A DNA stretch of 49,011 nt from a virus: the UHGV virus genome UHGV-1353889; one strand, written 5' to 3'. Below, in pieces: positions 1 through 49,011 of the stretch. The notes below the pieces were generated by a model, which ran no database searches, had not been told where the DNA came from, and was given only the letters and a program-made list of their open reading frames with translations. Within the stretch, counting starts at the first letter, position 1; the number at the start of each line of letters is the position of its first letter. The position numbers and the translations under genes are program-made.

Positions 1-120
1 AGGCTTTGTGCTCTTCGATAGTTGTTAAGGCGGATCACTCTACCTTCTCATCAAGCCAATCCGCCCACCACTGCATCATTTCTCTGCGCTTATCGAGATA
101 CTGAGCATGGTTGTAAATTC
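1..120. repeat. Left copy of 120-bp direct repeat (putative att-derived); overlaps 3' end of the integrase gene
   Basis: 118/120 identical to 40241-40360 (differences at 56 and 60); sequences diverge immediately after position 120/40360. Confidence 0.8.
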
Positions 121-1228
121 CACGCACAGAACCGCCGTTGGCATGTGCTAGTTGCACTTCAATAGCATCAGCGGGCCATTCGTGCTCGTTCATAATCGTG
201 CTGAATTCATGCCTGAATCCGTGACCGCTTTCCAGACCCTCATAGCCAATTTGTTTGATCACAAGCAATACCGCGTTCTCGCAGATTGGCTTCTTCTTAT
301 CGTTGCGCCCGGCAAAAACAAATTCTGATACTGGTTTAGTGATGGAGCTTAGCGTAGTGAGAAGTTCAACCACCTGGTCTGACATAGGAACAACATGAAT
401 CTTGCGGCCCTTCATCACACTGGCGTCGATAGTGATAATCCTGTTTTCAAAATCGACGTTCTTCCATTGCATGGAACGAAGCTCTTTCGTTCTTAGGGCT
501 GTGTAGCGTAAAACTTTGGTCGCAATGAGCGATACGATGCTTCCTGAAAATGTTGCCAGTGCTTTGTTGAATGCAGGGATCTGGTCTGCTGGAAGAAACG
601 GGAAGTTCTTCTTGCGGTATCCTTTCATGGCGTCTGCAAGGTCAGGTGCCGGGTTATATTTAGCCCTACCAGTAACAATAGCGTAACGGAAAACCTCGCC
701 GCATCTTCTGCGTGCTTTGTTGGCTCGCTCCATTGCGCCGCGATCTTCAAATCTGCGGATTACTTCCAGAAGTTGCATCGGCTCAATATCCTGAATTTCA
801 AGGCTGCCGATGATAGGTAAAATGTCGTCATCAAACATTTTGGCAAGTTCAGTTGCATAGCCTACTGACCAGACTTGCTTCTTGTGCTCGTACCATTCCT
901 TGTAAATCGCACTAAAGGAATTGTTGTTAGACGAAGCCTTTTTCGCCTTTACAGGATCGATGCCAACCGAGATGTCTTTCCTCGCGGTCCATGCTTTATC
1001 CCTTGCCTCCTGCAAAGTCATAAGCGGATATTTTCCGACGGTCAGGATTTTCTCCTTACCGTCAATCTTGTAGCGAAGCTGCCATACCTTTTTTCCGGAT
1101 ACAGGGACATAAAGGTACAGACCATTACCATCGAGTAGGCGGTATGGTTTTTCTTTCGGCTTTGCTGCTTCAATCTGCTTAACGGTGAGCATGGGTAAAA
1201 ATCCGGTGGGTAAAATTATTTTATCCAC
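35..1228 (-). CDS. int: Tyrosine recombinase / phage integrase (P4-like family)
   Basis: 397 aa; N-terminal arm-binding-like region, C-terminal HGFRHEFST ... VRGIYNHAQY catalytic signature (R-H-R-Y); terminal position in prophage. Confidence 0.9.
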   Translation of the reverse strand: MDKIILPTGFLPMLTVKQIEAAKPKEKPYRLLDGNGLYLYVPVSGKKVWQLRYKIDGKEKILTVGKYPLMTLQEARDKAWTARKDISVGIDPVKAKKASSNNNSFSAIYKEWYEHKKQVWSVGYATELAKMFDDDILPIIGSLEIQDIEPMQLLEVIRRFEDRGAMERANKARRRCGEVFRYAIVTGRAKYNPAPDLADAMKGYRKKNFPFLPADQIPAFNKALATFSGSIVSLIATKVLRYTALRTKELRSMQWKNVDFENRIITIDASVMKGRKIHVVPMSDQVVELLTTLSSITKPVSEFVFAGRNDKKKPICENAVLLVIKQIGYEGLESGHGFRHEFSTIMNEHEWPADAIEVQLAHANGGSVRGIYNHAQYLDKRREMMQWWADWLDEKVE

Positions 1229-1441
1229 TTTTTACCCGTCATGGAGTGCGGCTGTCAACGATCTGACGCGAACCATTACGAACTGTGAATCTACGGAAGG
1301 CTTGATATTCAGGGGATTTTGCGGACTGGTACGGATGGGAGCGAACTGATAAATGGTGTCCCCTGCAGACATCTACTTGAAGCAGCAGGGGATTGATTAA
1401 AATGGTGTTTTTTAGGTGTGAGAAATATTTTACCCGCTATT

Positions 1442-1642
1442 TTACCCATTGGCGCGGCTTAAGAGCTTATTTTTGAATTCACAATGGTCACGATATAACC
1501 ATCTTGCTCGACCGTGGATAACTTTGGCTTTAGGCAGGTCGCCGGACTTAATCCGGTCGTAGATGAAGGTTTTACCAAAGCCAGTATCAGCCATGATGAA
1601 TTTCAAATCAACCAGTGAATCAGGTTGTAGTTCGTGTTGCAT
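1442..1642 (-). CDS. AlpA/Xis-like small DNA-binding protein (putative excisionase or regulator)
   Basis: 66 aa, adjacent to integrase; helix-turn-helix-like segment ADTGFGKTFIYDRIKSG typical of AlpA-family proteins. Confidence 0.5.
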   Translation of the reverse strand: MQHELQPDSLVDLKFIMADTGFGKTFIYDRIKSGDLPKAKVIHGRARWLYRDHCEFKNKLLSRANG

Positions 1643-1773
1643 GAGTGCTATCTCCGAATAGGGAATCGAACCTGCAAATCAGGCAATAAAAAACCGCCAT
1701 CAGGCGGCTTGGTGTTCTTTCAGTTCTTCAATTCGAATATTGGTTACATTGTTTTAATATATGAATAAATAAA

Positions 1774-1986
1774 TTAGCTTTTTTCGTTGCCTTCGCGTTC
1801 TTTATTAATTTTAACAAACTCGTTTTTACCACGCTCTCCAAATGCGTCTTTAGAGTCGTTGTATCCGCAATCGCAGCACACATAATCACCAGACCATCCA
1901 CGCATTGTTTTTTCTTTTGCAATATTTCCAGAACCGCATTTTGGACAAGACATATCACTACCTCCAAAGCATGAGTGAGATGACAA
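1774..1986 (-). CDS. Small zinc-ribbon protein (hypothetical)
   Basis: 70 aa with CPKCGSG ... CCDCGY four-Cys arrangement; the overlapping 1728..2111 ORF is judged spurious. Confidence 0.45.
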   Translation of the reverse strand: MSSHSCFGGSDMSCPKCGSGNIAKEKTMRGWSGDYVCCDCGYNDSKDAFGERGKNEFVKINKEREGNEKS

Positions 1987-2049
1987 CGTAACATTGATTG
2001 GAGATTAACAATAGATTGCTGATGTAAAAGATATGTATAAGCTTCGCTT

Positions 2050-2664
2050 TCAAAGTGGAGGCTCTGGTAGCGGCATCCAGTGTGACGGCTCACATACCCC
2101 CTCAACACCATTCATGTAAAAGAATTGAAATAACCCTTTACCTTTGTGAAACCCTACCATCTGCTCTTTTGTGTCTGAGCAATAAACCAAAACATCTTCT
2201 TCGCTTGGCATTCGCTCACTACAGCTTATCCAACCATCCGGAGTTACCGGAGAGTTGCCGGGTTCTTTAATGTGCAAGCGAGGCTCACCATCTTTTGGTT
2301 CAGGCCACTGGCGCTTCATGTTGATCTTCAATTTATCTTCCATAGCAGCGGTAATTTCAGCATCACTGATACCAGCACGGCGCTGTGCATCCCACAACAG
2401 GAACTGCATATCAGCCCACTCGCTGAGATCGTCAGGTTCGGCTGCGGCTTCCAGAGCCTCTTTTGAGAGATGTTTCAGCGGACCAATGGGGCCAACGCAG
2501 CCAAATGTTGAGTCAGACCATTTGGCATGCTCGTGGCGAATCTGTTCGCGTTCCAGTGATGCCAGTGCAATTCGTGCCAGTTCCATTTGTTCGCCACGAG
2601 TAAGCCCGTTTTCAAGCGGATCTTTAATGAACAATTCAATACGTTCTTTGGTAATAGTGGTCAT
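2050..2664 (-). CDS. Early-left accessory protein, DUF551-like C-terminus
   Basis: 204 aa; N-terminus MTTITKER shared with element 2 ORF 42479..42985; C-terminal HWMPLPEPP motif as I recall for DUF551. Confidence 0.5.
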   Translation of the reverse strand: MTTITKERIELFIKDPLENGLTRGEQMELARIALASLEREQIRHEHAKWSDSTFGCVGPIGPLKHLSKEALEAAAEPDDLSEWADMQFLLWDAQRRAGISDAEITAAMEDKLKINMKRQWPEPKDGEPRLHIKEPGNSPVTPDGWISCSERMPSEEDVLVYCSDTKEQMVGFHKGKGLFQFFYMNGVEGVCEPSHWMPLPEPPL

Positions 2665-2666
2665 GG

Positions 2667-2858
2667 CTATTTCACCTTAATCTCAACATTTCGCAGTTTT
2701 AGCTCCACTGGCAGGTCTGACTTTCCGGTTAAAGCTAATGCGAGATTTTCTGGAGTAATGAGAGCTGTTATTGTTTTCCCCATCGCCAGACGAATAATCA
2801 TTCGTATCTCGCGATCGTCACATGCTCCCGGTCGAACAATTGAGATTTGTCCGTTCAT
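2667..2858 (-). CDS. Hypothetical protein
   Basis: 63-aa ORF tightly packed (3-bp spacing) in minus-strand early-left operon. Confidence 0.35.
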   Translation of the reverse strand: MNGQISIVRPGACDDREIRMIIRLAMGKTITALITPENLALALTGKSDLPVELKLRNVEIKVK

Positions 2859-2859
2859 C

Positions 2860-3111
2860 TCACTCTCCTTTGATGCGAATGCCAGCGGCGCGGATTGCAG
2901 CGATGACCTCAGAAACTTTGTATGCCATTACCGTTTGGTAATCCTCGTGAAAATCTGTTCGATGAAGCATGCTGCTACGTTCTGGGAGCGATATTTCCCG
3001 TGCTTCCAGTTCTGCAATGCGCTTTTTTGCTGCTTCCAGCTCGTCCAGCAGTGTCAGCACGGTAGCCGGATTGGCTGCGGCGATGAATTCAGCATTGGCC
3101 TGCTGTTCCAT
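2860..3111 (-). CDS. Ea22-like protein, C-terminal portion (possibly remnant of a longer gene)
   Basis: 83 aa; KKRIAELEAREI coiled-coil and terminal GIRIKGE shared with element 2 ORF 43193..43807; the in-frame upstream extension lacks a start codon. Confidence 0.45.
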   Translation of the reverse strand: MEQQANAEFIAAANPATVLTLLDELEAAKKRIAELEAREISLPERSSMLHRTDFHEDYQTVMAYKVSEVIAAIRAAGIRIKGE

Positions 3112-3289
3112 TTGGAAATCTTCATCGAAACCGCTTTCTGGATGCGCTCCTTCAATTCTGCAAATAGGAATATATCCAGCAGCCTCGCGATGAATTAGCG
3201 CATCATCACCATCAAATCGGCCCTCTCCATATTCGAGCGATCACTCGCCACACGTTGCTTTTTCTGCCTTAGCACGCAGTGCCTGATAA

Positions 3290-3544
3290 TCAATCTGGCT
3301 CACTGGTTGCCTCCTGCTTTTCTGCCTTCAACACCATGCGAGAACCATCATCCAGCTCCCGCGCGATCTCACCACCTTCAGCCATGACCAGTCGCCACAC
3401 CAATTGAGCAGCCTCATTGGTAACATCACGACCTGGATCATTGCCAACGCGCATACGTCCACCTTCAACATCGCGCATTTTTGCCAGCATGATAGTTTTT
3501 GATAGCGGTGAAAAACCAAGCTGTAGTCGTGCTGAATTACTCAC
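3290..3544 (-). CDS. Hypothetical early protein (probable GTG start overlapping upstream stop)
   Basis: Track ORF 3290..3565; the more likely start is GTG at 3542-3544 preceded by GGAGG, overlapping the stop of the 3541..3708 ORF. Confidence 0.4.
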
Positions 3545-3708
3545 TGGTTGCCTCCTTTGCGCCACATCGCATTCAGATATTTGTTTTGATTTACTGATGG
3601 AAAAGAATTTCTCTTAAGTAATTCCTCTCTCGATGGCATTGGCTTTACGCGTTGGCGAATAATCATTTCTGCCGGAAGAATGCCGGGATTGTATGCAAGT
3701 CCTCTCAT
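3541..3708 (-). CDS. Small conserved protein (55 aa), hypothetical
   Basis: Manual translation [55 protein letters not shown]; near-identical copy at 44091..44258; below the 60-aa cutoff of the ORF track. Confidence 0.45.
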
Positions 3709-3724
3709 GGTAAATTCCTCTTTG

Positions 3725-4039
3725 TTAATTTATTCGTATGCCTGTTCTCTCTTCATCGAGTTTTTTTAGCTTGTATCGCATAGCTCTCACTGAATAAATT
3801 GAGCGGCAGGTTGCAATTGCTATTTCTTCTGCGGAGAACTTACCGAAAAGTGATACTTCGGCTCTTGTCCAGCGTCTTCCACGAAGTCGGCTAACAATGT
3901 CAGCGCCAATCCTTGTTGCTTTCGCCATTACTGCTTTTTCAGTCCTTTCCAGTTTTTCAGCGATAACTTCAACTGGCATTGTCGCCGCTACTTCGCGTAA
4001 GAAATCGACTTCCCATTTCTCCCAAGGAGTCTTTTTCAT
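3725..4039 (-). CDS. Conserved phage protein, putative DNA-binding (two HTH-like segments)
   Basis: 104 aa; near-identical paralogue at 44553..44867. Confidence 0.45.
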
Positions 4040-4050
4040 AGGCGATACCG

Positions 4051-4539
4051 TTATTTGATAAGAAGTGAAGGTTTCCCAACTTTGAGTTGAGCACCGGGGA
4101 TATTTATTCCTGCTTTTAGTTGGTGTTTGATTGCCAGTTTGTCGGCTTTAATTGTCGTTTCGAACTCAACGTATTCAGGAGGAAGGGCGCTTGAGTCGAT
4201 GATTTCTACAGTTTCTGACGGTTTGCGGATTGTTACCTGGTGAATACCTGCTCGAATCTTTTTCTTTCCAACCATTTCAAGCGATGACGCTATATACGTC
4301 ATAATGCTATCAATCTTATTTTGAATTACTGCTGCTCTTTCATTCAGTGACTTTGCCTCTTCCTTGAGGCGTTCAGCATAACCAGACTCATTTTTAATGA
4401 TGGCAAGAAGTTGCTCTATTTTATCGGTAAATTCTCCTTCCATGCCTTCTATTGTGTCAGCAATCATCTCTGGTTCTAAATCTGAATCCATCAATTTTGC
4501 GTATTCATTGGCAATTTCATACAGTTTGCTCACTGGCAA
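4051..4539 (-). CDS. Gp157-like protein (Sipho_Gp157 family, tentative)
   Basis: 162 aa acidic coiled-coil protein directly downstream of the RecT-family gene, the usual partner position; identical copy at 44879..45367. Confidence 0.5.
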   Translation of the reverse strand: MPVSKLYEIANEYAKLMDSDLEPEMIADTIEGMEGEFTDKIEQLLAIIKNESGYAERLKEEAKSLNERAAVIQNKIDSIMTYIASSLEMVGKKKIRAGIHQVTIRKPSETVEIIDSSALPPEYVEFETTIKADKLAIKHQLKAGINIPGAQLKVGKPSLLIK

Positions 4540-5428
4540 CCTCCAGTTTCGCTTTGCATTCTATGTAAATGGCTTGTACGTTCTGCTGCAATTTCATTCC
4601 AGATGTCAGGCGATATGCTTCTGCAAAATATCGCTTCAAATCATCCATGTTTTCTGCCTGAGCCATTTCATCACAAAGAAGTTGTGCTTTATCCGTTATT
4701 TCCTGCTGGCGTTTCCGTTCATCTTCGCGGATATCTTCCTCTGATTTGTGCGGCATAACTGGTTCAGTCCACACACCTTCTTCTTCGTTTAGTACGTGAA
4801 TAGCACTATCAAGACGTGATGCCTTAGGCCAATACTTGCTTGCACGCTTTACGACCGTCTTTCGCGCCATCTCATTCCAGTGATTTACCCATGGTCCTTT
4901 ATCGCTGAATGCCGCCTTGCTTGTTTTCCTTACAGCCTCAATTTCAGCCAGACTCATCTCTTCCGTTAGATAATCACCTGCTGGCGTCTTAACTGTGCAG
5001 TAAACGCCAACGATATCACCACGATCACCGAAGGCGTTGTATTTATGGGTTGGTGCTTTATCAAGCCCGTTTGACTCATAGGTATCGTTAGCATGAACAA
5101 GTTTTGCCTGACCCCATGAGATAACACCAGACTCCATTGCAATATGGAGCAATCCCATATAGCTGATATCAAGGCAAACCATGCCGTCGCGCGGAACCAG
5201 ATAAGCCAGTTTGCTAGCCGGGTTTAAGGTGATGCCGATCGCCGCAACATTGATGATGGCGTTCTGTGCGCTGGTTGGATTTGCCAGTGCCGTTTTAGCC
5301 AGGTAATCATTTTTCTGGAAATACTGAATTGCAAACTGGCTTTCCTTAGCCCATGTCACCGTCTGTTCAGTCAATGCTCCGCAGAATAACTGCTCCTGCT
5401 GTTTAACGAATTCAACGATATTGCTCAT
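4517..5428 (-). CDS. RecT-family single-strand annealing recombinase
   Basis: 303 aa; segment GPWVNHWNEMARKTVVKRASKYWP parallels the RecT core GPWVTHWEEMAKKTAIRRLFKYLP; identical copy at 45345..46256. Confidence 0.75.
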   Translation of the reverse strand: MSNIVEFVKQQEQLFCGALTEQTVTWAKESQFAIQYFQKNDYLAKTALANPTSAQNAIINVAAIGITLNPASKLAYLVPRDGMVCLDISYMGLLHIAMESGVISWGQAKLVHANDTYESNGLDKAPTHKYNAFGDRGDIVGVYCTVKTPAGDYLTEEMSLAEIEAVRKTSKAAFSDKGPWVNHWNEMARKTVVKRASKYWPKASRLDSAIHVLNEEEGVWTEPVMPHKSEEDIREDERKRQQEITDKAQLLCDEMAQAENMDDLKRYFAEAYRLTSGMKLQQNVQAIYIECKAKLEVASEQTV

Positions 5429-5736
5429 GCTGCTTCTCCATAAATGTGTCTGCGTTTGAATATTGCGAAGGCATATTCAGCCTTAACTCTTTCGGTTATT
5501 GCATCCCAGAACCATTCAGCGGCTTTTTCCTGATAGTTACAGTCATCATCTTCCAGCCAGTCGATAGCGTCCTTAGTGTGTTCATCTGGTTTATATGAGC
5601 GAAGCATTTCGCTTATTGGGTCGCAACGTTTGCAGAGACGATCAACTTCACTGTTGATTCGTTCGTAATCTTCATCAGTAAAACTTGCGATAATTTGCGA
5701 TATTTCACGCTTATCATTCAGAGTCAGAATCATCAT
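5425..5736 (-). CDS. Hypothetical early protein
   Basis: 103 aa, start overlaps RecT-family gene stop; copy at 46253..46564 with one substitution. Confidence 0.45.
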   Translation of the reverse strand: MMILTLNDKREISQIIASFTDEDYERINSEVDRLCKRCDPISEMLRSYKPDEHTKDAIDWLEDDDCNYQEKAAEWFWDAITERVKAEYAFAIFKRRHIYGEAA

Positions 5737-5817
5737 CTTTCTCCTGTTCTTTGTGCTGATTGAGCATTTTGTTCATCTGACGAATGAATTCTTCGTCTGA
5801 CCAGTTATCTGTAAAAC

Positions 5818-5988
5818 TCATGGGCGGCCTTGTTGTTTCAAAATATCCCAAAGCTTTTCGAGCAAGCTTTTCATTCTTGGTTGTTTAAAGTCTGCTCCGG
5901 TTAAAATATTTTTTCGTGAATGCTGTACCGATAAAATCGGGTTGAAAGGGCGAACCGATGCCGCCCCTGCAATAGCGAACTGTTGCAT
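5818..5988 (-). CDS. Small hypothetical protein (56 aa)
   Basis: ATG at 5986-5988 preceded by AAGGAG; the track's longer 5818..6093 ORF is probably over-extended. Confidence 0.35.
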   Translation of the reverse strand: MQQFAIAGAASVRPFNPILSVQHSRKNILTGADFKQPRMKSLLEKLWDILKQQGRP

Positions 5989-6018
5989 AGGATGCTCCTT
6001 CTGTTTGATTGCATAACG

Positions 6019-6221
6019 AAAACGCCTCGAGTGAAGCGTTATTGGTATGCATATAAAAAGGCCCTCACACTGGAGGGCAAAGAAGATTTCCAATAATCAG
6101 AACAAGTCGGCTCCTGTTTGGTTACGAGCGACATTGCTCCGTGTATTCACTCGTTGGAATGAATACACAGTGCAGTGTTTATTCTGTTGTTTATGCCAAA
6201 AGAAGGCCGACTATGCGGCCT
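6019..6221 (-). terminator. Cluster of hairpins including two intrinsic terminators (tL-like region of the leftward operon)
   Basis: Minus-strand hairpins at 6204-6221 (AGGCCG..CGGCCT followed by U-run) and 6061-6078 (GCCCTC..GAGGGC followed by U5), plus further hairpins at 6019-6038 and 6144-6170. Confidence 0.5.
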
Positions 6222-6262
6222 GTGATGTTAGATTTACTTTCATTTTTGAACGGCAGCTACAA

Positions 6263-6526
6263 TTATGATGGAATGTACAAAACCTCTTTCCAGTTCATAG
6301 AAGTGGATGATGGCATAAAATAATCCCACGACTCGTTAGCTACTAACTCTTTATTAACTGTGGTGGCAGCAATTTCGGCACCACCTTTATTATTAAAAAT
6401 GTCGTTCGAATACTGACATTTTCCATCTGCATGCACATATAAAATATCATATGTCTCTGTATCGTAATCACCACTTATGTCTCTGATAACAATTCCTGGC
6501 TTCAATGATTTAATTTTCTTGTCCAT
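6263..6526 (-). CDS. Hypothetical protein
   Basis: 87-aa ORF immediately downstream of N on the pL transcript. Confidence 0.4.
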   Translation of the reverse strand: MDKKIKSLKPGIVIRDISGDYDTETYDILYVHADGKCQYSNDIFNNKGGAEIAATTVNKELVANESWDYFMPSSTSMNWKEVLYIPS

Positions 6527-6534
6527 ATATCACC

Positions 6535-6861
6535 TCAAATAAGTGGTTTGCAGCCTAATTTCATTTTCTGGCGACCAACACAAGTCACCCCCATTTCACT
6601 GCGTGGCTTGCTGTACCATGTGCGCTGATTCTTGCGCTCAATACGTTGCAGGTTGCTTTCAATCTGTTCGTGGTATTCAGCCAGCACCGTAAGGTCTATC
6701 GGATTCAGTGCGCTTTCTACTCGTGATTTCGGTTTGCGATTCAGCGAGAGAATAGGGCGGTTAACTGGTTTTGCGCTTACCCCAACCAACAGGGGATTTG
6801 CTGCTTTCCATTGAGCCTGTTTCTCTGCGCGACGTTCGCGGCGGCGTGTTTGTGCATCCAT
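6535..6861 (-). CDS. N: Antitermination protein N (lambda-type)
   Basis: Arginine-rich motif MDAQTRRRERRAEKQAQWKAAN and the remainder match lambda N as I recall it; the track ORF 6535..6993 is an upstream over-extension. Confidence 0.85.
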   Translation of the reverse strand: MDAQTRRRERRAEKQAQWKAANPLLVGVSAKPVNRPILSLNRKPKSRVESALNPIDLTVLAEYHEQIESNLQRIERKNQRTWYSKPRSEMGVTCVGRQKMKLGCKPLI

Positions 6862-7090
6862 CTGGATTCTCCTGTCAGTTAGCTTTGGTTGTGTGTGGGA
6901 GTCGTAGTCCTGAACGAAAACACCCCGCAATGGCACATTGGCAGCTAATCCGGATTCGCACTTCCGGCCAATGCTTCGTTTCGTATCACACACACCAAAG
7001 CCTTCTGCTTTGAATGCTGCCCTTCTTCAGGGCTTAATTTTTAAGAGCATCACCTTCATGGTGGTTAGTGCGTCCTGCTGATGTGTTTAG

Positions 7091-7152
7091 TATCACCGCC
7101 AGTGGTATTTATGTCAACACCGCCAGAGATAATTTATTACCGCAGATGGTTA
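7091..7152 (-). promoter_or_regulatory. OL operators / pL promoter (lambda immunity type)
   Basis: TATCACCGCCAGTGGTA, CAACACCGCCAGAGATA and TATTACCGCAGATGGTT match lambda OL1-OL3; -35 TTGACA on minus strand within OL2. Confidence 0.8.
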
Positions 7153-7307
7153 TCTGTATGTTTTTTATATGGATTTATTTTTTGCAGGGTTGTGTGGCTT
7201 GGGAGGTGATCGAGAGATCTGAATTGCGATGTGTAGTGAGTTGTATCTATTAATTTTAAAATAAATACAATTGGTTATGTGTTTTTTTTTGGGTGGGGGG
7301 GTTAGGC

Positions 7308-7334
7308 AAAGAAAACCCGGCGCAGATGCCGGGT
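7308..7334 (-). terminator. Intrinsic terminator downstream of the cI-proximal accessory gene
   Basis: Minus-strand hairpin CCCGGCATCTGCGCCGGG followed by UUUUC. Confidence 0.6.
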
Positions 7335-7345
7335 TGTGGTAGAGA

Positions 7346-8251
7346 TCAATGCTTATTTGGGAGTGCTGGTTTTTTTATCGACTCTAATAGCTCGGAGGCG
7401 TTACTAATCTTTTTGTTCCCAAGGTAATTTGGCAGTTTTTCCATTGCGTAATTATCGTGTAGCCATTTTCTGAACACGCCAAGTGCCTCAATAGGATAAA
7501 TCCAAGCTGTTATATGCTTATTTGCAGCTGACTGCCTGTAATTTTCGGGGAATAGATGTTGGTACTGCACCCTTTCCCCGAATTTCTCAGATAGCCTATT
7601 AGCTGTCCAATACTTTCCCCAGTGAATTCCAACACTTCCATCCAAAGATGTGGTGTCATCCATTGGGAATCCTCCTCCGATCAGGTTCATGGCAATGTCA
7701 GCTATCTCTCTGAATACTGCAAAATGAGTTGTCGGTATCTGATCGTTTAGCTTAATCCTTGCTCTATAGTTCTCGAATGAGATATCTATTGAAGCATTTG
7801 GGTTGTAATTTGACTTTTCATAAATCATTCGCTTAAGCGTGTACTCAGCCAAGCGAACAAAATTACCTATTGCGACTGACCTATCAAAATTGGTGGCATC
7901 TAGAGCGTAGTAACGGAGGATAGCCATGCAAACATAGTCAGGATAAGCATGAGTTTCCACGTTTGAGCTATTTATAACGCGAGTGTATAGCTTTTCGACG
8001 TTATGAAACCCTTTCTCAGCTAAATACGCAGCTACTTTTTGACCTCTGGGTTTGTTTTTCTCTGTGTTCCAGTTTGATGTGAACACCCTCAGTGGCGTGT
8101 CATCAATGCCGCATAACTTTGCGAGACCGTAGAGAGTTAGGTAAGGAGTTCCATCATTGAGAACGCCCATAGGAATATCATCAGAAACAACCTCTACTAC
8201 AGGGAAAAGCTGCATTTGATGCAGGGATTCGCTATTGCTGTTAATCGACAT
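7346..8251 (-). CDS. Uncharacterized 301-aa protein in the rexA/rexB position (candidate lysogen-expressed exclusion gene)
   Basis: Same strand as and immediately downstream of cI, followed by a terminator; no confident family assignment from reading. Confidence 0.6.
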   Translation of the reverse strand: MSINSNSESLHQMQLFPVVEVVSDDIPMGVLNDGTPYLTLYGLAKLCGIDDTPLRVFTSNWNTEKNKPRGQKVAAYLAEKGFHNVEKLYTRVINSSNVETHAYPDYVCMAILRYYALDATNFDRSVAIGNFVRLAEYTLKRMIYEKSNYNPNASIDISFENYRARIKLNDQIPTTHFAVFREIADIAMNLIGGGFPMDDTTSLDGSVGIHWGKYWTANRLSEKFGERVQYQHLFPENYRQSAANKHITAWIYPIEALGVFRKWLHDNYAMEKLPNYLGNKKISNASELLESIKKPALPNKH

Positions 8252-8337
8252 ATCTTAATGATTTCCTTATTTTTATTGTAGGGATCTTCTTTTTTATTTC
8301 CTACATCTAGATGCGTATAAAGTCTCTTGCTGCGGAC

Positions 8338-9054
<717 letters not shown>

Positions 9055-9062
9055 TTAAATCT

Positions 9063-9127
9063 ATCACCGCAAGGGATAAATATCTAACACCGTGCGTGTT
9101 GACTATTTTACCTCTAGCGGTGATAAT
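9063..9127. promoter_or_regulatory. OR operators with pRM/pR promoters
   Basis: TATCACCGCAAGGGATA (OR3), TAACACCGTGCGTGTTG (OR2), TACCTCTAGCGGTGATA (OR1); pR -35 TTGACT and -10 GATAAT. Confidence 0.85.
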
Positions 9128-9142
9128 GGTTGCATGTACTAA

Positions 9143-9352
<210 letters not shown>

Positions 9353-9469
9353 ATAACCCCGCTCTTACACATTCCAGCCCTGAAAAAGGGCATCCAATTA
9401 AACCACACCTATGGGTATGCATTTATTTGCATACATTCAATCAATTGTTATCTAAGGAAATACTTACAT

Positions 9470-9763
9470 ATGGTTCGTGCAAACAAACGCAACGAGGCTC
9501 TACGAATCGAGAGTGCGTTGCTTAACAAAATCGCAATGCTTGGAACTGAGAAGACAGCGGAAGCTGTGGGCGTAGATAAGTCGCAGATCAGCAGGTGGAA
9601 GAGGGACTGGATTCCAAAGTTCTCAATGCTGCTTGCTGTTCTTGAATGGGGTGTTGTCGACGACGACATGGCTCGATTGGCACGACAAGTTGCTTCGATT
9701 CTCACCAATAAAAAACGCCCGGCGGCAACCGAGCGTTCTGAACAAATACAAATGGAATTTTAA
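9470..9763 (+). CDS. cII: CII transcriptional activator
   Basis: 97 aa, matches lambda CII across its length. Confidence 0.9.
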   Translation: MVRANKRNEALRIESALLNKIAMLGTEKTAEAVGVDKSQISRWKRDWIPKFSMLLAVLEWGVVDDDMARLARQVASILTNKKRPAATERSEQIQMEF

Positions 9764-9785
9764 CAACATCCAACGAGGTAATTAT

Positions 9786-10058
9786 ATGCGAAACAAAGGC
9801 TTTAATCCACCTGATACACACAAAGAAGCTAAGCGTTTGCGCTTCCTTCGTTCCATTGATGAAAGAACTCAAATCTCTTTTGTGAAAGTTGCCAGAACTG
9901 AGCTTCTGAAGGCTGAGGCGAGGGCGTTGCTCCCGTCTCTACCAAAAGAGGAGGGATATACGTTCATTCCAAACGCATTTCTGGAAAAGCTGCTCAAAGA
10001 AGACATATCCGTAAGTCAGTTTAACGATGTTATTAAGGTCTTTCGTCAAGGCAGGTAG
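9786..10058 (+). CDS. Hypothetical protein between cII and the replication genes
   Basis: ATG at 9786 with upstream GAGG; in-frame portion of track ORF 9633..10058. Confidence 0.45.
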   Translation: MRNKGFNPPDTHKEAKRLRFLRSIDERTQISFVKVARTELLKAEARALLPSLPKEEGYTFIPNAFLEKLLKEDISVSQFNDVIKVFRQGR

Positions 10059-10060
10059 TT

Positions 10061-11008
10061 ATGAGCAATACAGCAAAAATCTACGATTTCAGCGCCGCAC
10101 ACGAGCGCAGGAGCAACAGGATGGAGAACCAGAAAACTGGTTACATTCCGTTGTACCGGAGCATTCTGAAACAGTCATGGGCGAAAGATGTTTATCTTCG
10201 CACCCTGTGGGAAAACCTTCTCCTGAATGCCGCCAGAAAGCCATACAAAGCGAATTTCAAAGGTCATGAATGGCATCTGCAACCCGGTCAACTGGTTGTG
10301 ACAGCAGCTGATTTAGGTCTTCAGTTATGCGACAGACATGGCAAGCCAGCAAGCCGTGATCAGGTTGAGCGGATGCTTCAGGTTTTTGTGAAAGAGGGGA
10401 TGATCTCCATTGATGGAGAGAAGCAAAAAGGTCGTGTGATCACCATCACAAATTACCATGAATACGCTCAAAAAATGGACAATTCACCCGCACATGAAGC
10501 CGCACAAACAACCGCACATGATGCCGCACATGACGAAGCCGGCAATGGCGCGGCTTTCAGAGTACATGCCGCACATGAAAGCGCACATGAAGCCGCACAA
10601 ACAACCGCACATCATGAACAAGAAGGTATTAACAAGAATATAAATAATACCCCCCTACCCCCCAATGGGGGCGGCGATGGGCAGGTTAAACCTGAACGTC
10701 GCAAGGCAGAACGAATCGACTACGAATCCTTCCTGAACGCCTACAACACCGAAGTCGGTGACAGACTTCCACACGCTGTTGCGGTCAACGAGAAACGAAA
10801 ACGCCGCCTGAAGAAAATTATCCCGCAACTGAAAACGCCAAACGTGGACGGTTTCAGAGCGTATGTCAGGGCGTTTGTGCATCAGGCCAAGCCGTTTTAC
10901 TTCGGAGACAACGACACGGGCTGGACAGCTGATTTTGATTACCTGTTGAGGGAAGATTCGTTAACGGGAGTACGGGAAGGGAAGTTTGCAGACAGGGGGA
11001 TTGCATGA
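10061..11008 (+). CDS. Replication initiator, O-like (non-lambda allele)
   Basis: 315 aa in the O position upstream of the helicase; central low-complexity [10 protein letters not shown] linker is encoded by direct DNA repeats (iterons). Confidence 0.65.
10487..10650. repeat. Origin-like iteron array plus AT-rich tract inside the O-like gene
   Basis: Multiple tandem copies of CCGCACATGA/CCGCACAAAC-type units followed by AAGAATATAAATAATAC. Confidence 0.6.
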
Positions 11009-12381
11009 GACAGGATATCGAAGCGAGCGTTATCGGTGGCCTGCTGATTGGTGGATTAACTCCAACCGCCAGCGACGTTCTGGCAACACTGGAGCCGGAA
11101 GCGTTTTCAATTCCGCTCTACCGGAAAGCCTTCGAGGTTATCCGCAAGCAGGCGCGAAACAGAAACCTAATCGACGCGCTGATGGTTGCCGAGGCGTGCG
11201 GAGAGGAGCATTTCACGTCAATCCTGATGACCAGCAAAAACTGCCCGAGTGCCGCAAACCTGAAGGGATATGCCGGAATGGTCGCGGATAACTATCACCG
11301 CCGTCTGGTGCTGGAAATCATGGATGAAATGCGTGAACCAATTCAGAACGGAACCATCGATACATCGAGTCAGGCGATGGACGAGCTGGTAAAGCGTCTT
11401 TCAGCCATCAGAAAGCCCCGTGACGAGGTTAAACCTGTACGGTTAGGGGAAATCATCACCGACTACACTGACACGCTTGACAGGCGTCTGAGGAACGGAG
11501 AAGAGTCAGATACCCTGAAGACCGGAATCGAAGAACTTGACGCCATCACCGGAGGGATGAACGCAGAAGACCTGGTGATTATCGCCGCTCGTCCTGGTAT
11601 GGGTAAAACCGAACTGGCGCTGAAGATTGCCGAAGGCGTTGCAAGCCGCGTTATTCCTGGTTCTGACGTCCGGCGCGGAGTGTTGATTTTCTCGATGGAA
11701 ATGAGCGCATTGCAGATTGCAGAGCGAAGCATTGCCAACGCCGGGAGGATGTCGGTTAGCGTACTGCGAAATCCTGCATCGATGGATGACGAAGGCTGGG
11801 CGCGTGTTGCTAACGGCATGAGTCAGCTTGCAGATTTGGATGTATGGGTAGTCGATGCCTCGCGGTTATCGGTCGAAGAAATACGCTCAATCGCAGAACG
11901 GCATAAACAGGAAAATCCAAACCTGTCACTAATCATGGCGGATTATCTTGGCCTGATTGAGAAGCCGAAAGCAGACCGCAACGACCTCGCAATTGCTCAC
12001 ATCTCCGGAAGCCTGAAGGCGATGGCGAAAGACCTGAAAACGCCTGTTATCTCCCTAAGTCAGCTTTCACGCGATGTTGAGAAGCGACCAAACAAACGCC
12101 CGACAAACGCAGATTTGCGTGATTCAGGAAGCATTGAACAGGACGCAGACTCAATCATCATGCTCTATCGGGAAGCAGTATATGACGAGAACAGTAGCGC
12201 CGCGCCATTTGCTGAAATCATCGTGACGAAAAACCGTTTTGGCTCGCTTGGTACGGTTTACCAGCGATTCTGCAACGGACACTTTGTTGCATGTGACCAG
12301 GATGAAGCCAGACAGATTTGCACAGCATCAAATGCACCTGCTGCGCGTGGCAGACGATATGCACAAGGGGCTGACGTATGA
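11005..12381 (+). CDS. Replicative DNA helicase, DnaB-like
   Basis: 458 aa; Walker [11 protein letters not shown], DnaB-type RecA-fold motifs ([20 protein letters not shown]); start overlaps O-like gene stop. Confidence 0.85.
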
Positions 12382-12406
12382 CCATCTACGTCACTGAGCT
12401 AATAAA

Positions 12407-12438
12407 AGGCCTGCTGGTAATCGCAGGCCTTTTTATTT
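12407..12438 (+). terminator. Intrinsic terminator after helicase gene
   Basis: Hairpin AGGCCTGCTGGTAATCGCAGGCCT followed by TTTTATTT. Confidence 0.6.
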
Positions 12439-12453
12439 GGGGGAGAGTAAATC

Positions 12454-12660
12454 GTGGTTGAGTTGATTTTCTCTGCATTGAGGCTTCTCGGTGCTCTGTG
12501 GATGGTGGCGACGTTCATTGTGGTTGCTGGCTGTTTTGTCCGGTTGGTAGGCGAAGGTAAAGACCTGGGGAATATGCTTTTAGGTAGCATTTTCCTGTGG
12601 GGGATTATCGGTGTTATGCCTGTTGTCGTAGCAAAAATGGCGTGGCGTTTTGTGAGTTGA
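12454..12660 (+). CDS. Small hydrophobic (membrane) protein
   Basis: 68 aa, two predicted hydrophobic helices. Confidence 0.4.
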   Translation: MVELIFSALRLLGALWMVATFIVVAGCFVRLVGEGKDLGNMLLGSIFLWGIIGVMPVVVAKMAWRFVS

Positions 12661-12667
12661 GGTAACG

Positions 12668-12934
12668 ATGAAGATTACACGTTTACGCCACTTAACTAAC
12701 AACCCAGCACGCTGTTGGAGAGGAATGATGAGTACATTGGCTCAATTGATTAATGCAGACCTGGAAGAGTCAGGCGCACGGCATTATCGCTACTGGAAAG
12801 CCTCAAGACTTCCGATTATAGAGCGATACAATCGCAGGCCTAAGCCAAAGAGAAGCCCGCGAGACAGGGTGCTTAAGCGTCTGATGGGCATAAGCATGTC
12901 ACAGTTTACTAATTTCACCTGGTTCAAGCGGTGA
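12668..12934 (+). CDS. Hypothetical protein
   Basis: 88-aa ORF in nin-proximal region. Confidence 0.35.
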   Translation: MKITRLRHLTNNPARCWRGMMSTLAQLINADLEESGARHYRYWKASRLPIIERYNRRPKPKRSPRDRVLKRLMGISMSQFTNFTWFKR

Positions 12935-13181
12935 TGGAGAGGAATATGGACGAATCAAGAAAGCAGTTTGAAGAGTGGTTTAAAAACAAATTTATGAGGA
13001 AAACATCCGCACTGCTGGAGTCAAAGTGAAGGAGTGAGTATGAGCGCATACGAAGAAATCATGTTAGCCCTGCGATTCTTTTTCGGTGTGGAAGAAGATG
13101 AGAACGTAAATGAGATTATCGGGCAAGACCATGACCCGATAGGGACTATTGCAGCTGCACTTGACGATTACAGGAGCGTAA

Positions 13182-13625
13182 ATGGTGAGGAAACTAACGT
13201 TTGAACTAAGAAGCCCCATCCATCAGCAGAACGCCATTCAAGCTATCCAGCAAATTCTTCCAGACCCAACCAAACCAATCGTAGTAACCATTCAGGAACG
13301 CAACCGCAGCTTAGACCAGAATCGGAAGCTTTGGGCTTGCCTTGGTGACGTCTCTCGTCAGGTTGAATGGCATGGTCGCTGGCTGGATGCAGAAAGCTGG
13401 AAGTGTGTGTTTACCGCAGCATTAAAGCAGCAGGACGTTGTTCCTAACCTTGCCGGGAATGGCTTTGTTGTAATAGGCCAGTCAACCAGCAGGATGCGTG
13501 TAAACGAATTTGCGGAGCTATTAGAGCTTATACAGGCATTCGGTACAGAGCGTGGCGTTAAATGGTCAGACGAAGCGAGACTGGCTCTGGAGTGGAAAGC
13601 GAGATGGGGAGATCGGGCTGCATGA
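13182..13625 (+). CDS. ninB: NinB (Orf-family recombination mediator)
   Basis: 147 aa, near-identical to lambda NinB as I recall it. Confidence 0.9.
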   Translation: MVRKLTFELRSPIHQQNAIQAIQQILPDPTKPIVVTIQERNRSLDQNRKLWACLGDVSRQVEWHGRWLDAESWKCVFTAALKQQDVVPNLAGNGFVVIGQSTSRMRVNEFAELLELIQAFGTERGVKWSDEARLALEWKARWGDRAA

Positions 13626-14149
13626 CTATCAAATCAAATACGCCAGCACACGACAAGGACTGCTGGCAAACGCCGCTTTGGCTTTTTGATGCACTGGATA
13701 TTGAGTTTGGATTCTGGCTGGATTCGGCAGCGAGCGACAAAAATGCTCTGTGTGCTCACTGGCTAACTGAGGCCGACGACGCGCTCAATTCTGAGTGGGT
13801 AAGCCACGGTGCAATCTGGAATAACCCACCGTACAGCAATATCAGGCCGTGGGTGGAAAAAGCCGCTGAGCAGTGCATACAACAGCGACAGACGGTAGTT
13901 ATGCTTGTGCCAGAGGATATGTCAGTCGGATGGTTCAGCAAGGCTCTGGAGAGTGTCGACGAAGTTCGCATTATCACTGATGGACGGATTAATTTTATCG
14001 AACCATCGACAGGGTTGGAGAAGAAGGGAAACAGCAAAGGCTCCATGCTGCTGATTTGGCGACCGTTCATCAGTCCTCGACGGATGTTTACTACCGTATC
14101 CAAAGCGGCATTGATGGCGATCGGGCAGGGCGTCAGGAGGGCGGCATGA
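13622..14149 (+). CDS. DNA N6-adenine methyltransferase (phage Dam-type, orphan)
   Basis: ATG at 13622 overlapping ninB stop; NPPY catalytic motif (IWNNPPYSN); no adjacent restriction endonuclease. Confidence 0.7.
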
Positions 14150-14322
14150 GGCGACAGCGACGAAGTTTCACCGACATCATCTGCGAAAACTGCAAATACC
14201 TTCCAACGAAACGCACCAGAAATAAACCCAAGCCAATCCCAAAAGAATCTGACGTAAAAACCTTCAACTACACGGCTCACCTGTGGGATATCCGGTGGCT
14301 TAGACATCGTGCGAGGAAATGA
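14146..14322 (+). CDS. ninE: NinE
   Basis: 58 aa, [52 protein letters not shown] matches lambda NinE. Confidence 0.85.
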
Positions 14323-14684
14323 CAATGGATTATTCACAGTTAAGTGATTTTGAAATTAACGTGGCGGTATTCGAAGCTATTCATAACGGATCACCGGATT
14401 ACAAAGAAGGTGAGAATGGCGATATGGTGTTTGTCTCATTTGAGGGAGACATTGTAAACGGAGACGCAGTTGAAGTAGAAGTTGAGCGCGGTTCCTTTAA
14501 CCCATGCGCAAACCCAGCAGACGCATGGCCGATTATTGAAAAATACAGGATTAGCATTATCAATCTCGATGAAGACGAGTGGGGTGCACGCGGTGTGGCC
14601 TACTGTAAATCTAAGCGAGCTATACATGAAAATCCCCTCCGCGCCGCCATGATTGTCTTTCTCATGATGCAGAGAATCCAATAA
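14319..14684 (+). CDS. Nin-region protein (NinX/DUF2591-like, tentative)
   Basis: 121 aa between ninE and ninF. Confidence 0.4.
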
Positions 14685-14860
14685 TGCTTAGCCCATCCCA
14701 ATCCATTCAATACCAGAAAGAAAGCGTCGAGAGAGCTTTAACGTGCGCTAACTGCGGTCAGAAGCTGCATGTGCTGGAAGTTCACGTGTGCTCCGATTGC
14801 TGCGCAGAACTGATGAGCGATCCGAATAGCTCAATGTACGAGGAAGAAGATGATGGCTAA
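14684..14860 (+). CDS. ninF: NinF
   Basis: 58 aa manual translation [58 protein letters not shown] matches lambda NinF; below track cutoff. Confidence 0.8.
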
Positions 14861-15464
14861 ACCAGCGCGAAGACGATGTAAAAACGATGAATGTCGGGAA
14901 TGGTTTCACCCTGCATTCGCTAATCAGTGGTGGTGCTCTCCAGAGTGTGGAACAAAGATAGCACTCGAGCGACGAAGCAAAGAACGCGAAAAAGCGGAAA
15001 AAGCAGCAGAGAAGAAACGACGACGAGAGGAGCAGAAACAGAAAGATAAACTTAAGATTCGAAAACTCGCCTTAAAGCCCCGCAGTTACTGGATTAAACA
15101 AGCCCAACAAGCCGTAAACGCCTTCATCAGAGAAAGAGACCGCGACTTACCATGTATCTCGTGCGGAACGCTCACGTCTGCTCAGTGGGATGCCGGACAT
15201 TACCGGACAACTGCTGCGGCACCTCAACTCCGATTTGATGAACGCAATATTCACAAGCAATGCGTGGTGTGCAACCAGCACAAAAGCGGAAATCTCGTTC
15301 CGTATCGCGTCGAACTGATTAATCGCATCGGGCAGGAAGCAGTAGACGAAATCGAATTAAACCATAACCGCCATCGCTGGACTGTCGAAGAGTGCAGGGC
15401 CATCAAGGCGGAGTATCAGCAGAAACTCAAAGACCTGCGAAACAGCAGAAGTGAGGCCGCATGA
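14853..15464 (+). CDS. ninG: NinG (Rap) recombination-associated endonuclease
   Basis: 203 aa from the second Met of track ORF 14850..15464; near-identical to lambda NinG as I recall it. Confidence 0.9.
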
Positions 15465-15507
15465 CGTTCTCAGTAAAAACCATTCCAGATCACAAGGGAG
15501 AAGGCGC

Positions 15508-15996
15508 ATGGGCATAAGAGAACTAAACCTCACCAAAGAACAGCACGAGTGGCTGAATGGCTGGCTTGAACTGTGGGGCGCATGGGTTTATTCAGGTCGT
15601 CTGGAAAAGCGCATGAGCAGCGTAATAGCTAAGTTCATGGAGAGCGTAGAGCCGGGAAGAGTTATGACAAGGCCAATGTGTAATGATGATGATGGAATGT
15701 TGATTTCTCAGGTCGTCGATTCCGTCATGTACATTGACAAGAAAGCCTTTGGCATCCTCCTCAGCTACTACGCCCACGGCTCTTCCAAGCACGCCATTGC
15801 ATCTTACTATCATCGCGTCGCAAGACCTCGCAAGATGTTATGCCGGGGCGGCGGGCGCATTCAAAAACCATCGCTCGCAACCTGTCGACGGGAAGTTGAC
15901 GAAATCATCAATGCCTCGTTGTTTATGATTTACCCGGTTCTGGATAGTGCGTTTAAAAACCGGAAACGTGTAGAGAAAATTAAACATATAGCATAG
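15508..15996 (+). CDS. Late-gene antiterminator Q (phage 21/82-type family)
   Basis: 162 aa from internal Met of track ORF; WGAW and CxDDD motifs resemble Q21-family proteins and differ from lambda Q. Confidence 0.6.
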   Translation: MGIRELNLTKEQHEWLNGWLELWGAWVYSGRLEKRMSSVIAKFMESVEPGRVMTRPMCNDDDGMLISQVVDSVMYIDKKAFGILLSYYAHGSSKHAIASYYHRVARPRKMLCRGGGRIQKPSLATCRREVDEIINASLFMIYPVLDSAFKNRKRVEKIKHIA

Positions 15997-16001
15997 AACG
16001 T

Positions 16002-16087
16002 GTTGACATCATTGAGCAAATGAGCAACACTATTCGCATAAGCTGCCGTTAGTGACTCTTAAGTTGCAACGGTGGCTTTTTTTATTT
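16002..16087 (+). promoter_or_regulatory. Putative pR' late promoter and tR'-like terminator
   Basis: TTGACA at 16002-16007; hairpin CCGTT..AACGG followed by a T7 run near 16050-16085. Confidence 0.4.
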
Positions 16088-16162
16088 GGGTCAGTCGTAT
16101 AAAGGTCATTACGGAAGGCTGCTAACCTTCTTATCGTGGTTCGAGTCCACGCTGTCCCGCCA
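16088..16162 (+). tRNA. tRNA gene (manual fold; anticodon loop CUGCUAA gives GCU; isotype uncertain)
   Basis: Acceptor GGGTCAG/CTGTCCC (one U-U mismatch), T-arm CGTGG-TTCGAGT-CCACG, 3' G-CCA; 4-nt variable loop is atypical for a GCU tRNA. Confidence 0.5.
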
Positions 16163-16167
16163 AATAT

Positions 16168-16243
16168 GCTGGTTTAGCTCCAATGGTAGAGCGGTCGCCT
16201 TGTAAGCGAATGGGTAGCGGTTCAAGTCCGTTAACCAGCACCA
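16168..16243 (+). tRNA. tRNA gene, predicted anticodon UGU (Thr) by manual cloverleaf
   Basis: 76 nt; perfect 7-bp acceptor stem GCTGGTT/AACCAGC, D-arm TAGCTCCAATGGTAGAGC, anticodon loop CTTGTAA, T-loop TTCAAGT, discriminator A plus CCA. Confidence 0.65.
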
Positions 16244-16485
16244 TAACTGAGCCGTAGCCACTGGATGTCCTGAATTCATCAGTGATAGTTATGCTGCGGT
16301 CTTCTACACATGACCTTCGTGAAAGCGGGTGGCAAGAGGCTGCGCTAACAACCTCCTGCCGTTTTGCCCGTGCATATCGGTCACGAACAAATCTGATTAC
16401 TAAACACAGTAGCCTGGATTTGTTCTATCAGTAATAGACCTTATTCCTAATTAAATAGAGCAAATCCCCTTATTGGGGGTAAGAC

Positions 16486-16809
16486 ATGAAGATGCCAGAA
16501 AAACATGACCTGTTAGCCGCCATTCTCGCGGCAAAGGAACAAGGCATCGGGGCAATCCTTGCGTTTGCAATGGCGTACCTTCGCGGCAGATATAATGGCG
16601 GTGCGTTTACAAAAACAGTAATCGACGCAACGATGTGCGCCATTATCGCCTGGTTCATTCGTGACCTTCTCGACTTCGCCGGACTAAGTAGCAATCTCGC
16701 TTATATAACGAGCGTGTTCATCGGCTACATCGGTACTGACTCGATTGGTTCGCTTATCAAACGCTTCGCTGCTAAAAAAGCCGGAGTAGAAGATGGTGGA
16801 AATCAATAA
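16486..16809 (+). CDS. S: Holin S (class I)
   Basis: 107 aa, near-identical to lambda S including the dual-start MKMPEK. Confidence 0.9.
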
Positions 16810-17269
16810 TCAACGTAAGGCGTTCCTCGATATGCTGGCGTGGTCAGAGGGAACTGATAACGGACGTCAGAAAACCAGAAATCATGGTTATGACGTCATT
16901 GTAGGGGGAGAGCTATTCACTGATTACTCCGATCACCCTCGCAAACTTGTCACGCTAAACCCAAAACTCAAATCAACAGCCGCCGGACGTTACCAGCTTC
17001 TTTCCCGTTGGTGGGACGCCTACCGCAAGCAGCTTGGCCTGAAAGACTTCTCCCCCAAAAGTCAGGACGCTGTTGCACTGCAGCAGATTAAAGAGCGCGG
17101 CGCTTTGCCGATGATTGACCGCGGTGATATTCGTCAGGCTATCGACCGTTGCAGCAATATCTGGGCTTCACTGCCGGGCGCTGGTTATGGTCAGTTCGAG
17201 CATAAGGCTGACAGCCTGATTGCAAAATTCAAAGAAGCAGGCGGAACGGTCAGAGAGATTGAGGTATGA
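16793..17269 (+). CDS. R: Endolysin R (lytic transglycosylase)
   Basis: 158 aa, near-identical to lambda R as I recall it. Confidence 0.9.
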
Positions 17270-17733
17270 ACAGAGTAACCGCGATTATCTCCGCTCTGGT
17301 TATCTGCATCATCGTCTGCCTGTCATGGGCTGTTAATCATTACCGTGATAACGCCATCGCCTACAAAGAACAGCGAGATAAAAAAGTCAGTGAGCTGAAG
17401 CAGGCGACCGCCACCATTACTGACATGCAGCAGCGCCAGCGTTCTGCTGATGCACTCGATGCTAAATACACGAAGGAGTTAGCTGATGCGAAAGCTGAAA
17501 ATGATGCTCTTCGGCGCAAGCTTGATAATGGTGGTCGGGTGTTCGTCAAAGGAAAATGCCCTGTGCCATCCTCAGACGAAACCTCCAGCGCCTCCGGCAT
17601 GGGCAATGATGCCACCGTCGAACTCTCTCCAGTTGCTGGACGAAACGTTCTCGGTATCCGGGACGGAATTATCCGCGACCAAACAGCACTAAGAACGCTT
17701 CAGGAATACATCAGGACGCAATGCCTTCGATGA
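17266..17733 (+). CDS. Rz: Spanin inner-membrane subunit Rz
   Basis: 155 aa, [30 protein letters not shown] matches lambda Rz N-terminus. Confidence 0.85.
17486..17692 (+). CDS. Rz1: Spanin outer-membrane lipoprotein Rz1 (embedded in Rz, +1 frame)
   Basis: Lipobox LIMVVGC and proline-rich PPAPPAW; fully embedded in Rz. Confidence 0.7.
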
Positions 17734-18077
17734 TAGCGATAATTTTACTCATCATCCTTCACATCTGGCTCTGTAGGCAGGGTGGTGAACACTTCTGGAG
17801 TGAATCCGGATTAAATATCTCATTGCTGATGCTTGATATTGAGCATCTGGCGCGCGGTAAGGGGCTGCGTTGAGATAAGAGCCAGTCATTACAAATACCA
17901 GGATTTAGCCTCGCATTTGCGGGGCTTTTTTACATCTGCAGTAAACCGCGCATCGCAGCGCGTAACAATCCCGAGTCTTTCAGAAAGCTGAGCCTGAGAA
18001 CTGCCGTATATGGTGGCGACCATCTCGGGGCGGCTTTTCTGTGCGAACAGGCTCATCTTTCTAAAAGGTAAGACGCT

Positions 18078-18599
18078 ATGAATATCGTTCCACTAAATTA
18101 CAAAGGCGAACCTATCCGCTTCAATACTGATGGCTGGATTAATGCCACTGATATTGCAAAACGTTTCGGGAAGCGTCTGGATCACTGGTTGTCCAACGCT
18201 GAAACTCTCGAATACGTTAGAGCTCTGGATGAGGTTTATTCAGGTGAGCCATCGAAAATTCTACATACCCGTGATTCCGGGTATGTAAAAACAAGCAAGG
18301 CACGAAAGGACAGGGGCGGCGGAACATGGCTGCATCCAAAGTTATCAGTTGCCTTTGCAAGATGGTGCGATCCGAAATTCTCCGTATGGTGCGACCTGCA
18401 CATTGATAGTCTGCTTCGCGGTGAACTGACTGAGCAGCAGAAATATGAGCAAGCATGTCGCATTCGCGATGACCGGAAATCAAAAGCCAGCAATGGGGCA
18501 AGAGAGATGGCTCGCTGGCGATGGGATAAGCCGGTTATTGAAGCAAATGTCGAGTACTGGCGCGAGCAACTGCAGTTGACTCTCGATATCGCGTGCTGA
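18078..18599 (+). CDS. KilA-N/Bro-N-like domain protein (tentative)
   Basis: 173 aa; N-terminal pattern resembling KilA-N domain. Confidence 0.4.
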   Translation: MNIVPLNYKGEPIRFNTDGWINATDIAKRFGKRLDHWLSNAETLEYVRALDEVYSGEPSKILHTRDSGYVKTSKARKDRGGGTWLHPKLSVAFARWCDPKFSVWCDLHIDSLLRGELTEQQKYEQACRIRDDRKSKASNGAREMARWRWDKPVIEANVEYWREQLQLTLDIAC

Positions 18600-18956
18600 T
18601 GGCAAACGCAAAACTGCGTTATCGGAAAAATCAAAGCATTACGAGAACTGAGCAACGGCTATCCATTACAAAGCCCATCTACGGGTGGGCTTGATAATGA
18701 AACCGGAATTTATTCTTGGCAACCAGTTACGGCAGTACCACGAAACAACCCAAGCCAGTAAGTGGGGAAATAACACTGGCAGCCACTGAAAGATGAACCT
18801 CCAGCCTTATGGCAAAAAAGATTCTTTGTGGTGGCGGACTGATGGAAAGACATCGGTTATTGCAGAGGCCATTCAATGAGTGGTCTCGACAATGGCTTAT
18901 ACCCTACACGGGATAACTTAACTGATATCCCTTTTAACGGATAAACGGAGCCAACA

Positions 18957-19199
18957 ATGGCAGAGATTATTCCCATGACTGAAGAACAGAAATTCCAGTT
19001 AGAGATTTATAAACTGGTCATGAACCAGAACGCAGCCGCAGAAGAAGCATTTCAATTCATTGGCACTGACGAACTGAAGCTTGAGCTATTCAAAATTCAC
19101 TTCCAGTCAGGCGGCGCTAATTCAGATATCACGATCCGCACATTCGAAGCGGTGCGTAAATCGAAGGAAGCGTTAGACCTGTTCACTACCGGAGCATGA
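18957..19199 (+). CDS. Hypothetical protein upstream of terminase
   Basis: 80-aa ORF with RBS. Confidence 0.4.
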   Translation: MAEIIPMTEEQKFQLEIYKLVMNQNAAAEEAFQFIGTDELKLELFKIHFQSGGANSDITIRTFEAVRKSKEALDLFTTGA

Positions 19200-19397
19200 T
19201 GTGAGCCGCGTAATCAATTTGGGTAAGGAGAAGAAATTCCCAATTACTCAAGAGCTATACGAGCGGCTGGAAAGCGCCATCCATGATTACGATGGTGAAA
19301 TCAGTTTATGTGAGGCGATTGGCACACTCGAATTGCTGAAGCAGTCATTGATTGAAGGCGCGAAAGAGTCCTCAACCTGAAATGACAACTAAGTGAG

Positions 19398-19826
19398 ATG
19401 AATATGGCGACTGAACCAAAAGCTGGTCGCCCCTCTGATTATATGCCGGAGGTGGCTGACGATATCTGCTCGTTGCTTTCTTCTGGCGAGAGCTTGCTGA
19501 AAGTATGCAAGCGCCCAGGTATGCCGGATAAGTCCACTGTTTTCCGCTGGTTGGCAAAGCATGAGGATTTTCGCGACAAGTACGCGAAGGCAACTGAGGC
19601 GCGAGCTGATTCTATTTTCGAAGAGATATTCGAAATTGCTGACAATGCGATTCCAGATGCTGCTGAGGTGGCAAAGGCAAGACTTCGCGTTGATACCCGC
19701 AAATGGGCGCTGGCCCGAATGAATCCCCGTAAGTATGGCGACAAGGTAACTAACGAGCTTGTCGGCAAAGACGGCGGCGCAATACAGATTGAAACATCAC
19801 CGATGAGCACTCTATTCGGAAAATGA
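19398..19826 (+). CDS. Terminase small subunit
   Basis: 142 aa immediately upstream of and overlapping the large terminase subunit gene. Confidence 0.7.
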   Translation: MNMATEPKAGRPSDYMPEVADDICSLLSSGESLLKVCKRPGMPDKSTVFRWLAKHEDFRDKYAKATEARADSIFEEIFEIADNAIPDAAEVAKARLRVDTRKWALARMNPRKYGDKVTNELVGKDGGAIQIETSPMSTLFGK

Positions 19827-21238
19827 CCTCGATTAATCCTATCTTTGAACCGTTCATTGAGGCGCATCGCTACAAAGTCGCCAAAGGCGGTCGAGGTAGC
19901 GGTAAATCATGGGCAATTGCGAGACTGCTTGTTGAAGCGGCGCGTCGGCAGCCTGTGCGCATCCTCTGTGCTCGTGAACTGCAAAACAGTATCAGCGATT
20001 CGGTAATCCGGTTGCTTGAAGACACCATAGAGCGGGAAGGGTATTCGGCCGAGTTTGAAATTCAGCGTTCCATGATTCGTCATCTCGGAACGAATGCTGA
20101 ATTCATGTTCTACGGCATCAAAAACAACCCGACGAAGATTAAATCGCTCGAAGGCATTGATATCTGCTGGGTGGAAGAAGCGGAAGCGGTAACGAAGGAA
20201 TCGTGGGATATCCTGATACCAACCATCCGTAAGCCGTTCTCTGAAATATGGGTAAGCTTCAACCCGAAAAACATACTCGACGATACCTATCAGCGGTTCG
20301 TCGTAAATCCTCCCGATGATATTTGCCTGCTGACGGTGAACTACACCGACAATCCGCACTTTCCTGAAGTTCTCCGTCTGGAGATGGAAGAGTGTAAACG
20401 CAGAAATCCGACACTGTATCGTCACATCTGGCTTGGTGAGCCGGTAAGCGCAAGTGATATGGCAATCATCAAACGTGAATGGCTTGAAGCTGCTACCGAT
20501 GCGCACAAGAAACTCGGATGGAAAGCGAAAGGCGCGGTTGTTTCTGCGCATGACCCATCAGACACAGGGCCAGATGCTAAAGGTTACGCATCGCGTCACG
20601 GTTCGGTAGTTAAGCGCATTGCCGAAGGCCTGCTGATGGACATCAACGAGGGCGCTGACTGGGCTACTTCTCTGGCGATTGAAGACGGCGCTGACCACTA
20701 CTTGTGGGATGGTGATGGTGTTGGTGCAGGTCTACGCAGACAGACAACGGAAGCGTTCTCCGGTAAGAAAATCACCGCCACGATGTTCAAGGGCAGCGAA
20801 TCGCCATTCGATGAGGATGCGCCTTATCAGGCCGGAGCATGGGCTGATGAAGTCGTGCAGGGCGACAACGTTCGCACTATTGGCGATGTATTCCGCAATA
20901 AGCGAGCGCAATTCTATTACGCGCTGGCTGACAGGCTTTATCTGACATATCGGGCGGTTGTCCACGGTGAGTATGCAGACCCCGACGACATGCTGAGCTT
21001 CGACAAAGAAGCGATAGGCGAGAAGATGCTGGAGAAGCTGTTTGCAGAACTGACGCAGATTCAGCGCAAATTCAATAACAACGGGAAGCTGGAGCTAATG
21101 ACTAAGGTCGAAATGAAGCAGAAGCTCGGTATTCCATCTCCTAACCTGGCTGATGCGCTGATGATGTGTATGCATTGCCCGGAGTCGGCTGCGCAAACCG
21201 ACTATTCCAGTTACTCAATTCCTTGTGGTGTAGGTTGA
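19823..21238 (+). CDS. Terminase large subunit
   Basis: 471 aa; Walker A KVAKGGRGSGKS, nuclease-domain acidic residues; the nested minus-strand ORF 19907..20551 is rejected. Confidence 0.85.
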   Translation: MTSINPIFEPFIEAHRYKVAKGGRGSGKSWAIARLLVEAARRQPVRILCARELQNSISDSVIRLLEDTIEREGYSAEFEIQRSMIRHLGTNAEFMFYGIKNNPTKIKSLEGIDICWVEEAEAVTKESWDILIPTIRKPFSEIWVSFNPKNILDDTYQRFVVNPPDDICLLTVNYTDNPHFPEVLRLEMEECKRRNPTLYRHIWLGEPVSASDMAIIKREWLEAATDAHKKLGWKAKGAVVSAHDPSDTGPDAKGYASRHGSVVKRIAEGLLMDINEGADWATSLAIEDGADHYLWDGDGVGAGLRRQTTEAFSGKKITATMFKGSESPFDEDAPYQAGAWADEVVQGDNVRTIGDVFRNKRAQFYYALADRLYLTYRAVVHGEYADPDDMLSFDKEAIGEKMLEKLFAELTQIQRKFNNNGKLELMTKVEMKQKLGIPSPNLADALMMCMHCPESAAQTDYSSYSIPCGVG

Positions 21239-21239
21239 T

Positions 21240-23438
21240 ATGGCAGAAAAAAAGATGACTGACTGGCATCGCAAGGTGCTGTGCAACTTTGATAATGCCT
21301 GGTCAGCAACGCAGGATATGCGTGAGCAGATTATTGAGGCTCAACGTTTCGTACGGGTGTCCGGCGCACAGTGGGAAGGCAGCACAAACGCTGGTTACTC
21401 ATTTGATGAGGGCAGGTTTGAGCATTACCCGCGCTTTGAGCTGAATAAGATCGCCCGTGAATGTGATCGCATCATTGGTGAGTATCGACAGAATCGCATC
21501 AGCGTTAAATTCAGGCCGAAGGACGATAAGGCATCGGAAGCGTTAGCCGAAAAGATGAACGGCAAATTCCGCGCTGACTATCAGGAAACATCCGGTGGCG
21601 AAGCGTGTGATAACGCATTTGATGATGCTGTAACGGGCGGATTCGGTTGTTTCCGCATGTGTGCTGATTACGAGGATGAAATGGATCCGAGTAACGAGCA
21701 GCGACGCATCAGCCTTCTTCCTGTTTACGACCCAGCGACATGCGTCTTCTTCGATCAGGACAGCAAGCAATATGACCGCTCTGATGCTATGTGGGCTATG
21801 GAAATGTTCTCCATGACGCCTAAAGCGTTCGAGGCTGAATACCCTGATTCCATTGCGGCAAGCCTTTCTCGTGATGACACTGGTACTCAGTATGACTGGT
21901 CAACGCCCGATGCCATCTATGTTGGACGCTACTACGAAGTTCGCATAGAGAAGGTGAAGCTCACGGCGTGGCGCAATCCTGTCAGCGGAGAAACAGCAAT
22001 CTATGATGAAGAGCAAATCAAAGATATTGTCGACGAGCTAACCGATGGCGCATTCGAACTGATTGGTGAGCGGACAGTGAAGAAACGCCGAGTTTATTGC
22101 GGTCTTCTGTCTGGCGCTGAATGGCTGGAAGAACCGAAGCGCATTCCGGGCGAACATATTCCTCTCATCCCGGTATATGGGCGTCGTTCATTTGTTGATA
22201 ATCAGGAGCGAATCGAAGGCCACGCAGCAAAAGCGATGGATGCACAGCGTCTTGAGAACCTGATGGTTTCCATGATTGCAGATAACGCCACTCAGGCTGG
22301 CGGTGATGGCATTCCTATCGTGGATGTTGATTTCATTCCCGGCCCATTAATGAATTACTGGGCAGAGAGGAATAAGAATAGACCTGCAGTTCTTCCTATG
22401 ACCAGCAAGAAGGACAAAAACGGAACAGTCATTTCAGAAGCTCAGGTTGCTGGCTGGACACCTCCGACACAAATGCCTCCAGCTCTTGCCGGGCTATTGC
22501 AGTACACCGGAACGGCTATTCAGCAAATTACAGGCGCGTCGCAGCTTGAGAACATGCCGAGCAACGTCGCTACCGATACCGTTGATAGCATCTTTAACCG
22601 GATGGATACGCAGTCCTATATCTACATGGACAACATGGCTAAATCCATGCGTCGCGCTGGCGTTGTGTGGCTTTCTATGGCGCGTGAAGTCTATGGCAGC
22701 GATACGCCGATGCGTATCGTTAATGAGGACGGCAGCGATGACGTGGCGCTGATGACTGGTGAAGTTGTTGACCGTCAGACAGGGCAGGTTATCGCGCTTA
22801 ATGACCTTTCGCAGGGCAACTATGAAGTGACTGTCGATGTTGGTCAGTCGTTCGCTACTCGCCGTGATGCAACGGTTAAGTCGTTACTTTCCATGCTGGC
22901 ACTTATCCCACCAGGAACGCCGAAGCACGACCTTGTATCGTCGATGATTCTCGACAATATGGACGGCGAAGGGATGGACGACCTTAAAGAATACAATCGC
23001 AATCAGTTGCTTCTGTCTGGAGTTATCAAGCCGAGAACGCCAGAAGAACAGCAAATGGTTGAGCAGGCGAAACAACAACAGGCCAGTCAGCCAGATCCGG
23101 CTATGGTTGCTGCGCAAGGTCAGCTTCTTGCTGGTCAGGCTGAATTGCAGAAAGCGCAGAACGAACAAGCAGCCATTCAGGTTAAAGCATTCCAGGCACA
23201 GACGGATGCTCAGGTTGCTGCGGCAAATGTTGTGAAAATCCTCGCATCTGCCGATAGCCAGCAAAAATCTGATATCCGTGAGGCGCTGAAACTGCTCGGA
23301 CAGTTCCAGCAACAGCAGGGAGATAATGCCCGTTCTGATGCAGAGCTTGTCTTGAAAAGTCAGGCACAGGGCCATGCGCAGCGCATGGACATCAGCAGCA
23401 TCCTGCAAAAATCAACTCAGCAACAACCACAGCAGTAA
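21240..23438 (+). CDS. Portal protein (P22 gp1-like)
   Basis: 732 aa; Gln-rich C-terminal helical tail typical of P22-type portals. Confidence 0.8.
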   Translation: MAEKKMTDWHRKVLCNFDNAWSATQDMREQIIEAQRFVRVSGAQWEGSTNAGYSFDEGRFEHYPRFELNKIARECDRIIGEYRQNRISVKFRPKDDKASEALAEKMNGKFRADYQETSGGEACDNAFDDAVTGGFGCFRMCADYEDEMDPSNEQRRISLLPVYDPATCVFFDQDSKQYDRSDAMWAMEMFSMTPKAFEAEYPDSIAASLSRDDTGTQYDWSTPDAIYVGRYYEVRIEKVKLTAWRNPVSGETAIYDEEQIKDIVDELTDGAFELIGERTVKKRRVYCGLLSGAEWLEEPKRIPGEHIPLIPVYGRRSFVDNQERIEGHAAKAMDAQRLENLMVSMIADNATQAGGDGIPIVDVDFIPGPLMNYWAERNKNRPAVLPMTSKKDKNGTVISEAQVAGWTPPTQMPPALAGLLQYTGTAIQQITGASQLENMPSNVATDTVDSIFNRMDTQSYIYMDNMAKSMRRAGVVWLSMAREVYGSDTPMRIVNEDGSDDVALMTGEVVDRQTGQVIALNDLSQGNYEVTVDVGQSFATRRDATVKSLLSMLALIPPGTPKHDLVSSMILDNMDGEGMDDLKEYNRNQLLLSGVIKPRTPEEQQMVEQAKQQQASQPDPAMVAAQGQLLAGQAELQKAQNEQAAIQVKAFQAQTDAQVAAANVVKILASADSQQKSDIREALKLLGQFQQQQGDNARSDAELVLKSQAQGHAQRMDISSILQKSTQQQPQQ

Positions 23439-23528
23439 TTAACCCATAACGTGCAATGGCTGTCTTTATGAGGCCTGGCACCCTATTGCCTTCCGATGGG
23501 CTGAACATCGAGTAAACAGGGGTAACAA

Positions 23529-24422
23529 ATGGACCAGATGGCAGAAAACACACCAGAAGTTGAAATCGAAACCGACGCGTCAGAGCAGATTCCTGATGAT
23601 GTCGAACTGGCTGAAGAAGTCGAAACAGAAGATGGCAGTGAGTCCTCCGGTAATGATGCAGAGGAAGCTACTGAAACTGATGACGACGAATCAAAACAGG
23701 AATTCTACTTTGGTGACGAAAAGCTGGATTCGCCAACCAGCGAAGATGGAGCTGAGCATGGACTGGTAAAACACTTGCGCAAGACGATTAAAGAGAAAGA
23801 CCGCGAGCTGAAAGAGCTGATGCGTCAGTCTCAGAAACCCGTCGAGCAGCAGCCGGTAATCACTCAACCACCGCGAATGCCAAAACTGGACGATGAGGAC
23901 ATCGGTTTCGATGAAGAAATCTACCAGCAACGCATGGCTAAGTGGGCAGAGGATAACGGCAAGTACCAGCAACAGGAGATGGCTCGCAAGCAGAAGGAGC
24001 AGGAGCTTCAGGCTGCCTATCAAGATCGATTATCCAAATATCAGCAACGTGTTAAGGCTCTCAAGGTTCCTGGCTATCAGGAAGCAGAACAGGCCGTACT
24101 CGAGGAAATCCCCATCGAGACACAAAACGCGATCCTGTTTGAGTCAGAGAAGCCGGAAATCGTTGTTCTGGCACTCGGTCGCAACGCTGAACTGCGCAAG
24201 CAACTGGCAGAAGCTACCAACCTCGTAGCAATTGGTCGTCTGCTGGAACGTATCGAATCGAAGGCCAGAATCATGCCAAAAGCAAAAACCACGGCAGCCA
24301 CAACCCCGACAGTTAAGGGGAGCAACGGCGCAGTAATCAACAACCTAGACAAATTGAAAGCCAAGGCGCTGGAAACTGGTGACTGGACGCCGTATTTCGC
24401 CGCTAAAAAGGCAAAAAAATAA
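23529..24422 (+). CDS. Scaffolding protein
   Basis: 297 aa, highly charged helical protein between portal and coat. Confidence 0.6.
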   Translation: MDQMAENTPEVEIETDASEQIPDDVELAEEVETEDGSESSGNDAEEATETDDDESKQEFYFGDEKLDSPTSEDGAEHGLVKHLRKTIKEKDRELKELMRQSQKPVEQQPVITQPPRMPKLDDEDIGFDEEIYQQRMAKWAEDNGKYQQQEMARKQKEQELQAAYQDRLSKYQQRVKALKVPGYQEAEQAVLEEIPIETQNAILFESEKPEIVVLALGRNAELRKQLAEATNLVAIGRLLERIESKARIMPKAKTTAATTPTVKGSNGAVINNLDKLKAKALETGDWTPYFAAKKAKK

Positions 24423-24440
24423 CCTATCGGAGCATTAAGC

Positions 24441-25694
24441 ATGGCTAACCAATTAGCAAAAGACCTTGAAATCATGTTCGAAAACTACGTTGAAGGCTTT
24501 GAGGCCGCCTGCGTAGTTTCCCGTAACGCTAAAAAATTCCGTCCCGGTGATACTGCAATGCAGCGAGCAGGTGATGTTCTGTATCGTCCGCAGCATTACC
24601 ACATGAACATTGAGGAAGGCCTCGACCTCAGCGGAAAAACGCCTACAGCACTGGTTCAGCGCCTTGTTCCTTCAGTGTTCAAGGAGCCGAAAAACATTCT
24701 GTACACTCTGGATGCGCGTGAAATGCGTGACCCGGAACATAAAACTGAAGCTGGTCGCGCCGCAGGTATGCGCCTTGCTGCACAGATTGACTCTGACCTG
24801 ATTTCCATGGTCACGCAGCGTGCTACTAACGTGATCACAATGGCTGACTCAACCACTGGTTCACAGGGCCGTGATTTGTGGAACTGTGCGGCAGGTATTG
24901 ATGCCACCATGACGGCGATTGGCGTACCTCAGGGGATCAACCGTCGCTCTTTCTGGAACCCCTTCAACTACAAAGACCTTGCTGGCGAGCTTGGTCACCG
25001 TGCCTATGCTCAGGGCGCAACCCTGACAGCATACGAAAAAGCGCAGATCCCTCCGGTTGCGTCATTCGATAGCTACAAGACCGATATTTCTGGTCGTGTT
25101 CCGAAGGGTACAGCAACTTCCCTGACGCTGGCGGCTGAACCTGCGCACAAGGTTGAAGCGAAAGATGCCAACGATATGCCAGTGGATAACCGACAGGGGA
25201 CCATTACGGTATCTGCATCTGGTTTGCAGGTTGGCGATGCGTTCACCATTGCTGGCGTGAATTCCGTACACCAGATCACCAAAGATACCACCGGGCAGCC
25301 GCAGGTATTCCGCGTTCTGGCAGTAAGCGGAACGACAGTAACTATCTCCCCGAAAATTCTGCCGCCTGACAACGCGGATGTCGCCAGCCGACCATATGCA
25401 AACGTTGATGCTAACGCGGCAAATAGCGCAGCAATCACCATTCTCAACAAGAATGCTGCACCGGCTAACCTGTTCTGGGCTGATGGTTCTGTTGAGCTGA
25501 TGTACGGCAAACTGGCGTTCCCGACTGGTCAGGGTCCACAGGTAATGACAGCAACCACCGAGCAGGGCGCTACGCTGATCATGTCTTACGCCTTCGACCA
25601 CATCAAAGGCGTAACCACTGCTCGTTTCACCACTCTGTACGGTTGCTCTGTACTTGTTCCTGAATATACGGGCATCGTTATTGCCGGGCAGTAA
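24441..25694 (+). CDS. Major capsid (coat) protein, P22-like
   Basis: 417 aa in coat position with strong RBS. Confidence 0.7.
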   Translation: MANQLAKDLEIMFENYVEGFEAACVVSRNAKKFRPGDTAMQRAGDVLYRPQHYHMNIEEGLDLSGKTPTALVQRLVPSVFKEPKNILYTLDAREMRDPEHKTEAGRAAGMRLAAQIDSDLISMVTQRATNVITMADSTTGSQGRDLWNCAAGIDATMTAIGVPQGINRRSFWNPFNYKDLAGELGHRAYAQGATLTAYEKAQIPPVASFDSYKTDISGRVPKGTATSLTLAAEPAHKVEAKDANDMPVDNRQGTITVSASGLQVGDAFTIAGVNSVHQITKDTTGQPQVFRVLAVSGTTVTISPKILPPDNADVASRPYANVDANAANSAAITILNKNAAPANLFWADGSVELMYGKLAFPTGQGPQVMTATTEQGATLIMSYAFDHIKGVTTARFTTLYGCSVLVPEYTGIVIAGQ

Positions 25695-25904
25695 TTTTGG
25701 TGGGGCTTCGGCCCCATTTTTATTGGGAGAAGACAATGGCACGAACAATGCTCTATAAGCCTGGCAACATGATCACCTGTGGTCAGTTTGCTGTCGATTA
25801 CATCATTGTTGATGACGAGGAAGTTAAATCTCACCTGAAAAAAGGTTGGGTAAAAACTCCTGAAGAAACCGCAACGAAGCAAAAAGTGGCTAAGGCGGAA
25901 GAAG

Positions 25905-26366
25905 ATGGCGAAAACGAAGGGTGATCTCGTTCTTAAGGCTTTACGAAAAGCCGGGCTGTATTCCAATGCCACGTTGACAGATGCTGACCCTCAGGCAATT
26001 GAAGATGCCATTAATGACCTCGAAGACATGATGGCAGCATGGCAGGCGAAAGGTATCGAGCTTGGATATCAGTTTGCTGATACAGAAAACGGCATCATGC
26101 CGTTACCTGACGATGATTCAGGTATCCCTGCATGGGCAAATGATGGCGTTGCTTTGAAACTCGCTGTGCAAGTGTGCATGGATAACGTCATTCAGCCGTC
26201 AGACGCTCTCCTTACCGCTGCTGACAGTGCATATCAAACAATCTGTATCGCTTTAACCAAAATACCACCACTTGAGCGGCGAAATGACATGCCTCGCGGT
26301 AGTGGTAACAAAAGCGCGTTTACGTGGAATCGGTTTTACATCGAGAAAGATGATCCGAGTACGTGA
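25905..26366 (+). CDS. Head completion / tail accessory protein (P22 gp4-like)
   Basis: 153 aa; synteny after coat. Confidence 0.5.
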   Translation: MAKTKGDLVLKALRKAGLYSNATLTDADPQAIEDAINDLEDMMAAWQAKGIELGYQFADTENGIMPLPDDDSGIPAWANDGVALKLAVQVCMDNVIQPSDALLTAADSAYQTICIALTKIPPLERRNDMPRGSGNKSAFTWNRFYIEKDDPST

Positions 26367-26375
26367 GGTGAATAA

Positions 26376-27794
26376 ATGCCGATTCAGCAACTTCCGCTTA
26401 TGAAAGGTGTCGGCAAAGATTTCAGAAACGCCGACTATATCGACTATCTGCCAGTAAATATGTTGGCTACACCCAAAGAAATCCTGAACAGCAGCGGATA
26501 TCTTCGCTCATTCCCGGGCATTGCCAAATGCTCTGATGTGAACGGTGTATCTCGCGGCGTCGAGTACAACATGGCGCAGAATGCTGTTTATCGCGTGTGT
26601 GGTGGCAAGCTGTACAAAGGCGAAAGTGAAGTCGGTGATGTTGCCGGAAGTGGTCGCGTATCAATGGCGCATGGTCGAACATCTCAGGCTGTAGGCTTTA
26701 ATGGTCAACTGGTCGAGTATCGCTATGATGGCACGGTTAAAACCGTCTCAAACTGGCCTACAGACAGCGGATTCACGCAGTATGAGTTAGGCTCAGTCCG
26801 CGATATTACGCGCTTACGTGGGCGTTATGCGTGGTCAAAAGATGGTAGTGATTCATGGTTTATCACTGATCTTGAAGACGAATCGCACCCTGACCGATAC
26901 AGTGCACAATATCGCGCAGAATCGCAGCCGGACGGCATCATCGGTATCGGAACATGGCGAGACTTCATCGTCTGCTTTGGTTCATCGACGATTGAATATT
27001 TTTCCCTGACAGGCGCAACCACCGTTGGTGCTGCTTTATATGTCGCCCAGCCATCGCTGATGGTGCAGAAAGGCATTGCCGGAACTTACTGCAAAACGCC
27101 GTTTGCTGATTCCTATGCGTTCATCAGCAATCCGGCAACAGGTGCGCCGTCTGTATACATCATCGGCTCCGGCCAGGTGTCACCAATCGCCAGCGCGAGC
27201 ATTGAGAAAATACTACGCTCCTACACTGCTGATGAACTGGCTGATGGCGTGATGGAATCGTTGCGGTTTGATGCTCATGAATTGCTGATTATCCACCTTC
27301 CGCGCCATGTTCTTGTTTACGACGCATCTTCAAGCGCCAATGGTCCGCAATGGTGTGTACTGAAAACAGGCCTGTATGACGATGTGTACCGCGCTATCGA
27401 CTTCATTTACGAAGGCAATCAGATAACGTGCGGCGATAAGCTGGAGTCCGTGACCGGGAAATTGCAATTCGATATCAGCAGCCAGTACGACAAGCAACAG
27501 GAACATCTGCTGTTTACTCCTCTGTTCAAAGCGGATAACGCCAGAGTTTTCGACCTTGAAGTTGAATCTTCAACTGGCGTTGCTCAGTACGCTGACCGCC
27601 TGTTCCTATCGGCAACCACTGACGGCATAAATTACGGTCGTGAGCAGATGATTGAGCAGAATGAACCGTTCGTTTACGACAAACGCGTTTTGTGGAAGCG
27701 TGTCGGGCGCATCAGGAAAAACATTGGCTTCAAATTGCGCGTTATCACGAAGTCACCTGTCACTCTGTCTGGTTGCCAGATAAGGATTGAGTAA
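26376..27794 (+). CDS. Head-tail adaptor (P22 gp10-like)
   Basis: 472 aa, same length as P22 gp10; synteny. Confidence 0.6.
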
Positions 27795-28495
27795 TGGCTG
27801 ATTCGAATCTCAATGAGCCGGTAACAATTCAGGCTACACGACTCGATACATCAATCCTTCCACGCAATATATTCAGCCAGTCTTACCTGCTGTATGTCAT
27901 TAATCAGGGGGCTGATGTCGGCGCAATTGCCGGGAAGGCAAATCAGGCTGGTCAGGGCGCTTACGATGCCCAGGTAAAAAACGATGAACAGGATGTCGAA
28001 CTGGCTGATCACGACGCAAGAATCACCGCAAACACAAAAGCGATAAATCTCCTTGAGGTCAGGTTAACAACTGCCGAAGGGAAGATAGTCGTACTGCGTA
28101 GCGATGTTGATTACTTGCTGGATGAGGTTATCGATATTCAGGCGCATCTGGTCACTGTTGACCAAAGACTGGATGACGTAGAAAACGATGTCTCTGGCAT
28201 TAAGAGTGATTACGTATCGAAAACCGTAACCGAATTGCAGTCTCTTGAGTCACCGCTGGATGTAAAAACATCATATTCAGTTGATGGAATTCAGGTTGTT
28301 GGAGCAAGAAATACCGGATGGACTGCAGCCACAGGTACGCCACTTCTTGGCTCATTCAACGCTAACCAGTCATACACTGTCGGCACTACGTACACACAAT
28401 CCGAAGTCGCAGCTCTCGCTACAGGTTTGCAGCAGGCGCGGCAGCGTATTCTGGCGCTTGAAACGGCACTTAGATTACATGGGCTGATTGACTGA
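27794..28495 (+). CDS. Tail needle protein (P22 gp26-like)
   Basis: 233 aa; trimeric coiled-coil heptads, same length as P22 gp26. Confidence 0.65.
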
Positions 28496-28950
28496 TGATT
28501 ACATTCAAACCAACGCGAAACATCGACCTGATAGAAGCCGTAGGAAATCACCCTGACATTATCGCTGGTAGCAACAACGGTGATGGATACGACTACAAAC
28601 CTGAATGCCGTTACTTTGAGGTGAACGTGCACGGGCAGTTCGGCGGAATTGTTTACTATCAGGAGATTCAGCCGCTAACCTTTGATTGCCACGCCATGTA
28701 CCTGCCAGAGATTCGTGGATTCAGCAAGGAAATCGGGCTGGCGTTCTGGCGATACATTCTGACTAACACCACCGTTCAGTGCGTCACATCGTTCGCCGCA
28801 CGCAAATTCCGCCACGGGCAGATTTACTGCGCAATGATTGGCCTTAAGCGTGTAGGAACCATCAAGAAATACTTCAAAGGCGTGGATGACGTGACTTTTT
28901 ACAGCGCCACACGCGAAGAACTAATCGACTTCCTGAATCACGGGAGATAG
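28495..28950 (+). CDS. Tail/ejection-associated protein (gp14-like)
   Basis: 151 aa, synteny. Confidence 0.4.
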   Translation: MITFKPTRNIDLIEAVGNHPDIIAGSNNGDGYDYKPECRYFEVNVHGQFGGIVYYQEIQPLTFDCHAMYLPEIRGFSKEIGLAFWRYILTNTTVQCVTSFAARKFRHGQIYCAMIGLKRVGTIKKYFKGVDDVTFYSATREELIDFLNHGR

Positions 28951-28952
28951 CC

Positions 28953-29645
28953 ATGTTATATGCATTTAAGCTGGGCAGAAAACTGCGCGGCGAGGAACCT
29001 TATTGCCCTGAAAAAGGCGGGAAAGGTGGCAGTTCTGATAAAAGCGCAAAGTATGCAGCAGAAGCTCAGAAGTATGCCGCAGACCTGCAAAATCAGCAGT
29101 TCAACACCATCATGAACAACCTGAAACCGTTTACTCCTCTGGCTGAGAAGTATGTCGGCAGCCTCGAGAACTTATCGTCTCTGGAGGGGCAAGGTCAGGC
29201 ACTTAACCAGTATTACAACTCTCAGCAGTACAAAGATCTTGCTGGTCAGGCTCGCTATCAGAGTCTGGCGGCAGCGGAAGCAACAGGTGGATTGGGTTCC
29301 ACCGCAACCAGTAATCAGTTAGCAACAATCGCACCAACGCTTGGTCAGCAATGGCTATCTGGACAAATGAACAATTACAACAACCTGGCAAATATCGGTC
29401 TTGGCGCTCTTCAGGGACAGGCAAACGCCGGGCAAACATATGCCAACAACATGAGTCAGATTTCACAGCAAAGCGCGGCGCTGGCTGCGGCAAACGCCAA
29501 CCGACCGTCAGCATTGCAGCAGGGGGTTAGTGGTGCTGCATCCGGTGCACTTTTGGGTGGTGGCATAGCCAGTGCTCTCGAGCTATCAACTCCGTGGGGT
29601 GCTGGTATCGGTGCTGGTCTTGGTCTGCTTGGCTCGTTGTTTTAA
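28953..29645 (+). CDS. Ejection (DNA transfer) protein, gp7-like
   Basis: 230 aa; Gln/Ala/Gly-rich with C-terminal hydrophobic GAGIGAGLGLLGSLF. Confidence 0.55.
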   Translation: MLYAFKLGRKLRGEEPYCPEKGGKGGSSDKSAKYAAEAQKYAADLQNQQFNTIMNNLKPFTPLAEKYVGSLENLSSLEGQGQALNQYYNSQQYKDLAGQARYQSLAAAEATGGLGSTATSNQLATIAPTLGQQWLSGQMNNYNNLANIGLGALQGQANAGQTYANNMSQISQQSAALAAANANRPSALQQGVSGAASGALLGGGIASALELSTPWGAGIGAGLGLLGSLF

Positions 29646-29655
29646 GGGGTAATCA

Positions 29656-31005
29656 ATGGCTAAGTGGCAACAGGGTATTAATTCTGGTGGTTTTCTGGCT
29701 GGCATCGGTACGCAAAACGAGAATGCACCAAAGGCAAGCGACATTAACGCAACGCTTGGTCTGATCCGCGAAAACAATGAGTTGGCTCGCTCAGGTGCAA
29801 ATAACGTTGGTCTGACCGCGTTACGTGGTCTGGCTGGAGTTGCTGATATTTACAATCAGGAACAGCAACAGAAAGCGATTAATGCGTTCAATAAGGTTCA
29901 CGCTGATGCATGGGCTTCTGGTGATCCATCGGGACTATTTAAGTTTGCCCAGGAAAATCCAGCGTTTGTTGCACAGGCACAACAGGCGTTTTCCGGTCTT
30001 AATGATCAGCAACGCAACGATATGGGCGATTTAGCCATGAGGGCTAACGTCGCTCTTTCTCAGGGACCGGAAGCCTACAGTAAATTCATTACTGACAACA
30101 AGGACAGGTTAAATCGCGTGGGGGCGAATGCTGACTGGATGATTCAGACAGGTATCCAGAATCCAGAGCAGCTATCACACATGCTGACTACTATGACGCT
30201 AGGGGCTGTTGGTCCGGATAAAATGCTGGATTATCAGGATAAGATGGTTGGTCGCCAACTTGAGAAAGGGCGATTGGATGAAAGCATCCGTCAGGCTGAC
30301 ATGGAGAACGCGAGAGGATGGGCAAATATCCAAAACGCTCAACTAGACAGGGCTCAGCGGGCACAAATGCATAATGATAACGTAGCCCTGAAGTTGCAGG
30401 AATTAGGGATGAAACAACAGGAAAGCGGAAAGATTGACCCAAAACTTGTTCGAGATCTGAATAGTGATATTAATGGGTTCTCAAAGAATTATTCTGCAAT
30501 GCGCAGTGCTGCTGACAACCTACAAGCCCTTGGGAAGCGCAACACTCCGGCCGCGCAGTTGGGAATGATTTTCAACTATATGAAATCGCTGGATCCGCAA
30601 TCTGTGGTACGCGAAGGTGAGCAAGTGCAGGTAAAACGCACTGATGGAATATTCGGCACACTTGGTAACTATGTTAGCCAATTATCTAACGGCAAGATGC
30701 TGAATAATGAGCAAGTCCAAGACTTAATCAACACCTCAAAACTGATGGCAAATACTGAAGGAGAAAAGTTTAATCAGCAAATGGATGATTATCTTTCAAC
30801 TTATGGGGATTCTCTCCCCAGCGGACTAACTAAGCAATTGCAATCCAGAAAAGCCAAGCTGTATGAAGATATTCAGCAGCCTGCGCAACAACAGACACAA
30901 CAAGCAACATCTGGCGGTCAAACATTTCGAGAAGGTATGACCGCGAAAAATCCTAAAACTGGTCAGAAAATTATTTACAGGAACGGACAATGGCAACCAA
31001 TGTAG
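29656..31005 (+). CDS. Ejection protein, gp20-like
   Basis: 449 aa, synteny with P22 ejection cassette. Confidence 0.55.
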
Positions 31006-33113
31006 GTTTACCAGAGGGGTTTGTTCTGGATGAACAGCCTGATAACTCACAGCTTCCTGATGGCTTTGTGCTTGATGCACAACCAGAACAGCAGCAATCT
31101 CCTTTGGTTTCACTAGAGGAAAATTCCAGACAGGAAAATGTTGTTAATAATGCTAACGGCTTCGACCGTTTTATGTATGGCGTTCTCAGTGGATTGATGG
31201 ATGTTGGTAAAGGTGTTGGCCTGTTTCAGGACATGACACCAGAAGAGCAAGCCGCAATTCAGTCTCTACAGCAGAAGTTAGCGGCAAAACCATCAACCGC
31301 ACAAGATGTTGGTGAGTTCGTTGGACAAGCAGCGCCATTTGTTAGTGGTGGTGGGATTATTTCTCAGGTTCCGAAAGGGGCGGCAAGGCTGGCTGCCGCC
31401 GCAGGGCTTGGTGCTGGAGAAGGGGCTATTGTAGCCAATGGAACAAATAGCGATGTTGCTTCCGGCGCTGCTATTGGCGCTGTGGCTGGCCCTGTAGCCG
31501 AGATTGTTGGTCCAGCGCTTGGGAAGATTGCAGGAAAAATTAAAAATAGTGCCGGAGATATTTATCGCTCATCCGTAGGGATGGGTAGTAAATCATCTAA
31601 AGCAACGTTAAAGAAAGCTGCTGGCGCAATGGACAATAAATTTATCGGCGGGCAACGAGCTATTCAAGATTTCGCCGATGAAGTTAATCCTGATTTTAAC
31701 GCGATAAATGCTATTCGTGAGCTAGAACTGGAAAATTATGCCACTCCAGGCATGATCTCTAATAATCCTGCTGTCAGGGCTCTTGATAATGCAGTGGCAA
31801 GTCTCCCTGGAACAGAGATTAGTGAGGCGCATAAGCGTTTTATTACTGAATTAGGAAGAAAAGCTGATGAAATGATAACTTCATTTGGGGGAAGCCTTGA
31901 TAAGCAACTGGTTTCTGACAGGCTTGCAGATAATTTTGATAAAACCATTTCATCATTACAAAATCAGTCAGATAACATCTACAACAAAATTGCCGAAAAG
32001 GTTCCTGTAAGAGACCGGATTGAGGCAACTAATACATTGAATTTTTTAGAGGATTTTGCTGATGACATAGGTGGAATTGATGAATTATCTCCAATAATGA
32101 AGCGGACATTGAACCGACTTGATCCAAACACCTTGCCAACGTATGGGCGTTTAGATCTCGCTAGAAAGCAGGTTGGACAAGCTATTGGCAAAGGCTCTGG
32201 TCCATTCAAGGATGAAGAAACAGGTGTTCTTAAAAAGTTATATGCAGCCATAACAGATGACCAACAGGCTGTCGCAGAAAAATATGGCGCAGGGGAATTA
32301 TGGACGCTTGGTAAGGAGTTGGTAAAAAAACGAAAATCCATTGAAGATGATGCTGTAACCGTCTTGGGTAGAAAACTTCAGCAATCAGCAATTCCAAAAG
32401 TTGAAAGTGCTGTTGTTAATATGGCAAAAGGAAACGGTGGCGACTTTAGGCAATTAATGAAGTCGATTCCAAAGGATATGCGGCAGGAAGTTGCGCTCAC
32501 CTCAATGAATAAAGCATTTACCAGCTATGCCAAATCACCTGGTCAGCAATTAGGAGTTGATGGATTTGTAAAATGGTATAACGGAATGTCACGCAATGGG
32601 GCCAATATGAAGGCTCTCCGTGATGCTATTGGCACAGATGCATCAAAGCGCCTTGATACGATTTATCAAGCAGCTAAGGCTATGAATAGACTCAATACTG
32701 GTAAGCAGTATGCTAGTAGTCTTGTGGATCAGCAAGTTAATAACTTTCTGAAAGAAAAGGGTAGTCTCGCAAAAATTTATGGAATAGCCTCAAAAGCTGC
32801 TGCGGCGGAAGGTATTACAAGCTTATCTGGTCTCCCTGGTGTAGGTGCAACAGGGGTGATAACGTCTGCATTGATGTCAGGGAAAACAAGCAGGATAAAG
32901 GCTGCTGATGCTCTGCTATCTTCTCCTGAGTTTAAATCAATGCTATTTCGCCTGCAAAACGCACCAGTAGACAGAGCAGAAGTGAGACGCGCAATAGAAA
33001 GGAAACTGATGCAATCTGGGGCATTTAAGAGATGGGAGAAAACCTTATCAACAGATGAAGCAAAAACCATTGCCCGCACGGGGATTATTACATGGCTCGC
33101 TAGTGACAGTTAG
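30990..33113 (+). CDS. Ejection protein, gp16-like
   Basis: 707 aa, last gene of ejection cassette. Confidence 0.5.
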
Positions 33114-33337
33114 TCAACTTTGGTTATTTTGCCTTCTTTTTCTTGATGAACTTTGCATCCATCATCTTTTGATAGCCAAACTAAAAACTTTAAAACCTTA
33201 AACACAAGTACGGCTACTGCAATGAAAGCACCAATCGAAATTATTGCTAGTGAAATTATTTGCATTGGTGCTTTTAATGCAGGGAAAATAGTGTAAATGA
33301 TCGCGAAAACAGTAATTATGAGGAACCATCGCTTCAC
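33110..33337 (-). CDS. Small two-helix membrane protein (sieA-position accessory gene)
   Basis: 75 aa with two hydrophobic helices; divergent from the Panacea-like gene. Confidence 0.4.
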   Translation of the reverse strand: MKRWFLIITVFAIIYTIFPALKAPMQIISLAIISIGAFIAVAVLVFKVLKFLVWLSKDDGCKVHQEKEGKITKVD

Positions 33338-33705
33338 ACCAACCTCCTTAGTTTTGAGCAGGATACCAGATGATACTTTATTGGTGGAGTGGTGTGTGAA
33401 AACGTGTCAACGACAAACCATCCACAACTTGGACGAATGATTTAGCAAAAAGTGCTATTTTTGGTGTTTGGTGTCATAGAAAAGTGAATAGCTCACTTTT
33501 CAACATTGCATGAAACTTGCAGGAAATGTGACATTACCTTATAGGTAACTTCGGCGAAAATGCAGTAAATGTGAAACGTAATGGTTTAAACATGTCGCTA
33601 AAGTGGTTGTAAGTTAGCCTCCGAAGGATTGCTGATAGCTTTGTTATAGTATTAAATGACATTTGACATAGTTGGATACTTAGCTGTGGCTATCAAGATG
33701 GAGGT

Positions 33706-34155
33706 GTGTTCATGCTTACTTGTTTTGATGTCGCCGACTACTTCCTGTCGCGGTGTGACGAGGATAGCGGTGACACAATCTCTAATTTAAAATTACAAAA
33801 GCTTGTTTACTATGCTCAGGGTTTTTCATTGGCGTTGCTTGGCGAGCCTCTTTTTCAGAATAAGATGGAAGCTTGGATGCATGGCCCTGTTGTCCCTGAG
33901 CTTTATCGCCGTTATAAACAATATGGTAATGGCGCTATCCCTTCTCCAGAGTCTTTTGATGCTGAAAAATTCAGCGAAGAACAGTTAGAGCTATTAGAAG
34001 AAGTCTGGGATGTTTTTGGGCAATTTTCTGCCTGGAAACTGAGGAACATGACACACGAAGAGTCACCATGGAGATCAAACTATATTGAGGGTGTTGGTGG
34101 TTCTGAAATTAGCTCTAAGGAGATGGCAGAGTACTTTGCAACTCGGATTAACTAA
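33706..34155 (+). CDS. Panacea (DUF4065/COG3600)-like domain protein, putative antitoxin/adaptor
   Basis: 149 aa; NLKLQKLVYYAQG ... EAWMHGPVVPELY matches my recollection of the DUF4065 signature. Confidence 0.6.
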   Translation: MFMLTCFDVADYFLSRCDEDSGDTISNLKLQKLVYYAQGFSLALLGEPLFQNKMEAWMHGPVVPELYRRYKQYGNGAIPSPESFDAEKFSEEQLELLEEVWDVFGQFSAWKLRNMTHEESPWRSNYIEGVGGSEISSKEMAEYFATRIN

Positions 34156-34159
34156 CGAG

Positions 34160-34579
34160 ATGGCAAGAAAATCTAAAAGGATTATCCCCCCTGCTGAATC
34201 TACAGGTAAGTTAAAGTTAGGGCCGCAGTCAGGGGGGAATTCAGATCAAAAGAAACCGAAGTTTTCATTCTGTTACATCCAAAGCTCTCACTGCATAACG
34301 AAATGCCAAAAAGATGAGAAAGCTGGCTTAGCTGATAAATTATACAGATTAAGTCAACTAACATGGGCAGAGATTAAGCAGCAAGGTAGGCATAAGCTTG
34401 GATTTGAGAAGATTGCAAGGGGTGCAATTAAAGCAGGTATCCCCAGTCATATAACGGAAGACGTAGATCATTTCTTGGCTTTTAGATTTGATGATTTGAA
34501 AGCCATGGTTGGTTATCGTCTTGGATCGACATTTTTTGTTATATGGCTTGATAGAGAGTTCAACCTATACAAGCACTAA
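34160..34579 (+). CDS. Uncharacterized 139-aa partner of the Panacea-like gene (candidate toxin/effector)
   Basis: ATG 5 nt after upstream stop; basic disordered N-terminus, C-terminal beta-rich segment YRLGSTFFVIWLD; terminator follows. Confidence 0.5.
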   Translation: MARKSKRIIPPAESTGKLKLGPQSGGNSDQKKPKFSFCYIQSSHCITKCQKDEKAGLADKLYRLSQLTWAEIKQQGRHKLGFEKIARGAIKAGIPSHITEDVDHFLAFRFDDLKAMVGYRLGSTFFVIWLDREFNLYKH

Positions 34580-34582
34580 TAA

Positions 34583-34607
34583 AACCCACCGTCAGGTGGG
34601 TTTTTTA
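34583..34607. terminator. Bidirectional intrinsic terminator
   Basis: Hairpin AACCCACCGTCAGGTGGGTT flanked by A-run upstream and T-run downstream. Confidence 0.65.
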
Positions 34608-34631
34608 TAAGGAGTAATCATGATTTACCCA

Positions 34632-35168
34632 TCAAACAACCCACCAGTTTGCCTGATTGGATGCCAGCCTTGCAGTTTTTATGGAATTAATTATGCCATG
34701 CTCAAGAGCCTTGTTAGCATCCAAAATGGTCGAGTCTGCTATCAGGGATGCCCACCTAATATGGGTTCCGATGTCGATATTGAACGTCTCAACGAAGCGA
34801 TCAAGATCGTTATCGAGGCATTTCCCGTACTCTCTCAGTCTGGCATGGTCGGCGGCTGGGGTGGCAAAGCCCCATAATAGAGGATGTAACAGGAATCTTG
34901 ATAATGGGTTTGCGAAACGTTCTGAGCCAGCCAGGAAAACGATATTAGCTATGGATTCAACATTGCTTATGTTGTGAGTTCTAACGGTAACAGGGAGTGA
35001 CTTAAGAAAGTTATACGCAGTAAAACCAGCGGCAGTTTCCCCTCCCTGACTTGATATATGGATATTTAATTCAGTTGCGCCTTGAGATAATGCGGTGAGA
35101 CAGTGGTTCTGAAGTTGCCCAACAGTGGCGGTGTTAACGGGGCATAAGAAATGAATTGTGTGCAGCAT
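34632..35168 (-). CDS. ClpP-like (S14-family fold) serine peptidase homologue
   Basis: 178 aa; ISSQGGETAAG parallels ClpP INSPGGVITAG; candidate triad Ser (VESIA), His (LLHPL), Asp (ILDAN); start overlaps mnt stop (TAATG). Confidence 0.6.
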   Translation of the reverse strand: MLHTIHFLCPVNTATVGQLQNHCLTALSQGATELNIHISSQGGETAAGFTAYNFLKSLPVTVRTHNISNVESIANIVFLAGSERFANPLSRFLLHPLLWGFATPAADHARLREYGKCLDNDLDRFVETFNIDIGTHIRWASLIADSTILDANKALEHGIINSIKTARLASNQANWWVV

Positions 35169-35416
35169 TATTTATCATCCTTACCATACATGGTTTTCAG
35201 CGTCTCCAGCAGCGCCTCTTTGAATTTGTCAGCTTCTTGCTGAGCAAATGACTCAACTGACTTTGGCGACCTATCTTCATCAATCGCGGCTTGCAAAATC
35301 ATGACGATCTCGGAGTTAACAGAGCGACCATTTTTTGATGCTCTAACAGCAAGAGCCTCGCGTAAAGATTCAGGGATTCTTACCGTAGTTGGAGAAATTG
35401 ACACACCCTTTGCCAT
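35168..35416 (-). CDS. mnt: Mnt-like repressor (ribbon-helix-helix)
   Basis: 82 aa; NGRSVNSEI RHH motif, same length as P22 Mnt. Confidence 0.7.
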   Translation of the reverse strand: MAKGVSISPTTVRIPESLREALAVRASKNGRSVNSEIVMILQAAIDEDRSPKSVESFAQQEADKFKEALLETLKTMYGKDDK

Positions 35417-35530
35417 AACACACCTTTGGTATTCAATTTGATATCAAAGTGTATGCAAAAAAATTTTGACTAGATATACTCACTTTGCTATCTTTTGTAT
35501 TCGAAAAGAGTTGTTTGTGTGGAGGGTAAC
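35417..35530. promoter_or_regulatory. Divergent immI promoter/operator region (mnt versus arc-ant)
   Basis: Palindrome TTTGATATCAAA and further inverted repeats between divergent RHH repressor genes. Confidence 0.45.
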
Positions 35531-35683
35531 ATGGAGAAAGAAATAAGTAAGATTTTGGTAAGGATGCCGCAGTCGTTAAAGGATGCTATCGGTAGCAGGG
35601 CAAAGGAAGAGTGCAGGTCGTTTAACTCAGAGGTTATCAAGCGCCTGATAGACAGCCTGAAGAAAGAGGGGGTGGCGATATGA
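35531..35683 (+). CDS. arc: Arc-like repressor (ribbon-helix-helix)
   Basis: 50 aa from ATG at 35531 with GGAGGG RBS; CRSFNSEVIKRLIDSLKKEGV parallels P22 Arc. Confidence 0.7.
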   Translation: MEKEISKILVRMPQSLKDAIGSRAKEECRSFNSEVIKRLIDSLKKEGVAI

Positions 35684-35862
35684 ATAAAGAAGATGGCTTT
35701 AAGTGCTCCTTCTGCGGAAAGCCTCAGCATGAATGTGCAATGTTGATTCGCGCTAAAGCAGAGATATTTATCTGTAGTGGTTGTGTATCTCTTTGCGTTG
35801 AAGCGATGGGGAAAGAGTTAAATTCTAGAAAAACAATGTTAGATGTGAACATAAAACAGTGA
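35680..35862 (+). CDS. ClpX N-terminal zinc-binding-domain-like protein (ZBD only)
   Basis: 60 aa; [10 protein letters not shown] ... [10 protein letters not shown] parallels ClpX ZBD CSFCGKSQHE ... YICDECVDLC; ATGA overlap with arc stop. Confidence 0.6.
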
Positions 35863-35924
35863 AGCCCCAACTGCGGGAACAGTCAGGGCTTCGGTTGTCA
35901 GTAAATCCGTGGAGAAAAACCAAC

Positions 35925-36827
35925 ATGAATAGTATAGCAATTTTAGAAGCAGTGAACACCTCTTACGTACCATTCAACGGTCAGCAAATTATCACCGCCA
36001 TGGCTGCCGGAGTTGCATATGTTGCGATGAAGCCAATCGTTGAAAACCTCGGAATGAGCTGGGGTACTCAGCAACAAAAACTTATGAAACAACTAGATAA
36101 GTTCAAATGTATTCATATGAATATGGTTGCTGCTGATGGAAAGCTTCGTAAGCTACTCTGCCTTCCTTTGAAGAAGTTAAATGGATGGCTGTTCAGCATC
36201 AACCCTGAGAAAGTTCGTGCTGACATCCGTGATAAACTGATTCAGTACCAGGAAGAATGCTTTACTGTACTGCATGACTACTGGACAAAGGGAAAGGCAG
36301 AAAATGCACGTAAGAAAACATCTGTTGATGACAGGACTCCGCTTCGTGATGCTGTAAATATGCTAGTCAGCAAAAAGCATCTAATGTACCCAGAAGCTTA
36401 TGCAATGATTCATCAGCGTTTCAATGTGGAAAGTATTGAAGAGCTTGATGCATCTCAGATACCGCAAGCCGTAGAGTACATCCACAGGGTAGTGCTTGAA
36501 GGTGAATTTATCGGCAAACAAGAGAAGAAAACCAACGAGTTTTCTGCAAAAGAAGCAAACAGCCTTGTATGGTTATGGGATTATGCCAACCGTTCACAGG
36601 CATTATTCCGCGAACTGTATCCGGCATTAAAACAAATTCAATCGAACTATTCCGGCAGATGCTACGACTACGGTCATGAGTTCTCGTATGTTATCGGAAT
36701 GGCGAGGGACGTTTTAATCAATCACTCACGAGATGTTGATATCAATGAGCCAGACGGACCAACGAATCTTTCCGCATGGATGAGACTTAAGAATAAAGAA
36801 TTACCTCCTTCAATACATAACTACTGA
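35925..36827 (+). CDS. ant: Antirepressor Ant
   Basis: 300 aa from ATG at 35925 (GGAGA RBS), same length as P22 Ant; follows arc in immI arrangement. Confidence 0.65.
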
Positions 36828-36844
36828 CAGATAACCAACGCAAC

Positions 36845-36870
36845 GACCCAGCTTCGGCTGGGTTTTTTTA
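36845..36870 (+). terminator. Intrinsic terminator after ant
   Basis: Hairpin CCCAGCTTCGGCTGGG followed by T7. Confidence 0.7.
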
Positions 36871-37005
36871 TGCCCAAAATTCACCGCAGCAACTAAGCGG
36901 CGATTGCCTTCATGGATAGCACTACGAAATTTTCGTAGTTCAAAAACCAAACAAATACCAACCGTAGCCATGCTGCGGCGATTCCTTGTATCTGGAGCAA
37001 ATTAA

Positions 37006-39951
37006 ATGACAGACATTACAGCCAATGTTGTAGTGAGTATGCCTTCGCAACTCTTCACTATGGCGCGTTCTTTTAAAGCAGTTGCCAATGGCAAAATTTA
37101 TATCGGTCAGGTTGACACTGACCCGGTAAATCCTGAAAACCAGATTCAGGTTTATGTAGAGAACGAAGACGGCTCGCACGTTCCTGTTTCGCAACCAATC
37201 ATCATTAACGCTGCTGGATATCCGGTATATAACGGACAGATTGCCAAATTCGTAACCGTGCAAGGCCATTCTATGGCTGTTTATGATGCGTATGGTACAC
37301 AGCAGTTCTATTTTCCTAATGTGCTGAAGTATGATCCTGATCAGTTACGGCAGCAATTAGAAGACCCAGATGGAGCGAATAAATACCCAAAACTTCAGAT
37401 AGCAAGATGGAGAGACAGTTATGATGTAAGAGGTTGGGGGGCTATTGGTGATGGTGTTCATGATGATACATCAGCTCTATCAGAATTACTTTCTGTTGCA
37501 ACAGGTGGTGAAAAGATAGATGGGCGAGGGCTTACTTTTAAAGTATCAACTCTTCCAGATGTCAGTCGATTTAAAAATGCTCGTTTTTTATTTGAGAGAA
37601 TACCGGGTCAGCCTCTTTTTTATGCTTCTGAAGATTTTATCCAGGGAGAGTTATTTAAAATTACAGATACACCGTGGTACAACGCCTGGACGCAGGATAA
37701 AACGTTTGTATATGACAATGTCATCTATGCGCCTTTTATGGCTGGAGACCGCCATGGTGTAAATAACCTCCATGTTGCATGGGTTCGCTCAGGAGATGAC
37801 GGGAAGACCTGGACAACGCCGGAATGGCTTACAGATTTACATGAAAACTATCCCACAGTTAACTATCACTGCATGAGTATGGGGGTTGTCAGAAATCGCC
37901 TTTTTGCTGTAATTGAGACGCGGACCGTGAGCGGAAATAAACTGCAGGTTGCAGAGTTGTGGGATCGCCCAATGAGTCGCAGCCTTCGCGTTTATGGTGG
38001 TATAACGAAAGCAGCAAATCAGCAAGTCGCTTATATTCGCATTACTGATCACGGATTATTTGCTGGTGATTTTGTCAACTTCTCAAACTCTGGTGTTACA
38101 GGTGTTACCGGGAATATGACGGTGACTACTGTTATTGATAAAAATACTTTTACAGTTACGACGCAAAATACCCAGGATGTGGATCAGAATAACGAGGGTA
38201 GATACTGGAGTTTTGGTACATCATTTCACTCGTCACCATGGAGAAAAACCAGTCTTGGAACTATTCCTTCTTTTGTTGACGGAAGCACTCCTGTTACTGA
38301 GATTCACAGTTTTGCGACGATTAGCGATAACAGTTTTGCTGTTGGCTACCATAATGGTGATATTGATCCACGCGAGCTTGGGATACTCTATTTCTCTGAT
38401 GCTTTCGGTTCTCCTGGTAGCTTTGTTCGCAGACGCATACCTGTAGAATATGAGGCGAATGCATCTGAGCCATGTGTAAAATATTATGATGGCATTCTGT
38501 ATCTGACGACCAGGGGGACATTAAGTACTCAACCCGGTAGTTCATTGCACAGAAGCTCTGATTTAGGTACATCATGGAATTCTCTTCGCTTCCCAAATAA
38601 TGTTCATCACTCAAACCTTCCTTTTGCCAAAGTTGGCGATGAGCTGATTATTTTTGGCAGTGAGCGCGCATTTGGTGAGTGGGAAGGAGGAGAACCTGAT
38701 AACCGTTATGCAGGAAATTATCCAAGAACATTTATGACCAGAGTTAACGTCAATGAGTGGAGTCTGGATAATGTAGAGTGGGTTAATGTTACTGATCAGA
38801 TTTATCAGGGCGGAATAGTTAACTCTGCGGTTGGTGTTGGTTCAGTTTGTATCAAAGACAACTGGCTGTACTACATTTTCGGTGGGGAAGACTTTCTAAA
38901 CCCATGGAGCATAGGGGATAACAACAGAAAATATCCTTATGTTCACGATGGTCACCCGGCTGATTTGTATTGTTTCAGGGTGAAAATTAAACAGGAAGAA
39001 TTTGTTTCAAGGGATTTTGTCTACGGAGCCACTCCTAACAGAACGCTTCCTACTTTTATGTCGACGTCAGGCGTGAGGACGGTTCCTGTACCCGTTGATT
39101 TCACAGATGATGTTGCCGTCCAGTCACTGACTGTCCATGCAGGTACATCAGGAAAAGTTCGCGCGGAAGTCAAACTTGAGGGTAATTACGCCATTATTGC
39201 GAAGAAAGTACCGTCTGATGATGTTACCGCTCAGAGATTAATCGTTAGCGGCGGTGAAACAACGTCTTCAGCAGATGGTGCAATGATAACGTTGCATGGT
39301 TCCGGAAGCAGTACTCCACGTCGCGCGGTATATAACGCACTCGAACATCTTTTTGAGAACGGAGATGTTAAACCTTATCTTGATAATGTAAATGCTCTTG
39401 GTGGTCCGGGAAACAGGTTCTCGACAGTTTATCTTGGCTCCAATCCTGTGGTTACCAGTGACGGAACATTAAAGACAGAGCCGGTCTCTCCTGACGAAGC
39501 ATTGCTGGATGCCTGGGGTGACGTCAGGTATATCGCTTATAAATGGCTGAACGCTGTCGCTATAAAGGGGGAAGAAGGGGCGAGGATACATCATGGTGTA
39601 ATCGCGCAGCAACTTCGTGATGTTCTTATTTCTCACGGACTCATGGAAGAAGAAAGCACAACATGCCGCTATGCGTTTCTTTGCTATGACGATTATCCCG
39701 CAGTATATGATGACGTCATTACTGGCCAAAGGGAAATGCCGCTGACTGATAATGACGGGAGCATCATTGTTGATGAGGATGATAATCCAGTGATGGTAAT
39801 GGAAGACATCATTGAGCGCGTTGAAATAACGCCAGCAGGATCTAGATGGGGGGTCAGACCTGATCTCTTATTCTATATCGAGGCGGCATGGCAGCGCAGA
39901 GAAATAGAAAGAATAAAAGCTAGGTTAGACTTAATAGAAGGGAAGCACTAA
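37006..39951 (+). CDS. Tailspike: P22 gp9-type head-binding domain fused to endosialidase-like Asp-box domain and C-terminal intramolecular-chaperone domain
   Basis: 981 aa; N-terminus matches P22 tailspike head-binding domain; Asp-boxes SGDDGKTW and SSDLGTSW; C-terminal self-cleaving chaperone-like module. Confidence 0.75.
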
Positions 39952-40240
39952 ATGTTTCGTTGGCGTCAAAAATATGAACTGCTCACATAAAGAAGTAAGC
40001 ACATTGGCAAAAAACATTGACGTCAACGAAATTAAATATAAAACATCATGCAGACATATTACCAATATTAATATAAGGTAATAAAAATATAATTTACAAA
40101 AAAGCCCGTTGGAAGCGACGGGCATTAACCGCGGTAATGGATAAATTATTAATGTTTTTAGATTGTGAACGATATCATATTGTGCGGAAGTAGTGAAGTA
40201 ACCATGTAAAATGATTGTTTCATAGCCTATGAGACACACA

Positions 40241-40360
40241 AGGCTTTGTGCTCTTCGATAGTTGTTAAGGCGGATCACTCTACCTTCTCATCAATCCAGT
40301 CCGCCCACCACTGCATCATTTCTCTGCGCTTATCGAGATACTGAGCATGGTTGTAAATTC
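40241..40360. repeat. Right copy of 120-bp direct repeat (integrase 3'-end fragment)
   Basis: 118/120 identical to 1-120; encodes last ~28 codons of integrase with an in-frame stop just upstream. Confidence 0.8.
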
Positions 40361-40429
40361 AACTAACCCAGTCCGTTGACAAAAAATTAGCGCAAGAGGA
40401 CAAAAAATCACCTTGCGCTAATGCTCTGC

Positions 40430-40660
40430 CTCAGGTCACTAATACTATCTAAGTAGTTGATTCATAGTGACTGGATATGTTGTGTTTTGTAGTATTATGC
40501 AGTCTATTATTTAGACTAAACCCTTCATAACATATTGATATTTACAGTGTTTTCTGTTTCTCGTTCAGCTTTTTTATACTAAGTTGGCATTATAAAAAAG
40601 CATTGCTTATCAATTTGTTGCAACGAACAGGTCACTATCAGTCAAAATAAAATCATTATT
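40430..40660. other. Lambda-type attachment site with P-arm-like, core (GCTTTTTTATACTAA at 40568-40582) and P'-arm sequences, i.e. attP-like rather than attL
   Basis: Core 15-mer exact; right flank matches lambda P' arm into int; left flank resembles lambda P arm (CAGGTCACTAATAC ... TTCTCGTTCAGC). Confidence 0.8.
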
Positions 40661-41726
40661 TGATTTCAATTTTGTCCCACTCCCTGCCTCTGTCATCACG
40701 ATACTGTGATGCCATGGTGTCCGACTTATGCCCGAGAAGATGTTGAGCAAACTTATCGCTTATCTGCTTCTCATAGAGTCTTGCAGACAAACTGCGCAAC
40801 TCGTGAAAGGTAGGCGGATCCCCTTCGAAGGAAAGACCTGATGCTTTTCGTGCGCGCATAAAATACCTTGATACTGTGCCGGATGAAAGCGGTTCACGAC
40901 GAGTAGATGCAATTATGGTTTCTCCGCCAAGAATCTCTTTGCATTTATCAAGTGTTTCCTTCATTGATATCCCGAGAGCATCAACATGCAATGCTGTTGG
41001 GATGGCAATTTTTACGCCTGTTTTGCTTTGCTCGACATAAAGATATCCATCTACGATATCAGACCACTTCATTTCGCATAAATCACCAACTCGTTGCCCG
41101 GTAACAACAGCCAGTTCCATTGCAAGTCTTAGCCAATATGGTGATGATTCTGCTGCTTGATAAATTTTCAGGTATTCGTCAGCCGTAAGTCTTGATCTCC
41201 TTACCTCTGATTTTGCTGCGCGAGTGGCAGCGACCGGGTTTGTTGTTATATGGCCTTCAGCTATTGCCTCTCGGAATGCATCGCTCAGTGTTGATCTGAT
41301 TAACTTGGCTGACGCAGCCTTGCCCTCGTCTATGTATCCATTGAGCATTGCCGCAATTTCTTTTGTGGTGATGTCTTCAAGTGGAGCATCAGGCAGACCC
41401 CTCCTTATTGCTTTAATTTTGCTCATGTAATTTATGAGTGTCTTCTGCTTGATTCCTCTGCTGGCGAGGATTTTTTCGTAGCGATCAAGCCATGAATGTA
41501 ACGTAACAGAATTATCACTGTTGATTCTCGCTGTCAGAGGCTTGTGTTTGTGTCCTGAAAATAACTCAATGTTGGCCTGTATAGCTTCAGTGATTGCGAT
41601 TCGCCTGTCTCGGCCTAATCCAAACTCTTTACCCGTCCTTGGGTCCCTGTAGCAGTAATATCCATTGTTTCTTATATAAAGGTTAGGGGGTAAATCCCGG
41701 CGCTCATGACTTCGCCTTCTTCCCAT
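40656..41726 (-). CDS. int: Integrase (lambda Int)
   Basis: 356 aa, near-identical to lambda Int as I recall it. Confidence 0.95.
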   Translation of the reverse strand: MGRRRSHERRDLPPNLYIRNNGYYCYRDPRTGKEFGLGRDRRIAITEAIQANIELFSGHKHKPLTARINSDNSVTLHSWLDRYEKILASRGIKQKTLINYMSKIKAIRRGLPDAPLEDITTKEIAAMLNGYIDEGKAASAKLIRSTLSDAFREAIAEGHITTNPVAATRAAKSEVRRSRLTADEYLKIYQAAESSPYWLRLAMELAVVTGQRVGDLCEMKWSDIVDGYLYVEQSKTGVKIAIPTALHVDALGISMKETLDKCKEILGGETIIASTRREPLSSGTVSRYFMRARKASGLSFEGDPPTFHELRSLSARLYEKQISDKFAQHLLGHKSDTMASQYRDDRGREWDKIEIK

Positions 41727-41922
41727 TTCTGATCCTCTTCAAAAGGCTACCTGTTACTGGTCGATTTAAGTCAACCTTTACCGCTGATTCGTGGAACAGA
41801 TACTCTCTTCCATCCTTAACCGGAGGAGGGAATATCCTGCACTCGCGTACCCATCGACGAACTGTTTCAAGGCTTCTTGGGCGTCGCTGGCGTGCGTTCC
41901 ACTCCTGAAGTGTCAAGTACAT
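41704..41922 (-). CDS. xis: Excisionase (lambda Xis)
   Basis: 72 aa, MYLTLQEWNARQRRPRSLETVRRWVRECRIFPPPVKDGREYLFHESAVKVDLNRP matches lambda Xis. Confidence 0.95.
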   Translation of the reverse strand: MYLTLQEWNARQRRPRSLETVRRWVRECRIFPPPVKDGREYLFHESAVKVDLNRPVTGSLLKRIRNGKKAKS

Positions 41923-41961
41923 CGCAAAGTCTCCGCAATTACACGCAAGAAAAAACCGCCA

Positions 41962-42129
41962 TCAGGCGGTTTGGTGTTCTTTCAGTTCTTCAATTCGAAT
42001 ATTGGTTACGTCTGCATGTGCTATCTGCGGCCACAGCATCCAGTGGTCATAGCAGTCGTTGATGTTCTCCGCTTCGATAACTCTGTTGAATGGCTCTCCA
42101 TTCCATTCACCTGTGACTCGGAAGTGCAT
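41962..42129 (-). CDS. Small hypothetical protein (55 aa)
   Basis: Manual ORF MHFRVTGEWNGEPF ... NIRIEELKEHQTA; its 3' end plus terminator hairpin recurs as a start-less fragment at 1651-1740. Confidence 0.4.
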   Translation of the reverse strand: MHFRVTGEWNGEPFNRVIEAENINDCYDHWMLWPQIAHADVTNIRIEELKEHQTA

Positions 42130-42201
42130 TTATCATCTCCATAAAACAAAACCCGCCGTAGCGAGTTCAGATAAAAGAAATCCCCGCGAGTGCGAGGATT
42201 G

Positions 42202-42486
42202 TTATTTATTGCCGATATTCACCTTTATCGCGAACACCTTTACCGGTTTATCTCCGAAGTGCGGATGTGTGATTGTCTTGATTTCATACCCTTCATACGG
42301 GACGTCTATTCTGCGACTGGAGTCGTCGCGCTTCGGATATCCCTTTGTGATAATCAGGCGGTCATATTCCCGGAACATGATTCGCTTATTCCAGTAGTCA
42401 TTACACAGGCGATACTCTTCCGTCTTCTCTCCGCGAATCATGGCATCGAAGTATTCACCTTTAACGGCAAGTTGCAGGTTAGCCAC
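42202..42486 (-). CDS. ASCH/PUA-like (DUF3850-like) domain protein, tentative
   Basis: Probable GTG start at 42484-42486 with AAGGAG RBS; GEYFDAMIRGEKTEE resembles ASCH-domain N-terminal motif; track ORF 42202..42570 over-extended. Confidence 0.4.
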   Translation of the reverse strand: MANLQLAVKGEYFDAMIRGEKTEEYRLCNDYWNKRIMFREYDRLIITKGYPKRDDSSRRIDVPYEGYEIKTITHPHFGDKPVKVFAIKVNIGNK

Positions 42487-42985
42487 AGTTAACTCCTTGC
42501 TGTGTGGCGTCGAGTAATAAATCCCACAACCGCTGAGAGCAATTTCCGCATGTACAGCGTTGACCCACAACGTTTATCGCGTTGCTGATTTCCGGCGTTA
42601 CCTGTTTAGGAACCATAACCCAACCATCCGGAGTTACCGGATAGTTGCCATCCAGCGCGTTCAACTTGTAAGTCTGGCTTACAGGTTTGACACCGTGAAG
42701 CATGGCGGCGCGGTGACACCAGATAATCCAGCCCAGCGCCATATCCCATGCCATGTATTCTCTATCACCATTTTTTGCCCTGCGGCGATCTACAGATTCC
42801 CCGAAACGCTTCTCCATAAATAATTCATAGGCTGCCCGTTCATCCGATACTGCTGCCAGCGATGCCAGAGCAATTCGTGCCAGTTCTTCCGCTTCTTCTG
42901 CTGGCAGTACAACGTTGCTACCCGGCCCGTATGTTTCGCGCCACTGCTTGATTGTCAGCAGTCGCTCTTTGGTAATAGTGGTCAT
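42479..42985 (-). CDS. Early-left accessory protein, DUF551-like C-terminus
   Basis: 168 aa; shares MTTITKER N-terminus and YPVTPDGW motif with 2050..2664. Confidence 0.5.
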   Translation of the reverse strand: MTTITKERLLTIKQWRETYGPGSNVVLPAEEAEELARIALASLAAVSDERAAYELFMEKRFGESVDRRRAKNGDREYMAWDMALGWIIWCHRAAMLHGVKPVSQTYKLNALDGNYPVTPDGWVMVPKQVTPEISNAINVVGQRCTCGNCSQRLWDLLLDATQQGVNCG

Positions 42986-43191
42986 TTGTTAATCCTCAAA
43001 ACTTTATGCCCAGGCGCAAAAGCACGCGTTTTGTCTTTGCTTATTCGCCAGCCATCCTTGCGCGCCTCTTTTGCACAGCCAGCCCATGACGTACCTATAT
43101 ACTCACCGAAGTCTGGCACTGGATATACACCTTCCGTACACTGGCGGCAGTCACAATAGAGATGCATTGTGTAACTTGCAGCGATAGCCAT
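42982..43191 (-). CDS. Small Cys-rich hypothetical protein
   Basis: 69 aa from ATG at 43189-43191 (AAGGAG RBS, overlaps upstream stop); CDCRQC motif. Confidence 0.35.
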   Translation of the reverse strand: MAIAASYTMHLYCDCRQCTEGVYPVPDFGEYIGTSWAGCAKEARKDGWRISKDKTRAFAPGHKVLRINK

Positions 43192-43192
43192 A

Positions 43193-43807
43193 TCACTCTC
43201 CTTTGATGCGAATGCCAGGGGCGCGTGGCACATTAACTTCCACGATGCGCACTGTTGGTTTGTACATCTCAATCGCTGTCAGCCAGTCAGCTCCTGTCAT
43301 GCGCTTTTCCGCATCGCCATTAGTCCACTGAACCGGTACACCAATAGCCTTCATCGCGGTTTCTATTTCCCCGGCGATGGCGCTTTTCCCGCAACCAGTA
43401 AAACCAGAAACAACGACAAGAACTTCACCTTGGGCTGGTTTTATTTCCCGAGCTTCCAGTTCTGCAATGCGCTGTTTTGCGGCATCAAGTTCAATCGATA
43501 ATTTTTCCAACTGCTCTTTATGCTTCTTGTATTCCTGATATGCGTGCCAGGACTGACCTTTGCGCACACTATCAGTAATATCAGTAATCTGTTCTGGTGT
43601 TAGAGTGGTCAGTGGCTGTGCTGGGAAAATAAGCACTTTCCCGGCATCCCAATCAAAACCAGCGTGAATTGACTGAACCTCAACTGAGGGTGTTGAACCA
43701 ATGCTGCCAGGCGAATGAACAACGATCGTTACATCCATATCGCGACGATGGCTGTGGTTGTTGGACAAAATACGATTCACCAACTCAGAAAATTTGGAAA
43801 ATTTCAT
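43193..43807 (-). CDS. Ea22-like early protein (full length)
   Basis: 204 aa; coiled-coil KQRIAELEAREI and C-terminal GIRIKGE as in 2860..3111. Confidence 0.5.
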   Translation of the reverse strand: MKFSKFSELVNRILSNNHSHRRDMDVTIVVHSPGSIGSTPSVEVQSIHAGFDWDAGKVLIFPAQPLTTLTPEQITDITDSVRKGQSWHAYQEYKKHKEQLEKLSIELDAAKQRIAELEAREIKPAQGEVLVVVSGFTGCGKSAIAGEIETAMKAIGVPVQWTNGDAEKRMTGADWLTAIEMYKPTVRIVEVNVPRAPGIRIKGE

Positions 43808-44094
43808 GCTGATTCCCCTTTCTCTGCTCTCTCCTGTCGGAACATCACTATCATCAGGTCGCCTTTTGTCGCTATCCTGGCTGTTGTACCTGGTTCAATG
43901 CGGCTAAGCTCAAATGCGTCATAGAACGCTTCTAATGCCTTCTGGCGTAGTTCCTGTTTGCGCCGTTTTTTCCACTGTTTTAGGAAAATGGAACCCAGCC
44001 ATCGCCATGTACGGGACATGATGTAAAGCCAACCGAGAAGTGCCAGACCGGTATTTAGGAGCGTATCGATCGTTATTGTCGTGTCGATATTCAC
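43804..44094 (-). CDS. Hypothetical protein with N-terminal hydrophobic helix
   Basis: 96-aa ORF. Confidence 0.35.
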
Positions 44095-44258
44095 TGGTTG
44101 CCTCCTTTGCGCAACATCGCATTCAGATATTTGTTTTGATTCACTGATGGAAAAGAATTTCTCTTAAGCAATTCCTCTCTCGATGGCATTGGCTTTACGC
44201 GTTGGCGAATAATCATTTCTGACGGAAGAATGCCGGGATTGTATGCAAGTCCTCTCAT
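44091..44258 (-). CDS. Small conserved protein (55 aa), copy of 3541..3708
   Basis: Manual translation; one substitution relative to element 1 copy. Confidence 0.45.
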
Positions 44259-44536
44259 GATTTACTCTCCACGAACTGGTCAATAGCCATGCTAAGTGAT
44301 ACACCTAAAGTCTCGATATGCTGCTGAATATCCTGTAGCGTCTGCGCCTGAGATAACAGGATTTCACGGTTGCATAACTCTTTGACCAGATGCTCAAACT
44401 TGCTGTAATAACCGATACGGCTTAGTGTTTCTTTCCCTGCATTCTCACCTTCTTTGATAATTCCTCTTTCATTAAGAATCAGGTCGTGTTTTGTTCCAGT
44501 AATAACGTATTTACCGAGGTCGATGTTTAGCTTCAT
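44255..44536 (-). CDS. Hypothetical protein (insertion relative to element 1)
   Basis: 93-aa ORF present only in element 2 between the 55-aa and 104-aa genes. Confidence 0.4.
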
Positions 44537-44552
44537 TGTTAATTACTCCATG

Positions 44553-44867
44553 TTAATTTATTTGTATGCCTGCTCTTTTTTCATCGAGTTTTTTTAGCTT
44601 GTATCGCATAGCTCTTACTGAATAAATTGAGCGGCAGGTTGCAATTGCTATTTCTTCTGCGGAGAACTTACCGAAAAGTGATACTTCGGCTCTTGTCCAG
44701 CGTCTTCCACGAAGTCGGCTAACAATGTCAGCGCCAATCCTTGTTGCTTTCGCCATTACTGCTTTTTCAGTCCTTTCCAGTTTTTCAGCGATAACTTCAA
44801 CTGGCATTGTCGCCGCTACTTCGCGTAAGAAATCGACTTCCCATTTCTCCCAAGGAGTCTTTTTCAT
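44553..44867 (-). CDS. Conserved phage protein, putative DNA-binding (copy of 3725..4039)
   Basis: 104 aa, 3 substitutions near C-terminus relative to element 1. Confidence 0.45.
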   Translation of the reverse strand: MKKTPWEKWEVDFLREVAATMPVEVIAEKLERTEKAVMAKATRIGADIVSRLRGRRWTRAEVSLFGKFSAEEIAIATCRSIYSVRAMRYKLKKLDEKRAGIQIN

Positions 44868-44878
44868 AGGCGATACCG

Positions 44879-45367
44879 TTATTTGATAAGAAGTGAAGGT
44901 TTCCCAACTTTGAGTTGAGCACCGGGGATATTTATTCCTGCTTTTAGTTGGTGTTTGATTGCCAGTTTGTCGGCTTTAATTGTCGTTTCGAACTCAACGT
45001 ATTCAGGAGGAAGGGCGCTTGAGTCGATGATTTCTACAGTTTCTGACGGTTTGCGGATTGTTACCTGGTGAATACCTGCTCGAATCTTTTTCTTTCCAAC
45101 CATTTCAAGCGATGACGCTATATACGTCATAATGCTATCAATCTTATTTTGAATTACTGCTGCTCTTTCATTCAGTGACTTTGCCTCTTCCTTGAGGCGT
45201 TCAGCATAACCAGACTCATTTTTAATGATGGCAAGAAGTTGCTCTATTTTATCGGTAAATTCTCCTTCCATGCCTTCTATTGTGTCAGCAATCATCTCTG
45301 GTTCTAAATCTGAATCCATCAATTTTGCGTATTCATTGGCAATTTCATACAGTTTGCTCACTGGCAA
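44879..45367 (-). CDS. Gp157-like protein (copy)
   Basis: Identical to 4051..4539. Confidence 0.5.
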   Translation of the reverse strand: MPVSKLYEIANEYAKLMDSDLEPEMIADTIEGMEGEFTDKIEQLLAIIKNESGYAERLKEEAKSLNERAAVIQNKIDSIMTYIASSLEMVGKKKIRAGIHQVTIRKPSETVEIIDSSALPPEYVEFETTIKADKLAIKHQLKAGINIPGAQLKVGKPSLLIK

Positions 45368-46256
45368 CCTCCAGTTTCGCTTTGCATTCTATGTAAATGG
45401 CTTGTACGTTCTGCTGCAATTTCATTCCAGATGTCAGGCGATATGCTTCTGCAAAATATCGCTTCAAATCATCCATGTTTTCTGCCTGAGCCATTTCATC
45501 ACAAAGAAGTTGTGCTTTATCCGTTATTTCCTGCTGGCGTTTCCGTTCATCTTCGCGGATATCTTCCTCTGATTTGTGCGGCATAACTGGTTCAGTCCAC
45601 ACACCTTCTTCTTCGTTTAGTACGTGAATAGCACTATCAAGACGTGATGCCTTAGGCCAATACTTGCTTGCACGCTTTACGACCGTCTTTCGCGCCATCT
45701 CATTCCAGTGATTTACCCATGGTCCTTTATCGCTGAATGCCGCCTTGCTTGTTTTCCTTACAGCCTCAATTTCAGCCAGACTCATCTCTTCCGTTAGATA
45801 ATCACCTGCTGGCGTCTTAACTGTGCAGTAAACGCCAACGATATCACCACGATCACCGAAGGCGTTGTATTTATGGGTTGGTGCTTTATCAAGCCCGTTT
45901 GACTCATAGGTATCGTTAGCATGAACAAGTTTTGCCTGACCCCATGAGATAACACCAGACTCCATTGCAATATGGAGCAATCCCATATAGCTGATATCAA
46001 GGCAAACCATGCCGTCGCGCGGAACCAGATAAGCCAGTTTGCTAGCCGGGTTTAAGGTGATGCCGATCGCCGCAACATTGATGATGGCGTTCTGTGCGCT
46101 GGTTGGATTTGCCAGTGCCGTTTTAGCCAGGTAATCATTTTTCTGGAAATACTGAATTGCAAACTGGCTTTCCTTAGCCCATGTCACCGTCTGTTCAGTC
46201 AATGCTCCGCAGAATAACTGCTCCTGCTGTTTAACGAATTCAACGATATTGCTCAT
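45345..46256 (-). CDS. RecT-family single-strand annealing recombinase (copy)
   Basis: Identical to 4517..5428. Confidence 0.75.
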   Translation of the reverse strand: MSNIVEFVKQQEQLFCGALTEQTVTWAKESQFAIQYFQKNDYLAKTALANPTSAQNAIINVAAIGITLNPASKLAYLVPRDGMVCLDISYMGLLHIAMESGVISWGQAKLVHANDTYESNGLDKAPTHKYNAFGDRGDIVGVYCTVKTPAGDYLTEEMSLAEIEAVRKTSKAAFSDKGPWVNHWNEMARKTVVKRASKYWPKASRLDSAIHVLNEEEGVWTEPVMPHKSEEDIREDERKRQQEITDKAQLLCDEMAQAENMDDLKRYFAEAYRLTSGMKLQQNVQAIYIECKAKLEVASEQTV

Positions 46257-46564
46257 GCTGCTTCTCCATAAATGTGTCTGCGTTTGAATATTGCGAAGGC
46301 ATATTCAGCCTTAACTCTTTCGGTTATTGCATCCCAGAACCATTCAGCGGCTTTTTCCTGATAGTTACAATCATCATCTTCCAGCCAGTCGATAGCGTCC
46401 TTAGTGTGTTCACCTGGTTTATATGAGCGAAGCATTTCGCTTATTGGGTCGCAACGTTTGCAGAGGCGATCAACTTCACTGTTGATTCGCTCGTAATCTT
46501 CATCAGTAAAACTTGCGATTATTTGCGATATTTCACGCTTATCATTCAGAGTCAGAATCATCAT
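46253..46564 (-). CDS. Hypothetical early protein (copy of 5425..5736)
   Basis: 103 aa with one substitution; track ORF 46253..46672 is an artificial read-through across the N gap. Confidence 0.45.
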   Translation of the reverse strand: MMILTLNDKREISQIIASFTDEDYERINSEVDRLCKRCDPISEMLRSYKPGEHTKDAIDWLEDDDCNYQEKAAEWFWDAITERVKAEYAFAIFKRRHIYGEAA

Positions 46565-46574
46565 CTTTCTCCTG

Positions 46575-46603
46575 NNNNNNNNNNNNNNNNNNNNNNNNNN
46601 NNN
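46575..46603. other. Assembly gap (29 N)
   Basis: Run of N characters. Confidence 1.
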
Positions 46604-46946
46604 TTTGTTCATCTGACGAATGAATTCTTCGTCTGACCAGTTATCTGTAAAACTCATTTCCTGCGATACCATGGAAGGTTGATAGCTGATTTCATCGCTT
46701 TATTTGCTTCAAGCCACATTTTTGAATCACCAATAAATCGGGCTATTACTGCTTTGTTTTGTGCAGCACGAAGCATCTGGTGATTAATGGCTATTTCATT
46801 GCGCATAATAAGACCTCAACTCTTTTCCATCCGTCACGTAATTTACGGGTGATTCGTTCAAGTAAAGATTCATTTAGTTGGAAGGCACCCATGCGAGCGC
46901 CTCCCGCGATTGCGTAAATCATGGGTGGTTCCTTATGTTGGTTTTA

Positions 46947-47915
46947 TTAGTAGGTTATTTTTGTTGCGAATACTTCGCCTTTTACGATGGCTGTTATGAT
47001 ATTTTTAGCAACATCTTCTGATGCGCCAACCTTGATAAGGTCAGCAAGTATTTTGTTATTTACGTCTTTCCGGTGAGCCTTATCCTTTGCTCTACGCTCT
47101 TCTTCGTCCTTGATTCTTTTTTCTTCTGCTATTCTGGCTTGCTCTTTTGCTTCAGCCTCGCGACGGATTCGTTCAGCCTCCTCCTGTGCTTTTCTGCGTT
47201 CTACTTCAATTGCTGCCTGCTTTTCTCTTTCAGCTCGTTCTGCTGCCTCTTTTGCTTCGCGCTGTGCTCGTTGCTCGGCTTCAATGCGTTCACGCTCTGC
47301 ACGCTCCGCTGCGGCCTTAGCTTCTGCTTCTCTCCTTGCTGCTGCTTCAATGTCGGCTTTTGCCTTTGCTTCGGCTTCTGCTCTGGCTTTCTCTTCAGCT
47401 TCTCTTTTTAAGCGGTCTTCATGCTCTCGCTTTTCCTGCTCCTCTTTGAGTCTTGCCTCTTCTCTTTGTCGGTCAAATTCGCGATCCATCAAAATCGCTA
47501 TTTCATGGTCAGACTCAATTTGCTTTGCGAGAGCTTCAGCTGCTGCCTTAGCTTCTTCTTCGGCTTTAATCCGCGCCTGTTCTTCCTCATAATCAGTAAG
47601 AGGCTGGCGTGCCTTGGCTTTCAGCTCATCAAGTCGATCACGCACTGTTTTGCGGTTGGCATCAATTAGCTTTGGAATTTCCTTCAGTTCAGCAACAAGG
47701 TCTTTGCCAAGACCATCGAGATATGTTTTCGTCTGCGCAACTTTATACGCCAGAGAAGCGATCTCCTTTCTGCCCTTTGCCGTTGTGATATCAGGCACAA
47801 AGGACATAACTTCACTTTCAACCTTTTGAAGGATTTCTTCAATCTGGTCGGCAGACTGAAATACAGTCATTGCATTTGCTTTTTCAATAACAACTAAATC
47901 TGTTACTTCACTCAT
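46947..47915 (-). CDS. Hypothetical protein with long Glu/Ala/Arg/Lys-rich coiled-coil region
   Basis: 322 aa; globular N-terminal ~120 aa then ~170 aa EAR-rich repeat; plus-strand ORFs in this span are low-complexity artefacts. Confidence 0.5.
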   Translation of the reverse strand: MSEVTDLVVIEKANAMTVFQSADQIEEILQKVESEVMSFVPDITTAKGRKEIASLAYKVAQTKTYLDGLGKDLVAELKEIPKLIDANRKTVRDRLDELKAKARQPLTDYEEEQARIKAEEEAKAAAEALAKQIESDHEIAILMDREFDRQREEARLKEEQEKREHEDRLKREAEEKARAEAEAKAKADIEAAARREAEAKAAAERAERERIEAEQRAQREAKEAAERAEREKQAAIEVERRKAQEEAERIRREAEAKEQARIAEEKRIKDEEERRAKDKAHRKDVNNKILADLIKVGASEDVAKNIITAIVKGEVFATKITY

Positions 47916-47949
47916 ATATCCTCCTTCGTTGTATTCTTTAAAAACGCTC

Positions 47950-48318
47950 TCAGGCGGCTTTGATAGTCATATCATCTGAATCAAATATTCCTGATGTATC
48001 GATATCGGTAATTCTTATTCCTTCGCTACCATCCATTGGAGGCCATCCTTCCTGACCATTTCCATCATTCCAGTCGAACTCACACACAACACCATATGCA
48101 TTTAAGTCGCTTGGAATTGCTATAAGCAGAGCATGTTGCGCCAGCATGATTAATACAGCATTTAATACAGAGCCGTGTTTATTGAGTCGGTATTCAGAGT
48201 CTGACCAGAAATTATTAATCTGGTGAAGTTTTTCCTCTGTCATTACGTCATGGTCGATTTCAATTTCTATTGATGCTTTCCAGTCGTAATCAATGATGTA
48301 TTTTTTGATGTTTGACAT
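47950..48318 (-). CDS. Acidic hypothetical protein
   Basis: 122 aa, Asp/Glu-rich C-terminal half. Confidence 0.45.
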   Translation of the reverse strand: MSNIKKYIIDYDWKASIEIEIDHDVMTEEKLHQINNFWSDSEYRLNKHGSVLNAVLIMLAQHALLIAIPSDLNAYGVVCEFDWNDGNGQEGWPPMDGSEGIRITDIDTSGIFDSDDMTIKAA

Positions 48319-48468
48319 CTATTCATATCCTCATAGATAAAAAATCGCCCTCACACTGGAGGGCAAAGAAGATTTCCAATAATCAGAACAAGTCGGCTCC
48401 TGTTTAGTTACGAGCGACATTGCTCCGTGTATTCACTCGTTGGAATGAATACACAGTGCTTATTCGTA

Positions 48469-48939
48469 CTAATAAAACACCCAATTTTCTGTTTCTTGGT
48501 TGTGTCCAAAGTTATATTCAATATCTGGTGTTGATGTATCAATATTCTTCATCCCATCAACAAGAGTTGATACAACAGCCAAATCTTGTTTGATTCTCAT
48601 CAAATGGTATTTCTTCCGGCGCAATAAACTTTCAATGGCAAGTTTCTTCGTCGGGAATGCAAAAGATCTTTCTGCATTTTTTGCTACTTTCTTAATTGCA
48701 TATCTATTTCTCCTTTGTTTCCATTCCTGTAACCACAGATTTGGTGCTGGTTTAAAATTAACAATCCAATGCGCAGGAACCAACCATGCATAATGCTCTG
48801 TCTGATGAAAAGCTATATATTGAAGTGCGAATATTTTGATTCCATCTTCTTCAACTGTCGCTTGGAATCTCCAGAAAACAGGCATTCCATCATGTTCAGT
48901 TTCTGATTCAGGAAAAGGTACGCTCCATGATTTTGTCAT
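48469..48939 (-). CDS. Hypothetical protein (moron inserted within tL-like hairpin cluster)
   Basis: 156 aa; flanked by sequence that is contiguous in element 1 (6061-6221), insertion bounded by CAGTGC. Confidence 0.5.
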   Translation of the reverse strand: MTKSWSVPFPESETEHDGMPVFWRFQATVEEDGIKIFALQYIAFHQTEHYAWLVPAHWIVNFKPAPNLWLQEWKQRRNRYAIKKVAKNAERSFAFPTKKLAIESLLRRKKYHLMRIKQDLAVVSTLVDGMKNIDTSTPDIEYNFGHNQETENWVFY

Positions 48940-49011
48940 ATCTCACCTCAAATAATTCAGTGCAGTGTTTATTCTGTTGTTTATGCCAAAAGAAGGCCGA
49001 CTATGCGGCCT

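Follow-up and report, generated by a model that had tools for sequence, protein, structure and literature searches.

The near-identical repeat carried by the window (the whole 49,011-nt stretch analysed here, UHGV virus genome UHGV-1353889) is probably one phage recombination (Rec) module that two co-occurring variants of a single P22-like E. coli phage have in common; the variants would have been assembled end to end. The original prediction had assumed that one molecule carries two tandem elements, whose repeats, 40 kb apart, act as a substrate for deletion. The repeat itself, its genes, the extra gene in the second copy and the link to a gap in the scaffold all hold, whereas the tandem elements and the deletion substrate are probably wrong, as both att sites are intact attP sites, the first 6.2 kb of the window and the second element are colinear, and the window starts and ends exactly 54 nt inside sequence shared by the two arms.

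Self-BLAST and global alignment place the two copies in direct orientation, both on the minus strand, at 3526-5821 (copy 1) and 44078-46657 (copy 2); the boundaries proposed earlier lie within about 40 nt of these. The copies align as a large colinear block (3705-5821 and 44533-46657; 2125 columns, 97.9% identity with a run of Ns scored as mismatch) and a small one (3526-3709 and 44078-44259, 95.1%). When the N run is set aside, the large block differs by 10 SNPs over ~2.1 kb (~99.5% identity), five located at 3735-3788 and five at 5542-5692. Between these clusters, a core of 1753 nt (3789-5541, equivalent to 44617-46369) is 100% identical, with zero differences. Relative to copy 1, copy 2 carries an insertion of 274 nt (44260-44532) that holds a 93-aa ORF. 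The similarity of the repeats is far above chance. Among 5426 complete E. coli genomes, no match to either copy is as close as the copies are to one another (best match 98.8%), and the loci that we fetched reach only 98.1-99.0% over the core, below the similarity of the two copies. Natural relatives show 18-150 nt differences across the span of the 1753-nt core.

Profile searches against Pfam and PHROG returned the gene content expected from the original prediction, all of it on the minus strand. In copy 1, the module comprises a 55-aa DUF2737 gene (3541-3708; Pfam PF10930, E=9e-32), a 104-aa gene (3725-4039; phrog_11492, E=4.5e-23, and phrog_323, E=5e-20) that matches part of the PHROG family "D5-like transcriptional regulator", a Sipho_Gp157/MuGam-type gene (4051-4539), a gene for a 303-aa RecT-family single-strand annealing protein (4517-5428), and a 103-aa gene (5425-5736; phrog_3486, E=2e-59) that is conserved upstream of RecT in related loci. 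The Gp157-like protein matches the Sipho_Gp157 profile (PF05565, E=1e-36) with 126.6 bits against a cut-off of 28.6, and phrog_253 "Mu Gam-like end protection" with E=2e-53; its match to Phage_Mu_Gam (PF07352; 17.2 bits, E=0.005) falls under the cut-off of 28.3. The predicted role of the protein is DNA-end binding that counters RecBCD. The RecT assignment is based on PF03837 (E=2.9e-32; 112.3 bits, cut-off 24) and phrog_148 (E=3.7e-92), and this homology suggests that the protein anneals single strands. Sequence searches of the PDB found no solved relative of the RecT protein, and only coiled-coil noise for the Gp157-like protein. The additional 93-aa gene of copy 2 (44255-44536, minus strand) is a DUF5405 gene (PF17399, E=5e-6; phrog_154, E=6e-32), and at this spot the gene is present in some phages and absent from others. 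None of the five module genes matched a nuclease or SSB family among the Pfam and PHROG profiles.

The Rec module is a catalogued, widely shuffled unit. The HK140-type lambdoid module has been described as a SAP-4/RecT-type annealing protein with a MuGam-type anti-RecBCD protein, without nuclease or SSB, and the HK140 homologue is classed as MuGam type (Genome Res 2025, PMC12315714). The module in the window shares its gene set and gene order, with a RecT-type annealing protein gene adjoining a MuGam-type gene and no exonuclease or SSB, and it occupies the same place in the early-left operon, flanked by DUF2737/ead-type genes on one side and kil/cIII on the other. There is no substantive difference between the two, as the DUF5405 gene of copy 2 is optional and variable in other phages too. 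At the nucleotide level, copy 1 is 97.5-98.2% identical to HK140, mEpX1, Gally and Kapi1 (97.5% to HK140, over 98% of the query, and to mEpX1; 98.2% to Gally). The module, whole or partial, is detected in 21% of complete E. coli genomes. As is typical of lambdoid and P22-like mosaicism, the same flanking genes elsewhere adjoin Erf+Abc2 or Rad52-like+SSB recombinase sets, and the same Rec module is found with different flanks. Unlike in the usual mosaicism, the 1.75 kb core is 100% identical between the two versions in the window and, in the assembly as it stands, so is the 34 kb backbone, which indicates either very recent divergence or assembly collapse. Likewise, the identical core with SNPs only at its margins could reflect a very recent exchange or one collapsed graph node that was written twice.

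The regions around the two copies carry different integration systems. The first region encodes an IntS-type tyrosine integrase (35-1228, minus strand; 385 aa from the ATG at 1192), and the exact protein adjoins yfdC/argW in many E. coli genomes. It is followed by an argW-type attP core (1352-1368, plus strand), an exact match to the 17-mer AATGGTGTCCCCTGCAG that has been described as the Kapi1/Sf6/KplE1 type (PMC8787464), and by a TorI-like xis gene of 66 aa (1442-1642). Upon integration, int and the 66-aa xis come to lie at opposite ends of the prophage (related loci; PMC8787464); attR-type loci match the window from 1700 to 1352 and attL-type loci from 1368 to 1101. In the window, the core lies between int and xis, and the argW-type attP is intact.

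The second region begins with what remains of an IntS-type int gene, 123 nt from its 3' end (40241-40363, minus strand), which are 97.6% identical to positions 1-123. Many prophages at the lambda attB also carry this remnant, at their right end. Retention of this fossil beside a lambda att/int cassette is a further instance of lambdoid mosaicism. Next comes an intact lambda-type attP, read directly from the sequence (40380-40640, plus strand; P arm, core and P' arm), with the core GCTTTTTTATACTAA at 40568-40582. The right ends of chromosomal prophages at the lambda-type att stop at 40586 and the left ends start at 40568; free phage genomes run uninterrupted across the site. The adjacent lambda-type integrase (356 aa; 40656-41726, minus strand) is found as the exact protein adjoining ybhC at the lambda attB in E. 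coli genomes, and is followed by a xis gene (41704-41922). Given that both attP sites are intact, neither "element" has integrated via its own att site.

This observation bears on whether two separate prophages of one E. coli chromosome, at argW and the lambda attB, were mis-joined by the scaffolder through shared late genes. Both integrase types are normally found at those chromosomal sites, and some complete E. coli genomes have up to four places that match the module. We nevertheless consider such a mis-join very unlikely, as both att sites have the POP' (attP) arrangement, no host-phage junction, attL, attR or host DNA was found within the window, and att cores of 15-17 nt are too short for an accidental fusion in a k=55 graph. 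Moreover, a contig from an independent assembly, described below, crosses the lambda attP without forking into host DNA.

The structure of the scaffold points to the assembly itself. A gap of 29 Ns (46575-46603) lies over a 129-nt shared node, equivalent to 5693-5821, and takes the place of 21 nt of copy 1 (5747-5767). On each side of the gap, exactly 54 nt are identical to copy 1 (5693-5746 with 46521-46574, and 5768-5821 with 46604-46657), and the same 21 nt as in copy 1 occupy the gap position in all nine related loci, so the gap corresponds to a repeat node that the assembly left unresolved. This supports the earlier proposal that ties the repeat to the N gap. Judging from these relatives, the gap very probably stands for the 21 nt TTCTTTGTGCTGATTGAGCAT. 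That the N run marks a genuine difference in sequence, or a mask, was considered and rejected, because the relatives uniformly have 21 nt there.

The same length recurs at the ends of the window. The first 54 nt (1-54) are identical to 40241-40294, at what would be the graph vertex where the backbone forks into two arms, and the last 54 nt (48958-49011) are identical to 6168-6221, where the arms would rejoin the backbone. At all four breakpoints (window start, window end and both gap flanks), the shared sequence thus extends for exactly 54 nt after the last position at which the arms differ. This pattern is the signature of a k=55 graph, although the assembler and its k are only inferred from the shared length, which is 54 and not 55. 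The 1753-nt core was written twice without a gap, yet the 129-nt shared node failed, so read length alone is an insufficient cause; we would guess that a coverage-guided choice of path lies behind this discrepancy.

All repeats between 1-6221 and 40241-49011 are direct and in the same order by self-BLAST, a colinearity that suggests the second region to be another version of one genome arm. A P22-like backbone of 34 kb (6222-40240) with the immunity, replication, nin, lysis, head and tail genes and a K1-type tailspike is present once in the scaffold. Genomes of relatives are 38-46 kb, and the repeat offset of 40,240 nt equals one genome length of this P22-like group. As in the over-length contigs that arise from circular genomes, the window combines a one-genome offset, a second pass that is colinear with the first, and scaffold ends and gap flanks located k-1 nt inside shared sequence, as a walk through an assembly graph produces. 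It is unlike the artefact of identical terminal repeats in that the second pass follows the alternative branch of a bubble, and simple tests for direct terminal repeats would therefore miss it. Simple terminal redundancy of a circular genome was considered and rejected, since the second pass differs outside the module. Taken together, the intact attP sites, the colinearity and the 54-nt scaffold ends indicate that the copies are most likely allelic, representing the same locus in two variants, and not paralogues on one molecule.

At face value, the order of the scaffold would be that of a single phage genome with a true internal duplication of the int/early-left region and two different integrases. 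This is extremely improbable, as the genome would exceed 49 kb, compared with 38-46 kb in relatives, and no related record has such an arrangement. Furthermore, the window breaks off on the right within sequence identical to 6168-6221, so that any "duplication" would need to run on into a second backbone.

Exact-pattern scans of GTDB genome contigs, IMG/VR and JGI metagenome contigs did not recover the window; the three matches in IMG/VR are merely right ends of prophages with other tailspikes. In an independent Logan assembly of run SRR5677845, for which a literature search returned nothing, positions 27006-41509 recur at 100% identity on a contig that leads from the tailspike straight into the second region. 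This contig has no break at ~40361, where the first arm should fork off; this arm may therefore be rare or absent in SRR5677845, and the scaffold may derive from another run or a co-assembly. In sibling runs (among SRR5677765, SRR5677805 and SRR5677844), genes of the second arm are on short, high-numbered contigs, which suggests that these runs are metagenomes. The tRNAs of the window are located solely at 16088-16243, and the tRNA search of the window found no tRNA gene at either arm junction.

The array would be real if two related P22-like genomes were linked in head-to-tail order on one molecule, whether in a heterodimer, a concatemer or a multi-copy tandem prophage; this is unlikely but has several observations on its side. 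P22-like phages replicate through concatemers, tandem lambda-type dilysogens carry an intact attP between the copies, and the junction of tailspike, attP and lambda int is present in assemblies of raw reads. In E. coli ExPEC XM (NZ_CP025328), a close relative forms a real tandem prophage whose two copies flank an attP (attL-prophage-attP-prophage-attR), in the order tailspike, int remnant, attP and lambda int. The window likewise has an intact lambda attP (40380-40640) after a complete set of late genes and before the lambda-type int, between the two units. In an array of this kind, the Rec modules would be true direct repeats 40.8 kb apart, and a RecA- or RecT-mediated crossover would release a hybrid circle of 40.8 kb. 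Unlike a lambda-type dilysogen, however, the window does not have the same att/int in both units bounded by attL, attR and host DNA; the upstream unit has a different integrase with its own intact attP, and its start is without the lambda-type attL and int that such a tandem demands. A chromosomal array that fits the window would thus have to contain three or more copies of the backbone. At 49 kb or more, the molecule would also exceed the 38-46 kb genomes of the group and could not be packaged whole, and the scaffold ends and gap flanks, all of which stop 54 nt into shared sequence, imply that the assembler had no linkage information. A physical array of the form arm-backbone-second arm-backbone would yield the same graph as two variants of one phage.

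The reading that we favor, two variants of one phage strung together, can be laid out as follows. The whole window would be a scaffold from a de Bruijn graph with k of ~55, built from a mixed sample, probably a metagenome. The graph would have a single 34 kb backbone (6168-40294) and, over the integrase/early-left arm, a bubble with two branches, with one branch (arm A, 55-6167) carrying the IntS-type integrase and argW-type attP and the other (arm B, 40295-48957) the lambda-type integrase and attP with the fossil of the IntS-type gene. The scaffold would traverse this circular genome graph slightly more than once, from arm A through the backbone into arm B. Ordinary lambdoid mosaicism combined with an assembly artefact is thus the most likely account of the window.

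The Rec module is transcribed from the minus strand, within the early-left (pL) operon. Together, the RecT-family and Gp157/MuGam-type proteins would serve recombination-dependent replication as well as exchange among related phages. As the module is common to both variants, a crossover within it would bring the kil/cIII side into a new combination with the integration arm (int, att and distal early-left genes), which is standard lambdoid module shuffling. Recombination between the copies is plausible, but would be an exchange between genomes that swaps the integration arm, and not a 40 kb deletion. More specifically, the window could derive from two K1-specific P22-like phages of one gut sample that have an identical 34 kb backbone and the fully identical 1.75 kb RecT/MuGam module and, through a very recent exchange in the wild mediated by this module, swapped integration systems (IntS/argW for lambda int/attB), with the crossover in the interval between the SNP clusters at 3735-3788 and 5542-5692; we regard this combined scenario as possible but doubtful.

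The main value of these results is as a caution. The scaffold mimics two tandem prophages with a recombination-prone duplication, but the att sites, colinearity and breakpoints instead indicate two variants of one ~40 kb phage placed in series, and prophage counts, duplication counts or a genome size taken from this contig would mislead. In biological terms, the window adds to the cases in which a well-catalogued Rec module provides mosaic lambdoid phages with a stretch of common homology. Should two variants that share an identical backbone prove to coexist, they would offer a natural snapshot of integrase-module exchange, and not a new mechanism.

Comparison of the window with itself identifies 3705-5821 as a direct repeat of 44533-46657, and an adjoining stretch, 3526-3709, matches 44078-44259 in the same orientation with 95% identity. 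In a base-by-base alignment, the larger block has just 10 substitutions between the copies (five within 3735-3788 and five within 5542-5692), bearing out the near-identical direct repeat of the original prediction. An exact-repeat scan detects no differences over the 1753 nt of 3789-5541 and 44617-46369, here called the core. Copy 2 has a surplus of 274 nt (44260-44532) relative to copy 1, and carries 29 N at 46575-46603 where copy 1 has 21 nt. The predicted gene content was also recovered, with coordinates shifted by at most ~40 nt. Every ORF of this recombination module is on the minus strand; the products are of 55 aa (DUF2737), 104 aa (function not assigned), 162 aa (Sipho_Gp157; PHROG 'Mu Gam-like end protection'), 303 aa (RecT family), 103 aa (phrog_3486, function not assigned) and, as the extra gene of copy 2 only, 93 aa (DUF5405).

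The first 40,240 nt (1-40240) constitute a complete P22-like genome that resembles Kapi1 and CUS-3. It is ordered as integrase, early-left genes, repressor, replication genes, nin region, lysis genes and then late genes (terminase, portal, coat, ejection proteins and a K1 endosialidase-type tailspike). The sequence from 40241 onward is colinear with 1-6221. It opens at 40241-40363 with a repeat of 1-123, where the first integrase gene has its 3' end, continues towards the recombination module with short matching islands that keep the order of the first arm, and after the module matches again at 48337-48459 (6051-6173) and 48958-49011 (6168-6221). We therefore read 40241-49011 as a variant of that arm and not as a second element of different layout. 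We refer to the two versions as arm A (55-6167) and arm B (40295-48957). We consider it likely that they belong to two versions of one phage genome that occurred together, each with an intact attP, and that the assembler wrote these serially, so that the 'duplication' is allelic. The assembly graph would then be a circle, with the 34 kb backbone closed by a bubble of arm A or arm B, and the scaffold would walk from arm A through the backbone to arm B.

The integrase of arm A is IntS-like, and the exact 385-aa protein adjoins yfdC/argW in many E. coli genomes. In those loci, neuO or gtr genes and then a tailspike directly follow the integrase gene. A 66-aa ORF (1442-1642 in the window) lies at the opposite prophage end beside dsdC; in the window, integrase and ORF adjoin each other. 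Loci of attR type match from 1700 to 1352 and those of attL type from 1368 to 1101, and the matches overlap in the 17-nt AATGGTGTCCCCTGCAG, which occurs once (1352-1368). An attP between int and xis is common to Kapi1, Sf6, HK620 and KplE1, and is the same site as AATGGTGTCCCCTGCAG (PMC8787464). The site at 1352-1368 is an intact attP, and arm A is not integrated.

Arm B opens with the 123-nt integrase fossil, followed by a complete lambda attP, a lambda-type integrase gene (356 aa) and xis. From reading the sequence, we take the attP to comprise the lambda P arm, the core GCTTTTTTATACTAA at 40568-40582 and the P' arm. Chromosomal prophages match one side only up to 40586 and the other only from 40568, and free phage genomes, for example 434 and HK97, are continuous across the region. 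The exact integrase protein is usually found at ybhC, the lambda attB site. Arm B is not integrated either. The fossil, which stands directly beside the intact lambda-type cassette and which many E. coli prophages at lambda attB also carry at their right end, is a trace of integration-module replacement.

The attP-intact form of both versions would represent excised, replicating or virion DNA. It conflicts with two separately integrated prophages having been mis-joined, which we regard as quite improbable. A real tandem or heterodimer of two genomes has a counterpart in E. coli ExPEC XM, where a close relative forms a tandem with attP in the middle, but is itself unlikely: the upstream unit has a different integrase with its own intact attP, so a chromosomal array would need at least three backbone copies, and a molecule of at least 49 kb is not packageable by a phage whose relatives measure 38-46 kb. 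As assembled, the ExPEC XM locus (NZ_CP025328, 825082-867695) holds two related prophages separated by an intact attP, and the second of them has lost everything from replication genes to ejection genes.

All four assembly stops found by the exact-repeat scan lie exactly 54 nt past the last base that distinguishes the arms. At the window start, 1-54 equals 40241-40294 and the first difference is at 55; at its end, 6168-6221 equals 48958-49011, with a difference immediately before. The left gap flank (5693-5746, equal to 46521-46574) follows a SNP at 5692, and the right flank (5768-5821, equal to 46604-46657) precedes divergence at 5822. This pattern is as expected of a k=55 de Bruijn graph whose path runs into a shared node, and it implies that the window is the entire scaffold. 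A single phage with a true internal duplication conflicts with the genome size and with a right end that stops in backbone-identical sequence, and is highly improbable. The claimed tandem duplication is thus probably an assembly artefact, given the colinear arms, the two intact attP sites and the 54-nt breakpoints.

In each of nine related loci that share the anchors, copy 1's exact 21 nt stand at the position of the N run. We therefore rejected a sequence difference and regard the gap as a scaffold join of the wrong size, placed over a shared node of 129 nt. The core was written in both passes, yet a gap was left at this node; our guess is that coverage-guided path choice by a metagenome assembler lies behind it. 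The copies have 0 differences over the 1753-nt core, versus 18-34 nt in relatives with an identical RecT protein; this is consistent with a very recent exchange and equally with a single graph node printed twice.

An independent Logan contig of run SRR5677845 (20,185 nt) is 100% identical to 27006-41509 and reads continuously from the tailspike across the fossil and lambda attP to within the lambda-type integrase gene. The tailspike/arm B junction is therefore present in reads. This contig does not branch into host sequence at the att core, which speaks against simple integration at attB, nor into arm A at ~40361, so arm A may be a minor variant in SRR5677845. In neighbouring runs, the contigs with arm B genes are short and have very high numbers, suggesting a metagenome series. 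The Logan contig ends at ~21325 (portal gene; extrapolated from contig coordinates) and ~41509 (lambda-type integrase), which points to additional variant forks in the sample and a backbone that may be non-uniform.

The backbone has several other features. The tailspike (37006-40240; Pfam End_N_terminal, End_beta_propel, End_tail_spike and Peptidase_S74) is of K1 endosialidase type and 98-99% identical to those of CUS-3-like prophages; the neuO/acyltransferase gene found between tailspike and integrase in CUS-3 and ExPEC XM is absent from the window. A 301-aa protein (7346-8251, minus strand), named 'BstA-like C-terminal domain-containing protein' in source databases, adjoins a cI-like repressor (8338-9051) and may be a prophage-encoded abortive-infection defence. 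The immI-side cargo (33706-35862), assigned by Pfam matches on the identical Logan contig, includes a SocA_Panacea-domain protein (33706-34155), a ClpP-like protease (34632-35168, minus strand), an Arc-like repressor and a small ClpX zinc-finger protein (35680-35862). Two phage-borne tRNA genes, for tRNA-Ser(GCT) and tRNA-Thr(TGT) (16088-16243), precede the lysis genes. A 35-nt direct repeat (97%; 10489-10523 and 10582-10616) within the replication O-like gene probably represents origin iterons.

HK140, mEpX1, Gally and Kapi1 carry the same recombination module; 94-98% of the query aligns with theirs, at 97.5-98.2% nucleotide identity. HK140 has been described as having a type-4 strand-annealing protein and a MuGam-type anti-RecBCD protein without nuclease or SSB, and the same 2025 survey of 325 lambdoid phages stresses the free shuffling of Rec modules (PMC12315714). 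Of 5426 complete E. coli genomes, 1120 match the module whole or in part; 265 of the 1120 have it nearly complete, and a single genome has up to four matching places. Its neighbours vary among other loci (DUF5405 present or absent; kil/cIII or a 56-aa ORF), and elsewhere other recombinase sets (Erf+Abc2, Rad52-like+SSB) lie between the same neighbours. This is textbook mosaicism, and the biology of this mosaic module is already catalogued.

By homology, the RecT-family protein would act in single-strand annealing; the predicted role of the Gp157/MuGam-type protein is to shield DNA ends from RecBCD. The two genes are co-transcribed with the early-left operon, and their products would aid recombination-dependent replication as well as exchange with related phages. 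Present in both arms, the module offers 2.1 kb of near-perfect homology, and a crossover inside it would give new combinations of the int/att and kil/cIII sides.

Follow-up and report, generated by a model that had tools for sequence, protein, structure and literature searches.

The window analysed here is a stretch of 49,011 nucleotides of viral DNA, and its last part belongs to element 2; according to the ORF list, every ORF in this segment lies on the minus strand. Three ORFs of 322, 122 and 156 amino acids were confirmed, and together with two smaller genes and the sequences between them they make up the following features, given in the numbering of the window:

46654-46806, minus strand: kil, 50 aa, host cell-division inhibitor peptide (PF06301, E=1.7e-20; phrog_2055, E=1.2e-35)
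46791-46922, minus strand: cIII, 43 aa, FtsH-inhibiting lysogeny factor of the Sf6 gene 32 type (PF02061, E=4e-15; phrog_550, E=1.6e-20)
46947-47915, minus strand: gene for a 322-aa protein of the Sf6 gp33 / D3 Orf53 family (phrog_1376, E=5e-109; annotation of Sf6 gene 33)
47950-48318, minus strand: ea10, 122 aa, lambda early protein Ea10, DUF2528 (121/122 residues identical to lambda NP_040621)
48339-48426, minus strand: homologue of the sRNA LPR1/PreS, about 88 nt, with the tL2a hairpin (48366-48345) and a U-tract at its 3' end (lambda identity, terminator scan)
48347-48459, no strand assigned: equivalent of the "bsq4 boundary sequence" of Sf6, the right end of which is the insertion junction
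48427-48454, minus strand: middle hairpin with a 12-bp stem, directly 5' of PreS and without a U-tract (RNA fold)
48460-48957, minus strand: single-gene cassette of 498 bp (GC 0.357) with the 156-aa ORF (48469-48939), 933W L0079 family, phrog_1636
48958-48963, no strand assigned: CAGTGC for the second time; from here the lambda-like spacer continues (blastn overlap, junction comparison)
48984-49011, minus strand: terminator-like hairpin, AGGCCGCATAGTCGGCCT plus UCUUUUGG, downstream of an unseen upstream gene and cut at the window end (terminator scan)

In the direction of transcription, the order is therefore terminator-like hairpin, 156-aa gene, hairpin, PreS/LPR1 with tL2a, ea10, the gp33-type gene, cIII, kil and the RecT module. 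The window stops at 49011 within the upstream hairpin, so that the next gene upstream in element 2 falls outside, and positions 46575-46603 are a masked run of 29 N. The initial annotation had overlooked kil and cIII, which are located in 46600-46947. Their layout matches genes 31 and 32 of Sf6, the name kil is also carried by the annotated relatives, and the "56-aa ORF" of element 1 is another cIII (phrog_550). The three larger genes had been presented as uncharacterized, but they are not new: they represent three long-sequenced families, lambda Ea10, 933W L0079 and Sf6 gp33, and the parts of the segment entered GenBank with the sequences of these three phages.

The spacer upstream of ea10 is identical to the ea10-ral intergenic region of lambda in 123/123 nt. 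What had been described as a "hairpin cluster" is, judged by its sequence, this lambda region with the terminator tL2a and the Hfq-dependent sRNA LPR1/PreS. In lambda, LPR1/PreS is an Hfq-binding RNA of about 88 nt that has its 3' end at tL2a, appears only during lytic growth and raises dnaN (bioRxiv 10.1101/2024.10.31.621285). In the window the PreS/tL2a locus sits immediately upstream of ea10, 21 nt (48319-48339) from its start, and folds with a z-score of -5.1; the 5' end given above follows from the published length. An Rfam search of the region gave no match, and PreS has no Rfam family. The middle hairpin takes the hexamer CAGTGC (48454-48459) into its base, and its sequence is the same in lambda, in element 1 and in every relative examined. 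In element 1, the upstream terminator-like hairpin (6194-6221) adjoins the PreS region without interruption. The 156-aa gene had been placed between terminator hairpins, and two of the three hairpins (48366-48345 and 49011-48994) are indeed terminator-like on the transcribed strand, but the middle one (48454-48427), lacking a U-tract, is not. The bsq4 feature of Sf6 (24156-24268) stops exactly where its homology to the window stops, at 48459, and base 6173 is where homology to the element 1 spacer ends in many E. coli matches. Moreover, the modules flanking bsq4 differ among lambda, Sf6, 933W, phi367, an ST131 prophage and S87. The supposed hairpin cluster is thus an sRNA/terminator locus that doubles as a conserved recombination boundary for module exchange between lambdoid phages.

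It is at this boundary that the cassette with the 156-aa gene lies. Comparing element 2 with element 1 by blastn, 48337-48459 corresponds to 6051-6173 (96.7%) and 48958-49011 to 6168-6221 (100%), and the two element 1 matches overlap by the hexamer 6168-6173, CAGTGC. The early observation that CAGTGC is found on both insertion boundaries was therefore correct, with copies at 48454-48459 and 48958-48963 flanking the 498-bp insert; identity of a 6-mer at a fixed position is expected by chance with a frequency of ~1/4096. A comparison of the locus across related prophages, which had been proposed as a check, revealed a left junction that is identical in all five relatives examined and two types of right junction, one after N and one within the spacer. 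The spacer type is present in ~60 genomes vs 598 genomes with the gene. The 156-aa module appears usually to sit right after N, an arrangement seen in 933W and H-19B. For the CAGTGC on both sides, the simplest explanation would be a scar left by a single illegitimate or microhomology joint, after which the spacer-type arrangement would have spread via homologous recombination in the flanks. Two specific mechanisms were considered, and neither is established. A crossover of a 933W-type with a lambda-type phage at a CACT microhomology should have left GCACTTATTTGAGG at the right junction, whereas GCACTGAATTATTTGAGG was observed, with four extra bases. For a transposon-like insertion, the only terminal inverted repeat of the cassette is TTATT, which is not significant in AT-rich DNA and gives such a mechanism no support.

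The individual parts differ in how common they are. Among 5,426 complete E. coli genomes, 2,166 contain the PreS/bsq4 spacer, 1,479 ea10, 598 the 156-aa gene and 508 the N-terminal part of the 322-aa gene, and the whole arrangement is found in 83. The description of the locus as a variable slot is borne out; gene presence differs across these genomes as well as between elements 1 and 2. The genes are accessory, with patchy counts, yet are kept as intact ORFs: members of the 156-aa family have 156-163 aa with 55-99% identity in five or more genera of Enterobacterales. The operon recurs in other genera; in Rosenbergiella the order is 158aa-...-323aa-...-RecT, and in Pectobacterium and Brenneria the gene is located just upstream of xis-int. 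Ea10 is dispensable in lambda, and the patchy distribution suggests the same for the 156-aa and 322-aa proteins. Furthermore, dozens of E. coli genome sequences contain the arrangement of the segment at 98-99.8% identity, and the three genes, which are very common early genes, belong to medically relevant Stx and ST131 prophages.

Three named phages are the closest known comparisons. Lambda shares gene order and strand in kil-cIII-ea10-tL2a/LPR1(PreS)-ral (NC_001416 33187-34287), with an Ea10 that is 99% identical and a 123-nt tL2a/PreS spacer that is 100% identical to element 2, and lambda shows the CAGTGC-AGTGTTTATTC junction without the insert. It differs in that cIII and ea10 are direct neighbours and the spacer is free of genes, with ral following directly after the spacer, and the kil and cIII alleles of element 2 are of the Sf6/HK97 type, unlike those of lambda. 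The early-left order of 933W (AF125520) is N-L0079-ssb/ea10-cIII-kil-gam-bet-exo; here the cassette is 98.4% identical at the nucleotide level, and the junction at its downstream end, where the PreS/tL2a spacer and ea10 follow, is the same. However, in 933W the gene abuts N with neither an upstream terminator nor a second CAGTGC, the 322-aa gene is lacking, and Red (exo/bet/gam) is present instead of RecT. In Sf6, genes 31-34 (AF547987) comprise kil-cIII-gp33(322 aa)-tL2a/bsq4 with 97.7% identity, "tL2A" and "bsq4" are annotated, and the insertion junction found here falls on the right end of bsq4, but ea10 is missing and gene 34 (140 aa) fills the slot to the right of bsq4. The gene content of the segment is thus seen to vary between the phages compared.

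No sigma-70-like promoter of its own was found on the coding strand upstream of the 156-aa gene in any of the three sequences scanned (the window, strain S87 and 933W), using a simple match to the sigma-70 consensus that weak or activator-dependent promoters could escape. The gene is preceded by an RBS, GAGGTGAGATATG. Co-orientation and the absence of own promoters suggest that all genes of the segment would be transcribed from pL after induction or infection, and, by analogy with lambda, N-modified RNA polymerase would read through tL2-type terminators. We consider it probable that this stretch forms the accessory part, distal to N, of a lambdoid prophage's early-left (pL) operon and carries dispensable early accessory genes. 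It is a real but ordinary mosaic of parts already known from lambda, 933W and Sf6, and the value of the result lies mainly in correction and little in discovery.

Within this segment, the 156-aa protein offers the most room for a new function. It is basic (pI 9.07), and the AlphaFold (AF2) model of the L0079 family (pLDDT 95.5) consists of an antiparallel beta-sheet and a long basic helix. The model had no structural neighbour in the PDB, a profile of the protein gave nothing significant against PDB sequences, scans with Pfam, NCBIfam and PADLOC remained without a match, no membrane or secretion signal was detected, and a literature search for L0079 found nothing. Structural relatives span many phages, all of them uncharacterised, including Erwinia phiEa2809 and Achromobacter phiAxp-3; a tblastn search with one distant relative returned a single Vibrio phage, whose gene neighbourhood was uninformative, and the wider family (phrog_1636, 13631 and 25384) extends to phages of Erwinia, Achromobacter, Rhizobium, Delftia, Tenacibaculum and Cellulophaga. 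Because of its basic charge, the combination of beta-sheet and basic helix and the lack of a membrane or secretion signal, our best guess is that the protein might be a dimeric early protein that binds nucleic acid or a host factor and acts in host takeover or counter-defence. The L0079-type protein could represent a novel type of early factor for host takeover or counter-defence that works via nucleic-acid or host-protein binding. As a smaller possibility, PreS may arise by processing from the 3' end of the L0079 mRNA, and the two would then be coupled, since in 598 E. coli genomes the 156-aa gene is found directly 5' of PreS. Taken as a whole, a new early factor with, secondarily, PreS coupled to its mRNA is a tentative reading, possible but rather improbable. 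A high-confidence model without a structural neighbour nevertheless makes the protein a reasonable target for functional screens.

For Ea10, DNA mimicry or anti-restriction had been proposed. The protein is acidic, as had been claimed, with a pI of 4.28 and a net charge of -14 in the pI and charge analysis, and is thus small and strongly acidic like a DNA mimic, in contrast to the basic 156-aa protein. Ea10, and perhaps the other two proteins as well, might accordingly serve in counter-defence, with Ea10 as an acidic DNA mimic directed against type I R-M or BREX, like Ocr or ArdA. In line with this, it is an abundant early protein (PMC3961180) and lambda ea10 is non-essential in a CRISPRi screen (PMC10695390); ea10 adjoins ral in lambda, and elsewhere the slot is occupied by ral or by a gene for "Nmad5 nucleotide modification". 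However, none of the three proteins shows homology to a known anti-restriction family. Ea10 matches PF10800 (E=1.3e-46, 104/104 model positions covered), but nothing except DUF2528 was found in Pfam, no NCBIfam or PADLOC model matched, no PDB sequence match was significant, and the sequence is unrelated to Ocr, ArdA and every other named family. Known DNA mimics differ from Ea10, in which about residues 50-68 make up a helix of strong hydrophobicity (KD 2.05), and an older annotation has the protein as a putative ssDNA-binding protein. Moreover, the three proteins are missing from the supplements of two screens of accessory genes for counter-defence, and lambda's restriction alleviation is credited to ral, which is a different, neighbouring gene. 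The idea goes back to acidity and neighbourhood, and we regard a counter-defence role of this kind as unlikely.

Still less probable is the classification of the 156-aa gene as a moron, with which the locus had originally been labelled. The moron concept is said to stem from Juhala et al. 2000 and the phages HK97/HK022. A true moron would be autonomous, bracketed by terminators, expressed from the repressed prophage and of benefit to the lysogen, e.g. by superinfection exclusion or defence like sieB/rexAB. As in morons of lambdoid phages, one extra, variably present gene with sharp boundaries and lower GC is seen here: the 498-bp insert lies between sequences that are adjacent in element 1 and lambda, both of which lack it, so that presence or absence is a precise single-gene polymorphism, and its GC of 0.357 is well under the 0.441 of the early-left arm. 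Hairpins flank the gene on both sides, and pL neighbourhoods of lambdoid phages do hold defence genes expressed in the lysogen, such as BstA in element 1 and sieB in lambda. A similarly low GC is also found in ea10 (0.388) and in the 87-aa gene of element 1 (0.352). However, no terminator was carried along with the gene, since both flanking hairpins are already contiguous in uninserted lambda and element 1 and are therefore part of the recipient sequence rather than of the inserted piece. In contrast to known morons, the terminators thus lie outside the insert, no own promoter was detected, and the gene, which has an RBS only, is co-oriented with pL inside an antiterminated early operon. In 933W-type phages, apparently the majority context, it directly follows N without a terminator in between. 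Furthermore, PADLOC offers no support for a defence function, and the structural relatives are distributed over a wide range of uncharacterised phages, some of which may be virulent, which would be hard to fit with a benefit for the lysogen. The moron label is therefore not supported, and a true moron at this position is very unlikely.

As part of the same pL segment, the 322-aa protein consists of an N-terminal domain (residues 1-115), a coiled coil (residues 116-280) and a small C-terminal domain. The long EAR-rich coiled coil noticed at first was confirmed, with E/A/R/K making up 79% of residues 116-280. More than 6,800 homologues of 245-333 aa are found in Enterobacterales prophages. The full protein had no match above threshold in Pfam, NCBIfam or PADLOC; its isolated N- and C-terminal domains and 15 distant relatives of the N-domain gave only sub-threshold coiled-coil noise in Pfam, and an N-domain profile gave nothing significant against PDB sequences. 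A suspected likeness of the N-domain to DUF1351 (PF07083) was dropped because neither the isolated domain nor the 15 relatives matched it even at E<=10. Many database records name the family "cell envelope biogenesis protein TolA" or "colicin import membrane protein", and the E/A/K-rich helical region resembles TolA domain II, but a TolA-like cell-envelope protein is extremely improbable and effectively refuted by the sequence, as there is no transmembrane segment for a membrane anchor (maximum 19-residue hydropathy, KD19, of 1.03), no Pfam TolA match for domain III, and conservation sits in the N- and C-terminal domains, outside the repeat, which varies in length. The "TolA" label is thus a low-complexity artefact, and newer RefSeq records already rename the family "coiled-coil domain-containing protein".

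The window contains the early-left arms of two lambdoid prophages, here called element 1 and element 2, and in the part of element 2 under study (46600-49011) every sizeable ORF lies on the minus strand. The initial annotation had described this part as a variable slot with three genes, and its ORFs of 322, 122 and 156 amino acids were recovered, whereas kil and cIII had been overlooked. The locus is variable, as observed there, and it is already known: it is a mosaic segment of long-sequenced gene families (lambda Ea10, 933W L0079, Sf6 gene 33), so that the three genes, called uncharacterized there, are not new, and of a recently characterised sRNA and terminator. The relevant features of both elements are:

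46654-46806, minus strand, kil, 50-aa ORF with family match
46791-46922, minus strand, cIII, 43-aa ORF with family match
46947-47915, minus strand, 322-aa ORF
47950-48318, minus strand, 122-aa ORF
48366-48345, minus strand, terminator tL2a (terminator scan)
48454-48427, minus strand, 12-bp hairpin
48469-48939, minus strand, 156-aa ORF
49011-48994, minus strand, second terminator-like hairpin (terminator scan)
6263-6526, minus strand, element 1, 87-aa gene directly after N (phrog_33140, GC 0.352)
7346-8251, minus strand, element 1, BstA abortive-infection defence gene (PADLOC PDLC02356, E=7.7e-106)

The end of the window cuts the upstream hairpin, and the next gene of element 2 lies outside it. 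In blastn comparisons of element 2 with element 1, both share a RecT module of 2,042 bp with 99.3% identity (44533-46574 = 3705-5746) and a short stretch at 46604-46657 (= 5768-5821), followed by sequence without similarity up to 48337. The 56-aa ORF of element 1, correctly reported before, turned out to be a cIII as well. Similarity resumes at 48337-48459 (= 6051-6173, 96.7%) and 48958-49011 (= 6168-6221, 100%). Since these last two matches overlap in element 1 at 6168-6173, which reads CAGTGC, a 498-bp piece (48460-48957), here called the cassette, breaks a continuous sequence and has the hexamer on either side, exactly as originally described. The 2,042-bp stretch is in direct orientation and covers the Gp157-like gene, RecT and a 103-aa gene, and the integrase-proximal ends of both prophages match as well (1-120 = 40241-40360). 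Both repeats are substrates on which the two prophages could recombine. Between kil and the 103-aa gene, 29 consecutive N (46575-46603, masked or unresolved) fall within the spacer and small ORF and create an artificial fused ORF of 139 aa in ORF listings.

The hairpins noticed earlier are real, but their identity had been missed: the cluster aligns base for base to the lambda ea10-ral intergenic region with tL2a. In lambda, this spacer encodes an Hfq-dependent sRNA of ~88 nt, LPR1, renamed PreS, which ends in tL2a, is produced in lytic growth only and increases both the translation of dnaN and the replication of phage DNA (2024 preprint, 10.1101/2024.10.31.621285). The window has two PreS loci, one per prophage (6051-6173 and 48337-48459). 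Over 123 nt the copy in element 2 matches lambda at every base; in that of element 1 a single base of the body is substituted and the U-tract is shorter (CCTTTTTAT rather than CGATTTTTT). Compared with shuffled controls, the spacer RNA has a much stronger fold (z about -5), and Rfam has no model for PreS. If PreS has the length published for lambda, it would run from about 48426 to 48339; the cassette lies 28-33 nt upstream of this 5' end and past the 12-bp hairpin, so that the sRNA itself is untouched.

The GenBank record of Sf6 labels the same block "terminator, homology to lambda tL2A" and "bsq4; boundary sequence", and the right end of bsq4 corresponds exactly to 48459, the CAGTGC junction. 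To the right of it follow ral in lambda, gene 34 and ral in Sf6, L0079 and N in 933W, L0079 and ral in phi367, L0079 and an Nmad5-family gene in an ST131-type prophage, and L0079 and an 87-aa gene resembling that of element 1 in strain S87, which bears out the variable slot. About 902 E. coli genomes match the uninserted element 1 spacer across the full lambda-like junction, and many other matches end at exactly base 6173. The junction recurs as a module boundary, as has been discussed for lambdoid phages under the boundary-sequence model (see the summary in PMC3233612). Of 5,426 complete E. coli genomes, 2,166 carry the PreS spacer, 1,479 ea10, 598 the L0079 gene, 508 the N-terminal part of the 322-aa gene and 83 the entire arrangement; this prevalence marks all three genes as accessory.

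The left junction of the cassette (CAGTGC/TTATTCG) is the same in five of five relatives examined, whereas two types of right junction exist. In type A (933W, vB_EcoP-683R2) the RBS region is joined directly to N at its end (CAAATAAGT/GGTTTGCTGCC), a junction also found behind N of element 1, before its 87-aa gene. In type B (window, ST131, phi367, S87) it leads back into the lambda-type spacer (CAAATAATT/CAGTGCAGTGTTTATT). About 60 genomes have type B, compared to 598 with the 156-aa gene, and most cassette matches stop two bases before the right end, which is what a junction other than type B would give. Type A is taken as the usual and probably older context; type B would then be a single illegitimate joint, which recombination in the flanks spread later on. 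The joint does not read as a simple crossover of the two parental sequences examined. The 87-aa gene of element 1 has the same junction and RBS (ACTTATTTGAGGTGA.ATATG) as the 156-aa gene behind N in 933W, which suggests that another variable slot lies directly behind N.

A moron had been proposed, and the sharp single-gene indel and its low GC (0.357 versus 0.441) fit this. However, no coding-strand promoter of the 156-aa gene was detected in the window or in two relatives, both flanking hairpins belong to the recipient sequence according to the lambda comparison, the homologue in 933W comes straight after N, and the gene is co-oriented with the operon. Homologues also lie inside early-left operons, in Rosenbergiella with neighbours as in element 2, and in Pectobacterium and Brenneria just upstream of xis-int. 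On these grounds we read the gene as an accessory part of the pL operon under N antitermination, from which, by analogy with lambda, it would be expressed. Overall, neither the moron reading nor the proposed anti-restriction role gained support from the tests applied, and Ea10, the 156-aa and the 322-aa protein are absent from the supplements of two screens of phage accessory genes.

The 122-aa protein is lambda Ea10 (121/122 residues identical; PF10800/DUF2528, E=1.3e-46 in Pfam), which is abundant among lambda early proteins (PMC3961180) and non-essential in a CRISPRi screen (PMC10695390). It is acidic overall, as stated before, but its central helix is strongly hydrophobic and no relation to known DNA mimics was found in Pfam or PDB sequences, which speaks against the suggested DNA mimicry. 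Residues ~50-68 form a 19-residue stretch (SVLNAVLIMLAQHALLIAI) with a Kyte-Doolittle mean of 2.05, a value that would suit either a membrane helix or one buried in the core. The 322-aa protein belongs to the Sf6 gene 33/D3 Orf53 family (phrog_1376) with >6,800 homologues in Enterobacterales prophages, 245-333 aa long and varying in the E/A/R/K-rich middle. The label "TolA", common for this family, was rejected, as it reflects only this low-complexity middle, with neither membrane anchor nor Pfam domain. Nothing named matched the 322-aa or the 156-aa protein in Pfam, NCBIfam, PADLOC or PDB sequences.

The 156-aa gene is a homologue of 933W L0079 (98.4% DNA identity), present in 82 phage records, chiefly Stx phages. 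A profile search of 1.8 billion representatives gave 86 relatives, most of 130-155 aa, with the common motif K..K...RFAF.TK..A...L..RK..QL.HLKR.L; the PHROGs holding the family are all of unknown function. The AlphaFold model built with this alignment (pLDDT 95.5, pTM 0.83) consists of long antiparallel strands (19-30, 33-46, 50-55, 83-86), a pair of short helices and one of 33 residues (98-130), and a structure search in BFVD returned only uncharacterised proteins of diverse phages. With a pI of 9.07 the protein is basic, and it lacks hydrophobic segments; our best guess is that it could be a dimeric early factor binding nucleic acid or a host protein. Common, conserved, confidently folded and structurally unmatched, the L0079 family is the one item deserving follow-up.

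In element 1, bstA lies between a lambda-type cI (8338-9051) and N (6535-6993), at the position of rexAB in lambda, and the ST131 relative has the same layout. ST131-type relatives carry, between the cassette and N and just upstream of the cassette, a gene annotated "Nmad5 family putative nucleotide modification protein" (L001 8396-9019 in NZ_AP046539), a candidate for another counter-defence occupant of this operon segment.
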